Assembly: GCF_000315625.1 (NCBI RefSeq)
Contig: NW_005434644.1
Location: 512,998-576,997, forward strand
From: Guillardia theta CCMP2712
Taxonomy: Eukaryota > Protista > Cryptophyta
DNA: 64,000 bases
Direction of reading: 5' to 3'
The stretch's first letter is position 1. Each line of letters starts with the position of its first letter. Below the pieces are notes generated by a model, which was given only the letters and a program-made list of their open reading frames with translations, was not told the origin of the DNA and did no database searches. Shown piece by piece: positions 1 to 64,000 of the stretch. The translations under genes were made by a program, and so were the position numbers.

Positions 1-94
1 TTCTGAAGGGAATACAGCATCATCACAACTGCAAGACTGACACATAACATACCCACTCCACGTCCTCCGTGAGGATTGAGATCAATGGTCCACT

Positions 95-235
95 TCCTCC
101 TCCTCCTCCTCCTCCTCCTCCTCCTCCTCCTCCTCCTCCTCCTCCTCCTCCTCCTCCTCCTCCTCCTCCTCCTCCTCCTCCTCCTCCTCCTCCTCCTCCT
201 CCTCCTCCTCCTCCTCCTCCTCCTCCTCCTCCTCC
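95..235 (+). repeat. (CCT)n microsatellite, probably intronic
   Basis: Perfect trinucleotide run; source of the spurious poly-P/L/E ORFs. Confidence 0.95.
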
Positions 236-279
236 AATGGATCTTTCCTCTTGCTCGTCTCCTCCTCACCCTGCAAAAG

Positions 280-1074
280 GTATGCCTCAGCTTCACCATG
301 GATGGACAGACCTACTTCCAACCCAACCTCCTGCACGCCCTCGCTGCTGGCGTTCCTGTAGTTGTGCTGGGAGCTCCTCCCCTCGGCCTCCACATCCTCC
401 CCTCTCGTGCTTCCTGCGAGGACTGTCCCGATGACGGCCCGCGATGTGGATGGCCGCACATGTCGGCGATGGAGTGCGAGGAGCTGGGATGCTGCTGGAG
501 AGCGAGGATGGTTAGGGGAAGTGGTCCTCCTCAGCCGCTGAGAGCCGCACAGTGTAGGCAGCCATGTGCAGTGGAGTACCCGAGCGGCAGCGGGGTGGTC
601 GTGATCCCTCGAGACAAGACGTTTGCCGACTCTTCATCGAGTGGGGAGGAAGCACTGAGGTTATCAGGCTCAGCTTGAGGAGGAAGGGGAAGATGGGGAG
701 AGAAAGGCGGACGAGGGGGAGGAGGGGAGGAGGGGGAGGAGGAAGAGGAGAGTGTGGGGGGGGCGGGGAGGATGGGAGGACGAGTGGGAGTTGATTTGAG
801 TTGGCAGGGCGATGGCGGACACACTTACGAGGAGGATAAAGCCTTTACTGAGAGACGAGGATGTATGGCAGGCAGAATCTACAGGTGAGAAAGATTGACA
901 TGAGGGATAGGAGGATGTTGAGACTTTGAGCAGCCGCAATTGCGATGGTGCGACGTCACCACGGGGAAGTAATCTGAGCATTCACAACTCCTTCAACTCT
1001 GACGGCTGTGGGCAGAACAACTCGCTGTCGGATGTGCGGGCGCTGCTCCATGCTCTAGGAACCACGTCGTCTTA
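280..1074 (+). CDS. 3' part of a spliced gene: glycosyltransferase (GT-B/GT4)-like C-terminal segment with a trefoil (P-type)-like motif; 5' end outside the window
   Basis: FQPNLLHALAAGVPVVV resembles the GT4 'F..vllEAmA.G.PVV' motif; CPDDGPRCGWPHMSAMECEELGCCW fits the trefoil pattern; downstream RIKPLLRDEDVW resembles the GT-B terminal helix. Exon structure and end are uncertain. Confidence 0.4.
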
Positions 1075-1089
1075 GCAGAGGGCGCGAAC

Positions 1090-2364
1090 TCAAGAGGAGA
1101 GGCTGCTCAAGAAATCAAAGTCGAGCCCGAGAAGCTGCTTCCTCCTCGACCACTCTCGTTCAAACTCCAGCTGCTCCTTGTCTTCGGCGTACTGCTTGCT
1201 TTCAGCACCAGGAAGCAACTGCTGCATCGAGAGTTGTTGGCAACGTTGCATGTGATGGTGATAGCGCAGGCACCATTTGCACTCGGCGTAACCTTGCAGC
1301 CTATCGAACAAGCCTGCAGTAACAGATTGTTGATGTTGAACCGTCCTGTCCTCCGCCGGCTGGTTCAGCTCTCCCCCACTCATGCTGCTCGACATGCGTC
1401 CCTTCCTCTCCCCACGCTCGGCATGACAGCAGCAAAAGACAAGCTTCAGCTCATTGCTCTCTAGCTTCTTCGCAAGAGCCTCCAGGCCCTGCGGTGAGCT
1501 GACCGTTGAGTTTGAAGACTGCAGATTATGAATCGCCTTCCGGATTCTCCTCCTTGCCAGCACTTTCTCTCGATTCCGAACGTAATAGATGGCAGAGTAA
1601 TGACGGAGACTCCTTGCTCGCTTCGTCTCTTGCCATGCCCGCGGCTTCTGCTTTGTGTACGGTCTCAGCATGTGCTGCCCAGCGTCAGAGCTCCTGTCAG
1701 CCATGGACGGCGCTGAAGATTCCGAGCAAGCTCCTTCACCCCAGGCTTCACAACCTACAGCATGACTGGGAGGAAGATTCAGGTGGCAGGCACTCTCCAC
1801 TAGTTGAGAGGAGACATATGACTTGCGCAACTTCTGCGCAGCCATCTCGTCTGCCATGTCTATGTGGTAGCAGCAGAGGCGGTTTTCCAGGTTTCCATAC
1901 CTCCTGGCCATGGAAGTGGAGACCTTTCTGGTGCAGTAGAAGCAACGAGACCGCAGGGGCAAGGCTTCGTAAGATGAGTTGGAGGTTATCATCCTCTTAG
2001 AGCACCCGCTACACATAAACCTTAGCCACGGCGCACCGTTAGAATCCTTGGCCGCCAGGCCCTTCTCAACACAGTTCGATCTGCAGTAGAAGCAATCCCT
2101 CACAACACGAGCATCATGATCGAGATGCATGTGCTGAGGTTTGGAATGCAAGCCGTTGCCGTTCCAAAAACTATCCGATACGGGCAGAAAAAGTCCCAAA
2201 CTCGCAACACAGTCTGCACTGTTGCAACATTGCAGAGACAAGAGCTGAAGAAAGAGTGTTGCTGACAGACTGGGGCATTTAAATCTATCAGTCTTCCTAC
2301 ACCACTGCATTACCGGATACAACGCTGGAAGTTCAGCAACCAACACGTCCTTCTGGGCATTCAA
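1090..2364 (-). CDS. Hypothetical Cys/His-rich, possibly zinc-binding protein; 5' end uncertain
   Basis: 424-codon ORF with CFYC twice, CSGC, CCYH, CCCH, CKWCLRYHHH and a basic helix YYVRNREKVLARRRIRK. Confidence 0.55.
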   Translation of the reverse strand: MNAQKDVLVAELPALYPVMQWCRKTDRFKCPSLSATLFLQLLSLQCCNSADCVASLGLFLPVSDSFWNGNGLHSKPQHMHLDHDARVVRDCFYCRSNCVEKGLAAKDSNGAPWLRFMCSGCSKRMITSNSSYEALPLRSRCFYCTRKVSTSMARRYGNLENRLCCYHIDMADEMAAQKLRKSYVSSQLVESACHLNLPPSHAVGCEAWGEGACSESSAPSMADRSSDAGQHMLRPYTKQKPRAWQETKRARSLRHYSAIYYVRNREKVLARRRIRKAIHNLQSSNSTVSSPQGLEALAKKLESNELKLVFCCCHAERGERKGRMSSSMSGGELNQPAEDRTVQHQQSVTAGLFDRLQGYAECKWCLRYHHHMQRCQQLSMQQLLPGAESKQYAEDKEQLEFEREWSRRKQLLGLDFDFLSSLSS

Positions 2365-2769
2365 AACAGAACCACACCCAGATCTTTGACATCATTCTGC
2401 CCCCAAATCTTTCCTCAATTATCAGATATACCTTGTCCTTGAAGATAGTATCCTAGATTCTGCTTCATCCTCCTCTTTCCCGTCCTCTTTGTTGACCTCC
2501 GACTGCTGCTACCCCTCCGCGTCCCAGCATGGCGCGCAAAAGGCCCTTGCGCCCCATTTTAAAAATCAAGCTAGTTTTAAGACGAGATATCTCGGGGCAG
2601 CAATGTACCGCTGAACATTGCAAAAATATTTATATCAATGTATCTGTACCAATTTCTACAGGATTGTTTTTAAAAATGTTTGTAGTTTCATAAGGAAATG
2701 TGGTTGAAGAAAGTACCAAAATCGTAACTTGTACTAGGCCCCCTTTCAGCTTCGTGTTTACTCAAAGTT

Positions 2770-3610
2770 TTGAGTACTGAACAGGTTCGGCCCGTCACGG
2801 TTGAACGCCATGACCCCCGGTCGGGCCCGCCCCGCCGGGATCATTCGGACCCGGCGTCACTGTGCGGCGGCCCGGGGACTCGCGCGGGTCACTCAGACCG
2901 TCCCGGCGTACGCCCGGCGGTCCGCCGGCCCGGCCCGGCGGGCCAGGGGGGGGGCGTCCGATCAGTCCGACACCGTGGACAACAGGCCGCACGGCGGGGC
3001 CGTACCGTACCGTACCGTGCTCCCGGGCTCCCGGAGTCCGGCGCCCGGGACTCCGGTAACGAGTCCCGGACGGTCCGGTCCACGCGGGCGGCCAGCCTGT
3101 GCCACTGAGTTCATGATAAACCGTGAACGGCACTGCGGCAGCGCGCGAGCCGCGCGGCCGGCCCTCTCGAGTCACTGAGCCCGAACTTCGGAACATACTA
3201 TCGGAAGAAACTTAACGCGGTTTGACCTCAGAACGGTCAGCTGACTTGAATGACTTAGTGCTAACAGTGAGTCACCGTCAGCCGACCGTATCAGTGAATG
3301 GCCGCCGCGTGACTCGGTTGAGGGCGCCGCCGCCGGCGGCCGGCGGGGCACTTGAAATGCCAGTAAATTTGACTAAGACGCCGGTGGTGCCAGGCCGCGG
3401 CTGGGCCCGGCCCGGGCCGGCGGTCACGGCCGGGGGACTGTCCGCAGCCCTAGCTGGGCGGCCGCCGCCGCTCAGCCGGCCGGACCCGCCGGCTTCAAAA
3501 TGGAGTCCCGGCCGGGCCCGGGCCGCCGCCGCCCGGCCCGGCGTGACCGTATCGGACGCCATCCGGGGGCCTCACGGTGCCGCCCGCGCGGGCCCGGCCG
3601 GGGCGTGACT
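2770..3610. promoter_or_regulatory. CpG/GC-rich intergenic island between divergent genes
   Basis: Very GC-rich, built of CCGG/GGCC and GTCAC/GTGAC words; only low-complexity Arg/Pro/Gly ORFs. Confidence 0.55.
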
Positions 3611-3719
3611 TTTTTCTTTCAGTCCCTTGCTTGGGAGATGTCACGGTCGGGGCAGGGCAAGAGGGAGGGAGACGGGAGGAGGGGGGACTGCCAGTGACCG
3701 CACTGCGCTCAGTCTCAGG

Positions 3720-6688
3720 ATGTCCAAGTCTGAGAGGAGGAGGACGTACGAGGTCGTGGTCCAGGAGCGGGGATGCGACCTCCCGGGCGGCATGCCGGCG
3801 GGTCCATGGGAGAGCTTTGAAGATGCCAAGGAGCAGATCAGGTGGTGGGCGTCCCACCAGGACGTGGAAGGAGAGCCCTCCAAGGGCTTCACGGTCTGTG
3901 CGTCAGGAGGCGACCCGTCCAACCGAAGGCACGGGCGGCGCAACAGCCTCCTGTGCACGGCTACTCGCCTCAAGGGACCGGCACGGTGCAACTGGGGTCT
4001 GTTACTTGAAGAGTCCACAGCAGGGTGGATTGTTCGCAAGGCGCACAAGGGGTGCGACCTGCTCAAGCACAGCCACGTCGGGATCCCTGACGTGTCACAC
4101 CTGCGCGCGCGCCTCCAAGGAGCAGGAGCGCAGCAGCTCGTCGGGGAGCAGGCGGATGGCGAGCTCCCGATCCGGCGCTCCCTGGATGCCATCAGGGCGG
4201 AAAGGAAGTGCATCGTACCTGACAGCTTCCCCGCAGGGCCTTGGGAAACTTTCATAGATGCCAAGTATCACATCGGGCAATGGGCCAAGGGCTTCGAGTG
4301 GGGGGAGGGAAAGGTCGGGTTTGCTGTGGTGGGGTGCGGGAAGGAGGAGGGAAACTCCGTGCGAGGGCCGCGACATTCCTTGTGCTGCACGTGGTACAGG
4401 AAGAAGAACAACATGCCGTGGAAGCGATGCCCTTGGAGGATCGACATAGAGCTGTCGTCCGAGGGTTGGACTCTCCGCGACTCGGTTGGCCTGCAGGATC
4501 TGTCCTACCACTTCCACGATGAAGAGGCCATGAGCGCTTGGAGGTCAAAGCAGCTGGCTGAAGAGCAGCAGGGCAAGGAAGAGTTGGTCTGCTTGAGGAG
4601 CGAGGAGGAGATCAGGCGGCTCAGGAAGTGTGTGCTGCCGCAGGGGATGCCGCAGGGGCCCTGGGACTCGTTTGAGCAGGCAAAGGCGAGCATCAACCGC
4701 TGGACGTGCGACGAGAGCACTGGCGGAGGAGGGTGGGCGGTGATCAGCAGCAGCTGGACTAAATCGTCGTCCAAGAAGGGACAGAGGCAGTACCTGTCCT
4801 GCTTCCGGTCGGGGAGGCCGCAGGAGACCAGCTTCCAAGACAGCATCGCCCTTTGCTGCGCTTGTCCCTGGAAGGTCGAGCTGGAGGAGGCGAAGGAAGG
4901 ATGGGTTGTGCGAGATGCTCCCATAGGAACTGACCTGAGTTTTCACAACCATGACCTGATACAGGTGCTCGGCCGACACTCCTGTGCCCCTCTTCCTCCT
5001 CTTCTTCGTCCTGCTCCTCCGCCTCGACCTTACTCTACTTGCTAGCCTCTTCCACGCCCTCCTCCCTCCTCCCTCCTCTCTCTTCTTCAGGGGAGCTGAT
5101 GTATCCCTGCAGTCTGGTTCGTCCATCTCTTCTCCAGCTCCTGAAAATTTCCCCTCGTCCGTGGTGGAATTGATGAACAGGAAGGCTCTTGTCAAGCAGC
5201 AGAGGCTCACGGCAAAGACTCAAGTGATCCTCCTCCTCCTCCTCCTCCTCCTCCTCCTCCTCCTCCTCCTCCTCCTCCTCCTCCTCCTCCTCCTCCTCCT
5301 CCTCCTCCTCCGCTCTCCATCCCCCCCACCCCTTCTGCTACAGAAGTCCTCACCTACCCTTCTACCCTCCTGCCCTTCTGCCCTCCTGTTCCTTCCTTTG
5401 GTCCTTCCTTTCCTCTTCAAGGGGGACTGAACTGGTCGAACAGACGATGGAGGCGAGGTCGTATCTCCGCAAGCGATCTCGTTGCGTGTCCAGAGCTCAC
5501 GCTCGCGACCATGTCTACGTGGCAGTGAGAGCTGAAGGAGAGGGAGAAAGAGGAGGTTCAGTCTTGCTGCTCCTGCTCCTTCATCTTCAGTCTTTCGTCC
5601 TCTGCTTCTGCTGTTCATCCTCATTTATCGCAGGCGGTGGCGGTGATTTCGAAATCCTTGGAGTCTTTGACAACGTCAAGGCAGCCAACCACAAGGTAAT
5701 CACTGTCGAGGAGGGAGGAGGGGGGCATAAGTGTGGAGCGTTAGAGATTCAAGGGAAGGAGAGGAGAAGAAACGAGAGGAGTAAACCAGAACATTTCAGG
5801 CAGAACTTTCCTTCGCCGAGGTGTGCGGGAGGAAGACCGGATGGAGGAAAGAAAGTCAGCTGGAGCAGGGATGCTTCCGGGGGATCGCGAACCTGAGAGA
5901 AAAGAGGTCAGGAGCGTCGAGCTCGCGGCGGCAGTGACGTCCAGGCGCAGGCTGAGTGTGTGGGTGGAGAGAAAGAAGCTACGGTCAGAGGCCTTTGCGG
6001 GTAGGGGACGAGAGGAGGAGTTGGAAGTGGAAGGGACTGAAGAGCAGTCCAGGAGACCGTCGACAGGCAGAAGGGGCGAACTTTGTGTCGACCTTCGAGG
6101 GACAAGACTCGGAGGAGAACAGAGAGGAGGAAGATCGACAAGATGAGGATGAAGCCATGGAGACTGTGAGGATGCTCCCTCCTTCCTTCCCTTACCACCT
6201 CCCCTTCCTCCCCTCCTTTCCTTTACTCAACTCGTCCCTTCCCTCCCCTCCTTCCCTCCCTCCCTCCCTCCTTGACTTCCTTGCAGGAGATGGAGAGAAA
6301 GGCCCTAAACTTTCTCTGTTCGGCTCCCTCCGCCCTCCCTTCCTCGTCCTCCTCATCTCAGAAGCAGCCTCCTCACACGCGCGTCAAGTGGCTCAACGGC
6401 GGAGGCGATGCGGGAGCAGAGGGGTCGCGGTATGCCGAGCACGCTGATCTCCTTGCCGACCCGCTCCTCTCCTTCCCCGCACTGGTCTCCGAGCGATCCT
6501 CCTTCCTCTTCAAGTCGAGCGAGGACTCGAGGGCGGCGAGCAAGAAGTTGGGAGGGTCGAGCAGCAGGGGTGTGCTGGAGACTAGCCTGCAGGAGGAGGA
6601 GCTCGCAGGCATGGCAAGCGACCGGCCGAGCCCCTTGCTGTGTCCGTTGAGCTGGGAGGCCAACGCGTCTATGCTGAACAATAGCTGA
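3720..6688 (+). CDS. Protein with three tandem FAR1/WRKY-GCM1-like zinc-binding domains and a spliced low-complexity C-terminus
   Basis: Three repeats of 'C.lP.gmP.GPWesF..AK..I..W...G(F/W).V...R..L.C...C.W...LE....GW..R.....DL..H.H' in the first exon (about 3720-4964); later exons inferred near 5091-5223 and 6287-6688. Confidence 0.7.
5228..5311 (+). repeat. (CCT)n microsatellite in an intron
   Basis: Perfect CCT run just after the probable donor caa|gtgatc. Confidence 0.9.
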
Positions 6689-6887
6689 GACAAGCCCGGG
6701 GGGAGGGGATGATGAGGAATGAACGCGGTTAAAGCGACCAGACCCGGGATGGTGACCAAATCGGAATGCGAGTGACAGGTAGAGCAGAGAAGCCGCAGAA
6801 GAGGAGGAAAGGGGGGAAGGGATGGGGATGGCAATGATTGTAGGTGAGGAGGAGGCAACACGGTGTGATCGACCTCATCGGATGGCG

Positions 6888-9299
6888 TTAGCTTGTACTT
6901 TTGCTGGTGTTGTAGAGGTTGAAGAGCCACATGCTCACGAGCACGAACAGCGTTACCCACACGTTGCGGTCCATCATGAAGACGCCGCGCTCGAAGGACA
7001 GGAAGCGATCACGCGCCATGTCGTGCTGCGACCAGGAGCGGGTCAGGGAAGTGTCTGCCACTCCCTCCTCCCATCCCTCCATGCTGATCGTCACGCTCTT
7101 CTTCCTCTCCTCCGCCATCCGCAGACTCCTCGCCCCCGCCGCCCCGAAGCAGTTGATGCGTCTGCACGACACTTGTCAGAGAAGTTCTGCCCTCCCGATC
7201 CTCCGCCTCCGCCTCTCTCACGGCTGCTCTCCCGTTTCCTTTCCTATCTCCTCACTTGTGCCATCCTTCCCCGTCATCTCCACACGCTGCCTCCCTCGCC
7301 CCTCGCCCCTCTCCCCTCCTCCTCCCTCGCCTCTTCCTACATGTCAAGAGAAGAGAGGGCGGGACAACAGGGCAAGCTCTCCGCCAGCGCCATCGCTCCG
7401 AAGTCGCCGATCCCATTCTCGCGCAGGTCAACCCGGACGATCTGGCGCAGCTTTGGCAGAACTTCTGCGAGAGCGAGAGCTCCTTGGTTCCCGATCCGGT
7501 TGCTGCCCGATGGGTCAAGACACTCAGAAGGAGGAGGGGAGAGGAAGGGGGACGGGAGGGTAATGGGCAACGGGAAGAAGAAGAGGAAGAGGAAGGAGAG
7601 GAGAAGGAGACAAGAAGGGGAGCGGACGGGAAGGGAAAGGGAAAGGGGAGGGGAAGGGAAGGGGGAGGGAAAGGGAAAGGGGAGGGCAAGGGAAAGGGGA
7701 GGGCAAGGGAAGGGGGAGGGGAAGGGGGACGAAGAGAAGGGGATTGGGGCGAGCAGGCACCAGCTGAGGTCGATGATAGCCAGCGAGCGCAAGGAGGACA
7801 GCATGGGAGAGAAGCCAATCAGCCCAGCGTCTTCCACAAGGTTGTGCCGCAGCCTGCAGGAAGGAGGGAGAGATCAACATCTCTCGGGAGGACAAGGTCC
7901 ACAGCCCCTCACCCGAGATGCCTGACGCTGGAGCTCGACGATGTGCGAGCAAGACCGGCCACGAGGTTCACTGCCAGAGCAAGCTTCACCCTGTCTCTTC
8001 CTCCTGAGACCCGCCCTCCCATCCTCTCGTACACCCTTCCTCTCCTCCTCGTCCTCGTCGTCGTCCCTGTCCTCCCCCTCCCCCACTCTGGTTGCCCCAC
8101 CTGATCCATCTGCTCGCAGAATATTATGGCTCATGTCCACCGTTGCCAACTTCACACAGCTGCCATAATAACTCAGCTGCCTGCACATCCCCTCGTCCTC
8201 GTCCTCCTCCTCGTCCTCCTCCTCGTCCTCCTCCTCGTCCTCCTCCTCCTCCTCCTCCTCCTCCTCACCTAGACAGTCGTTCTCCCAGCAGTGCTCCTCC
8301 GCTAGCTCCGATCTTGTTCCATCGAAGATCAACAATCGCGAGCTCGGGACATCCACACAAGCTCGAGGAGAGAGCCTCGGCACCCCTGAACAAGAAAGAT
8401 CAGCAAGAAGCAGGTAGCAGCAAGTTAGCAGGGAAGAGCCGAAGGACTGAAGAGGAAGAAGAGTAGAGGCCGTGAAAAAGAGGTCGAGGGTGGACATGGC
8501 AGACGGAGGAGGAGGAGGAAGAGGAGGGAAAGCCAATACGCCGTGGTGCCTCACCGGTCAGAGATCTTGTTGTTGGCAAGGAAGAGGTGCTGCAAGGAGG
8601 ATCGGACTTGTCTGCCCAAGGACGTGGCACCGCGATCGCCGAACCCGTTCATCCCAAGGGCAAGATGCACGAGCCTCTCGCACCTGCCAGCAGGCCGTCA
8701 GGCTCCCGGCGCGTCAAGTCAGATGAGGGGACCAGGTAAGTCCTGAGGACAAGCCCTCCACACCCTGATCTCCGAGGCCGTTCTTGCTGAGGTCCAGGAA
8801 CTCGAGGAGGTTGCAGTGCTTGAAAGACGACGAGAGCCTCGAGGCTCCTTCCACACCTGCGGGTGCGCAGGGCATGAGGACTCAAAATGCAGGGAGTAAA
8901 GGCGAGCGGGAAGAGAGAGGGGAGGGAAGGGGAAAGAAAGGAGCGAGGGGGAGCGGCAGAGGTGCGGGTGGCACAGTCAGAAAGGGAATGAAGAGAACAG
9001 GGAGGCGAGAGGGCGTCAAGAAGGAGCAAATAGGAGAGGAGACGGGGGGGTGATTGAAAAAAATGGAGGTTTGAAGAGATATGCACAGATTGGAGCAACT
9101 GGGAGACCCTTATGTTTGCTCCAATCTTCTGCTTGAGAAACCGATCATGTCTCACCGATCTTGTTGTCTCTGAGGTCCAAATGTTGTAGCTTCTTGCACA
9201 ATACAATGCATTCCGCCAAGATGGCGGCACCCTTTCGAGTTGATCAGAATGAGTTGGAGACTGAGAAAAGAACGGAAAAGGAGGAGGAGGAGGAAAAAG

Positions 9300-9330
<31 letters not shown>

Positions 9331-10910
9331 CCTCATTGCAGATGCAAGTCCCAGAGAGGTCAAGGAAGGAGAGTTGATTGCATCTGCTCGCTCCCATCAG
9401 TCTCCCTCATGCACAACCGCAGGACAGATCGACCTCGGAAGGCAGGACGAGATGTGTCTTATTCCAGAGCATTCGAGCTGCAGGGGAGGAGGAGGGTCAG
9501 GGCCGCCTGATCGTGCGAGGGGCAGGTGGGGGGGGAAGGAGGCAGAGAGACAGTCACCTTGTTCCGACAGATCTGTAGGTGAGTGAGCGAGTCGCAACGG
9601 GGCAGATGCTCGGCCTGGCGTGAACGTCAGCTGCCGTTGCAGGAAGGACGAGCAGACTGCTCTCGTCGACCAGGTTCTCAGCTCCATCGACATGGATCTC
9701 GTTGAATCGCAGGGAGAGCTGCTTCAGCCTCTTGCACTGCCCCGGAGTCAGGACGGGCCCGACAGCAGGACAGCCAGGAAGTCGCGCTGACCTGACCGAG
9801 GAACGTTGACATCTCCCGTATGCCTTCATCGCCGAACCTGGAGGGAAGCACTTTACCAGGCTCACATGGCGACATCGGAACGCCCACCCGTTCCCCCCGA
9901 TATCAAACCCCGACAAGTATTTACAATGCGGCAGGGACTGAGCCAGCCCGGCAGCCCCATGGTAGCCTTGGAAACGCGTAAGAGTCTTTGCCACCACCTC
10001 CTTCACTGCCTCCACCGCCAGCAACAGCTCCTCCTCCTCCTCCTCCTCCTCCTCCTCTTTCTCCCTCTTCCCTCCCCCCCCGCCCCCATCCTCCCCCTCT
10101 TCATCCCTCACCAATCCCGTTGTTGGCGACGTTCAGCGTTTCTATAAGAGGACAAGTCCGCAGAAGATCGCCCAGCAGCAGCGCTCCTTCATCCGAGATG
10201 TTGTTGTGGTCCAGGCTAAGGTACTTGAGCTCCTTTGCACGAGGCGTCTTGCAGAAGGAGTCCAGAAGCTGCGCAGGAGGGCGCTTGACTCAGATCGGTC
10301 TCTCTCAGCCTCCTCCAATCCTCACCAGTTTCATCCCCTGCGCGCCGATGTTGTTGGAACGCAAGTCCTTACCAGTCAAGTGAGTCCTCAACAAACGCGA
10401 ACGAGCCAGGATGCAGGTTCGGGAGGAAGAGCGCGCTCACCATGTGGACGAGGTGAAGTCCTCCCTCCAGAGCATTGACCAGGGCAGGAAGAAGGTTTGC
10501 GCTGTAAAGAAGAGCCTTATGGGCGAGCGAGGAGCCCGGGAACCATCAAGAACCTGTAGGACTGGGCTACGATAGAAATCCTCCCCCCGAACCTCGACAA
10601 GCAGCTCACTGTCGCTGTCGGACAATCTCTTCCTGTACTCACTGTGAGATAAAGTCAACGAGCATCGTCGTCAAACCGGTCTGAGAGAAGAGGAGGACTT
10701 TAGGAGCCGACGGCAGCAGCCTGTAGAGGCGCCAGCAGGTCCGGAGTCCTGCCATCATCATGAGGTTCCGTGGGCGACGTTTGGATTAGAGAGCAGGATT
10801 CTTCTTCTGAAGCAGTCACCTGCAATGATGTGGGTTTCGGGCCATGCGTGCAAGATGATGTCATCCTCCAAGGAGAAGAGATGGGTATCGCTCCATTCCC
10901 CCCTCTGCAT
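6888..10910 (-). CDS. Multi-exon RNI-like leucine-rich repeat protein with a C-terminal hydrophobic anchor
   Basis: Repeated LRR exons: LSHNNISDEGALLLGDLL, LAQSLPHCKYLSGFDIGGNG, LKQLSLRFNEIHVDGAENL, NRIGNQGALALAEVLPKLRQIVRVDLRENGIGDFGAMALAESL; last exon ends VWVTLFVLVSMWLFNLYNTSKSTS*. Start is approximate. Confidence 0.75.
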
Positions 10911-11184
10911 TGGAGAATGCAAGCAGTTCGTTCAACCAGGGAGCCCCATTCTCACTCCATCAACGCCATTCTGCACGCCAGATCAGATCAAGAGCCATCA
11001 AGCGCATGCAAGAAGCTGCCAAATGTTCCACACTCCTCCCCTCCTCTTCCTCTCATACCCTCCTACTCCACCTACCTCCTTCATCAGCCATCTTCAGAAT
11101 TTTCAGTCAATTTTAGAAAGCCTACTAAATTTTGAGTAAAAATAAACCTTCCGAGTCTCACATCTTTCCTGAGCAAAAAGACGG

Positions 11185-11270
11185 TGCCCGGGCCGGCCGG
11201 TAGGCCCGGGCCGGGGCAGTGCCGGGTACTACTGCCACCGGGCCGGCCAAACCCGGCCGCCGGGCGTTAC
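11185..11270. promoter_or_regulatory. Short GC-rich island upstream of the LRR gene
   Basis: CCGGGCCGG-rich stretch like the other islands. Confidence 0.4.
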
Positions 11271-11359
11271 CGTTTTACAATAATTTTAAATGGTTTACAA
11301 ATCAAAAAAAAGTAGATGATCACGGACTCCTATCACCACACACTCTCCTCATTGTCCTC

Positions 11360-11389
11360 GTACTGATTTTTAACTTAACTTTGAGTAAA
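11360..11389 (+). repeat. Dispersed 30-bp motif GTACTGATTTTTAACTTAACTTTGAGTAAA, copy 1
   Basis: Identical to 39145-39174; 26/30 match to 46767-46796. Confidence 0.85.
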
Positions 11390-12516
11390 CTATCGATTCA
11401 GATGAGTGAACTTTGATCCCAAAAAAAAAAAAAATGACTTCATGCAATGAACCGGGCAAACAAACATTTCCAGTTCCATCACGACAAGGTGAGATGTTCC
11501 CCCGAATACATCGAGAGCTCAATTGAGAAATCGCAGGTCTTGGCTGTACAGTCATATACCTCGCCAGTTGAAGTTTCGACATCTTGAAACACTTCCATCC
11601 TTTCACATAAAAATCTTCAAAGTATAGAGGGAGATTTGAAATGACCAGTGCAGCCATACGAGGACGGCGGTCATGCTTTTTAAAAGTATTTTTGTTTGGT
11701 AAAGTTTTTCATCCACTACCCCACCTGTGGTATTTTCTTTCCACCCCACCCCTATTCGGTCATAAACTAATAAACCCACCCTTGTCATCTGCTGTATGAG
11801 GACTTCTAATAAAGGACCACCCACCCATCAAAATCCTCTGTTGTGCGGAGATTTGCAGAATACAGAACATAAAAATTTACCCTACCCACCCATCCAAATT
11901 GCATAAAATCTGGAGAATTTATAAGGTACCCCACCCACTTTCTACTACCTTTATAGAAAATTCCCTGACTGAAAAAATGACCCCACCCCCTGTTTACAAA
12001 GCAACTTTATATACATGTGACATTTTAATAGATGTACCCCCCACCCTGTAGCTGAAGGGAAACTACCCAGGAGGTGGTACAGTTCTGGTAAAAGTCGACC
12101 AACGTGTGAAGAGGAAAAACCTTGAAGGGAGGAGCAACAAACCCAACAAACGAGGTGGGGGGAGAGGAAGGGTTCAGAACGAGAGGAGAAGACCACAGGA
12201 GAGTGAAGATACAGGCAGGAAGGCGGGAAGACTGGCCGCCCGGCAACAAGATCACCAAAGGAGTAAGGGATAAAAACAAACAATTGGAGAGGTTAAAACT
12301 CGAAGCAAGGAGCCAGTAAGCGACAGTGCGGAAGAAAACGCCAAACCAATCTAAATTACATTAGACTACCGTAATTCTGCTTCAATGGGCTAGGCGGAAA
12401 CGCCTTCACAAAATTGCTGCCTAGATCGTGAAAGGCCCTCAAGAAGCAGTAGCGCCGAGCCACATGAAACCTCCTTCCTCTAGCTTCTCCGTCCCTTGCA
12501 ACCCAGCGCCCTAGGA

Positions 12517-15500
12517 ATGCAAGAGATGGAAACTATCATCTCCCCTGAGGACGTCCTGCGACCACATGCCTACGTCGAAGTGACTTCCTCGACGCGAGAG
12601 GAACAGCTCGAAGATGGCGTGCCCATTGACATCGAGCCGAGTGGTCTTGGGGAATCAAGCATCATCGAGGTCAACCACGCGTCTTTCCTAGATGCGTTTG
12701 TGCGCAACTACACCCAGCAGCCCGGTAACTTCATGGACCTTGCCTTGAAGGACAGGCACGTCTACCGTCACGATCCTCTCCTGTCTGTCTTCTCATGGGA
12801 GCCTATCACCGCCTTCATGTCCTCGAGAGCCGGTCAGCTCATCGCTCTGCTCGTGGCCGTGCCTTGGCTGGTGGTGAGGATATACGAGGTCGCAGCTCTC
12901 CGGCAGCAAGACTTCTTCTTCCCAGCCATCAGCTCGGTGCATGTCATCCTAGAGCCGCACGCCATACCCAGCAACGTGTCGTGCGGCTGGGATGCGCGTC
13001 TGGAGCTGCTGAGCTGGTTCTTCCCTCCGCTTGCTCTGCTGATGGCGGGGATCGGAGCAGCCTTGAACAGAGTGCGGTGGGTGAACAAGGTGAGTCAGGC
13101 GGGAGGTCGGGGTGGAGCATGGAGCTGACATGAGGCTTGGGGGGGGCTGCAGATCTTTGTTTTCTTCGGAGCGCTCGACGCGGCCTGCAACATGCTGATA
13201 TTCCTTCGGCTGGAGGTACGGGGCGATTACCACAAGACGATGCTTGGGACACCTTCGTTTCTGTTTCTGCTCGTCGCGGTCAAGGTACGGGAGGGCGGGG
13301 AGCGACGAGCTCCAGGCGGCGGAGGGGGACTGACGGGGGTGCTGTGCAGGACGTGCTTCTGTTCCCCGGGCCGCTCCTGTACAGCGAGTCGTCGGCGATC
13401 GAGCTGGGGCTGCTCTCGAACGTGGTGTACGCGTGTGCAGCAGGGGCGTGGTTGGTGTCGTATCAGAGCATCATCGTGATCATCGTGCTGAGCATGGTCT
13501 TGATGCTGCGACGGGCGCTGGTGTACCGGGGGGAGCGGATGATCGCGGGGGATCGGGCGGCGTTTTGTAGGGAGTGGGAAGGGCTGGCAGACAGGAGCAA
13601 GGAGGCGATCCAGCACCTGTCGGAGCAAGTCAGGGAGTATGCAGCATCTAGGCCCGAGTCTCCTTTAAGTGCAGACGAGACGGCAGGAGACGCTGAGGCG
13701 AGGTCGAGCCTGAGGCAGCTGCACACGCTCTACGGGAGAGGTCGAAGCCTCACAGAGACGGTACAAAAGGGGACGTTTGTGGTAGAGCAGCGATCGGCCG
13801 CGGGGCCGGTCAACAGCCTGGACCAGCTGTACGCGCACGCGGTGCTGATAGAGCCCATCTTCAGGGAGAAGGCGCTGGGGCTTGCGGCGGAGGCCAAGGG
13901 GATGATCCCGCTACGGCTGAGCGCGGATGACAAGAGAGAGTACGTGCGGCTGGAGGACATCCGGGGGGACGTGAGCTTGATGAGACACGTGGAATGGCCT
14001 AGAATCAAGAACGTCGACCGCGCCATCGACAAGATCCTCCGCCTGTGCGATGGGCAGACGTCGAGGCTGCTGGACGTGGTGCGGCAGTGCATCGTCTTCG
14101 AGCAGCTCGAGGACCTGTGCGAGTGTCTGGAGCGGATCCTGGGAGACCCCGAGATCGTGGTGATGAGGATCAAGAACAGGCTGGACCCGAGCTTCGACGC
14201 GCGGACGACGGGGGGGTACAGGGACGTACTTTTGAACCTACGGGTGGTGACGGAGAGGACGAGGGAGCTGGGGGTAGCGGGGCACGTGTGCGAGCTGCGG
14301 CTGGGGGTGATGGGGATGCATGTGCTATCGACACGGGAGCGGCGGCTGCGGTACCGAGGGGTGAAGCAGGTACTGAGGTACGAGAGGGCATGGTGGGCAA
14401 AGCGTGGTACTTGGTCAATGTCGGAGCTGGTAGAGAAAACGAAAATTTCGTCAATCCAAGTCAGCATGAGCCAAGTGTCTGCGTCGTTTGTTTGGAGTCA
14501 AGAAGAGACAATACAGTCTCGATGGATGATGCAGATGTATGAAGCTTTCGATGGATGCACACAGAGCTCTTTCATGAAGTACAAGGGCAAGTACCCGGGG
14601 GGTATCATGGACGAGAAGCTACGAAACATCGTCACCGGGATACAGAATACCATGACCTCGAGCGTCATCTTCTCCTCTAGACCTGTCACCAATGGCCTGC
14701 AAATGTTGACGACGCAGGTCGTGCTTCTTGCCGTCGCAGCGTTCCTGACGTACATGTACTCCCAATCTTCTGATCTCAGCGGATTCCTGCAAAACAAAGC
14801 TACTTCCGTCTATGTCGCAAGATTGCACATACAAGAATACCGCGATCAAGCTCCTCGCGCCTCCATTCCCAGCGCCTCCGTCTCCAACTTCTCTCTCATG
14901 CTTGACAGCTGCAACCAGCGATCTCCGGCGTCCACCAAGACGGTGAACAACACGCTCTACTTCTTCTTCGCTCCGCCGGCGGAGGCCAACGGCTGGCACT
15001 TCAGCCTCAACCCTGACAACCAGCTGGCGGGCTACGACCCGATCGCCTTCAACCTCTCGATACTGGAGCGGCCGGTGGGGAGCGGGGAGGAAGTAGAGAG
15101 TGTGTCGGGGAAGGCGTGGAAGGACTGGACGAGCTTCTCGTGCAGAGAGAGGCCGGGGATGGGAGTGTGCAAGGAGGGCGAGGCGTACAGGGGGGCTCGG
15201 ATGAGTTTCAGCGTTCAGTTTCTACTACCGAAGATAATTGCAACGATCTTCTCCTTTGTTCAGCCTCTTGTATGCGTCTTGGCGGTAGTGACGGCAAGGC
15301 TAGGGTATCGACGGGTACCGAAGACGATGTTCGCGTCCATGTTTCACGTCATTGGTGTGCTCGAAATGTGCTTTTTCGTTGCTAGGGATGACACCACTGG
15401 AACTGCGTTGCTTTGGGGCATTGGGGACTTTTCTTTCGGGATGGTGATCGAGTTTCGAGAGCAGTACACAATGGCTATGCTGCCCTTCTACTGCATCTTC

Positions 15501-16496
15501 ACCTCCATTGGTGGCACCGCGTTCTATACTCAAGGCTTTAGAACGGCTCCTACCGTAAATTACTTCGGGTACAGTAACTACTTGCTACTTGCAGGATGGT
15601 TGTACTTCACCGTAGGTAGAGGATTGCTCGTCCGAAAGGCCTTCAACAACGTCAAGTCGGAGCTTCTCAAGTACAACGACCTCTGGCAGTCTCTCTCTTC
15701 CTCTCAAAACAGCCGCCTGACCCTGGAGCGCATCGGCCAGCTGGTCTCGCAGGTCCAAGTCCCGACCACGCTGGTTCAGAGCCGCGTGCATGACCCCGAC
15801 AGCCCGCTAGAGTCGTCGTCGAGCCCGCTGGAGTGGATGCTGAGGAGGAGCCAGGGCGGGTCCTCCTCGCTGCGTGTGCCGAGCAAGAGCGTGTGGCCGC
15901 TGAGCAAGGACCCGCGGGTGGTGTCGCTAGACCAGCTGTACGCGCAGGCGGTGTTTGCCGACCCGATCTTCCGGAAGAAGGTACAGGAGCTGGCGGAGGA
16001 GTCGAGGGGCTTGTTCCCGGCTCTGCCTTCAGGTAGCGAAGAGTCGGTGGAGTGTATCGGGTGGAGGGAGGCGAAGGAGGACGAGGAGCTTCAGCAGCGG
16101 ATCCGATGGGCGCCGATGAAGAGCGTGGATCGGGCGGTGGAGAAGCTCGTGCGATCCTACAACAACGACGTGTCGAGGCTGCTGGACGTGGTGCGGCAGT
16201 GCATCGTCTTCGAGCAGCTCGAGGACCTGTGCGAGTGTCTGGAGCGGATCCTGGGAGACCCCGAGATCGTGGTGATGAGGATCAAGAACAGGCTGGACCC
16301 GAGCTTCGACGCGCGGACGACGGGGGGGTACAGGGACGTACTTTTGAACCTACGGGTGGTGACGGAGAGGACGAGGGAGCTGGGGGTAGCGGGGCACGTG
16401 TGCGAGCTGCAGCTTCTGGTGAAGGGGTTTATGGATCTGAGGACGACGGAGGGGCACAAGAGGTATGTAGCGTATAGGAACCTGAGATGTGAGTAA
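12517..16496 (+). CDS. Polytopic membrane protein (~1283 aa) with two RelA/SpoT-like nucleotidyltransferase domains
   Basis: Exons 12517-13089, 13153-13284 and 13350-16496 join in frame via GT-AG introns with CTGAC. Two domains carry K.vDRAi.K, LLDVVR, RIKNRL, GGYRDV and GHVCEL(R/Q)L; each follows about six hydrophobic segments. Confidence 0.8.
14060..14298 (+). repeat. 239-bp intragenic direct repeat, copy 1
   Basis: Identical by eye alignment to 16172-16410 (offset 2112, in frame). Confidence 0.92.
16172..16410 (+). repeat. 239-bp intragenic direct repeat, copy 2
   Basis: Identical to 14060-14298. Confidence 0.92.
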
Positions 16497-16939
16497 GTTA
16501 GGTGCCTGAAGATCAGCCCGGCATCATGAAGTTGTAGAAGTGTTGCACAATTTTCATTTCTTGAATGTGATGGCATGGGCTCATACCGTAGTACGAACTC
16601 GACTGATATTAATTTATGGCTCGGTTACTTATATAGTTCATTACGATTGATCGCATGCCAGCCGTGCCGCCAGTCAGATAGCGCCGAGTTAACAAAACTC
16701 TCCTGTAAATCAAGGCGACCGGGCCTTACGTGTTGCGAGGCGGCAATGCAGTACGTCAGACGAAGAGGAGGCCTTCCTAGCCGTCTTGCTAAGGTCCTCT
16801 CATGTCTTTTCACATCCAAGCATACAGTCTATCTCTCATGGCTCTTCAATCCTTGTTTCGTGTGCATTAGATTCGGTACGGTATGTTGCAGCTGAGGTCG
16901 ATATGACTGATATCTGCATTACTTTATACGGGGACTAGT

Positions 16940-17310
16940 CACTTTGGGATACTGAGAGCCCCCCCCGGGGGGGCAGCCTGGCATGACCGTCGGCAACGAC
17001 TCCGCCGAAGTGCTCGCCCGGCCGCCGCGGGCCGTGAGCCTCGAACTTCCGAAGGCTTCCAAAGTTCCGAACGGTTCGGAAACTTGCAGTCACTGAGTGC
17101 CTTGGCAGCGGGGGGCCCTCCCCGGGTGACTACTCGCCGCATCGGTCAGAACTTGCCGCCGCGGGCCCGGCCGGTGACCGTCGCGTGACCGGGTGGCGGC
17201 GGCCGGGCCCGGGCCTGACTCCCAGTGACTCAGTGATGACTGGCATCTCAAACTTGAACTCGAGACTCCTCTCGGATGCAGTACGGTAATCGGACTCCGG
17301 GATGCCAGGG
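16940..17310. promoter_or_regulatory. GC-rich intergenic island
   Basis: Same CCGG/GTCACT/GTGACT vocabulary; upstream of NMD3. Confidence 0.5.
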
Positions 17311-18051
17311 ATCGGACGGACAACAATAAAATTTCAATAAAATTCAGCTTTTGTCTCAACAAAGAAATGCAGGAAAAGGTAGAATTTCAATAAATTTATG
17401 TAACGCTGCGAGGGCACGTGCAAGTATCATAAGCCATAGTGGGGGAGATGGCGGGAGGGGAAGAGACAGAAGAGTTGAGGATGCCGGGGGGGAGAGAAGG
17501 ACATGGTGGAGAGTGGAACAGAGGAAGCTCAAAAGTCGGGGAGAGAAGCTGTAGAATGCAGGGAGAGATGACAGGCAAAGAGTGTGGATCGATTACAGTC
17601 GTAGGAGATATGCTGGTTGAGGATACGATAGAACAATGTAGTGGGAGTAGGAGAGACAAGATGGATGTATGCACGGCCCCGTTGAAGCAGCTTCATGGTT
17701 AGTCATGGCTGCAGTGGAGGAGAGGCTTGTTTGAGTCTGCTAGAGGGTTGAAATACACAGCATCAGAGCAGGTCAAGATGACCTGACGTTGGGCGGTTTC
17801 GACTGCAACTCTTGCCTGAGTGGAGGACGGGAAGATTTGTCTCTCACCTCTGTGACGCAGCCACCGCCTTGGACGACATTGAAGCCTTGAGCTCTTCCAT
17901 CACAGCAAGGAGGCACATTGCAGGCAAACAGTCAAAGATTTGTGGATTACTGAAGTCAGGTTGCTCTAGCGGTTCTCGTCTCCTCCTCCTTCTCCTCCTC
18001 CTCACCTTCTCTGCTCACTCCCTGGGCTTCAGTCCTTCCGACTCTCGCAGG

Positions 18052-20289
18052 ATGTCGTCAGCCATGGATGTCGCATCTGCTCTCGCTCTCGCCGACGTGC
18101 GGGCAGGAGGTGGGCAGCAGCTCATCCCAGGCACGCAGGCTACCGTCCTGTGCTGCATGTGCGGAGTTCCGATGGTTTGGAACCCGTCAAGCATGTGCCC
18201 CAACTGCATCCGAACGCGGGTAGACATCACCGAAGGAATCCCCAAGAGCGTCCCCCTCCAGCGGTGCCGAGCATGCGGCAGGTACCTCAACCCCCCCAAG
18301 GCATGGACCGTGTGCGAGCCGGAGAGCAAGGAGCTCCTGCAGATCTGCCTGAAGAGGGTGAAGGGGCTGAACAAGGTGAAGCTGATCGACGCTTCCTTCA
18401 TCTGGACGGAAGCGCACTCGAAGCGTCTCAAGCTCAAGCTGACGGTGCAGAAGGAGGTCTACAGCGGGGTGATCCTGCAGCAAGTCTTCGTGGTCGAGGT
18501 CGTGATCCACAACTTCCAGTGCACCAACTGCCACATGGTGGCAGCACAGAACACCTGGAGAGCAGCAGTGCAGGTGAGACAGAAGGTGGACCACAAGAGG
18601 ACCTTCTACCTGCTGGAGCAGCTCATCCTCAAGTACAAGGCCCACCAGCAGACGGTGTCGGTGAAGGAGGTGCCGGACGGCATCGACTTCTACTTCCTCC
18701 ACCGCCACCATGCGCTGAAGTTCCAAGACTTTGTCAACACCGTCGTGCCTTGCAGGATGAAGAGCGCGAGCGAGAAGCTGATCTCCGAGGACTTCAACAA
18801 CAACAAGATCAACGCCAAGTACACCTTCTCCGTCGAGATCCTGCCCGTGTGCAAGGACGACATAATCTGCCTGCACCCCAAGCAGCACGACACATTAGGG
18901 AACGTGGGACCGCTCGTGCTCTGCATCGGAGTCACCCAGTCAGTCAAGTTGTTGGACCCCCTGACAATGAAGAGGGCGGAGCTGAGACCGGTAGCCCTCT
19001 CTCCCCGGCTTGCCCCCTCCCTTGTCTCACTGTCGAGCAGGAGATCTTCTACCGCCATCCTCGCGGTGTCCTCATGTCAACAAAGCAAGCAACAGAGTAC
19101 ACCATCATCGACGTCGAGCCCACCGGCCTCGTCAACGGCAAGATGCGGCAGGTGAGAAGCAGTCGGCAGGCATGAGGGGAAAGAGCAGGAGCAGGAGCAA
19201 GTGGGCAGGGGAGTAGAAGAGGATCAGGAGGAGGAGAGGAGGAGAGGAGGAGAGGAGGAGAGGAGGAGAGGAGGAAGTCGCTCATTGAATGGAGCAGGCA
19301 GAGCTCACTCTCGCTCGAACTCGAGATCTTGGAAGCAACGATCAGATCTTTCACTCCCTGACGCATCTTGGGAATGTTCTGCAAGCGGGCGACACCGTGC
19401 TGGGGTACGACCTGACTGCCGCTGTCTTCAACGAGGCCGAGACCAAGGAGTGGCCAAAGCTGCAGCTGCCTGACGTGAGCGTGCTAACTGCTGCAGAGGA
19501 GGGGGAGGCTGACCTGAGTGCTGGTCAGGTGGTGGTGATCAAGAAACTCTACCCCGAGGCGAGGAGGCGCCGACGCCTCTGGAAGCTGCGATCGATCATC
19601 AAGGAGGAGGAGGAAGGGACTTACAAGTCGCTCCACAAGATGGCGGAGCAGGTGGAGCAGGATAGACCTCGGGGGGGGTGAGGGTCTGACGCTTGACTGG
19701 CAGGACTATGAGGAATTCCTGCAGGATGTGGAGACAGATGCCGAGGTCAGGCAGCGCGTCAACGTCTACAAAGATCCTTCCAAGTTCCGCATCACCGACG
19801 ACGGCAAAATCGAGATGCCAACGTGAGTGACTCCTCCTCCTCCTCTACCTCCTCTTCCAGCCCCCACCCCCCACCCGTCCCCCTCTCCCTCCTCCCCTTC
19901 CTTGTCCTTGTTCTCGTCCTTGTCCCCGTCTTCGTAGCTCGCATCATCGCCCTCCTCTTTGCCGCGTCCTTCTCCTCCTCCTCCTCCTCATCCTCATCCT
20001 CCTCCTCCTCCAGACAAACTTCTCACTTGCTTCTCCTCCTCGACCTCTGATCACGTTCGTCTGCATGCTCCTTACTTTGTATGGCAGGAACACCAACGAG
20101 GAGGAGACTGAGGTGCAGGAGGAGGACATGGTTGACCTCGAGGAGATGTTGGACGACTTGGTGCTCGGGGAGGATGAAGAGGAAGCCGTTGGGCAGGAGC
20201 TCAACGACGAGTTTGAGGAGGAGCCAGCCGGGGCTGGGCCTGTCAAGAAGGGGAGGGAAGGAGGAGGAGCTCGCAATGCTCCGTACTAG
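18052..20289 (+). CDS. NMD3: 60S ribosomal export adaptor NMD3 (multi-exon)
   Basis: CCMCG..MCPNCIR..VDITEGIPK; CEPESKELLQICLKRVKGLNKVKLIDASFIWTEAHSKRLK; VQVRQKVDHKRTFYLLEQLILK; HLGNVLQAGDTVLGYDL; C-terminal VDLEEMLDDL NES-like segment. Confidence 0.95.
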
Positions 20290-20457
20290 AGCAAGGGACA
20301 TGGAGGAGGTTTCAACGAGCCCACATTGTCGCCTTATCACGTTTGCAGCTCTAGATGTGCACTTTAATCCAGTAGTTTGTTGTGTCGATTTCTTTAATCT
20401 GCTTGCAAGCAGTCGTACAATGATTCACACACACATTCCCTCCTCCCTGTTGACCCT

Positions 20458-23400
20458 TTAGAGCTCTGAGAGCAGCGGCGTGAAGTTGGTCGGCGTCACT
20501 TCCTGCAGCTTCTCCGTGTGTCTCCCTCGCTTGGCGGCGTTGACGGTCTCGGGCGTTGGAAGACCAGCTGCAGCAGATGGAGAGCCCTCCTGCTCCTGCT
20601 CCTGCTCCTGCTCTTCCCGTCCCCGCACCCTCCCACGAGCCCCCTCATGCTTGTCGCTCCCTCGCGTCTCCTCTGCCATGTGCCTGGACGCCTCCGACCA
20701 TTGAGTACGAGAATCGCTGCGGATCAGCATCGCCTCCTCTACGGAATTTCCCCATCGCGACTCGGCGTCCTCGAGCCCTGAGTAGTTGAGGACAACTCCA
20801 GCTGCCTCCCTCTGCTGGCTTCTCACCTCCCTCTGGTGTTCGGTCAGCACGAGCTTTCTCTTGGCATGAGCTATCTGCACGAACTCTTGCCGGGGGTCGT
20901 CGGAGCCTCCGGCCTTGGCTTCACTGACTGGGGTCGATCGCTTCTTCTCTGCTGAGCTTCTCACGGGCGTTGTATTTCTGCTCCCCTGCTGGGCCAGGAG
21001 GCTTCCTTTTGCTGTCACGGGCCTTGCGGGGGAGAAGCTCAAGCTCTGAGTCAACGTCGCTTCAGCTGTCACCGGGCTCAGGTTCCTCTCGTCCGATCCC
21101 GTGTCTACGTTGACATCTTCTGCGTCAAGCGGCTGGTTGCCAGGAAACGAGACTTTGACACGCTTAGACAGTTTGACAAGGAGCTTCATGAGCGCGTCAT
21201 CGATCTTGAGCAGACTTGTTGACTTGCCGAAGGTTCCGTTCCACGTGTCAAGCGCCTTGTTCTTCAACTGCACGTTGCTCCCTTCCATGGAAACGACGAA
21301 CATGTCAGAAGTTCTCGCCAGCAGCTCGTCAGTCGACGAGCCCCATGGGAAGCAGCGAGCCAGAGCTTGCATCAGCTTACCCCAGACCAGCTCGACCTCA
21401 TCTGCAATTCCAGCAGAGCCATGATGGTGAAGTTGATGGAGTTTGCTGCCAGTTTCATGTCGGTTACAACTTCTCAGACACTGCAGCATCGCCGGCTTGG
21501 CTTGAGTGAGAAAGTTGACGAAATTTTCTGTGCTGCTCATCTGGTCGAGCAAAGGCATGAAGCAGCGCAAACAGGTCTTGAAGAGATTCAGGTTCATCCG
21601 ATCGCTTCCAACAAGGCTAAACCACAACTCGACAACTTTGGTGCATACGGCTGAGATGGGAGCTAGCATGCCTTCAATCCCTGCAGGCCTCGAGCCTTGC
21701 AGCTTGTTAGCATGTTGAACAACCTCGAAACTGTCAGATTCCGTGAAATTCTGAATGATGAAAGACAAGAACTCCATGGGCAGACTTGCATCCGAGATAT
21801 CCATCGCTCTCAAAACCTCTTGTGCAATCTTCTCCGCAGCCGCAAGCTTTGTTCCATGACGTATAATGCTGACGCGCTTCATGTTCACGAACAGGTCCAA
21901 CCACCTTGACTTGAGCAGTTCAAAGGGAGATTTCTCATCAATTCTCACGTCATCGACATCCTTGCTCGACAACAAAGTGAGCATTTGTCCGAGTATGAAT
22001 GCACAGGTTGGAAGCTGCAACTTTGTCTTGGCAGGAGATGCCAACGCACGGACAGAAAAATCGTGTAGGTATCCAAGGTAGGAATCCGTAGCCTTGATCC
22101 AACACAGGACTAAATTCCTCTCCAGCCTTGTTTTCACGTCCCGTGGATGGCTGGACTCAAAGTTCCAGTGCCGCAGCGTCCCGATGGTTTCGAACAGGTT
22201 CCGTAACGACTTAACTTCGGTGGACAGGTGCTGGCACAACTTTTCTAAAGTGAGTCCAACTTGAGACTCGACCTCTGGCGATGAGAACATCGCTAAGATT
22301 ACACTGAGGTATGCCGCCACATTCATTTGTACTGGCTGGAACTTTTCCTTGTCAAGAACGTCACAGATGACCGATGACAAATCGAGCTGCACCATCATAG
22401 TCTTCATCGCATGAACACTTACGCTCTGTCGTGAACAACAATCCAGAACCCGATGCACAGTCAGAAAGGAGGACGATGGAGTAAAATCCTTCTCTTCAAA
22501 AGATTTGACAAGCTTTTTCAACAAAGTGGAACAGAGCTGCTGCATCGCTGTTTTCGCTGATTCCCAGCTTTGGAGCTCGAATTGACCAGATATTGTGTTA
22601 AACAATTTTGCCCATCCTTGTCCAGCTAGTTCTTTGACCTCTTCATTTTGGTCCAAGGTGACAAGGAATAAGAAATCTGAAAAAGCATCGATATTCTTTG
22701 CAAACAAGCTGAATTCCAAAGAGGCTGCACTAGCTACGGAGGTGCCGTTGTTGTCAACACTTTGATCTGATTGCATTTCCATAAGACCCTTCAAAGTTTT
22801 CAAGGCTTCTCCACGAATTCTGCTATCTTTATCCTTGAGGGCTATGGCACACACCGAGGTAAAGGCGACTTCAAAAGTATTGTTTCGTCCCATCCCGTTG
22901 TTCTTGGTGAGCATTTGCACTATTTGTGTCCAGACTCCCATGGCAGACCGGCGGACACGGCTGCTCAAGTCATGTGCAAGAGTGCTTCTGATTGGAGCAA
23001 TTATGAGCTCCAGTCGCTTCGGATGCGCCAACGTTGAATTCATGTCAGAGAAAAGTTTGGCGAGGAACAACCAACTCTTGTAAGCCTCCTGACGTATATC
23101 TGGTGACTGGCATGAGAATGCCATTTGGATGAAATTCACTGCAAGACGAATAAGCACCAAGTCACGTACATGTCAGGGCTCACAATAGTCGTTGATCTTT
23201 CCGCTCTTGACCAGCTTACCACCGAGAAAGCCACAGAGCCAGCCCCATCCTCTGATGTATGATTTGATGGCAGAATCTGGTTTCTCCTTCTGGAGCTCAG
23301 ATTCCACAGCCTTGAGCCTTTGCAGCATCCCCTCAGGCTCCTTCCCGAGGTCCTCGACAGCCTGATCGTTGAGGCGCAATCTCGCAGTGCTGTCCAAGGC

Positions 23401-24193
23401 AAGAAGGAGGTTGGCAATCTTGGGGCAGATACTCAAGGCCTGATTCCTGACTTTTTCATTCTCGTTGAAGAGGCTCGTATAGATCACGTGCAGCCATCCT
23501 CTTGCAAGCTCCTCGTTGCCAACAGCGTTCCTGATGGAAATCTTCTGTGAGACTTGCTCCTGGTACCAGAATCAACAGCTTCATGTCAGAGGGTGTAAGG
23601 AACAACCTGCAATCTTGATATCGCGTTCAGACTCTCTAGCTGAACAACCTTGGATGAAAACGTCGAAGCATTCATTGCGGCTTTGAACATGGCGTCGGCT
23701 GACTTGGAAATCTGTGCAGCACTGAAGTTCTGCATGGAAATAAACCACATGGACAAGACAGCAATGGTCTTGTCTGTGGTTGTCATGGATATCTCACAGA
23801 TCCTCGTGACTGTCAGCTTGACCTGATTTCCAGTGAAACGTGAGCAAAGATCGCTGTTGTGAGCGATGCGCGTCGCCATTTTGATCGCAGCCGACAACAA
23901 GTCTTGACTGGTAGAGGATAGATGAGAGATGATAGTCTCCTGTAATGAGCAAGTACATCAAACATCAATCTCAATCAGGAGACGAATGCTACCAGAACTC
24001 CGTCGAATTGCTTCTTCACTGCTTCACACCACTCTTGGGGTTCAGAGGCTCCTTCGTCCTCCAAAACATTCTTGGATGATTGATCCTCATAATGAGTCTG
24101 CAATCTTTGGTACAGGGACAGAACATCTTGCTCTCCGCTGGTTCTCTTGATAAACTCGGACAGCAATCCAGACAGAGGCTGCTCGGCGCTCAT
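20458..24193 (-). CDS. RIF1: Telomere/replication-timing regulator Rif1 (HEAT-repeat N-terminal domain)
   Basis: Helical HEAT-like ORFs with AFS..SPDIRQEAYKSW..L, KRLELIIAPI, WNGTFGK and the animal Rif1-like LTEHQREV motif. Confidence 0.75.
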
Positions 24194-25072
24194 TGCTACA
24201 ACCCAGACTTCGGAAGCAACGACTTTTCCACGAACTTGGCGGAGCAAGGAGCTAGCTGAATCAAGGGGATGGAAGCAAGTGAAGCAAGTCACTACAGGTG
24301 TATTGCTTGCCTTTCGAACGAGTTTCCTTGATCTTCGCTTAGTGCATGCCGCGCTTTGACTAGAGCACCTGCTCCTGCCCCTCTCCTTTCCCGCCTTCTC
24401 CTTCCCCTCCCTAGGCTGAGCTACGTCTTGTCCTGAGTCCGCCTCAGCAGGTGGTCTCGTCGGGTCCCTGCGCGGGCCCGGTGGCGGCGTGAGGCCCGCC
24501 GAGACCGGATTATCTGAAACTGCCAGGGTTGCATGTGTGTAACCGCTGTAACGGTGAGATTTAGACGAGGCTGCGGCGGCAGGGCGGTGAGCAGTAAGGG
24601 AGCGCAGGAGGAGGGGCAGCAGAGGACCGGACCCATGACGGCGAGTTGCAGGAGTCTAGAGCAGGCGAACCATGAAGACTGAGTGAGATGGAAGCGGCTC
24701 TGACTCGCGGGATCGTCTTGCGCGGGCATCGTGGATAACATGTTCAGTTGAACCGCTGACATCTCATCCCTGCCGAGTTGAACATGGATCTCATCTGCCG
24801 CTTCTAAGCGCGTTGACCACGTGATTAGAGTTGGAACGAAGAGGTTGGATCACTGGTGACGAATACAAGACTGTTGCTCATCACAACGTATCAAACGTAT
24901 CAAAGCACATTATTGGCTTTGAGGCCGCACAAAATTTACTGCATTCGTGATCTGTACACATTACGAAGAGCTCGGTGGCACATGCCAAAGTATATCATAC
25001 AAGCTTGAGGAGGCCAGAAGTTGAACATTGCTCTCAAATTCTTCTCATCGGAAGAACCTTTGATTGCTTACC

Positions 25073-28000
25073 ATGACCGACAATTCCACATGGAAGGTTG
25101 GGAGGAGGGTCAGAGTTATGTACGATGATGGGAAGTGGTATCCCGCTGGTGATCTCGTTATCGATGTCTTATTGATTCTTCATTCACATGTTCGCAGTTA
25201 TCAAAGCGTTGGACCCGAGTGCAGAGGAGCCGTACACACTAGAATTCGAAACAGGGGACGAAATCCAAACAAAGCTTCCCGACCCAGATATCAAAGCGCT
25301 GCCACTTGGCGCATGCTCCGTTTGTGACAAGGAGGATTGTTACGAAGGAGATCTCACTGTTTGCTGCAACGCATGTAGATTATCCCTCTCCCTTCACCTT
25401 ACATGCTTGTCTGACTCCTAGTGCAGGCAAGCTCGTCGTACACCAGGGTTGCTTTGGCATACGACCGTATCCTGGAGACGACCCTTGGTATTGTGATTTA
25501 TGCGGTATGATGCATCCTTGTCTTGCATACATTCTTGACGTTGCTTGCAATGTACAGCCGATGCTCCCGATGCGAATCCACCCAAGGCTGATTGTACGAT
25601 GTGTGTCCTGTGCGGGAAGAAGGTACTTCCTTGGCGCACAATTACAATACTAAAAGGAGCTATGTGGCAGGGCGGAGCTTTGAAACCAACCTTTGATGGC
25701 AAATTTTTTGCACATCTGTCTTGCGTGATATGGATACCAGAAGCTCACGTAGTGAATACTTCCACAATGAGTCCTGTCGAAATCAGACATATCCCCAAGG
25801 AGAGGCTGAAGCTCAAATGCCAAATTTGTAAACAGAAAGATGCTCCTTTTGACGCTCCTGTGCAATGTTACGAAAGCTCATGCTCTCGTAATTTTCACGT
25901 GGGTTGTGCACGAGCAAGTGGTGAAGGATACTACATCGCAATTTCTGAAAATGCGGAACCACAGGCCTTCTGCCCTCGACATGTACCCGAAGATTTCAAA
26001 AAGCTGCAACCCAAGCGAAAGAGGAACAGATCTTCAAGCTCAAGGATAAGGTCAGGGACATCAAATCAGGACTCAGCATCAAAGAAAGTTACTATAGAAC
26101 TGAACCCCGAGATTATGGAATTTGAGCGGAAGTTGAAGGAAGTCGAGGACGATAGGAAGAAGGAACAGAAAAAGCTTGATCTCATCTTGGAGCAAAGGAA
26201 CAGAAAATGGGCAGAACAGCGCTCACAGGAACAACAAAGGCTCCTTCTTGCAAGTTCTTACAAATATCTAGCCACACAGAAACCTCTGCTCGGTGCTGCG
26301 AACCCATATCCCGTAGGTGGCATTAGCGGTGCGCTCCCTCCAACTCAACAGAATCTTACTGGAATGGTTGCAACGGGCTCGATGTACCCTAACAATCCCG
26401 GTAATTTGATTTGCCTTTGATTTGCCGTGCTGAGCTGACATGTATTCGGTTGTGTAGGTACGCTGCCACTCTCGACCCCAGCGGCTGCACCTTCTGCGCT
26501 GGGTGTTACTCCACCGCAAGATGTTAATAATCCTTCTTATGTCAGTTCAAGTCTGCCGGTAGGCGGTCTACCAACAGCAACAGCCAACCCCTTAATGCCC
26601 AACGTTCCGAGTTCAGGAGCCATGGCAAGTTGGTACCCACCTGCTCTCGTTCCAAACACTACGATTACTTCTGGAATGCCGCTCAATAACAATATGAGCT
26701 TTGCAACACTCCTTGGTGCATCAACTCAAATGCAGAATGAGGAAGAGAGATTAAAAAGGCAACAAGAGCTAAAAGAATTGAAAGACCAGGAGACAAGAGT
26801 GAAAGAGCTACGAGAGGATGAGAAGAGGCTCAAAATCGAGCTGCAAGAAGCCAAAAAGCGGGCTCGAGAGGCCAAAAAAGAGGCAGAAGAGCGAGAAAAA
26901 CGGGAGAGGATGGAAGCAAAGCAAAGAAAGCAAGAAGAAAAGGAGCAGAATGCCAGAGATTCTCGTTCGAGATCTAGAGAAAGCCGATCGTCTGGTGTCT
27001 CGTCAGCTAGACGGCAGTCAGATGAGAATCTTGCTAATGGTTCCTCGACATCACGGTCACCAATGCCTGCTTTTGAGGAGCGTCCAATGCCTCAGAAGCC
27101 GCCCTCTGCATTCGCGATATTCAGAGACAAGATCAAGGACGATGTGAAGCAAGAACTACAGGCGCGAGGCGAAGATGTAAACTTCAGTACCGAGATGTCG
27201 AACAGGTGGAATGCCCTGTCCAAAGAGGAGAAAGAAAGCCTGTATGCAGAGGCATCCCGCCTGATGGCAGAGTATCAACAAGAATTGGAGCAGCGCCTTG
27301 AAGAAGACAGGCAGAGGAGAGAGCAGATGAACAACTTTCAATCGATCGGATACAAAAGAAGCAGAGTGCAAACAGACTTTTTTAATTCCGGTGGAGAATT
27401 GATACGATCTGATACCGATCCAACTAAGCGTAGTCGCAAACCTACGGTGCAGAAGAGGAGACTCACTCGATCTTGGAAAGCAATCGTCCTTGAAGCAGTC
27501 ATCCAGCTTGCCCCTGACTTCAGCACTGCATGTTCAATCTCTCAAATCATCAAACAAGCCTCGAAGAATTACCCCGCATTTGAAAGCCGTGCCGAATATA
27601 AAGTGAAGCAAACGTTGGACGAACTGGTTCGCGATGAGTACATCAACCGGTTCTGGCCAAATGCTGTGATTGAACTTGACGAGGACGACGTGGAATTTTG
27701 CCTACCAGATGGTGAAAGTGTTGTAGTTGCAAAACTTGCACCCGACTGTGATGAAATCAAGATGGAAGAGGAAAGCGATTTCTCTTTTTCAGACAGGTTC
27801 GATGACTCGAAATCTGAAAGATCGACTAAAGAAGAGGAGATCTTGTACTATGCACCTGACGGAGCGATAGATCTGCTGCCCGAGGGTGAAATTGCTCCTG
27901 TCAAAGCAAAGGAGGGACATTCTGAACACGAGAATCGTGCTGCACACAATGCTGCAATGAGAGCGCAGAGTTCCATATGTGATGGTCACAAAGCGAAGTT

Positions 28001-31000
28001 TGTTCTTTCACACTGGGAAAAGTTCGCTCCTTTCGTCCCAGAGCATTTGCGGTCTGTGGAAGGTCCTCTGGGCAAAAAGCTGGAGGCTGCAGTGAAGAAA
28101 TTGCCGATAGACAAGCCAGGCAAGGGTAGGAGGCAGGTTCACAGGCAGCCTGACTGCATCGAAGGCGGAGAAATGCATCCTTACCAACTCGATGGACTCA
28201 AATGGCTTGTCAATCAACACGATACGGGCGCAGGTGGTATTCTTGGAGATGAGATGGGGCTCGGAAAGACGTTGCAAGTAATATCCTTGCTTGGATTCCT
28301 GAAGACTGTGCGGGGAGAAGATGGGCCTCATATCGTCATTGCCCCCTTGTCTGTCATGAATAATTGGGTGACAGAAATCAAGCGATGGTGCCCCCAACTT
28401 CGAGCTGTTCCTTTCCATGGCCCACAGTCAGAGCGAGAAAGAATCAAGAGGGAGAAGCTCATCTACGGCAAATTCGACGTGATGTGCACAACATACGAGA
28501 TGCTGGTTGCGGATACGTACACCTGCCAGAGGTTTCACTGGGGATACATCGTCCTCGATGAAGCTCATCGAATCAAGAATGAAAAGACCCAAATGGGTCA
28601 AGCAGTGCGGAGGTTACGTTCCTCTCACAGACTACTGATCACTGGAACTCCTTTGCAAAATAACATGCACGAACTGTGGTCCCTCCTCAACTTCTTGTAC
28701 CCAGAAGTGCTATCGAATGCGGATACTTTTGACAAGGAATGGAAATCGAATTCCAAACCGGAGGAGGTTGAAGACAAAGAAACCGAAGACTCGAGTGAAG
28801 TAGAAACATCAACGAAGGAGAATGATGCTCAGAATTCTTCTCCGCTCAATGAAAAGTTGTTGTCAGCAGCACACGCGCTGTTGGGGCCGCTCATGTTACG
28901 GCGGCTCAAAAGCGATGTCTTGTCATCTATGCAGATCCCACCAAAGACTGAAATCAAAATTCTAGTTCCTCTCACAGAAATGCAACGATTCTGGTACTCC
29001 AAGATGCTTACTGGAGAATGCGCAAGTCTTGCAGGCAGTGGGCAAACGGACGCGTACAAGCGATTGAACTCACTAGTCATGCAGGTTTTCTTCACTATCT
29101 TGTATTGTAGAATTTTTGACGTCTGTTGTTTGCAGCTCAGAAAGGTGTGTAACCATCCCTACCTGTTTGAAGAGGCGGACGTGAACAGCGGATGGACCGA
29201 CGAGGCTATCGTGCAGGCTTCTGGGAAAATGATAGTGCTGGACAAACTTTTAACGAAGTTGCAGAAAGAGGGAAGAAAGGTTTTAGTCTTCTCTCAATTC
29301 ACCTCAATGCTGGATGTGTTGGGAGATTTCATGCACTTTCGAAGATACAAATTTCTTCGACTGGACGGATCGACCTCCGTGGCCCGTAGGCGATACGAGA
29401 TAGCTTGCTTCCAAAACCCGAAGTCTGACTACTTTGTCTACCTCATCTCAACGAGGGCAGGAGGCCTGGGGATCAACTTAACTGCAGCTGACACAGTCGT
29501 ACTCTACGACTCCGACTGGAACCCATCCATTGACTCTCAGGCTCAAGATCGTGCTCATCGCTTCGGGCAGAAGAAACCCGTCTCGGTCTATAGGTTGATC
29601 TCAAGACACACCGTTGAGCAGAGAATCCTACAGGTCGCAGAGAACAAAAGTTGTATGAACGCGATGGTCATGCAGGATGGCGGGCCTGAAATGGAGGGAG
29701 TGTCGGGCCCAAAAGGAATGTCCATGGCAGAGATCGTCAAGATGATTGAGTATGGGATGCGCTGCATCGTATCTGGCGACAATTCGAAGGACGTGGACGA
29801 GTTGAGAGCAGCATCCTTCGATGAGATCGTTGATCGAGCCAAGGCTGACCTAGAGAAAGAGCGCGCAGAATTTGAGGTAATTGAATGCTGCCGTTAGGAG
29901 GGTCGTGGATTAACTCGTTCGTTTGATCAGGCGGACAAGAAGCAGGCAGAGGACAGCGCGCAAGATGGTTCTAACGAGGACGACAAGGGAGACGAAGGCT
30001 CATCTGCCCTTGAAGGGTTGATCAAGGGGATCTCGACTGATGTCAACCAGGCAACTTTCAAGACAGCCAAAGAGCTTCAGAAGTCGATCGCTCAAGAATG
30101 GTCGTCATTTGCTGGCACCAAACGTCAAGTGCAGGCCCGAACTGTGAAAGTTGATGGCCATGATGTACTGAAGTGGAGTGTGGACGAGGAGAGGAACGCA
30201 CAAGCAGCGCAGAAAAAGGCCGTGGAGGATGCCGCAGCAAAGCACGAATCGAAGATGGAGAAGAAGTTCAAGCATCAGCCTTTCTGCATCTTGTGCCATT
30301 GCGCGGATGTATCCGATCTCAACACAGGTGATGCTGTCGAGCATCATCTTCAACGGCCGGAGCTCAATTGTGTGCGATGTCCGACCAGCATGCACGTCGA
30401 CTGCACTCCTGGGTGGAGTGTCGTGCAGATAAGGAATGACGGGACTCGGAGGCAGGCAGTAGGAGGATGGGTGTGCCCTCACCATCGGTGTAAAGTTTGC
30501 TGGCGAACTGCTCACGAGTCGGGCGGTCTTCTCTTTCGCTGCGTTGCCTGCCCGACCTCGTTGTGCGAGGAGTGTCTTCCGGAGGGATTTGAGCCTGTTG
30601 CCTCCCAGCAGTTCTTCGGGAAGTTGAACTACGCGATGCCTCGATCCTTCGAGACCATCCGCTGTGACCGATGCGCCGTCATCGAAGAGCAGAAGGCCAA
30701 CGTGAGGAAAGACGTGAACAACTTCCTGAAGAAGTTCCCAAGGTGGAAGAAAAGTGCAGACCCGATGGGCTACAGCGCTATGAACGTTCACTTCAGCGAG
30801 AGATTTCCTGCAAGCATGCGGCTCAAGTTGCCCGGCAAGGGGAAGTCAAAGGGAAAGAACAAGGCGCAAGTTGCAGATACGAGCAGCACAGAGATGGAGC
30901 CGAAACCGGTTGAAGTTCTTGCGGATGGTGAGTGGTGGAAGGCGTTGATCGTGAAGAAGGAAGGGGACAAGGTGCTGGTCAAATATGATGGGGGGGTAGA

Positions 31001-31906
31001 CGAGGAAGACGAGTGGATCGAAGAAGGAAGCGACAGAATTCGTGAGCCTCAACCTGAGCAGGTCAGACTCTGGTCAGAGGTCCTGCACGAATGGCGCCAT
31101 GGCCAGATTGTTGAGAGAGTCCGAGGCTGGGCCAGAGTCACGTGGCCCCAGGACGAGGAAGGGGAGTGGGTCCCCATGAGCAGCAACAGGCTGCGTCGGG
31201 AGGGAGACGGGGATGAGAACCCTCCAGCGGAAGGACTTCGGGACCTTGAAGCGGAGCTGATTGCCAGTCAGCAGAAGAGCAAAGCCGAGAAGAAGGATAG
31301 GCATGAGAAGAAGAGCAAGAACGACAAGAAGAGCGATGCCAAGAAGGAAAAGAAGAACAAGAAAGTTGAGCAGGAGGACGTGAAAGAAGTGAAAACGAAG
31401 AAATTGAGCATCAAGCTTCCCAAGAGCAAGAAGCAGCATGACAAAAAACAGGCTGGATCCAGGGACGAAGTGACGGAGGCAGATGGTGAACCAGTCGGGA
31501 AGGCGGCGGAGCAGGAGAGTAAGCGAGACAAGAGCGAGGAAGCGGAGATGGAGACTAAGACTTCAGGAGCTCCAAGTGCGAAGAAGGAGAAGAAGAGAAA
31601 GTTCTCGTCTGAGGATGCTGAGCCATCGCCCCCATCCAAGAAAGCCAACAAGGAAATCGACCCTGCTCCTCCCAACGAGGTGACCTCCAACTTGCCTCGG
31701 GCCCCTTGTTCTCACTCAACGATTTTTACAGGGAGAGCCAAAGGCACCAGGAGAAGTCAAAAAGACTCCTTCTAGCGACCTCCCCTCCATCCCTAAGAAG
31801 GTGACCTGGTCCTTGTCTTCCCGTCTCCTCACTCCTCCCCTCGCAGAAACCTGCGGCTTTCTCCAACTCCTCGTCCCTGCCGCCCATCCCCAAGAAGGCG
31901 AAATGA
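25073..31906 (+). CDS. SNF2/ISWI-like chromatin remodeler with Tudor, PHD/ePHD, HMG box, H15-like, NSD-type PHD and tandem Tudor/Agenet-like domains
   Basis: ILGDEMGLGKTLQ, VLDEAHRIKN, LITGTPLQNN, QLRKVCNHPYLF, STRAGGLGINL, QAQDRAHRFGQ; PHD exons (GGALKPT..FAHLSCVIWIPE); PQKPPSAFAIF..W..LSKEEK; WVCPHHRCKVC. Start may lie further upstream. Confidence 0.9.
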
Positions 31907-32749
31907 TGTAAATACCCAACGTGCTCGCCAGCGCCTCTGCTTCGACATTCTTCTCTGTGTATTTGTGAAACCATTCCACGTCTACTGGCGAGAAGCTTCC
32001 TCTGTTAATCCTTCTCTTGAGCATATGAAATGATTGAATCCTCTAAAGCACCTTGAGCAACCGCCGCTCTTGCGACTTTTAGTTAGCCGGAGTTTAGGTT
32101 CAGAGGATTTTAGTTAGCTCGGGGCTCTGAGGCGGCCTGAGGCAAACTGGAAGTTGAGCATAGGGCCGCCATGCCGATGGACGGGGGCGGAAGCGCGCAT
32201 GGCGGATAAGCAGACGACAGCATGACGAGGTACCAACACCGAAGAGGAGGAGAGCATGTCCTGCAGGTAGCAGGTGGATGTTTGAGCTGATAGGAGCTCG
32301 TGCTCTTGCTTGTTGCTGCACGTCAAGATACAACTGAAAGCAGTCGACCGTTGGGAGTGCAGGAGAAGAAATGGCAGTCTGACGAGACTGGATGTGGGGG
32401 AGGACAAGGAATGGAGGGATGAGGAGGCTATGAAGGGACTAGTGAAGTAAGAGGAGGATACTCGTGGGATCGTCTGCTCTGCTCGCAAGGCTGAGAGTGG
32501 CGAGATGTTGTGTTCGAGGATTATGGATGAGGAGAAGGCGGCCGGGGAGGCAAGCAGAGGAGAAGGAGCAGTTAGGAGTGAATGAAAACGAAGCGAGCAA
32601 AGCGATGTTGAATCCGATGCGATTGACTCGACCGTGACAAACAGCAGGACAAAGAAACGCTCGAGCACGGGCCAAACGAACGCGGCGAGGAGTAACGACG
32701 GGAGGTAAAGTGACGGCAGAGAGCGCTGGAGGTGATGAGGAAGCAGGTC

Positions 32750-34408
32750 GTCATCAAGAAGTGACACGAGGGATGTCAAGGACGCTCCTCCTGCTGCTTC
32801 CTCGAGGTCCTTCGCGCAGCCTCGTTCCGTCCCCCGCGACTCCCTCAGAAGACGACAAGAATTCAGCTTCGATACTCCCAAGAGCATTAAGGTGAGGTGC
32901 TCCTCCTCTCCTCTCGCAATGACTTTCTCCTCTCATGACAGCTGCAAATGCCTGCACCAGACTTCGAGATGAACGACAAGGTCATCGAGTCCAACCTCAT
33001 CGCGTTGAAACGGCAAGCCCCTCACGCTACACGTGCGCGTCTGATTGCCCGTCTCGGTCAGGACAAGACACAAGCTGAATGTTCACCGAGGAGGCGCAAA
33101 GCGATTCTTTCAGATGTGGGGAACTAACAAGAATGGACGGCTGTCGAGGGCTGAGATGTTCGAGGGGTGAGAAGGGGGGCGGGCGCGGTGATCGTGTGTG
33201 AACAAGGTGCGTTCAGGTTCAAGAGCTTGAACTTGGGATTCAGTGATGCTCAAGCCGACTTCCTCGTCAGAGCCTTCGACAAAGACGCATCCGACTCAGT
33301 TGAGTGAGTCTCTCTTGAGATGCAGGCGCATGACTGACCGGAGATTGCAACCCTGCGTCGTCAAGATATCATGAGTTCTGCGAAGTAGGCGGAGGTCTGC
33401 ATGGGTCTTGGCATCTGACAAGTTTGTTCCCAGATGATGGAATTTCCTGACGACCAGCTGAACAGTGAGGTCATGTCCAACAGCCTTCTCAATCCAGAGA
33501 AAGCTGTCTATCCTGTATGGACCTCCTTCAGTCATCACATGGCTAACCAAAAGCTCTGCAGGACGGTTGGCAATTTACGCCTATAGAAAAGAAGAAGGCA
33601 AAAGATTTACAAAGTCGACTGCGTGACAGAATACATCAAGTCTTTGGAAACAATCCTCGAAACATCAGAGAAGCGTTTCTCTCCATGGTAGGATCCTTGT
33701 TGTCGAGGAAACATCATGAAAGCTTTTGTGGCTAGGATAAGGAACGGGCAGGATTCTTAACCAAAGAAGATCTCAAGGAATTTGTTGCTCACATGGGGAT
33801 CAAGGACCTTGATGAAAATCTCGAAATCATGCTCGCTTGCAATCTAGTCCCTGACGCTGCCAACACCCCGGGGCCAGGCATCTCCTACAATAAGTTTGTT
33901 CGCTTCTTCGAACCGGAGCCAGTCGGAAGTTTCAACCCGTAAGGCGAGCAGGGCGAGGTCTCTCTCGTTGAAGCATGCTCTTGCCAGGTTCAACCCCGGC
34001 GTGAAGATCCCTGGCCTCGAAGCTGCTCCTAAGCCGCTCTTGACAGAGTCGCAAGCACCTCCGGAGATGATGCTCAAGTGGTCAAACTCCTACGGGCGGG
34101 ACAGGCGCTACTGCTCTGTCTTTCCTGACGTCTACACGAGCCCTCTCCGCCCAGGCTCATGTCCGCCTGACTTCTCGGACAACAAGGACTTCGATCAGAT
34201 CTGGGAGTGGAAGAAGTTCGGCAAGATCGTCGGGCGAGAGCTCAACTCTCTCAAGCCCTCCAAGCCCATCCCCCCCAAGGACTCCGTGAGCTCCTCCCCT
34301 GCCTCCTCCTCCCCTGACCCTCGGCACAGGCTGGCTACTCGCTTCGGCCAAGGTTTCACATGCAATCCAACGAGCTTAGCCTGGAGCGCATGGGGTCGCC
34401 TGACTTGA
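32750..34408 (+). CDS. Multi-exon EF-hand (calcium-binding-like) protein; ends uncertain
   Basis: Reconstructed exons read TNKNGRLSRAEMFEGFKSLNLGFSDAQADFLVRAFDKDASDSVE and DKERAGFLTKEDLKEFVAHMGI. Confidence 0.6.
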
Positions 34409-34640
34409 CTTCCACTTCCCCTCCGCACAAGTTGCGGATGACCAAGAGCCGATCTGACCTTGTGAGCGAGAGAGAAGCAAGGTTTCAAGAGAAGAGCAAG
34501 ATACTGCGAGAGACCTGGCGATCTCGAAAAAGAACATGACACACAATGATGGATGCAGGTGTGATCCTGTCACACCAGGAAAGACATTCCTTTATTGTTT
34601 CTAACTCGATGAAAGATCGAGAATACAAAGGCTGTTCGTC

Positions 34641-35785
34641 CTATTTCTTGCACGTCTTGAGATAGTCCTCCCAAACTTCATCGGAGGCTCCGAAGACAAG
34701 CTTTCCCGTCGTTCTCCTGCTCTTGAGAGTATCGAACGCACTCTTGACCGATTCTTCAGATCCTAATTTCAACTTCTCGTTCGACGCTCTCTCGTCCACA
34801 ATCTGTACCTTGAAGTCAGTCTCTCTCAGTCTACAAGCCTCCCCCTCACCGATCGGAGCTTTCCTTGCACGCACATGTCCGCTAGGACCGCGAGGTCTTC
34901 CGCCGAGTGGTTGAGCATGTGTAGCTTGTAAGCCGTGCGCTCGATGTTGAACGGCAGCACCTTGCTAGCCAAGGCACGAATCCAGTCAACGATGGCGCCA
35001 TTGATGCCGACGTACATGGGCCTCTTGGCTCCGTTGGAGTTCAACGGCTGTGGAAGAGGAGAGCGACGCTTCTCGCGGAGGAGAGGGCGAGCGAGGGGCT
35101 CATAGTCGGTGTCGTGGGGTTCGGGGCTAGAGACAGTGTCGTAGATGCAGTCGAACTTCTCGTCCTCGCTCTGCAGTTTGGGGACAGGGCCTTGGGAAGT
35201 GTCGTAGTTGTGCACAAAGTCTGCACCGAGCGACTTCACGAGGTCGGCGTTCTTAGTGGAGCAGATGGTGGACACATGGCAGCCCATCGCCTTGGCGATC
35301 TGAATGCCCGCAGTGCCGCAACCGCCGCTCCCGCCGATGATGAGGACTCGATCTCCTGCTGTCACTTTCCCGCAGTCTCTAAGGCACTGCAGGGAAGTGC
35401 CAGCTGCGGTTCCGAGCATGGCGGCCTCGATGTGAGAGAGCTGCTGGGGCTTCTTGGCGACCTTGCTAGGAACACATTCGCAGAACTCCGACAGACTTCC
35501 ACTCTGCGAGTAGCCGAAGACTTGGTCGCCCACCTGGAACCCTGACCCCTGAGGTGCGTGTACCACCTCTCCACTCACGTCAATCCCTACCCCCTTGCCC
35601 TCCACCCCTGAGCCCGGGATCGCGGGAAGCTTGTAGTCGATCGGGTTGATAGAGGCTGCCAGCACCCTCAGAATGATCAGCTTGGATCCTGGCTTTGGGG
35701 TCGCGACGTCTTTCTTGAATGCAAAGCCGCTGTCGCTTCGCTTGTCGTACACAACTGAATGCATGGTGGCAGGGAGGTTCGCCAT
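34641..35785 (-). CDS. MDR-family NADPH:quinone oxidoreductase-like protein (RTN4IP1-like subgroup)
   Basis: VLAASINPIDYK, GIDVSGEVV, VLIIGGSGGCGTAGIQIAKAMG, last exon AFDTLKSRRTTGKLV. Confidence 0.88.
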
Positions 35786-36426
35786 CCTGCAACAGCAAAT
35801 GTCATCCAGTTGGAGAGGCGAAAGAGATGCTGCGCCTCGTTGGTTTGCTTCTGCTCCCTCTTGCCGCTTTATCCTTTTACATGTCACGTAAAGGTCTCCA
35901 TCCAAACCAGAGCTACTAAGCCCAACCAACCGCTTCTTCTTCCCTGCTCCTAGCTTCGTCTCCCATCCTCGCTTTCTCCGATGACCCTCTATGCCCCTAA
36001 TGTCCAGCCAGGATGGTTCTAATCGGCATGGAGTGTTCTTGTCCTTGCTACAACCTCGCTGTTTTCTTTCCGCATCCTCTCCTGTTCCCTTCGCTTCCTG
36101 TTGTCTCCTGGACCTTGAAGTACCCCACCTTACTATCCCCGTCAGCATAGTATTTTAGTACCGGTGCCTATATAGCAATCTTTGGCGTCCAGGTGTAGAG
36201 CTGGTGTCGAGGGAGGGAGGGAGAGGAGGCAGGAGGGAGAGGGGGGAGGGAGGGAGAGGGGGGAGGGAGGGAGAGGGGGGAGGGAGGGAGGGAGGGAGGT
36301 CAACAAGATTGAGCAATGGAGACTCGGATGAAGTTTGATTCAAGGCTTGCAATGTACATAGTCAAAATCCCACTAAGAAAATTGAAGTTTCGAGTATGAA
36401 GAGTACTATTCGCACAGTTCATGGTA

Positions 36427-38824
36427 TCATGCCCACTCCGACATGTCAACGAAGTGAGAACAGCATTGGTTCGGAGTGTAGGCGATGGGATCGCGCCTAG
36501 AATGGTACAAGGCAGGCATCGCTCCCCCCCACGAGTCCACGTTCACGCCAGGGAGTCGGCGTCTATCCCTCAGCAGCGCCATCTTCCCCTCCACTGACTG
36601 CGGCTGGTCCCTGATGAGCTGCAACGTTGTAAGAAGAGCACGGCATCTCCATCAAGCTACCTTCATCCTCAGCCATGGGGCCGGCTCGGCAGCCACATGG
36701 CCGGGCTGAACCACTGCAGGCCCATATTCGAACTTGTTTGGATGCCTCTGACCTGCGGCTTCCGTACCCTGGCAGAAGTTAAGTCACGACCGACCTCCAG
36801 CAGACAGCATAACCAACCGTTTCTTCCACCACCCTTGCCGCGCGATCTTCCCCTACAAGATTCCTGAGGATGAAAACGTCAAGAGAAGAATCTCGAGAGA
36901 CTGATGGCCGTCACCTCATCGCTGACGCAACACCTTCCACGATCTGCTCCGGAGCCGTGAGAGGTTTATGCCGATCCTACAGCACAGCGTTAGGAACCAT
37001 CACACTTTAAGAGATGCACCTGATAGGGTTTCTTGATAAACATACGTCCGTCTCCTGTGCAAGCTTTTGGAAAGTCCTTGTCGTGCTTGTGCTACAAACT
37101 GACTTCAGTTCGTTAACCAGAAGAATCACACCAGAACCACCTGATGTAGGCACCATTCAAACTCTGTTTTGTTGAAGGCCTTCTTGAAGACTTGTCTCTG
37201 CAAATCTCTTTCAGCGTGCAAGTGACATCCTGATTCAAGTTCCCACCCTACGAATCTCAGCACGGCGAAGATTGAACTGTTGATGAGCTTCCCCAAGGGT
37301 CTGTAAACAAGAGATTCACGATTGTTTTCTTTGGAGTCGCAAATGAGACAAGGGATATTAGAGTAAATAGATAGTAGCCGAAGCCCCAAAATGACCAACT
37401 CACCAGGGATTTCCTCTCTTCTTCTTCATACTTGGCATACAAATCATCGCCCAGAAGGTGCCTGATGGCTTCTTCACTTGGAGGGAATTCCTGTAGGTTT
37501 GCGTCAGAAGTTTCAGTCAAATGCTCAGCTTGCCGACCTCTAGATCATCAGTCAAGTTTTCCATAGGGTACTTCCCTGTTGCCACGTCATACCCATACGT
37601 CCTCAAAGTTCTCATTGGGACAAGCTAGTGCAAGGGTCAGAGAAACCCTCATATTTGAGATCTTAGCTCAAACTCTTACCTGCAGGCAGCTTGCATTCGC
37701 GTTGGCTATATAAGATGCATTCTCAGGATGGAAAGAAGCATTCACGGTCACATTGGGAATGCATCCCGGAATACGTTGCCACTCCCACTAAAACGTAGAG
37801 TCACACCAAACAGACTAACAATACTCAGAGGTATTCGAACCTGAAGATGTTGTTCGCGAAGCTTCTTGAGGCAGTCATCTAGATTATCATTGGATTTGAA
37901 AACACACCATCTATACTGTTGATAGAGATTTTCAACATCCGTGTCAGGATCTTTTAGCACTTCCTCCTCTTCGTATGGTTCGCCCAATCCCATAATCTCA
38001 GTTTCCCTCAAAAGTCTTTCCAGTTCGGAGGGGTCGGATTCCACATACTTCACACTTGATTCATTTCGGAACGAGACTGGCAAACCGAATTGGTTGGTCG
38101 CAGCGAGGTATGCCTCGTAGGCGGACCAAGTCTGGAATGAATCGTTCTCTTCTGGACAATCTGCACCGACACAATAGAAGCCTCGCCATACTGCATCTCG
38201 CTTTCCCTTTGACTCTGCTTGTCTTTCGACACCATATGGGTCTGTCGTCGTGCTGTTCCGTTTGGTTCCATCGACGAGAGGAGGTTGCACTTGAAAAGCT
38301 AGTTGACCTCCACGTTTGACACGGAATGGCAAAACATCTTTCAGCTTGAGCTTCGCTAGTCTTTTTGCCACCGCCGTCTCTTCTCGTTTCAAGATTGCGA
38401 GATTTTCTTTCAGTGAATTCCCGCTGCGAAGATACTTGACGGGCAGACGGTCATGTGCATGTAGCTTGGAAACCTCAGCTAACAGAGTCTCACGAGCACC
38501 TGTCACTTGCTTGGTAATAACCGGAGATGACGAGCAGCATCCAAAGGATATGAGTGATGATGCATAGTCTCGCGCTCCTGAGCTCATGCGAACTTCGTCA
38601 CAAACTAACCTGCATGCAGACCTGCAATGCTTGTCGGCTGCGCAGGCAGGAACATGCATCAAGCTTTGGATTGTGAGGAGCTCAGAGCTGCCAAGAGGAG
38701 CGGACATTGAGTCGTTCTGAATCCTTTCCGTGTACTGCTGGATTGAGATACAGACGATGAGCAGCGCGAAAGCGATCGCCATCGCTGAAACCCCCGCTGC
38801 CTTCATTGCCCCACCTCTCGCCAT
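36427..38824 (-). CDS. Hypothetical multi-exon protein with an N-terminal signal anchor
   Basis: 365-codon first ORF with hydrophobic AMAIAFALLIVCISI and Cys cluster CAADKHCRSACRLVC; a run of short minus-strand exons continues to about 36427. Confidence 0.55.
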
Positions 38825-38869
38825 TGCCCCAACACGTCTCTTCAAAGATAACGACTTCTGTAACGGTGA

Positions 38870-39210
38870 GTCCCCCCGCCGCCGTCCGGCCGGGCCGGGG
38901 GGCCGGGCGACTCTGCCAGTCTCTCGGATCCCGGAGTCCCGAGTCGGCGACTCGGCCCGGGCCGCCCAGCCGCACGGCCTGCCAGGCGGCAGTGTGAGCC
39001 GCAGTGTGCCGCGCCGCCGTGCGCCCCGGGCCTGATCGGCGACGCATTGCAGTGCGGCACTGCAGCTGGCACGGACTCCCGGCCCACTGTGACGGTGACC
39101 TCGGACCGGGCCCCGGGCCCGGCCAGCCGCCCGGTCACCGTACGGTACTGATTTTTAACTTAACTTTGAGTAAAGTACTAGCGGCCCGGCCGGCCTCAGG
39201 ACTCCGGGAT
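38870..39210. promoter_or_regulatory. GC-rich island in a divergent promoter region, containing 30-bp motif copy 2 (39145-39174)
   Basis: Lies between the 38824(-) and 39388(+) starts. Confidence 0.55.
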
Positions 39211-39387
39211 TGAATCAGTCAGGTTGACTAGCGTTCATGACCCCTACCTCATCCTTTTTGAATAGGGGCTCTGCAAGGGTCCTCAGATGACAAGGAGCGA
39301 TAGGGGTGGTAGTAAGCGATAGTTCTGGGGTACTGAAAAAGGCGGGGGTAGAGACGAGCGCGAAGAGACACGAACGAAGCGGCGGAA

Positions 39388-40350
39388 ATGGCCATTGAAA
39401 GTCTGTCGCCGGCGGCATGCACTACGATCGAGGAAGTGGGATCCACTGGTGTGGGAGCTCTCACCATTGTCTTCCTTGTCCTTGCAGTTTCCACCATTGT
39501 CTTCATCGCAAGGTCGAGCTCTGCCAAGGAGACTAAGCAGTACTACTTCTGCTCGATCTACATCTGCGCGTTTTCCACCTTGGCGTACTTTGCTATGCTC
39601 TCTGGACAGGGTTGGACTGCAGTGGCTGGTTGCAGACAGTTTTTCTATGTTCGATACGTGGACTACGCCATCACCCTTCCCTTGATCATCCTTCAGCTTG
39701 GATTGATCGCTGGAGCAGAGACTTCCATCATCGCTGCTACCATCGGTGCTGAGAGTGAGTATTTTGCATACATCCTGCTTCTCATTTGCAAGAATCAATT
39801 CTCAAGAGCGTCCTGCTCGTTGCTTTCCCTGATGATTTTTCTATGCAGTTCTCTATGTTGCCACTTTCTACTTTGCATCGGTGTCAGTGGTGACCACCGT
39901 AAAGTGGTTCTGGTTCGTTATCGGAGCCATTGCCCTTGTCTGTGTTTTGGTCTCGATCTCCAAGAACATGAGGGAATCAGCTGTGACTCGTGGTGGGGAT
40001 GTCGCGTCTTTGTACGGACAGCTCGCTACCATTGTCACTGTGGCCTTCATCTTCTACCCGGTGAGCACCTCCGCACCTATCCATACGGGTTTCTTCTGAC
40101 GGAATGTGAAGATGGTTTGGTTGTTCTCTGAGGGATTTGCATCCTTCTCCGTTTCCTTTGAGGTAAGAAGGACACTTGAAATGACATAACATGCCGTCCA
40201 GATTGGTGCACCGGATTACTAACTGTGTGTTAGGTGTGCGGGTATGCTATCTTGGATACCGTGGCCAAGGTTATCTTCTGCTTCATCGTCATGTCTGGCA
40301 ACGATGTCCTTGCAACTGCGCCCAACTCCACGGATAAGGAATACGTCTGA
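39388..40350 (+). CDS. Microbial (type I) rhodopsin, bacteriorhodopsin-like/cryptophyte sensory-rhodopsin type, 248 aa
   Basis: Exons 39388-39754, 39849-40060, 40112-40162 and 40234-40350 join in frame; AYFAM..G.G, RYVDYAITLPL, FYPMVWL, LDTVAK (Schiff-base Lys); seven hydrophobic helices. Confidence 0.93.
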
Positions 40351-40616
40351 GAAAGTGGAATTTCTCTCCGTATTCTCTGACCCAAAAGTGACTTGTCAGC
40401 AACATACATATTCACTTCTATGATAAACTGCTCTTGATTTGTCACTGCAGATCGCAGTCCGAATGTCAGTGTTGTGCAGCTCCTGTCGACTTTGGGAAAG
40501 GTTGTTTTCACACTTTAATCTACTTTGTTACTATCCATGGAGGGCAGTATGTCATGTCATGTTCCCGGGTAGAAGTGAACCAGGTTCTCCCGACGGCTCA
40601 CACAACTTATCATGCT

Positions 40617-43600
40617 CTACTTTTCTTCGATGATCCTCGACTCTCTTGCGAACCTGCTCATCAAATCACACGCGAAGTCGAATACACATTCACTCACTCT
40701 TCCGCTTCGGCTGTGATGGAGAATCTTCGATGTCCGCTGTTGAAATCATCTCCGAGAGTTGAGATTGTTGAGTATGCGAAGGTGTATTTGCCAGAGAGCC
40801 AGAGAACTCTGGATCTTGATCATTGGCAAAAATGTCTCTGCTTGCAGGACCAGTTGGCGAACCTCTTTGCCTGTTAAATTCTGATCAAGAAAAAATCACA
40901 AATGAGAGGATAGCAAGCACTTGTTCGAATCTCCTCGGTCTGTGAGACCCTTGTGGAATTTAGAGAGCGACCTTTCAAGTTGGTTTGCTTGCCCAAAGGA
41001 GAGGCCACCTGTCCTGCAAATTTCTTCCAGATGTCTTACCCTGAGTAAAAATCAGATACATGACGGGCATGGCTCAATGAGAAGCTTTACATTTTTCTCG
41101 CCTGCAAGCTTGACAAAAATCTTATTTGAATAGCAAGCATTTCAAGAAAGTTGCTTCTTCCATTTGCGTCGCTCAAAGTCCAGTCAAGACCATCCTTGAT
41201 GTATTTTTCTGTATCCTCTTCGTCGAGTCTGCATTAAAACATGAGTAATGGACCTTAACCACCCTTTAGAAATCGTGACAACCTGAGAACGCTGACTGAG
41301 TCAATCAGTGCCATACCCATAGACGAAACGTTTGAGTTTTCGGAGGAGACGCTTTGACCCAACTTCATATACATCTGAAATAATCAATCAGTGTCGCAAT
41401 GTACTGGAAATACCGCGAACTCATACATTTTGATGTGCTTTCAGCCAGAAAGTTACTCGGTCTGAACGGTCTTGTGGGATGAGCTGTTCGTTTGCGATCT
41501 TCAGGAGCTGAGCACATCAAGTCAAAACTTGAATCAACATTACACGAAATTACCTCGTTATGGAACTTTGCTGAGTATGGCCTATGCCTGCACCAAAATT
41601 CAATTTCATGTACCGACTATGAAAGAATCGAGTTCGGACATCGTTACAGTTGACAGCATATCGATCAATGTGCTTTCAGATGCATCTCTTTGATAAATAA
41701 GACCTTTGAGAACCTGAGGCCATATTCATTCCGAGAGAGGAAAAGCAAAAATATGACAAATATACAGCAATGGCGACGACTCGAAGTGAACTTCGCGGAT
41801 CTTGATCATCTTGTACTCCAATATTTCTGATACTCTCTCCAAGATCTTCGCTGTCTATGCTTTACATGTCAATACACTTGGAACAATACGAAATCAACAC
41901 TTTTCTTATGTACCTTTCATGTTATTGGACAGTAAACTTTCTGCGAACTCGCCCAAAGCTTGGAGAGCATCTGACGGAAATTCCAGGTCTTGATTTCCCT
42001 CTGATTGCAGATATCTCCCAAAGACCTACTTCTCATCAGCCGTTTTTGTCAAGGGGACTGCAAAAATGCCTGTTGCATGTCGGCTATTGCCACGGCGACC
42101 TGCACAGACAACTTGCGATTGACTGAAGTGCCTTTCCGCAAGACTTCGTTGCAAAACTCGAGTAACGAGTCACGAGCTTGCAATATGTCATGCATTTCAT
42201 CTTCTCGTCGTGTCTCCATTCGCCAAAGCAGGTAATGAAGGCAAAGGCACACCAAATGGCAACCAACCTGCGAATCTCTCAGTATGACATGCGCACAAGA
42301 TAGTCAAATACTTCATGATTTTTGTATTGTTCGTTTTCAACATAATCTTTCATCAAGGACAGGATGTATTCCTTTGGATCCGATGATATTTTAAAGATAT
42401 CAAGATGCCCACTTAATATTGCGGCTCGCTTCAGGCTCAATTCATTGAGAGATGAGATTCTTCCACCCTGCAATTTGTTGATTGGTCGTGTAAACAGTAG
42501 ACAACAGAGTAGAACCTTGCTCACTGCCTCCGAAATTTTCTTCAATTCAGCATTCAAAGACTCATACAGAGGCTTCAGCCTTGTTTGAATCTGTCCCAAC
42601 AAGATTTCAGTACGATGCTTGAAAAGGTATGTCTTACCGTTGCTTTCATTGCGTAATCTGAATTTTCCAAATTCGCAAGCGACTGCCCACAGGCAAGCAT
42701 AACATCAAAATCTTGGGATTTCTTTGAAATCTCCACAACACGGTCGACTATGTCTTTCAGGACCTACTACTTCTCAGTTACTGGCCAAGCTCATTCCATC
42801 AACCTTATCCTTTGCGCTGAAGGAATCCAAGTTGAAGTGCTGCAACAAACCCACCAGTGGAGGGAGCATTTCTTTTTCTGTACCAAATTTTCCAAAAATC
42901 GCAGCCAAATTATGCGAAAGAACAATGCATGCCTCTTTTAATTTCTTTTGTTCAGGGTTCTGAGGACAAGATGTCAAGTTAATTAAGTCGATATATTTCC
43001 CCACCTTCTTTCTGTTTGAATTTTCTTCCTGCTCAACATTTCCAGCCAGGAGGCTTAGCGTCCCGCACATCATCCTAGCAAGTGTAACCTGCACGATTTC
43101 ATCCATCAGAATCAGAACCAGAACCATAAGCCGCTATACCTTATATTCAGGCTCCAATGCATCATCCCCTGTATCCTCAAGCAAAACATCGCATGCAATT
43201 GTGAAATTCTATGAACAATTGAGTCATTCAATCGCATCACAGGTTCAAAAACCACCTCAAGAACAGGAACACGCTCAATCAGCACTTCGACTGCAGGTTG
43301 AAGGTCTTGGAATTCAGATGCCACAGTTCCCAACAATTCGACAATCCCCTTGAAAACGAAGGAGTCTTTCTGGTCTTCCTTCGCACCTTTGTCTGCGCAA
43401 TCAAACGTAAGATTTTGACCTGCCGCAATCGTTTAGCCACCTGATACACGAGAAGCAGATTCAAAAGCAAGTTCCAGATCGTGAGAAATGTAAGAGGCTT
43501 CAATGAAATCGGCCGCAGCACTACGGATGTCAACATCCGCTTCGGTGATAAGAGAATAGACCAATTCTGGACCATCATTTTTCAAAAGTTCCTTGGTTGC

Positions 43601-45093
43601 CATTGTTTTCAAAGTCTCAATAGCTTGGATTGCCACTTGCTTGGTAACATCCAAACGCATCTCAAGAATTCGATCCCGAAATCTTTCGGTAAACATTTCT
43701 AATTCGTTTTCCAAACCATTACTGTAAAAGCTGTCGATGCACTCAAGTGCTGCAAGTCTCACATCGGCGTGCTGTCATATTGAGTCAGAATAAGCCCTTC
43801 GAAGCCAGACAGCAGCTCACCTTATCGTAGAGTGCCCAACCAATATACTTGAGGAACGAATTCTCGAGAAATTTGGACTTGTAATCAATGATCACTTTTC
43901 CGATGGATGAAATACAGCGTGCTCGTATCTGATATGCAAATGTCAATTTTCAAAGTCGTATGATTCAAACTAAACCTCATGTGCAGCATCTCTATGCCGA
44001 TGAATGACAATAGAGTTGAAAAAGCTTGAAAGAGCTTTTTCTGCATCCCCGCGGATCGATCGTTTAGCCTCCAATTGTTCCTCAAGCCTTGCCAACTTTT
44101 GAGTTTCCTTCTTGCTTTTTGCGGCTTCATATAGCCTTTCAAGGTTGTTCATAGCATCCAAAGTATCGTTTGCACGTCCAACAATTGCATTCATGATTTC
44201 CAGTCCAACAATTGTGGAAGCTAACCGAAGAATTTTCAGCTGAGACCTGGATACAATATCATAATGAATATTTTTCATATCATTAAATACGTGGACATAG
44301 CATGCAACCACGGGCAAAATGGATTTTCATGCATGCTGCGCAGCTCAGATTCAGGGGCGTGATAGACAAACTTGTCCCAAAAGTCTGAGAATTGGCTTTG
44401 AACTTTCTTGTGAGACTTGCTGTTTCCCGTGAAACAGTTGATTGAAGTCTCAGCTTCTCCGGAAGCGCATGTTTCTACAAGCTGTCGCAGATAGTCATCA
44501 ACATCCATGTCATCATCACTTCCAAAAGCTGAAGCCGGGAATCTTTCTTTGAATCCAGCTGCCTGTAAGAAGTGTTTCAGGCGTATGAAGAAAATATGAT
44601 ATGCCAAACACTCACTTCTAGCACCATGTTTGTGAGTTTGCAGACAGCCGTTGCTCTGTCTCTGTCATACTGTTCCCACCATTCTTTGACAGCCATAGGA
44701 ATGGCACTCGCCTTGGTAGCAATGATACCTAGGAAGTTTTCACTTTAATACAAGAGAAAAGCTGATGGCACACCAAAGAGCGAATTTTCGCTAGTCTCAA
44801 AGAGTAATCGTCCTGTCTTATCAGTCTTGCGTCTCTGAGACGGTGCAGGGGAAGACTGAGAAAGTACATCGCTGTGCTTTCGTTTATGTTGCGAAGCTTT
44901 TCCCTTTGTGCTCCCTTCGAAAGCATCATCGCTATCGTTGTCTTTGTCTGCTTCAAGCATAGACAGTTTCAGTTGGCCAGGTTCCTTGTAACTGTGAGGG
45001 TCGCATGAGAAAAATAAAAGCTGAATAAACTGAGTAAGTGTTTTACCTGATCTCAGCTCGCGGCCGCATCGTTCGTCTTGGCGTGGCTGACAT
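40617..45093 (-). CDS. STAG: Cohesin subunit SA/STAG (Scc3), many short exons
   Basis: FFNSIVIHRHRD, FLKYIGWALYDK, VRLAALECI, LEMFTERFRDRILEM. Confidence 0.88.
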
Positions 45094-45483
45094 TTCAAAT
45101 ACCTTTTGGTTGAAAGTCTGCAATTGCAGTAGTCAGTATCATATCTCAGAGAGCTGCAAAACATCAGTGTCCAGAAATGGCATTGCACTCGTACTCGAAA
45201 CTCCAAAGTCAAGAGGAAACCAGGTAACAGAGACGTTAATCAAAGAGTGAGGGAGCCATGGAGCCATTCAAACAGGTAGAGATAAATGAATTAACGGACA
45301 GTAGAATGCAGAAAGGCAAAGAAGGGACAAAAGTCAGAGCAGACATGGAGAAAGGAGACAAAACGGTGAAGAGTGCAAGAGAGCAGGGAGATATTGAGCA
45401 CAGGGATTAGTTGAGACAGAGGAAGGAAGGGACGGAGGGTCGGAAAGACGGAGGACGGATGGGTAGATAAGTGTGTTGCAAAA

Positions 45484-45712
45484 GGGAGAGAGGAGAGAGG
45501 AGAGAGGAGAGAGGAGAGAGGAGAGAGGAGAGAGGAGAGAGGAGAGAGGAGAGAGGAGAGAGGAGAGAGGAGAGAGGAGAGAGGAGGAGAGGAGAGGAGA
45601 GGGAGGAGGGAGGAGGGAGGAGGAGGAGGGAGGAGGGAGGAGGGAGGAGAGGAGGAGGAGGAGAGGAGGAGAGGAGGAGAGAGGAGAGGAGGAGAGAGGA
45701 GAGAGAGAGAGG
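45484..45712 (+). repeat. (GAGAGGA)n/polypurine simple repeat running into an assembly gap
   Basis: Heptamer array degenerating into GGAGG units. Confidence 0.9.
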
Positions 45713-45812
45713 NNNNNNNNNNNNNNNNNNNNNNNNNNNNNNNNNNNNNNNNNNNNNNNNNNNNNNNNNNNNNNNNNNNNNNNNNNNNNNNNNNNNNNNN
45801 NNNNNNNNNNNN
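45713..45812. other. Assembly gap (100 N)
   Basis: Run of n. Confidence 0.99.
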
Positions 45813-46098
45813 GTTCTTTCGAGCAGAGGTCGAGAAGTCCAGAGACCATCAGGTACCATTTCAAAAGACCGGCACGTACTTTTTGGAGAAATTAGAGGAT
45901 GGTTGCAGGAGGCACAGGGGTTCCATCCGACCATCGACGATCCACGTTCGTGACCAACAGTTGTTGTGGAAATGCTGCAAAATCCACAGGAAGCGCAGCA
46001 CCCGAATCAAACGTTCTGGAAATCGGGGAAAGAACCGCAATTAATGTCCGAGAACCCAGAGCAATAAGTCATCGCCAAGGCAGATCCTGCGTCCGTCT

Positions 46099-46290
46099 AG
46101 AGGGAGGAGGGAGGAGGGAGGAGGGAGGAGGGAGGAGGGAGGAGGGAGGAGGGAGGAGAGAGGAGAGAGGAGAGAGGAGAGAGGAGAGAGGAGAGAGAAG
46201 AGAGAAGAGAGGAGGGAGGAGGGAGGAGGGAGGAGAGAGGAGGGAGGAGAGAGGAGGGAGGAGAGAGGAGAGAGATAGAATAGAGGAGAG
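46099..46290 (+). repeat. Polypurine (GAGGGAG/GAGAGGA)n repeat
   Basis: Same repeat family as 45484-45712. Confidence 0.88.
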
Positions 46291-46766
46291 AGCAGCAGGC
46301 GAAAGGATCATTGAAACATTTTCCGCGCCCGCCCACATGGTAGGTTTGTGGTACTGCAATCTCCCGCCTTTTTCAACCTCACTACCCCGTCCTCCTACCA
46401 AGAAGTACCCTACCGTCTCTGGGCCCCTCTTCCGCCCTCCCAGCAAAATTTGAACCAGCCAAGTCGGACCGTTACAAGTGGCGGTTTCACTCCGGAAAAC
46501 TTGGCTTCAACTTTCACGAGTCACGCCCTGACTGGCACACCAACCGTCTCGGCATTCATGATTGGTTCTCGCTCAGCGGCTGTCTTTTCTCTTCTCGCCG
46601 TCACGGTGGCCTGTGCGACCGTACAGCCTCAGGGGTATCAGTTAACGGTTAGGGGGACAGCAGTCGGCAGGATTAGGTTTCAGTGGTTCTCGCTGTCTCT
46701 CTTCTCGCCGGTTGGCCTGTGCGACAGTGTCAAGCCTCCTCGCCTCTCCTGATCATACTTATCCTC

Positions 46767-47367
46767 GTACTGATCTTTGACTTGTCTTTGAGTAAATGGA
46801 CCACTCTCTGAGAGTCAAGGGGCAATAACCACGGGCCAGGCTTCGAGTCAGAAACCTTCAAGGCTTACTTCAAGTATTAGTGGCCAGCGGCCGGGCAGTG
46901 ACTGTCGGAGCCGGGCCGGCCCGGGCTGACTCGGGCGTGCGTGGCCGGGCAGGCCGGCACGCCCGGCCACCCGGCCCCCGACACGCGGCGAGCCCGGCCT
47001 CAGCGACCGGCTCTGCACAGCAAGCACGCGGCAAGAAGTTCCGAGCCTGTTGGTGGCGGCGCCCCGGGCCGACCGCCGGGCCGGGCCGCTCAGGGCCTAC
47101 CGTGACTGAGTCACCGGGTCAGGCTCCAACCCCGGACTCCGGGAAGTTGATACTGCCTACAGCGGCACGTAGTACGTTCGCCGCAACGGGGCTGGCAGCC
47201 CCCCGACGGTTCACACGGCCCGGACCCGTTACACTGCCACCGAACGTTGGCGGGGCAGACACTGAACTTTGCCTCACTGACTGAAAGCGGCCTGTATTCG
47301 GCGTATCCTGGTACGGTATTCGGTACTGAGTTTTCGGTCGGAGTCGTTGGTCGTTTCGAATCAGTAC
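46767..47367. promoter_or_regulatory. GC-rich island bracketed by 30-bp motif copy 3 (46767-46796) and an inverted GTACTGAT word (47360-47367)
   Basis: Direct sequence inspection. Confidence 0.45.
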
Positions 47368-47552
47368 TAGAAATTTTATTCGGAAAGCACACTTCAGTCC
47401 TATCTGATACGTTCTAAAGAATAATTTCATCTCTCAGTGCAACCCTGCTGTTAATGGAATGTGAAAGAATTTTGACCGGATTTTTTAAGTTAATCTTCTC
47501 AAATCCGTGGATGAAGTTCACGATTATCTGAAATGTACAAGAGAGCCTCAAA

Positions 47553-48570
47553 TCACGGGTAGGTTCTGGATCGCTTTGCCATGCTGATGATATGTGAATG
47601 CTCAATGGTTTCCATTCTTCTCTTCTTCCATTGCGTATGGTGGAGACAGCTCATTTGACCAGTAGCATAAACTGCAGCAAAGATTAGAAGAGTTTGTGTG
47701 AAAAGAGTACTCCTTACGCTTCCTTTCGCACAGTGTAAGCGTAGAAACAAATTTGGAAGCATTCTTGTCTTCTGTGTTGTTAAATCGATCCAAGATAACT
47801 TGATATCTCTGTGCAAAGGCAGTATTCAATCGTTGAATCAGTTGTAGCCCTTCCTGAGTACCATCCATCTTCCACAAAAAGTAACTTTTCTATAAAGACA
47901 GAGCATAGTCATTCTACCAATGCAAGTTCAATGCCCAGATCATAATAATATGGGTTGCGATTGAATTTCACAGTTGTTGCCCCTGCCTTGATTTTGGAAA
48001 GCATTCTTTGTTTGAACTCCTTGGGCATGTCCGCTTGCACATACCTAGCAATGCAAATAAGTCTGCTGTCATAAGATTTAACAATGTTACCCCTTGGAAG
48101 CAAGATCCCGAGTCATCCAAAGGGGGAGAGTGCGAACCTTGATGGATACTTAGCACTTTTCTGTCACCTCTCGATGCACTGACCTGATCGGGATTTTTAG
48201 ATTCAAAAAGTTCTGATACAGATTGATTGAAGCCATGCTCAAATTCAACAGGGATACCCTGGAGTACGAATTAATCTTTCCCGCCACAGAGATATGACGG
48301 TCATTGCACCTCTTCCTCACAGAGTATTCTGTCCAAATCAAAGTAATTTGCGTTCTGCATGAAAATCCTGCAGCAGATTTAGGTTTCCAATGTTTGGATG
48401 ATCACATACGAGAAAACAACAAATCGGAAAGAAGGATCAACTAAATGATCATTGATCGTATGTAATTTTCCAGGTCATTTCAAGTATTGCTTGCTCCCAG
48501 CTAAGCTTTGAAGAAACTAAAGCTACTCTTCTATTCGCAACCCACCCGCTCACATTTCAAAACTGCATGG
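47553..48570 (-). CDS. PSF3: GINS complex subunit Psf3; start uncertain
   Basis: NYFDLDRILCEEE; MPKEFKQRMLSKIKAGATTVKF..NPYYYDLG; AFAQRYQVILD..KFVSTLTLCE. Confidence 0.75.
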
Positions 48571-50430
48571 CCTTGAAAGCACCTCCCAGCTCTCTACTAG
48601 TATGGTCCAGACTGTCTCAGACTGCATGTACAGAAATCAACTCATAGCTACAGGGTATTCACGAAGCGAGGGCCCACAATAGGAACAAGCTGCGCGCATG
48701 CCGTGAATTAATTGCGAAGGGGAAACAACGCGCGCTCTTGGGCCCCTCCTACAAGCGATCGATTCTTTTACTCAAATTAGAAGAATACAAGACCACCCCC
48801 TTCTAGACGTCCTTTTTCACAATGTTGAGGTGGTCCATTGTGACTCCTATCCACCACCCCTTATATTGGAGGCAGGTCCCAAAATTCTGTTTTCCGCGTG
48901 AAAATTTGGACTCAATTATATGAAATTATAGCCAAAATTCAGATAATTGAGACAAATATTGAAACCAATTCCATAAAAGTGATAGTAGCCTAGTGGGGTA
49001 CCCCCTCAAGAAGAAAAAAGAATGGAAGTCTGATACCGTCCGTTCCATGCCTTGGACCTTCGGAAGCTTCAAATTCCTGCATGGATTCGATTCGAACCCT
49101 CGATCAAATCAACAGGTTAGGCGGGTTAACTCGATTGAAATCGTTTTAGGTTCAACAAAAAAATACTCAACTAAGAATCTCTTACCATCATATTATGATT
49201 AACTAGAAAATAGTACCAAAATCTCATGTTTGACTAAAAGTAATATGAATATTTAAAAATGTTTCCGCATTTGCAAAATCATACTTCTATAACTACTTTT
49301 TATCTTCCAAAGAATTGTACTAAGTTATAATTAATAAGTACAGTTTGCTAGTTCATTCTGGTACGATCACAGTTTTTGGCAAAATTGAATCCATTGAATG
49401 GGTGGGGTAGTAATTATCATGGGGTGGATGATTTGATGGGACCAATATTCATAGCAAATAAAGTCGGAAATATCACCGGTACTTGGGGAGGTATTATCCC
49501 ACCCCAACGAAATGCTTCAACACAACCCATGCCCTTTCCACCAAACTTTCTAATAAAAGTTTTTCTTTGATGTACTCACAGATCAGATTATTGCCGATTA
49601 AAACTATTTGTAGATTATTTTGTACAAATATCCCTTCAAATTAGTACCTTTAATTCCAGTGGTAGCACATTTATCATCTCAGTTTACAATAACTATATGA
49701 GTATTTAATATGAAAGCAATGAACTTAAAATTTTGGTACAAATTCATTTTTAAATGCTCCGCCCCCACCTCCCTTGCCGCCGCCAAAGCTCTGCATCATG
49801 CCTACTCCTCGCTTCACTGATTGATCCCGCAGCATTCTCAACCATTTCTTCCTTGCACCATGTTGTCTCTGACCTGTTCTCTCCTCCTTCATGAAGTCAC
49901 TCACACATGTGCCTCGCTCCCTCTTCCTAGGCTTGCATGGGGAACCCGTAATAGGACTAGTGACCATGGTGTGTTGTTCAAGCGACCTATGACCTCATAA
50001 AGTACACTCTTTCTCTTGATCATTCCCTCGTTTTCACCAATTTCATCTCCATTCTGAGTCTACCTGTCCTACTATGATTGATCCCATCACATCCTCCTTC
50101 TACCCAGGAGACAGAAAGCTCGTTACACCTTTCGGCTTCTCGCATAAGGCGTTTGTTTCGCCGATGCGCCCAAACTGTTTTGATCTAACAAAGAATTTTC
50201 ACCATATCATGCACTTATTTCTTTCAAGCTTGTTTTACCTCCACTCGTGCTTGGTGTTGATATTCCACCAAACAGTTGAACCTTCTGATATCGTGATCTC
50301 TTGACGATGTTGTGCTCTGTTGTGCCTTGGTCAGGTCATCAATGGATAGCTATTCTTGACTGCTCATTACCAGTCTTTGTTGACGATATTTGTTTTCAGG
50401 TGCATTGATGTTGCCTCCGCAGAGTTTGTA

Positions 50431-53400
50431 ATGCAAAGAGGGAATAGAGGGGGAAGAGGTGGCTGGAGAGGAGCACGAGGCGGAGTTGCGGGAGGACCAA
50501 GCACAGGGGCAGCAACAGGGACAACGACAACACCTGGATCTGGGGTGGGAGCAAGTGTACCCGGTGGAAGCAGGGTCGTACAGCAGACTGTCGGACGCCA
50601 GGAGATTGGAGGTGGCGTCACGACAAACAATCTAATGAATAGCATGCAGAACAATGCACCTGTCCCTGTTCAAACTTTTCCAAGAGGTGGAGATGTGCGC
50701 ATTACTACTCCAACCACGTCAAATGTGCCGGTATCAGGATTGCCTAACAATTCCATGGGTGTACATACAAACACAGCGGGGTTTGGGATGAAAAATCTCA
50801 ATCAAGTCGCGAACAATTCCCATGGGTATCAAATGGCGTCGGCAAGTCATCGCCCAGCAGGTATCACACGAGTCATATCTTAGGCCTCGAAAATCGCTTC
50901 TTCACAATATGTTTCTGATACGTGACTTTGCTTTGTTTTAGGGAGGGGAATCAGCAATTCGAATGCTTTGGCAAACTTCACTGCCAGCATTGCTAATGCA
51001 CTTCCGAATGCTGGACCAGGATTCACTCCCAATCAAATTTCAAACGCAGACTTGTTTTCACCAGCTGCATTAAGCTTTCTTTTGCAAGTGATGTCTTCTA
51101 TTTCCAACGAAGACAAGAGCTGATCAATTGCATGACAGCAACAACAAGCCGCCGCGACTCTGGAGCAACAGATGATAGAACGAGCGAGTTCAACGAACTT
51201 TGCTGGTCTTTATCATCGATCTTCTTGTGTTTTAAAATCATTGATTGAATGATAGGCGATGGTCTAGGCAGGCCAGGAGGAAGAGTTCGACGTCAAACGC
51301 AACGCACAATGGCAGATTTCTTTGTCCCCGAACAATTGAGGTGATAGAAATGTTCCTTGCATGGATATTGTGTGCTAATTTGAATGCTAAAAGGAGTGAT
51401 CTCGCAACACGGAGTGCCCAGACAGCATTGATGCTTGGACCGAATGACCCAAGGGCTTCGTTCACTCCACATGTAGTGAGAGGAATAGGACCCAACAATC
51501 TTAGCGAAGGTATTAAGTGATTGCATGTTCATATCTCTTGACACAATTTTTGTAGAATATCACACTCTCTTCCCTTTGGATGGGAATGTCGAAGAACCAG
51601 AGGTGGATTTTTTCTGCGCTCAATTCAGTATTTTTGTATTTGACTAACTACTTTGATACTTCAGATCAGTGTAGCTCTCGGGTGCACATCTCGTGTTTAC
51701 AAGGCCATCCGAAGCTTAGATGCAGGTGCTATTTGGTTTCATAAATGATTTCTGTTGAGTTGACGACTGATCGTTGTTTTGCTCAGCTACTTGTGCCCTT
51801 CGCAAGCTTGATGGGGTCAAAATATACGTGGATCACAAGATTGTTATGAAGGTAGGGTCCTGCTCCGCAAAAGCGTTGTCTGATGTTGTTTCTTAGAATT
51901 GGCAAGACATGATTCATCCTTCACTTGTACGACTCAAGAACATTTTTATAACCAATGAGTGGGACCATCAGAACAATTCACTTACGTACTATTTTCTGTT
52001 CGTTTCTTGCTTTGTGCACCTCACGCTTTTGCAGATTTGTTCATGATTTTATTTTTGGTGCTATGACCCTTCAAGAAAGACACATGCGACCAAGTGTGTT
52101 GTGGACCAAATCGTTTTGTCATTGTGAATGCTTACTTTCTGCTTTCTTAGTTGGGGCTGGTGAGATAGGGGACATTTCTGAGGAGCTTATCTGGTCCTAC
52201 ATTGCACAACTATCGTCAGCATTACGTTTTGTTCATAGGCAATACCTTGTTCTTCTCGTGAATAATCTATTTATTGTTGATGCGATAGTCGTGGGAAAGC
52301 AATACGTTGCCTGGATGCATCGAAGGTTGTTTAATTTGTTTTAGGATTTTGTGAATTGATTCGTGCTGCAGGTCTTAGTCACCCCTCAACATCGAGTATA
52401 CATCAACTGCTGCGGAATTCTTGATGGTCTGTGAACTAGCTTCTACTGCTTGTAGCTCATAATCACTGATAATACTTTAGTGATCGGTGACAAAAAACAA
52501 CATATCACTGAACTTCAGGTGTTGTTTTTTGGTGATGGTTGATTATGTCTTGACGCAAGGTTGAATCAGTCTGAAGACCTCAGAAATTTGGGAACATTAT
52601 TGCTGCAGACACTCTGCAGGTCCCCCGAAGCTTGTCTGGTAATAAGGATTTTGTTTTCCGACTTCGCTTCTCAACTTCAAATTGACATCTCGATCCTTTA
52701 CTTTTCCAGGCGCACAACTTATCTACCTCAGTTGACTATATCAGTGCTCACTACCCTGCGGATTTGAAAGACTTCATTGTTTACCTTATCACTCAGGTCA
52801 CATGAAGGCCATTTGACATATAAATGAATGACATCTTTTGTTTCTAGCCTGCCGGTCCTGGTCAAGTTCCTACCTCAATATTCTCAGCTTGTGCTAGGAT
52901 TTCAGGAAGACTTCTCGAGCAGGTGATTGAATCGCATTAGTTTGCCTTGCTCAAATGGCAAATTCAAGTGTGATGCGCGTTGCAGGTTGATTTCACGTAT
53001 CAACACATCGACACCTGCTACACTGAATTGACGAAAGAAATACAAAATGGAAGGCTTTTTCGGTATTTGCCAGCAACTGATATTCCTCAATCCTTACTCT
53101 TATCAGATTACTGGTCAAATTGAATATGATCATTGAACGTCCACAACCTGGAACACCTGCCGCGGCTTCATGGTCAGAAACTGGGGATAGGTGTGATGTG
53201 CAAGCTGTGTCTCAACTTGTCCTAAATTTCGACTTGGCAGATATCTTTTGAAGCTTTTCATGGACTACGTTTTTCATCAAAGAGATGACGGTGGCAATCC
53301 AGTGGTGGATTGGGGGGCGGTGAGTGCAATTACTTGTGTTTTCAATCCTAAAGAGAATTTGTTCTACGAATTTCAACGAGCGTATTCTGGCTGATCTCTT

Positions 53401-53800
53401 GTCAGGTTGTTCAAAGACTGAACAAGTTGGATGTTGGTGTCAGTGAAAAAATTCTCTTGATGTCACCAGACGAAAACACAATTTTGGTTGTCAGTTATGC
53501 TGATTTGAAGGTGGTCTTTGATTCCGGGAAAAATGGCTTATGACGGAGGTGTCAGGGATGTGTGGAAAGATCGTTCCATGAATTACTGATCAGCGGCAAC
53601 TACGTACAGGTTCGCAGTATCTTTGGGATTCTAATCCATGTAACATTTGGCAGGGGGGCGCGAGGAATGCTTATGCATTTCCAGCTATGGAATACAGTGC
53701 GAACAATGCTATTAACATGGGTATGGCCTCTGGCATTGAACCTCAATGGTCTCCGCCTATCCATGGAAGGTAAACGCGGGCTGAGAAATTTCAGATGGAC
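50431..53800 (+). CDS. PAN3: PAN2-PAN3 deadenylase subunit PAN3 (pseudokinase plus CK domain), many exons; 3' end approximate
   Basis: [80 protein letters not shown]. Confidence 0.92.
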
Positions 53801-54299
53801 AAGTGACGATATCTTAAAGATCTCCTGTCATGTCGATGACTCAGGCTGCATACCAGCAAGCAATCCCCGCGTTTACACCTATCTGACACGTTTGATGGTG
53901 AGATGTGACCTGCTTGCTTGTGTTTGTGTCTGACAGGGTAGGGAAACAAACAGGAGATACATGTGCTCATCCTCGATCAGTCGTTGTCTGGTCCTTCTTC
54001 AATGAGCAAATTGCAGCCTCGATGGACGATCATGGCGTATAGTCGATAATTCTTTCTTGTAAGATTTGATTTGCGAGCTATGGAACGGGTGTGCATACAT
54101 AGGTGAGGATGTTATCATCAAATTCAACGGTTGTAAACAGAGGGATAAATGTTTTATTAAAAAAATCATGGCAATGGCTGTGTTTCCTCTCATGTATCCT
54201 CACAATGTCTTCTGGATGATCGGCAGCAACTTCGACGCAGGTGGGAAGAAGTTATTACGAACTTGTATCGCTGCACGAGTAACAGTGACAACAGTTAAT

Positions 54300-56396
54300 C
54301 CTTCAGAGAGCAGATATTCCATGTAATTCGAAGATGGTTAAAAAAAGGTATCTAACAAGAGAGTTGGGACAAAAGGATCTCGTTGCTACTGGTGACGACG
54401 ACCTACTGTGTCTCAGGAGACATCCAAAGTTCCTACGCACAAGAGTCATCCAACCCTCACAACTTCTCTCTTCTCCCCTCTGACAGCCGTTCCTCCATCC
54501 TACCTGAGTCGTCCCAGCAAAACTTGGCTGTGCACCCCACACGTTCACCCCGTGACCTTCGAGCTTAGAGGAGCCCTTGCGCAACTATGAGATGAAAAGT
54601 CAGAGGCCAGACGTAGTGAGTTGAATCTCATCACGTTGTTGACGAGCGATGTCAGCGGTTCATGCTTCTCAGCTTCACTCTTGGACTGGATGTTGTCTTC
54701 CAAACCATCCAGATAAGGGAATTCGCTCTGGAGATGCTCGTGACTCGACTCACGGTCCCACATGAATCAGTACCTGTTTCGAGTCCATATGAGGTCCTTT
54801 CAAGGACTGAGACGTGTAAAGAAAGGCGTTCGGTGAAGCGAGGGGAACTCCGAAGACTTCCTGCAGTCTCTCTCCATGCTTGTTCACGTAGCGATGACCT
54901 TGTTCCAGGTCCATGCTACACATGTATCAGACGCTGCTTCAGCCTTACATCAAATTTCAACCTTGCTCTTTCCGGGTTGGGGTCCTTCTCATACGCAGGA
55001 AGAGGAATTGCTCTCCTGTAATGCTTGCCCATGCCTGATGAAACGTTCAATAGATCAACTCACACCCAAGAGATATCACCCGCTACGCTGTCTGTGACGA
55101 TTCCACTTTTTTCAAGAGCTTGTTCACCATTGTCATACTGTCAGAACGAGTAAACCCATCAGTACACACGAAACCAGCGAAAGCTTCTGCGGCACAAACC
55201 TTGATGGTTCGCCGATCCGGAAGGAGCGCACTTCCAGGTACATCGACCGACCAATTGGGGAAGAGCCTAAAGTCACGCAGTCACGCATCCCAACCGGCTC
55301 CCACATGCCATCGTGTCTCACCTGTTTCGCACGTTGACTCCAAGGCTCTCCAGCTTCTCCCTACAGGCCCGACCGTTAATGCAGAACTGAACGATCTTTG
55401 AACGCATTGCCTGTTCGGATCGTACACGTTGTCGGCGATGTAAGACTCCGGCTCTGGATTCTGCGTCTCAATCTTCACCTTGGGCAGCATTCAGTACTCC
55501 CATATCTGAACAGCTTCTACTCACTCCTGCTGGCCCCTTCTCGCTCAGATGTCTGGCTCCCCTCATGTAGTTGTCAACGGAGCTCGGCCCACTAGCAGGT
55601 TGACTCGGAATCACATCGGACCTTGCAAGACAGTGAGATGTCAAACCCTCGCTCAAAGAATGAGAGTCATTACGGGTGAGCATACACCAACCCATTCGAA
55701 TTCATGCTGAGCTTGCTGCTGCACTCAAGTCACGACGCCCTCAAGGGCAACATAGAGCAAGAAACAAGATCGCATACCCCTTGTGAGCATGGACCCACTT
55801 CAACAACTGCTCATCATTCTTCAGCCTTTGCTCCCTCTCCTCCCCGGCTTGAATGTACTTGGCCAGGCTCGCCTTGTCGTGTTGAATGCGAGATCGCAGT
55901 GTCCTAAAGCAGATGGTTACGTCAGGGATACCATCGTACGGGACAACCTTGACAAGCTGTTCTGATTCGTAGCAGCCTTGTGTGCAGGAGAGAGAAGTTG
56001 CTTGCCACCAATCTTCGCCTCAAGGGATTTGCCGAGCTTTCTAACCACATCATTGACAATCTTGTCCTCGAGCTGATTCAAGCTGGAGTGCTCCGAGGCC
56101 TGACTCTTCTGTGTCGATTTCAATCCCTTCCATGATGGATTTGCCCATGCCATGCCAAGATGAGGATCTTTCTCTTCCGACCTGAAACCCTTGAGCGACT
56201 GACGGTAAGTCTGGTCAGGGCTCTCAAATGTTTCTCCTTCCATTTGCTGCAGGAAGGAGGCAAGGTTGTCCTCGAGCGCTACTCGCGGAGCATGCGGCTT
56301 TTCTCTCCATAAAAATGACACGAGGAGGACTGCCATGAGCGCTGCCGAGCAGCCGACCAGCCTCCTCATCATCCCTAGCCGCTCCCTCCCCATCAT
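54300..56396 (-). CDS. Hypothetical multi-exon signal-anchored protein; 3' end uncertain
   Basis: First exon MMGRERLGMMRRLVGCSAALMAVLLVSFLW followed by a series of minus-strand ORF segments. Confidence 0.5.
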
Positions 56397-56510
56397 CGCC
56401 GAAGAGACAGAAGCTCCACAGCTCCCTGGGTCATAGCGGGGAGGAGGGTGAAAGTGATAGGATTTTCGTAACTGTCAATCGCTGGTTGTAACGTAGAACG
56501 AAGAGACAGC

Positions 56511-57515
56511 ATGGCGTGGCGGCGACATGGCTGGGGGATGGTGGCGGCGGTGATTGCGGGATGCTTGCTGATGACGCGCTATCTCGATGTGAGTAAATTT
56601 CTATGACACATGATGATTGAGCTGGTTTGAACTGAACTTGCTCGAGCTGAATCTGAACATTTCGAGTTCGATCTGTTTGATAGGTTCTTGCAGGCACACA
56701 GCGACAGGGATGAGCTGTACGAGGTTGGCCCAGGAACCACGTTGCAGATACAGACAGCGCAGGGACCCATGACCTTGACAGTGGATTCCCAGATGAACCC
56801 CGAGGGATACGTGCATGCTTATGGGCAACAGAACGGGAGGGTTTACGCTGGGTACGTGAAGCTCACCGCTGCAAACCCCGCTGCCTCCCAAGCGTTAGAA
56901 TCCGCTCCCACATCAGCTCAGCAGGAGCTCTCAAACTATCCCTTGCAGAACCCCATGTCGCAGCAAGTAGCTTACAACCAGGCTGTTCAGCAATGGAACA
57001 TGCCACAGCCCAGCTATCAAGCACCCGTCCAACAACAGTCTGCTCCTCATTTCCAGTTGCACATATCAGGAGATGGGGCTGTCACACTTAACGGGCAACC
57101 TGTGAGTGCCGCTGACTCTAAGACAGCTGCCATCCTGCGCCTGCTTGCGAAACGTGCGTCCACGTCCAATAGAATACATCCGAGTAATTTGGAGAGCGAG
57201 ATTTCACAAGCGCGGTCAGTCCTCACGAGACTGGAGTCTCTGAAGCAAGCGCAAGGGAGGAGGGAGATGCTGACAGAAGGCGGTGTTGCCCAACGGAGAC
57301 ACAGAAGCCACGATGACGAGGTGTCGAGAAGGGCGATCCTCGCAGCGATGCGATCTTTGTCCAGGAAAGTCGATGACATTGCACAGAAGCAGAAAACCAT
57401 GGAGAGCACGGTCTCCAAGGTGAGCCATAGCAAGATGCGGTTTGTCACAGTGCTGCTGACACAAAACTCCCTGTAGGTGAAGAAGATAATGCGTTACAAT
57501 CCGATCGGTGTATAG
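56511..57515 (+). CDS. Hypothetical signal-anchored Q-rich/coiled-coil protein (3 exons)
   Basis: MAWRRHGWGMVAAVIAGCLLMTRYLD splices in frame into the 56688-57476 ORF; last exon VKKIMRYNPIGV*. Confidence 0.65.
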
Positions 57516-57722
57516 AAGTCCAAGGGCGAGAGTTGTGGGAATTTGAATTTTTATTGGTGAAATGTAATTTCTCTGCACATTACTCCCTTGACGCTACGGA
57601 AGATCATTGGGCACACTTCAGACACATTCCGAAATCTTCAAGACTGTTCAGGGTCATGTAGGATAAAGCAGCATCCCCCAGGTGCAAGTAAGGTTCTACA
57701 GCATATCATTCTATCCGTCCAT

Positions 57723-59692
57723 TCAAGGCACAATTGTGATGTACGAATGCCGGCTTCCCACCACGACGAATGGCCTCACAGGCCACGTGAGAACTTCAAC
57801 CGTACACAAAACCTTTCCATCCCTGAAGATTTGAAACTTCTGCTCATCAACGTCTATCACCAGCTCGAGCACATCTGCTGTCTTGAATCCTTCACAGGTT
57901 CCAACCTTCTCACCTTGCACCAAATTCAGCAAGCAATGCGCAGCAGACATAGAAGAGGACTAACCATGGTGCCAAATTTCTCCATTCTCTCTCAGTAGGA
58001 TGTTCCCTGGGAATAACGTCATAACAATCTTGCTCTCTAGCGAGGTTTACTCTTGGAAGGGCCTTCGTTGAGGTTTGCATCGTTATAGCAGATTCCAACA
58101 AACGTGTTGTTGCCCACACTATCGATGCTGATTCTCATGCGATATTGTCCGCTCGAGATCACCTGCTGATCATCAGTCTCTCCTGTCAGACATTGAGCTT
58201 GTCCACCTGCTTTCCTTGAACTCCTCCCCAGCCTCGATGATCGGTTCGATAAACAGTCGAGTCCCCGTTGGACAGCATGACGTCTTGCCCTCGCCTGCTC
58301 TGATCCCATCGCGGGATACAAGCTTTCTCTTGCGGCCTTTCCTTACTGACTCGACCTAAAGTCTCGAGGTCTTCGATGATTTTGCTCTCATTCAATCGTT
58401 TGAAGACTACGACATCATCCATGCTGGGGCTGAGATCTCTGTGTGCGACAAGCTTGGGAATTTCTTCCAACGACAGTCTCACCTAAGGTACTACATCAGC
58501 AAGTTGACTTGCAGGACCTTCTGTGGGTGTTGACGTACCATTCTCTTCATATCAAGAGCTCGTTGATGGTCTGTTGTCTCAAGAAGTTCCCTGCAGAACG
58601 AATGACTCGTGTCAATCCTTACGAGAGCATCGCTTAGTAAGCGCCTCTGAGAGAGGAGAACACTTCTTTTCTCGTCATAAATTTCCTTGAGTTGGCTCAT
58701 TAGGAAGAATTTCCTCTCGAACAACTTTTGCACGATAGACTCCATGAGCTCGTCAGCATCACACGAAGCACTCTCAAAGTTGGCTTCCAAGGACTGCAAG
58801 ACGCTATTTACATTTGACAAAGAGTTTGCAATATTTGTTCTGGTCTCCTTGCTGAAATTGATCTTCTCATGTAGCTCGCTCTTCTGCCTTTGGTACACAT
58901 CCTCGATGTCTCCGAACACATGGTCCCGATGGTCCATAAGCGCACACGTGGTGCAAATAACTTGTTCACAGAGCTCACAGAAGAAATCCGATCTTTGACT
59001 CTCATGTCCTGAGACCTGGCAGAATAAAGGAGAAACGTGATTTCTTTCCAAACAGCCATGATCGCTCGGATGGAATCTGCTTGCGTAGTCGTTCACTGTC
59101 AGCACTTGATGTGTTTTGCTCGTCTTGGACCTCACATGAGCTGAAAAGTGAATCTCACACAAGTATTGCTTGCAGTCAACACAAAAGTGTGTTGAGACAT
59201 CAGCATCTTCTTCATCGCATACGTCACAGAGTTTGTCCTTCCCTTCGAGAACATTCATGGCTTGTATATGCTGAATCAGCATGAAATTATCTGGAAAGTC
59301 CTTGGTCGTATATCTGAGGGGGATCTGATTGTGATCCAGCGGGCATCTCTGTCCAAATCATTGTCAAACGTTATGACTCATCCTCATCATTTGCGAACCT
59401 GGTCCGTGAGCTCTCGCGCGCATTGCGCGCAGATGGTATGCATACAGTTAGGGAGAATCTTGGGCATTCGAGGACCAGACTCTGTGAAAGTGCAACTGCA
59501 CAATCTGCACTGCATGACTGTAATGGAGGGCTGAGCGATCGACAGATCTGGCGCTGGAGTTGCTTCAAACCCCGCGCTGCTTCCATGGCTGCTCAGCTCT
59601 GACTCGAAGATGCTGACCCGCTGCCGAGACAAGGTGCTCTTGACCTCAAACTTCGATGCTCCAGTAGGAGACGGGCCGGGAATCATCGCCAT
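57723..59692 (-). CDS. TRIM/RBCC-like E3 ligase: RING, B-box1, B-box2, coiled coil, SPRY-like domain
   Basis: CRLC..PKILPNCMHTICAQC..CPLD; CDVC..HFCVDCKQYLCEIHFSAH; C..H..FFCELCEQVICTTCALMDHRDH; WD..LSNG..WGGVQG..FVGIC..LELVIDVDEQKFQIFRDG..PVRPFV. Confidence 0.85.
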
Positions 59693-60164
59693 CTCCCTGC
59701 CCGATCACGGACACGGACACAACCGCAATGAGACTAGGCTAAGTACTACTACTACACAGGGTCGGTGACTGCCGTCAGCTCTCAACTTGACCGCTGTTCC
59801 TCTTGTCTCCCCTCTCTCGTCTACCTCTCGCTTCTAGCTCTCTCTTCTAGCTCCACCCTCCCCCCCTCCCCCTTCCCCTTGGCTCTGCTCAGCGCTCTGC
59901 ATGCCCGTCCCTGCCGACCGGCACAGGCACAGCGATAGCGGTGGCGCTCATCTGCCACTGGCACATCGGTCCTATCCGTTACTTGCGAACGTTCCGATGT
60001 AACGGCCGGATCACTCAAGTTGTGGAATCAGTGGCATGGTCGCACGTGCGGTCGAAGTCAGGCAGGCACCTGCGCGCTTGTCCGGGAGCCTGTGAGGGAG
60101 AAGAGGAGAGGAGCGACATGCGGCATACAGAGGCTGCCGACAGAATGCTGAGAGTTGCTCAGGT

Positions 60165-61832
60165 ATGACAGACTTCGACGCAACTTGCCGCTTCTCGTCA
60201 CTGGGTCCACACGATGTCGGGATCAGCGAGTTTGCTGACTCACGTCTTCTCGGTATAGGGGGGGTTATCAAGTGTGTCCCATCGGATTTTATAGTCCAAG
60301 AGATTTCGAAGGAGAAGATCATCTCTTCGCATGGTGAACTGGAAAACCCCAATGATACGGTGGTGAAGGCAAGCAGGGACGAAGATGATTGCTACTTTCA
60401 GTTCACCTTGCATAAAACCATGATTGACACATTCGAGGTCATCTCGGAGCTTTCTTCAGCTCTCAATGTGCCCTTCAGCAATTTTTCTGTCTTTGGCTTG
60501 AAGGATTCGTTTGCTATCACGACACAGGAGATGACAGTCTACGGAGTCAGCAAGGAACGACTTGAAGAGGTGAATGAGTTCGACAAGTTCATCATCAGCA
60601 ACATCCGAGAGGCTGATGCTCCTCAACGTCCAGGACAGCATTATGGAAACAAGTTCACGATAGTCGTGCGAGACTTGAAAGCGGATGACGAGCATACTCA
60701 GGTCGCAATGAAGTCTCTCACAGAGAATGGCTTCGTCAACTACCTTGGCATGCAGAGGTTCGGCAAAGGTTCGTCAGAAACTGAGCTGATGGGGCGTTTG
60801 CTTCTGATGCAAGACTATATTACAGCTGTAGACGCACTCTTGAGGCCTCCACATGAGGACGAAAGGCACGTCAAGGAGCTGAGAGCATGGAACCTTGCCT
60901 GGGAAGCTTGGACACATGCCAGAGACGCAACGACGGCTCGCAACATCATGCCCAAGTCAAAGAGACAAGAGTGCGACGTGCTGGATCATCTGGTGTTCTT
61001 CGGCAAGAAGGGCCTGCCATTGCACGAAATCTGTCGGAAGACAGTTCTCTCGATCCCCCTCCAAAAGCGGATGCTTATGGTTCATGCTTACTTCGGCAAG
61101 ATCTGGAACGTGATGGCAAGTGAACGACTGAGGATGTATGGCATCGATCCTGTCGTGGGCGATCTTGTGTACAATGATGATGTGGAGGACAGCACAGATG
61201 TCAACGACGTCGAGAGCTCAGACACAGAATTAGAAGACTTCAGCTGGACATGGAGCAGCAAAACCAATACTAAAGTCTTGAGCGCCCAAGACATTGAAAG
61301 CAAAAGGTACACTCGTTTTGACCTGATTCTTCCCTTTCCTGCTGGAGATGCAGCATATCCCAACAATGAGATGTCGAACTTGTACCGAATGTACCTCTCA
61401 TACGACCTTGGAGTCTCTCAGATTCATTTCATCGAACGATCGTGGCATGGAAACAAGCTGTTTTTGCGGCCCGTCTATCGACATTTGTTCTCTAAGCCGG
61501 AAGAGTTTACCTGGAGCATTGCAAACATTGACAAGAGTTGTCCAGAGGACATGCGGACGCAACCCATTCATGAAGATCCTGTCCTCGGAAACATGGCCAG
61601 AAAAGCAGCACCTCTCGCAAGCTTTCCCAATATGGAAGCGCTCAAGGTGCTCGAGATGAAGTTTACGCTCAAGTCAGGACAGTACGCCACCATGATGCTG
61701 CGAGAGCTGATCAAGAACCGGGCGGGGATGTGTTTGAATTGTTCAGAGATGCACACAGCTAGTCATAGCTACCAGTGCAAGAATGGCAGGAGAAAGAGGA
61801 AGCATATTCGTTTTGATTCGGATGAAGACTAG
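60165..61832 (+). CDS. PUS7: TruD/PUS7-family pseudouridine synthase
   Basis: GVIKCVPSDFIVQEI, FGLKDSFAITTQ (catalytic Asp), GNKFTIVVR, GFVNYLGMQRFG, HAYFGKIWNVMASER, FTLKSGQYATMMLREL. Confidence 0.88.
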   Translation: MTDFDATCRFSSLGPHDVGISEFADSRLLGIGGVIKCVPSDFIVQEISKEKIISSHGELENPNDTVVKASRDEDDCYFQFTLHKTMIDTFEVISELSSALNVPFSNFSVFGLKDSFAITTQEMTVYGVSKERLEEVNEFDKFIISNIREADAPQRPGQHYGNKFTIVVRDLKADDEHTQVAMKSLTENGFVNYLGMQRFGKGSSETELMGRLLLMQDYITAVDALLRPPHEDERHVKELRAWNLAWEAWTHARDATTARNIMPKSKRQECDVLDHLVFFGKKGLPLHEICRKTVLSIPLQKRMLMVHAYFGKIWNVMASERLRMYGIDPVVGDLVYNDDVEDSTDVNDVESSDTELEDFSWTWSSKTNTKVLSAQDIESKRYTRFDLILPFPAGDAAYPNNEMSNLYRMYLSYDLGVSQIHFIERSWHGNKLFLRPVYRHLFSKPEEFTWSIANIDKSCPEDMRTQPIHEDPVLGNMARKAAPLASFPNMEALKVLEMKFTLKSGQYATMMLRELIKNRAGMCLNCSEMHTASHSYQCKNGRRKRKHIRFDSDED

Positions 61833-61914
61833 CGCGTAACTTTCAACGAACAGGGGCCGGGCAATAAATTTCTTCCGTCACGTTGAAGCCATGCTGTCCC
61901 GTAAGCCTTATGTG

Positions 61915-62130
61915 CAGGGTTGCGGCTGTCCAATCCGGGCCGTCCGATCCGACTCGTCACTCACTCACTGGCACTGGCCGCGCACTGAGCCGCCGCGCCC
62001 CGGCCGCCGTGGCCGCGGTCCGATCGCTGACACGCGGTCCGGGGACCCGGCGGCCCCGCAGCACTGACTGGCGGCCGACGCCGGTGACTGAGTTCAGCCC
62101 GGGCGCTGCCACCGTACCGACGACTGAGCC
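61915..62130. promoter_or_regulatory. GC-rich intergenic island
   Basis: CCGG/CACTG/GTGACTG-rich stretch directly upstream of the next gene. Confidence 0.5.
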
Positions 62131-62192
62131 CCAAAAAGTATCGAGAGTGGGGATGAGGGCTTGTCTAAATCTGGTTACAAGTGGAGGAGATC

Positions 62193-63780
62193 ATGGCGGA
62201 GGATCGCGAGGGCGAGGAGGTGGAAGAGAAGGAGACGAGCCAGCAGAAGAGAGGAGGAGAGGGAAGAGGAGAGGACATTGAGCGATCTGCCTTTACAGCA
62301 GCACAAGGACAGCAGGGCATCAGAGAAGAAGAGTGCCTTCCATGTCTCTTGTAGCATGAGAGGTCCGGGCAGTGACAAGCCCTGACACGCATCAATCCTG
62401 TTTTTGCCCTTGTCCCCAAGTGAATTATCTACTTGACACCATCTGATGTCTCCTCAGGATGGACTCGGAGCTCAGATAGTACTTGGCGATCAGGCTACCA
62501 GGATGAAGTCTGGATCAGCTTTGCCTCTCTCTTTCGCTTTTTTTCTGTTTCTCTGCATAATCCTTGCAACTGGTGAGATAGCTTCGTCTCATCGCGTCTT
62601 CTCTATCTAGTTCTCATGCACTCGTCATGCAGGACATGTTGCTGAGCATGATAACGAACATTTCGGGCTTCCAGACACGAGTCGTGAATTGGCCAGTCTT
62701 GACGTAACTGTATGAGATTCAACATCGCGGCTTGCTGATTTCTGTGAATCAACAGGAGATAGATCTACAGACACACAAGGCGCTTCATGCTGCCGCCGTT
62801 GCACATGCCATTCACAAGCGAGTGCAGCAGCTCTCGGATGGTCGACCGATCAATCTTCCAGTGAGCAACGATCGTGAACGCCATCGTTGCTGATCTTGTG
62901 CCTGTTAACGAGATCAGGTGATCCCTAAGAGTCCTCCTGTATGTAGCGCTCCTCCTTCCATGCGCTTCTGCAAGTCGGTCACTTATCCCGTCTATCGGCC
63001 GTCAGCAGATCATACCTTCGCAGAGGTTCGCACCCAATTGCTGCTGCCCCATCGTTGACCGGCAAGGCAGCTCGACTTCGATTCTCATGCCGTTTACAAG
63101 AAGATTGTGCCGCACATGCGAATTTCCGAGAAGTGCTGCTGATTCTCGGAGCCTCTCACTCCTCTCACCTGAGATCGTGCAGACATTTTGAGCTCCCTAT
63201 CATCGAATCTTGTCGGACCAACTTCCGCGAGTTCCTCTGTGAGTCTCCTTGAATGTGGCAGCTGAGCCCTTGGTGATGGCTGCTCAAGGTCTGCGAAATT
63301 TTCCGAGGTGTTGTCACGTGGGCTTGTGCAACAAGTATGGTGCGCCAGAACCTGTTCTGACGGCGTCGGATCTGTTGCCCACCGTGATGCTCACTTGGCG
63401 CACGTACTTCCAGAGCTGATCCTACGGCAGGACGATCGGCCTACTACTGTCACGTTTGTGAATGGCTCTCAGGACACCATGAGAGTCGAGATGGGAAGGA
63501 ACGACACGGTCAAGGTGAGCCGCCTGCAGGCCCTGGGTCGGGAGTTCTCAAAGCTTCACGGCAGGTGAAGATGGCAGAGGCCGCATGCCTCGAGGTCAGA
63601 GCTTCGCTCCTTCCTCTCCGATCTTCTACGTTGCAAGAGTGTCTGATGCCAACGGCAGTACGTCAAGACCTACACTCCGCTCTTCGATTGTCGCTCCTGG
63701 TGCACTCAGCTCCTGTCCAAGGACTGCCTCTACATGCTGTCTCAGGTGAGATCGCGCGCGGGCAGTTGCTAGCATGAATG
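62193..63780 (+). CDS. Hypothetical multi-exon protein with a Cys-rich, Frizzled-CRD-like segment
   Basis: Exon fragments PPVCSAPPSMRFCKSVTYPVY, ESCRTNFREFLC, RNFPRCCHVGLC; the model is uncertain. Confidence 0.4.
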
Positions 63781-64000
63781 CAAGGGTGAGACTATTTGTG
63801 GCAGGATTGTGAGAACTTGTGCTGGGGAGTGCATTCCGAGCGCTGCGCGTCAAGGGCACTGTGAGTAATCACTCGTTGATACACTTCCATCTCCTTCAAC
63901 ATGTCCAACATCATCATTCATCTCCTTCCTGGCATGCTATACCGATGGATGAGAAGCTGAAATCCAGCTTTATTAGGTATCAGATTGCAACAGGCAAGGA

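Follow-up and report, generated by a model that had tools for sequence, protein, structure and literature searches.

GUITHDRAFT_107722, a gene of the cryptophyte alga Guillardia theta labelled "hypothetical protein" in GenBank (EKX46517.1), raises the question of whether a eukaryote can carry enzymes of the alarmone-synthetase fold in a membrane, under the control of a polytopic body. To our knowledge, no alarmone synthetase has been established in eukaryotes outside plastids, and the RelA/SpoT-type (RSH) synthetases described so far are either plastid proteins or enzymes of bacteria, soluble or exported. The RSH synthetases characterised before the exported enzymes reported in PMC12691689 all act in the bacterial cytoplasm, according to that study. 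Here we analysed the locus within a 64,000-nucleotide stretch of the genome (the window, in which all positions below are counted) and found that the family to which this gene belongs is likely a new kind of eukaryotic membrane signalling enzyme.

GUITHDRAFT_107722 is one spliced, expressed gene

The gene has a three-exon model encoding 1283 aa with no internal stop:

12517 to 13089, + strand: exon 1, aa 1-191, with the acidic N-terminal region, TM1, a short TM1-TM2 loop with an NVS sequon, and TM2
13090 to 13152, + strand: intron 1, 63 nt, GT..AG, removed in transcript-derived contigs of runs X1 and X4
13153 to 13284, + strand: exon 2, aa 192-235, with TM3 and the start of TM4
13285 to 13349, + strand: intron 2, 65 nt, GT..AG, removed in transcript-derived contigs of runs X1, X3 and X4
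13350 to 16496, + strand: exon 3, aa 236-1283 and the TAA stop, a single 3147-nt open frame

The deposited protein (EKX46517.1 = P0151 = XP_005833497.1 = L1JDX3) likewise has 1283 aa, and the exon 3 product (1048 aa) matches it at 100% identity. The introns are removed exactly in RNA-derived contigs from three runs (X1, X3, X4), and such contigs, each covering part of the gene, tile from the first catalytic-like domain through the second TM block to the second domain. Because of this tiling and the uninterrupted frame of exon 3, two separate genes are unlikely, and the single spliced protein assumed in an earlier, sequence-only reading of this DNA is borne out.

Two divergent RelA/SpoT-like domains

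That reading had described two RelA/SpoT-like domains, each with five motifs in a fixed order. These domains are:

13809 to 14384, + strand: RSH-synthetase-like domain 1, aa 389-580, with K455, R459, K463, R466, D477, R480, Y525 and E550
15915 to 16493, + strand: RSH-synthetase-like domain 2, aa 1091-1283, with K1159, R1163, K1167, R1170, D1181, R1184, Y1229, E1254, Q1256 and GHKRY

We found all five motifs, in that order, in both domains: RIKNVDRAIDK (domain 1) or PMKSVDRAVEK (domain 2), LLDVVRQ, RIKNRL, GGYRDV, and GHVCELRL or GHVCELQL, respectively. Across 44 family sequences, little or no variation is seen at K91, R95, K99, R102, D113, R116, Y161, R162, E186, Q188, H203 and Y206 (family numbering). 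All 44 have the catalytic Asp and Glu (D113, E186); they correspond to D477/E550 in domain 1 and to D1181/E1254 in domain 2 (codons 16185-16187 and 16404-16406), and they align to DIAGVR and EIQ of YwaC. We take the RelSeq equivalents of this metal-binding Asp and E-x-Q Glu to be D264 and E323. The basic ladder (K, +4, +8, +11) is conserved with the spacing found in FaRel2, with Arg at +4 where the motif has Ser; the FaRel2 counterparts of ladder, Asp and Tyr are K66, S70, K74, R77, D90 and Y128 (PMC11782079).

Domain 1 has the first Arg of RxK (RIK), which both domain 2 (PMK) and Tas1 (PIK) lack. Within the G-loop, G-Y-R is retained, with a nearly invariant Y161 aligned to GYRSLH of YwaC; Ser is replaced by Asp, and the His of GYxSxH, already noticed as missing, by Leu. 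Domain 1 has R552 at the position of the domain 2 Gln (E.Q) and a degenerate C-terminal H..Y motif; the full catalytic residue set is present in each of the two domains. Furthermore, conserved basic residues surround the G-loop Tyr (KNR, R162, H183, HKR). Basic residues at this place have been described for alarmone-making rather than tRNA-modifying enzymes (PMC11782079), and with such surroundings a phosphorylated nucleotide would be a more fitting acceptor than tRNA.

At the profile level the divergence is large. Neither domain reaches the gathering score of PF04607 or matches it at E<=1, and the whole protein has no Pfam or NCBIfam domain at E<=1, HD hydrolase included, as the first inspection had suggested. 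Sub-threshold PF04607 matches are found in 15 of the 44 family members (best 2.4e-4), no other Pfam family recurs, and one relative (P0073) has a precomputed PF04607 match. The family profile matches Tas1 (E 5.9e-5) and YwaC (E 1.4e-3), and in these alignments the K, D, GYR, E.Q and H..Y motifs coincide. An AlphaFold (AF2) model, made for domain 2 only, has a pLDDT of 89.2 (a single-sequence AF2 fold, at pLDDT 39, was uninformative), and its best 50 Foldseek matches are all RSH synthetase structures, CapRel and FaRel2 among them. With VIA-align the same model superimposes on B. subtilis SAS1 (Z 13.2, rmsd 2.7 A, 146 residues); the best 28 entries are all RSH, followed by other Pol-beta-type transferases at Z <=6.6. 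Domain 2 thus models as the Pol-beta-like RelA/SpoT fold, and the profile matches, together with the fold matches of the domain 2 model, support both soluble domains as divergent members of the RelA/SpoT synthetase fold. A complex prediction of domain 1 with domain 2 scored 0.01, which speaks neither for nor against dimerisation.

Membrane part, internal duplication and gene family

The membrane segments were defined by hydropathy averaged over 22 paralogs, which gives six hydrophobic segments in block A and six in block B, in agreement with the proposed 6TM-domain-6TM-domain layout:

12805 to 13514, + strand: TM block A by hydropathy, aa 97-122, 162-182, 190-210, 226-246, 250-268 and 270-290; the range includes both introns
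13515 to 13808, + strand: juxtamembrane linker A, aa 291-388, which shares the conserved motif D..Y/F..W..L with linker B
14385 to 14696, + strand: inter-domain segment, aa 581-684, its end part homologous to the pre-TM1 segment of block A
14697 to 14768, + strand: TM1' by hydropathy, aa 685-708
14769 to 15227, + strand: large loop between TM1' and TM2', aa 709-861, predicted extracytoplasmic, containing Cys residues and NxS/T sequons
15228 to 15620, + strand: TM2'-TM6' by hydropathy, aa 862-992
15621 to 15914, + strand: juxtamembrane linker B, aa 993-1090

Since the order is six TM, domain 1, six TM and domain 2, hydropathy, the basis for this topology, places the N-terminus and both RSH-like domains on the same side of the membrane, most likely the cytosolic one, and not the two domains on opposite sides. 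Basic residues following TM6 and TM6' support this placement; the very short loops between TM4 and TM6 of block A speak against it. The first 96 residues are acidic or polar with no hydrophobic N-terminal signal, consistent with the earlier view that there is no plastid-type leader. The TM1'-TM2' loop is a candidate sensor part; its block A equivalent is present in many paralogs and is cut to about 40 aa here. Pfam, protein-atlas feature and sequence searches found no known sensor domain in the membrane part, the latter two found no kin of TM block B outside the family, and Pfam found no accessory domain in 8 long homologues and 3 half-size relatives.

We considered whether the 2x6 TM segments are themselves the working part, as a transporter or channel that the RSH-like domains gate or power by binding ATP or an alarmone, with little or no product. 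The outline is identical to that of full-size ABC transporters, acidic residues are conserved in TM4/TM5 of both blocks (SE...E / EFREQ), and TM2'-TM6' is under strong purifying selection (dN/dS 0.26-0.29 at dS ~1, against neighbouring paralogs). We nevertheless hold this to be very unlikely: the TM part resembles no transporter family in Pfam or in the protein-atlas feature and sequence searches, and a module that only binds would not be expected to keep all of its catalytic residues (Asp, Glu, Lys ladder, acceptor Tyr) unchanged, as the 44 sequences do.

Homology between the halves extends over TM block, juxtamembrane linker and RSH-like domain, which implies that an internal tandem duplication of a TM6+RSH module gave rise to the gene. 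Within the domains, one stretch is far more alike:

14060 to 14315, + strand: gene-conversion tract copy 1, covering the catalytic core (Asp motif through Glu motif)
16172 to 16427, + strand: gene-conversion tract copy 2, 98% identical to copy 1 over 256 nt

Segments of the tract are 100% identical with sharp edges. An assembly artefact is rejected as the cause, because the same sharp-edged pattern occurs in two paralogs and RNA-derived contigs break at the edges of the identical tract. A 240-nt catalytic-core tract is therefore held identical between domains 1 and 2 by gene conversion.

The Guillardia genome has about 70 family loci (about 50 strong and 20 weaker), which are clustered and recombining. 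Named relatives are all cryptophytes, the same two-domain layout is found on a Tara Oceans eukaryotic contig, and half-size relatives with one module exist. The 17 TIR_2 sites of the genome do not overlap the RSH-like loci, and the one inspected encodes a Roc-COR-TIR protein that has neither an RSH domain nor TM segments. Duplication, recombination and gene conversion within genes shape the family, and purifying selection acts on it, with dN/dS of 0-0.3 in the catalytic domains and TM2'-TM6'. These observations bear on the idea of a catalytically dead scaffold or pseudoenzyme family, to which the sub-threshold PF04607 score, the missing GYxSxH His and the partial degeneracy of domain 1 would lend some weight. 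We give this idea only a slim chance, as the metal-binding Asp/Glu, the Lys/Arg that bind phosphate and the Tyr vary little or not at all, the tract kept identical is exactly the catalytic core, and dN/dS is low.

The same family features also raise the question of conflict or immunity effectors, that is, diversified membrane sensors joined to toxSAS-like RSH domains (CapRel, FaRel2, Tas1/Apk), which upon infection or damage would pyrophosphorylate tRNA 3'-CCA or drain ATP into (p)ppApp and shut the cell down instead of signalling. The toxin Tas1 is the nearest sequence match and has the highest identity in the structural alignment (22%), CapRel and FaRel2 are among the fold matches, protein-atlas structural neighbours include a phage cluster with Peptidase_S78_2 and a TPR-fused cluster, and a very large, clustered and recombining family is typical of immune receptors. 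Against this, amino-acid change is not in excess in the extracytoplasmic loop, where dN/dS is 0.2-0.33, PADLOC defence models have no meaningful match to the domains or family members, no antitoxin- or immunity-like partner is seen, and the basic residues near the Tyr would favour a nucleotide acceptor over tRNA. We consider such a role unlikely.

The two canonical HD+synthetase RSH genes of Guillardia are the sole PF04607 matches of a genome scan. PF13328 matches only these two genes and no dedicated small alarmone hydrolase was found, so that a turnover enzyme for the proposed messenger is missing. We found no description of this membrane RSH-like family in the searchable literature; some paralogs already carry the automatic UniProt name "RelA/SpoT domain-containing protein".

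Proposed function and known systems

With moderate confidence, we propose that the roughly 70 cryptophyte loci encode polytopic, two-module membrane pyrophosphokinases that make a (p)ppApp/(p)ppGpp-like nucleotide, with the membrane part as regulator. Points against it are the sub-threshold Pfam and NCBIfam scores, the replaced GYxSxH His, the first Arg of RxK that domain 2 lacks, the altered E.Q and C-terminal motifs of domain 1, and the failure to find a small alarmone hydrolase or a known sensor domain. For the topology, the activity, the kind of product and the regulatory role of the membrane part, we infer the following. Each module would join six TM segments, via a juxtamembrane linker, to a divergent small-alarmone-synthetase-like pyrophosphokinase domain, with both catalytic domains at the cytosolic face. 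Each domain would most likely bind Mg-ATP via the Lys/Arg ladder and the Asp/Glu pair, and a purine nucleotide stacked on the conserved Tyr of the G-loop would receive the beta,gamma-pyrophosphate at its 3'-OH, giving a (p)ppApp- or (p)ppGpp-like product at the membrane. Regulatory or sensing input likely comes through the 12-TM part, which includes the large extracytoplasmic loop.

More tentatively, cryptophytes may possess a large family of receptor-type alarmone synthetases that sense an extracytoplasmic or membrane signal and answer it with a 3'-pyrophosphorylated purine nucleotide, (p)ppApp or (p)ppGpp, in the cytosol. If true, this would be a new class of eukaryotic transmembrane second-messenger enzymes, in the plasma membrane or an endomembrane. 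They would be functional parallels of receptor cyclases, made from a fold that bacteria use in the stringent response or in toxins. What we describe is an expressed, selectively constrained algal family of about 70 loci in which two intact-looking RSH domains are anchored to a 12-TM body; if active, it would make (p)ppNpp-type or related nucleotides in the eukaryotic cytosol under membrane control, and would also offer a candidate second-messenger pathway, new and open to direct test. The family is also a clean case of convergent architecture (TM6-cat-TM6-cat) with intragenic concerted evolution of the catalytic core.

Among known systems, RelQ/SAS1 and RelP/SAS2 (YjbM, YwaC) are close in fold to the domain 2 model (Z 12-13, rmsd 2.4-3.2 A, about 145-150 residues), share the motif order K...K, D, GY(R), E.Q, H..Y, and likewise have a single synthetase domain without HD hydrolase. 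They are bacterial, soluble and homotetrameric, at about 200 aa; here two copies per chain are joined to 12 TM segments in a eukaryote, with D-x-x-R instead of D-x-x-G-x-R, no GYxSxH His and scores that stay under the Pfam threshold. The best sequence match is Tas1/Apk1 (PDB 6OX6), a (p)ppApp synthetase toxin that Pseudomonas aeruginosa secretes by the type VI system. It has the same fold (rmsd 2.5 A) and shares P-x-K..ERA..K and D-x-x-R-x-x-I with the family (APIKSRERAMQK / DLARNTII in Tas1, APMKSVDRAVEK / DVVRQCIV here), although the sequence-level alignment spans only about 45 residues. As a soluble toxin domain, Tas1 is sent into competing bacteria, and an immunity protein keeps it in check; here we see neither such a partner nor a delivery domain.

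Plant and algal plastid RSH1-4 and the divergent eukaryotic 'divRel' SAS are, like this family, eukaryotic members of the RSH superfamily. Canonical RSH are soluble and organelle-targeted, with HD (often TGS/ACT/EF-hand) and good PF04607 scores, none of which applies here, and the divRel list of Atkinson et al. 2011 (Dictyostelium, Aspergillus, Gibberella, diatoms) has no membrane forms and no cryptophytes (PMC3153485).

Animal class III transmembrane adenylyl cyclases (6TM-C1-6TM-C2) have the same gross layout as GUITHDRAFT_107722; each arose from duplication of TM6 plus a catalytic module, and half-size, one-module relatives exist both in this family and among mycobacterial cyclases. The analogy is not unique, because full-size ABC transporters (TMD-NBD-TMD-NBD) share this gross layout. 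The cyclase catalytic fold is unrelated to the RSH fold, and the 1048-aa exon-3 protein has no cyclase homology domain (PF00211) and no Pfam family at E<=1. Furthermore, cyclase C1 and C2 have diverged and share one interface active site, whereas here each domain has a full residue set and the cores are kept identical. The convergent build suggested in the sequence-only reading accordingly stands: a duplicated TM6+RSH module, with no cyclase domain, assembled independently of the adenylyl cyclases.

Gene model, transcripts and duplicated halves

GUITHDRAFT_107722 has three exons separated by two short GT..AG introns, and its spliced translation runs to 1283 aa with no internal stops. The deposited record (EKX46517.1 / XP_005833497.1 / L1JDX3, "hypothetical protein") is of equal length and 100% identical across exon 3. 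The window spans C30:512998-576997 of the 87.1 Mb Guillardia theta CCMP2712 assembly, C30 being contig NW_005434644.1.

12517-13089, + strand, exon 1
13153-13284, + strand, exon 2
13350-16496, + strand, exon 3

Both introns are exactly missing from contigs of three public sequencing runs (X1, X3 and X4), and these contigs therefore derive from spliced RNA; the kind of run is recorded only as a guess. Error-free contigs tile the gene from domain 1 (aa 389-580) through the second membrane block to domain 2 (aa 1091-1283):

14060-14677, X1 contig
14359-15169, X3 contig
15198-15764, X3 contig
15648-16201, X1 contig

None of the contigs of X1, X3 and X4 covers the whole gene. Contigs end at 14089 and 16201, slightly within the internal repeat, as expected of short-word assembly. 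Exon 3, however, is a single open frame of 3147 nt, which together with the tiling makes two genes unlikely and supports the single spliced gene of the sequence-only reading. At position 16439, all 18 of 18 RNA reads of run X20 carry A in place of G, a synonymous change at the third position of a Leu codon that may be a strain difference or come from paralog-derived reads.

The TM segments were counted by hydropathy only, averaged across an alignment of 22 full-length paralogs:

aa 97-122, 162-182, 190-210, 226-246, 250-268 and 270-290, block A, preceding domain 1
aa 685-708, 862-884, 894-912, 917-936, 942-960 and 973-992, block B, preceding domain 2

Given the very short loops joining TM4-6, block A may have five segments instead of six. 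An even number per block would place the N-terminus and both domains on one side of the membrane. Basic clusters follow TM6 (RRALVYRGER), TM6' (GRGLLVRKAFNNVK) and TM2' (ARLGYRRVPK), and the 150-aa TM1'-TM2' loop contains NxS/T sequons and cysteines; the clusters and sequons fit cytosolic domains and an extracytoplasmic loop. The large loop of block A is kept in many paralogs and cut to about 40 residues here. In profile-profile comparison the first half (aa 60-385) matches the second (aa 625-1085) with 99.9% probability (E 1.7e-33), from the pre-TM1 segment via TM6 to a conserved juxtamembrane motif. The protein therefore goes back to the tandem duplication, within the gene, of a module made up of TM6, linker and catalytic domain.

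Six neighbouring open frames in the window are ordinary nuclear genes, with no evident functional link to the RSH (RelA/SpoT homologue) gene:

17812-19155, + strand, NMD3
20458-23160, - strand, Rif1_N-like protein
26595-29897, + strand, HMG-box and SNF2 helicase
30018-31775, + strand, Agenet/PHD-variant protein
34826-36148, - strand, zinc-type alcohol dehydrogenase
60165-61832, + strand, TruD pseudouridine synthase

The soluble domains and their fold

No Pfam or NCBIfam model matched domain 1 or domain 2 at E<=1. With domain 2 as query, an exhaustive phmmer search gave 2453 cluster representatives at E<=1e-3, of which 217 reached 1e-30 or better; many representatives are 1000-1700 aa long with two matched stretches. 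In a 44-sequence family alignment (A1), K91, K99, D113, R116 and E186 are invariant, and R95, R102, Y104, K146-N147-R148, G160-Y161-R162, H183, C185, Q188, H203, Y206 and R210 nearly so. Used as a profile, A1 matches Tas1 (6OX6, E 5.9e-5) and YwaC (6FGK, E 1.4e-3), the latter across the entire synthetase domain with the K/K, D, GYR, E.Q and H..Y motifs paired; the counterpart profile starting from domain 1 finds the same two. Searched singly, 15 of the 44 members match PF04607 at E<=1 (best 2.4e-4), and no second family recurs.

The RelA/SpoT fold proposed from sequence held up in modelling. The AlphaFold2 model of domain 2, built from A1, has a pLDDT of 89.2 and a pTM of 0.85, and its best 50 Foldseek matches are all RSH synthetase structures (RelP, SAS1, CapRel, exported SAS, Tas1, FaRel2, Rel, RelA and SpoT). 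VIA-align superposes it on SAS1 with Z 13.2 (rmsd 2.7 A across 146 residues); RSH structures take the first 28 places, and other Pol-beta-type transferases come after them at Z 6.6 or less.

A recombining family in cryptophytes

Two paralogs with 92-93% nucleotide identity lie 16-41 kb upstream (G000 denotes the Guillardia genome, C-numbers its contigs):

G000:C30:484500-499000, outside the window, paralogs L020 and L021, head-to-head

Aligned with GUITHDRAFT_107722, L020 has one additional in-frame stop; it may be a pseudogene, or the stop an alignment artefact. Divergence from these paralogs is mosaic, with dS rising from about 0.02 in TM block A to about 0.6 at the N-terminus and about 1.0 in TM1' and TM2'-6', a sign of recombination or gene conversion between members of the family. 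With dN/dS of 0-0.3, the catalytic domains, TM2'-6' and the large loop are, judged from these ratios, under purifying selection.

The two domains of the gene share a 256-nt tract (14060-14315 versus 16172-16427) at 98% identity; compared in 30-nt windows it is 100% identical with sharp edges, against 33-73% in the flanks. This tract is the catalytic core, from Asp motif to Glu motif. Both upstream paralogs have a likewise sharp-edged identical tract between their own two domains, yet the tracts differ by 3-6% from paralog to paralog, and conversion therefore went on after gene duplication. A tree built from the first and second domains of 22 proteins often joins both domains of a gene as a pair.

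Scanned in six frames with A1, the Guillardia genome gave at least 114 domain matches, counted by hand as about 52 strong and about 21 weaker loci. Some 31 of the strong loci carry two matches roughly 2.1 kb apart inside one long open frame. Three weaker loci encode proteins of half the size, each with TM segments and one RSH-like domain at the C-terminus (IKQPERAIQK..DLVRA..VKNRF..YRN..HICELQ):

G000:C4:1071678-1071893, L023
G000:C100:24463-24837, L024
G000:C8:279969-280331, L025

With about 18 similar places in the scan, these form a more divergent second subfamily of 820-920 aa. Canonical long RSH genes (HD_4 and RelA_SpoT), presumably those of the plastid enzymes, number just two in the genome:

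G000:C47:131263-132737
G000:C24:131220-132315

In the C47 synthetase domain an insertion separates the RxK helix from the Asp motif. A Roc-COR-TIR family (ROCO-type GTPase with C-terminal TIR_2; G000:C150:8117-11938, L028:1618-5439), lacks TM segments and any RSH match and is unrelated to the RSH family; at least eight more open frames, about 1290-1370 aa in length, are similar to it.

Named relatives are all cryptophytes (Hemiselmis, Hanusia, Rhodomonas and Cryptomonas). A Tara Oceans eukaryotic contig (ERZ907938 k127_2473420, 3450-8882) has the same two-domain layout; a prokaryotic gene caller broke this gene into several ORFs, and it adjoins a gene for a cNMP-binding-domain protein. Among the structural neighbours in the ESM Atlas are eukaryotic clusters that lack annotation, one of them mostly diatom, a Pseudomonadota cluster of which part is PF04607, a phage cluster with Peptidase_S78_2 and a TPR-fused cluster.

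UniProt automatically names some paralogs "RelA/SpoT domain-containing protein", a name absent from L1JDX3. Full-text literature searches turned up no paper that ties RSH or ppGpp to cryptophytes or to Guillardia, nor any about RSH proteins that are membrane-integral or arranged in tandem. An RSH survey (Atkinson et al. 2011, PMC3153485) goes no further than soluble "divRel" SAS, which it places in diatoms, some fungi and Dictyostelium, and such membrane or tandem proteins are absent from a 2022 plant and algal review. The catalytic fold is known; the architecture, host and family scale are likely new.

Putative activity and comparison with known enzymes

We lean slightly towards a membrane-anchored, two-headed pyrophosphokinase that would produce, on the cytosolic side of the membrane, a purine nucleotide pyrophosphorylated at the 3' position; the 12-TM body and its loop would provide the regulatory input. 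Searched with PF13328, the Guillardia genome gave only the two canonical long RSH genes and no dedicated small alarmone hydrolase, which weakens the messenger reading. A transporter or channel whose gating depends on nucleotide binding by the RSH domains is improbable.

Motifs of the canonical C47 RSH are GRAKHFYSIYQK / DLIAFRI / MYRSLH / EVQIRT / AAHWMYK. Domain 2 has PMKSVDRAVEKLVR / DVVRQCI / GGYRDVLLN / CELQL / GHKRY, and domain 1 RIKNVDRAIDKILR / DVVRQCI / GGYRDVLLN / CELRL with the last motif degenerate. As first read, the His of GYxSxH is missing from both. We give little credence to a pseudoenzyme.

In FaRel2, K66, S70, K74 and R77 bind the donor ATP, D90 is catalytic and Y128 stacks on the acceptor (PMC11782079). 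The Lys ladder of the Guillardia domains retains the K, +4, +8, +11 spacing, with Arg for Ser at +4, and their Asp and Tyr match D90 and Y128. Alarmone-making enzymes have a positive acceptor patch that is reduced in the tRNA-modifying FaRel2 (PMC11782079); many conserved basic residues near the Guillardia Tyr resemble this patch and, by analogy, may point to a phosphorylated nucleotide acceptor. Unlike Rel and SAS enzymes, the Guillardia domains share with Tas1 D-x-x-R for D-x-x-G-x-R, and domain 2 also P-x-K for R-x-K, where domain 1 has RIK. A toxSAS-like conflict effector is unlikely.

The proposed likeness to adenylyl cyclases stands for the layout and the origin through module duplication, but not for the mechanism. 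In the cyclases C1 and C2 have diverged and the site lies at their common interface, whereas each Guillardia RSH domain is complete in its catalytic residues and the two cores are homogenised.
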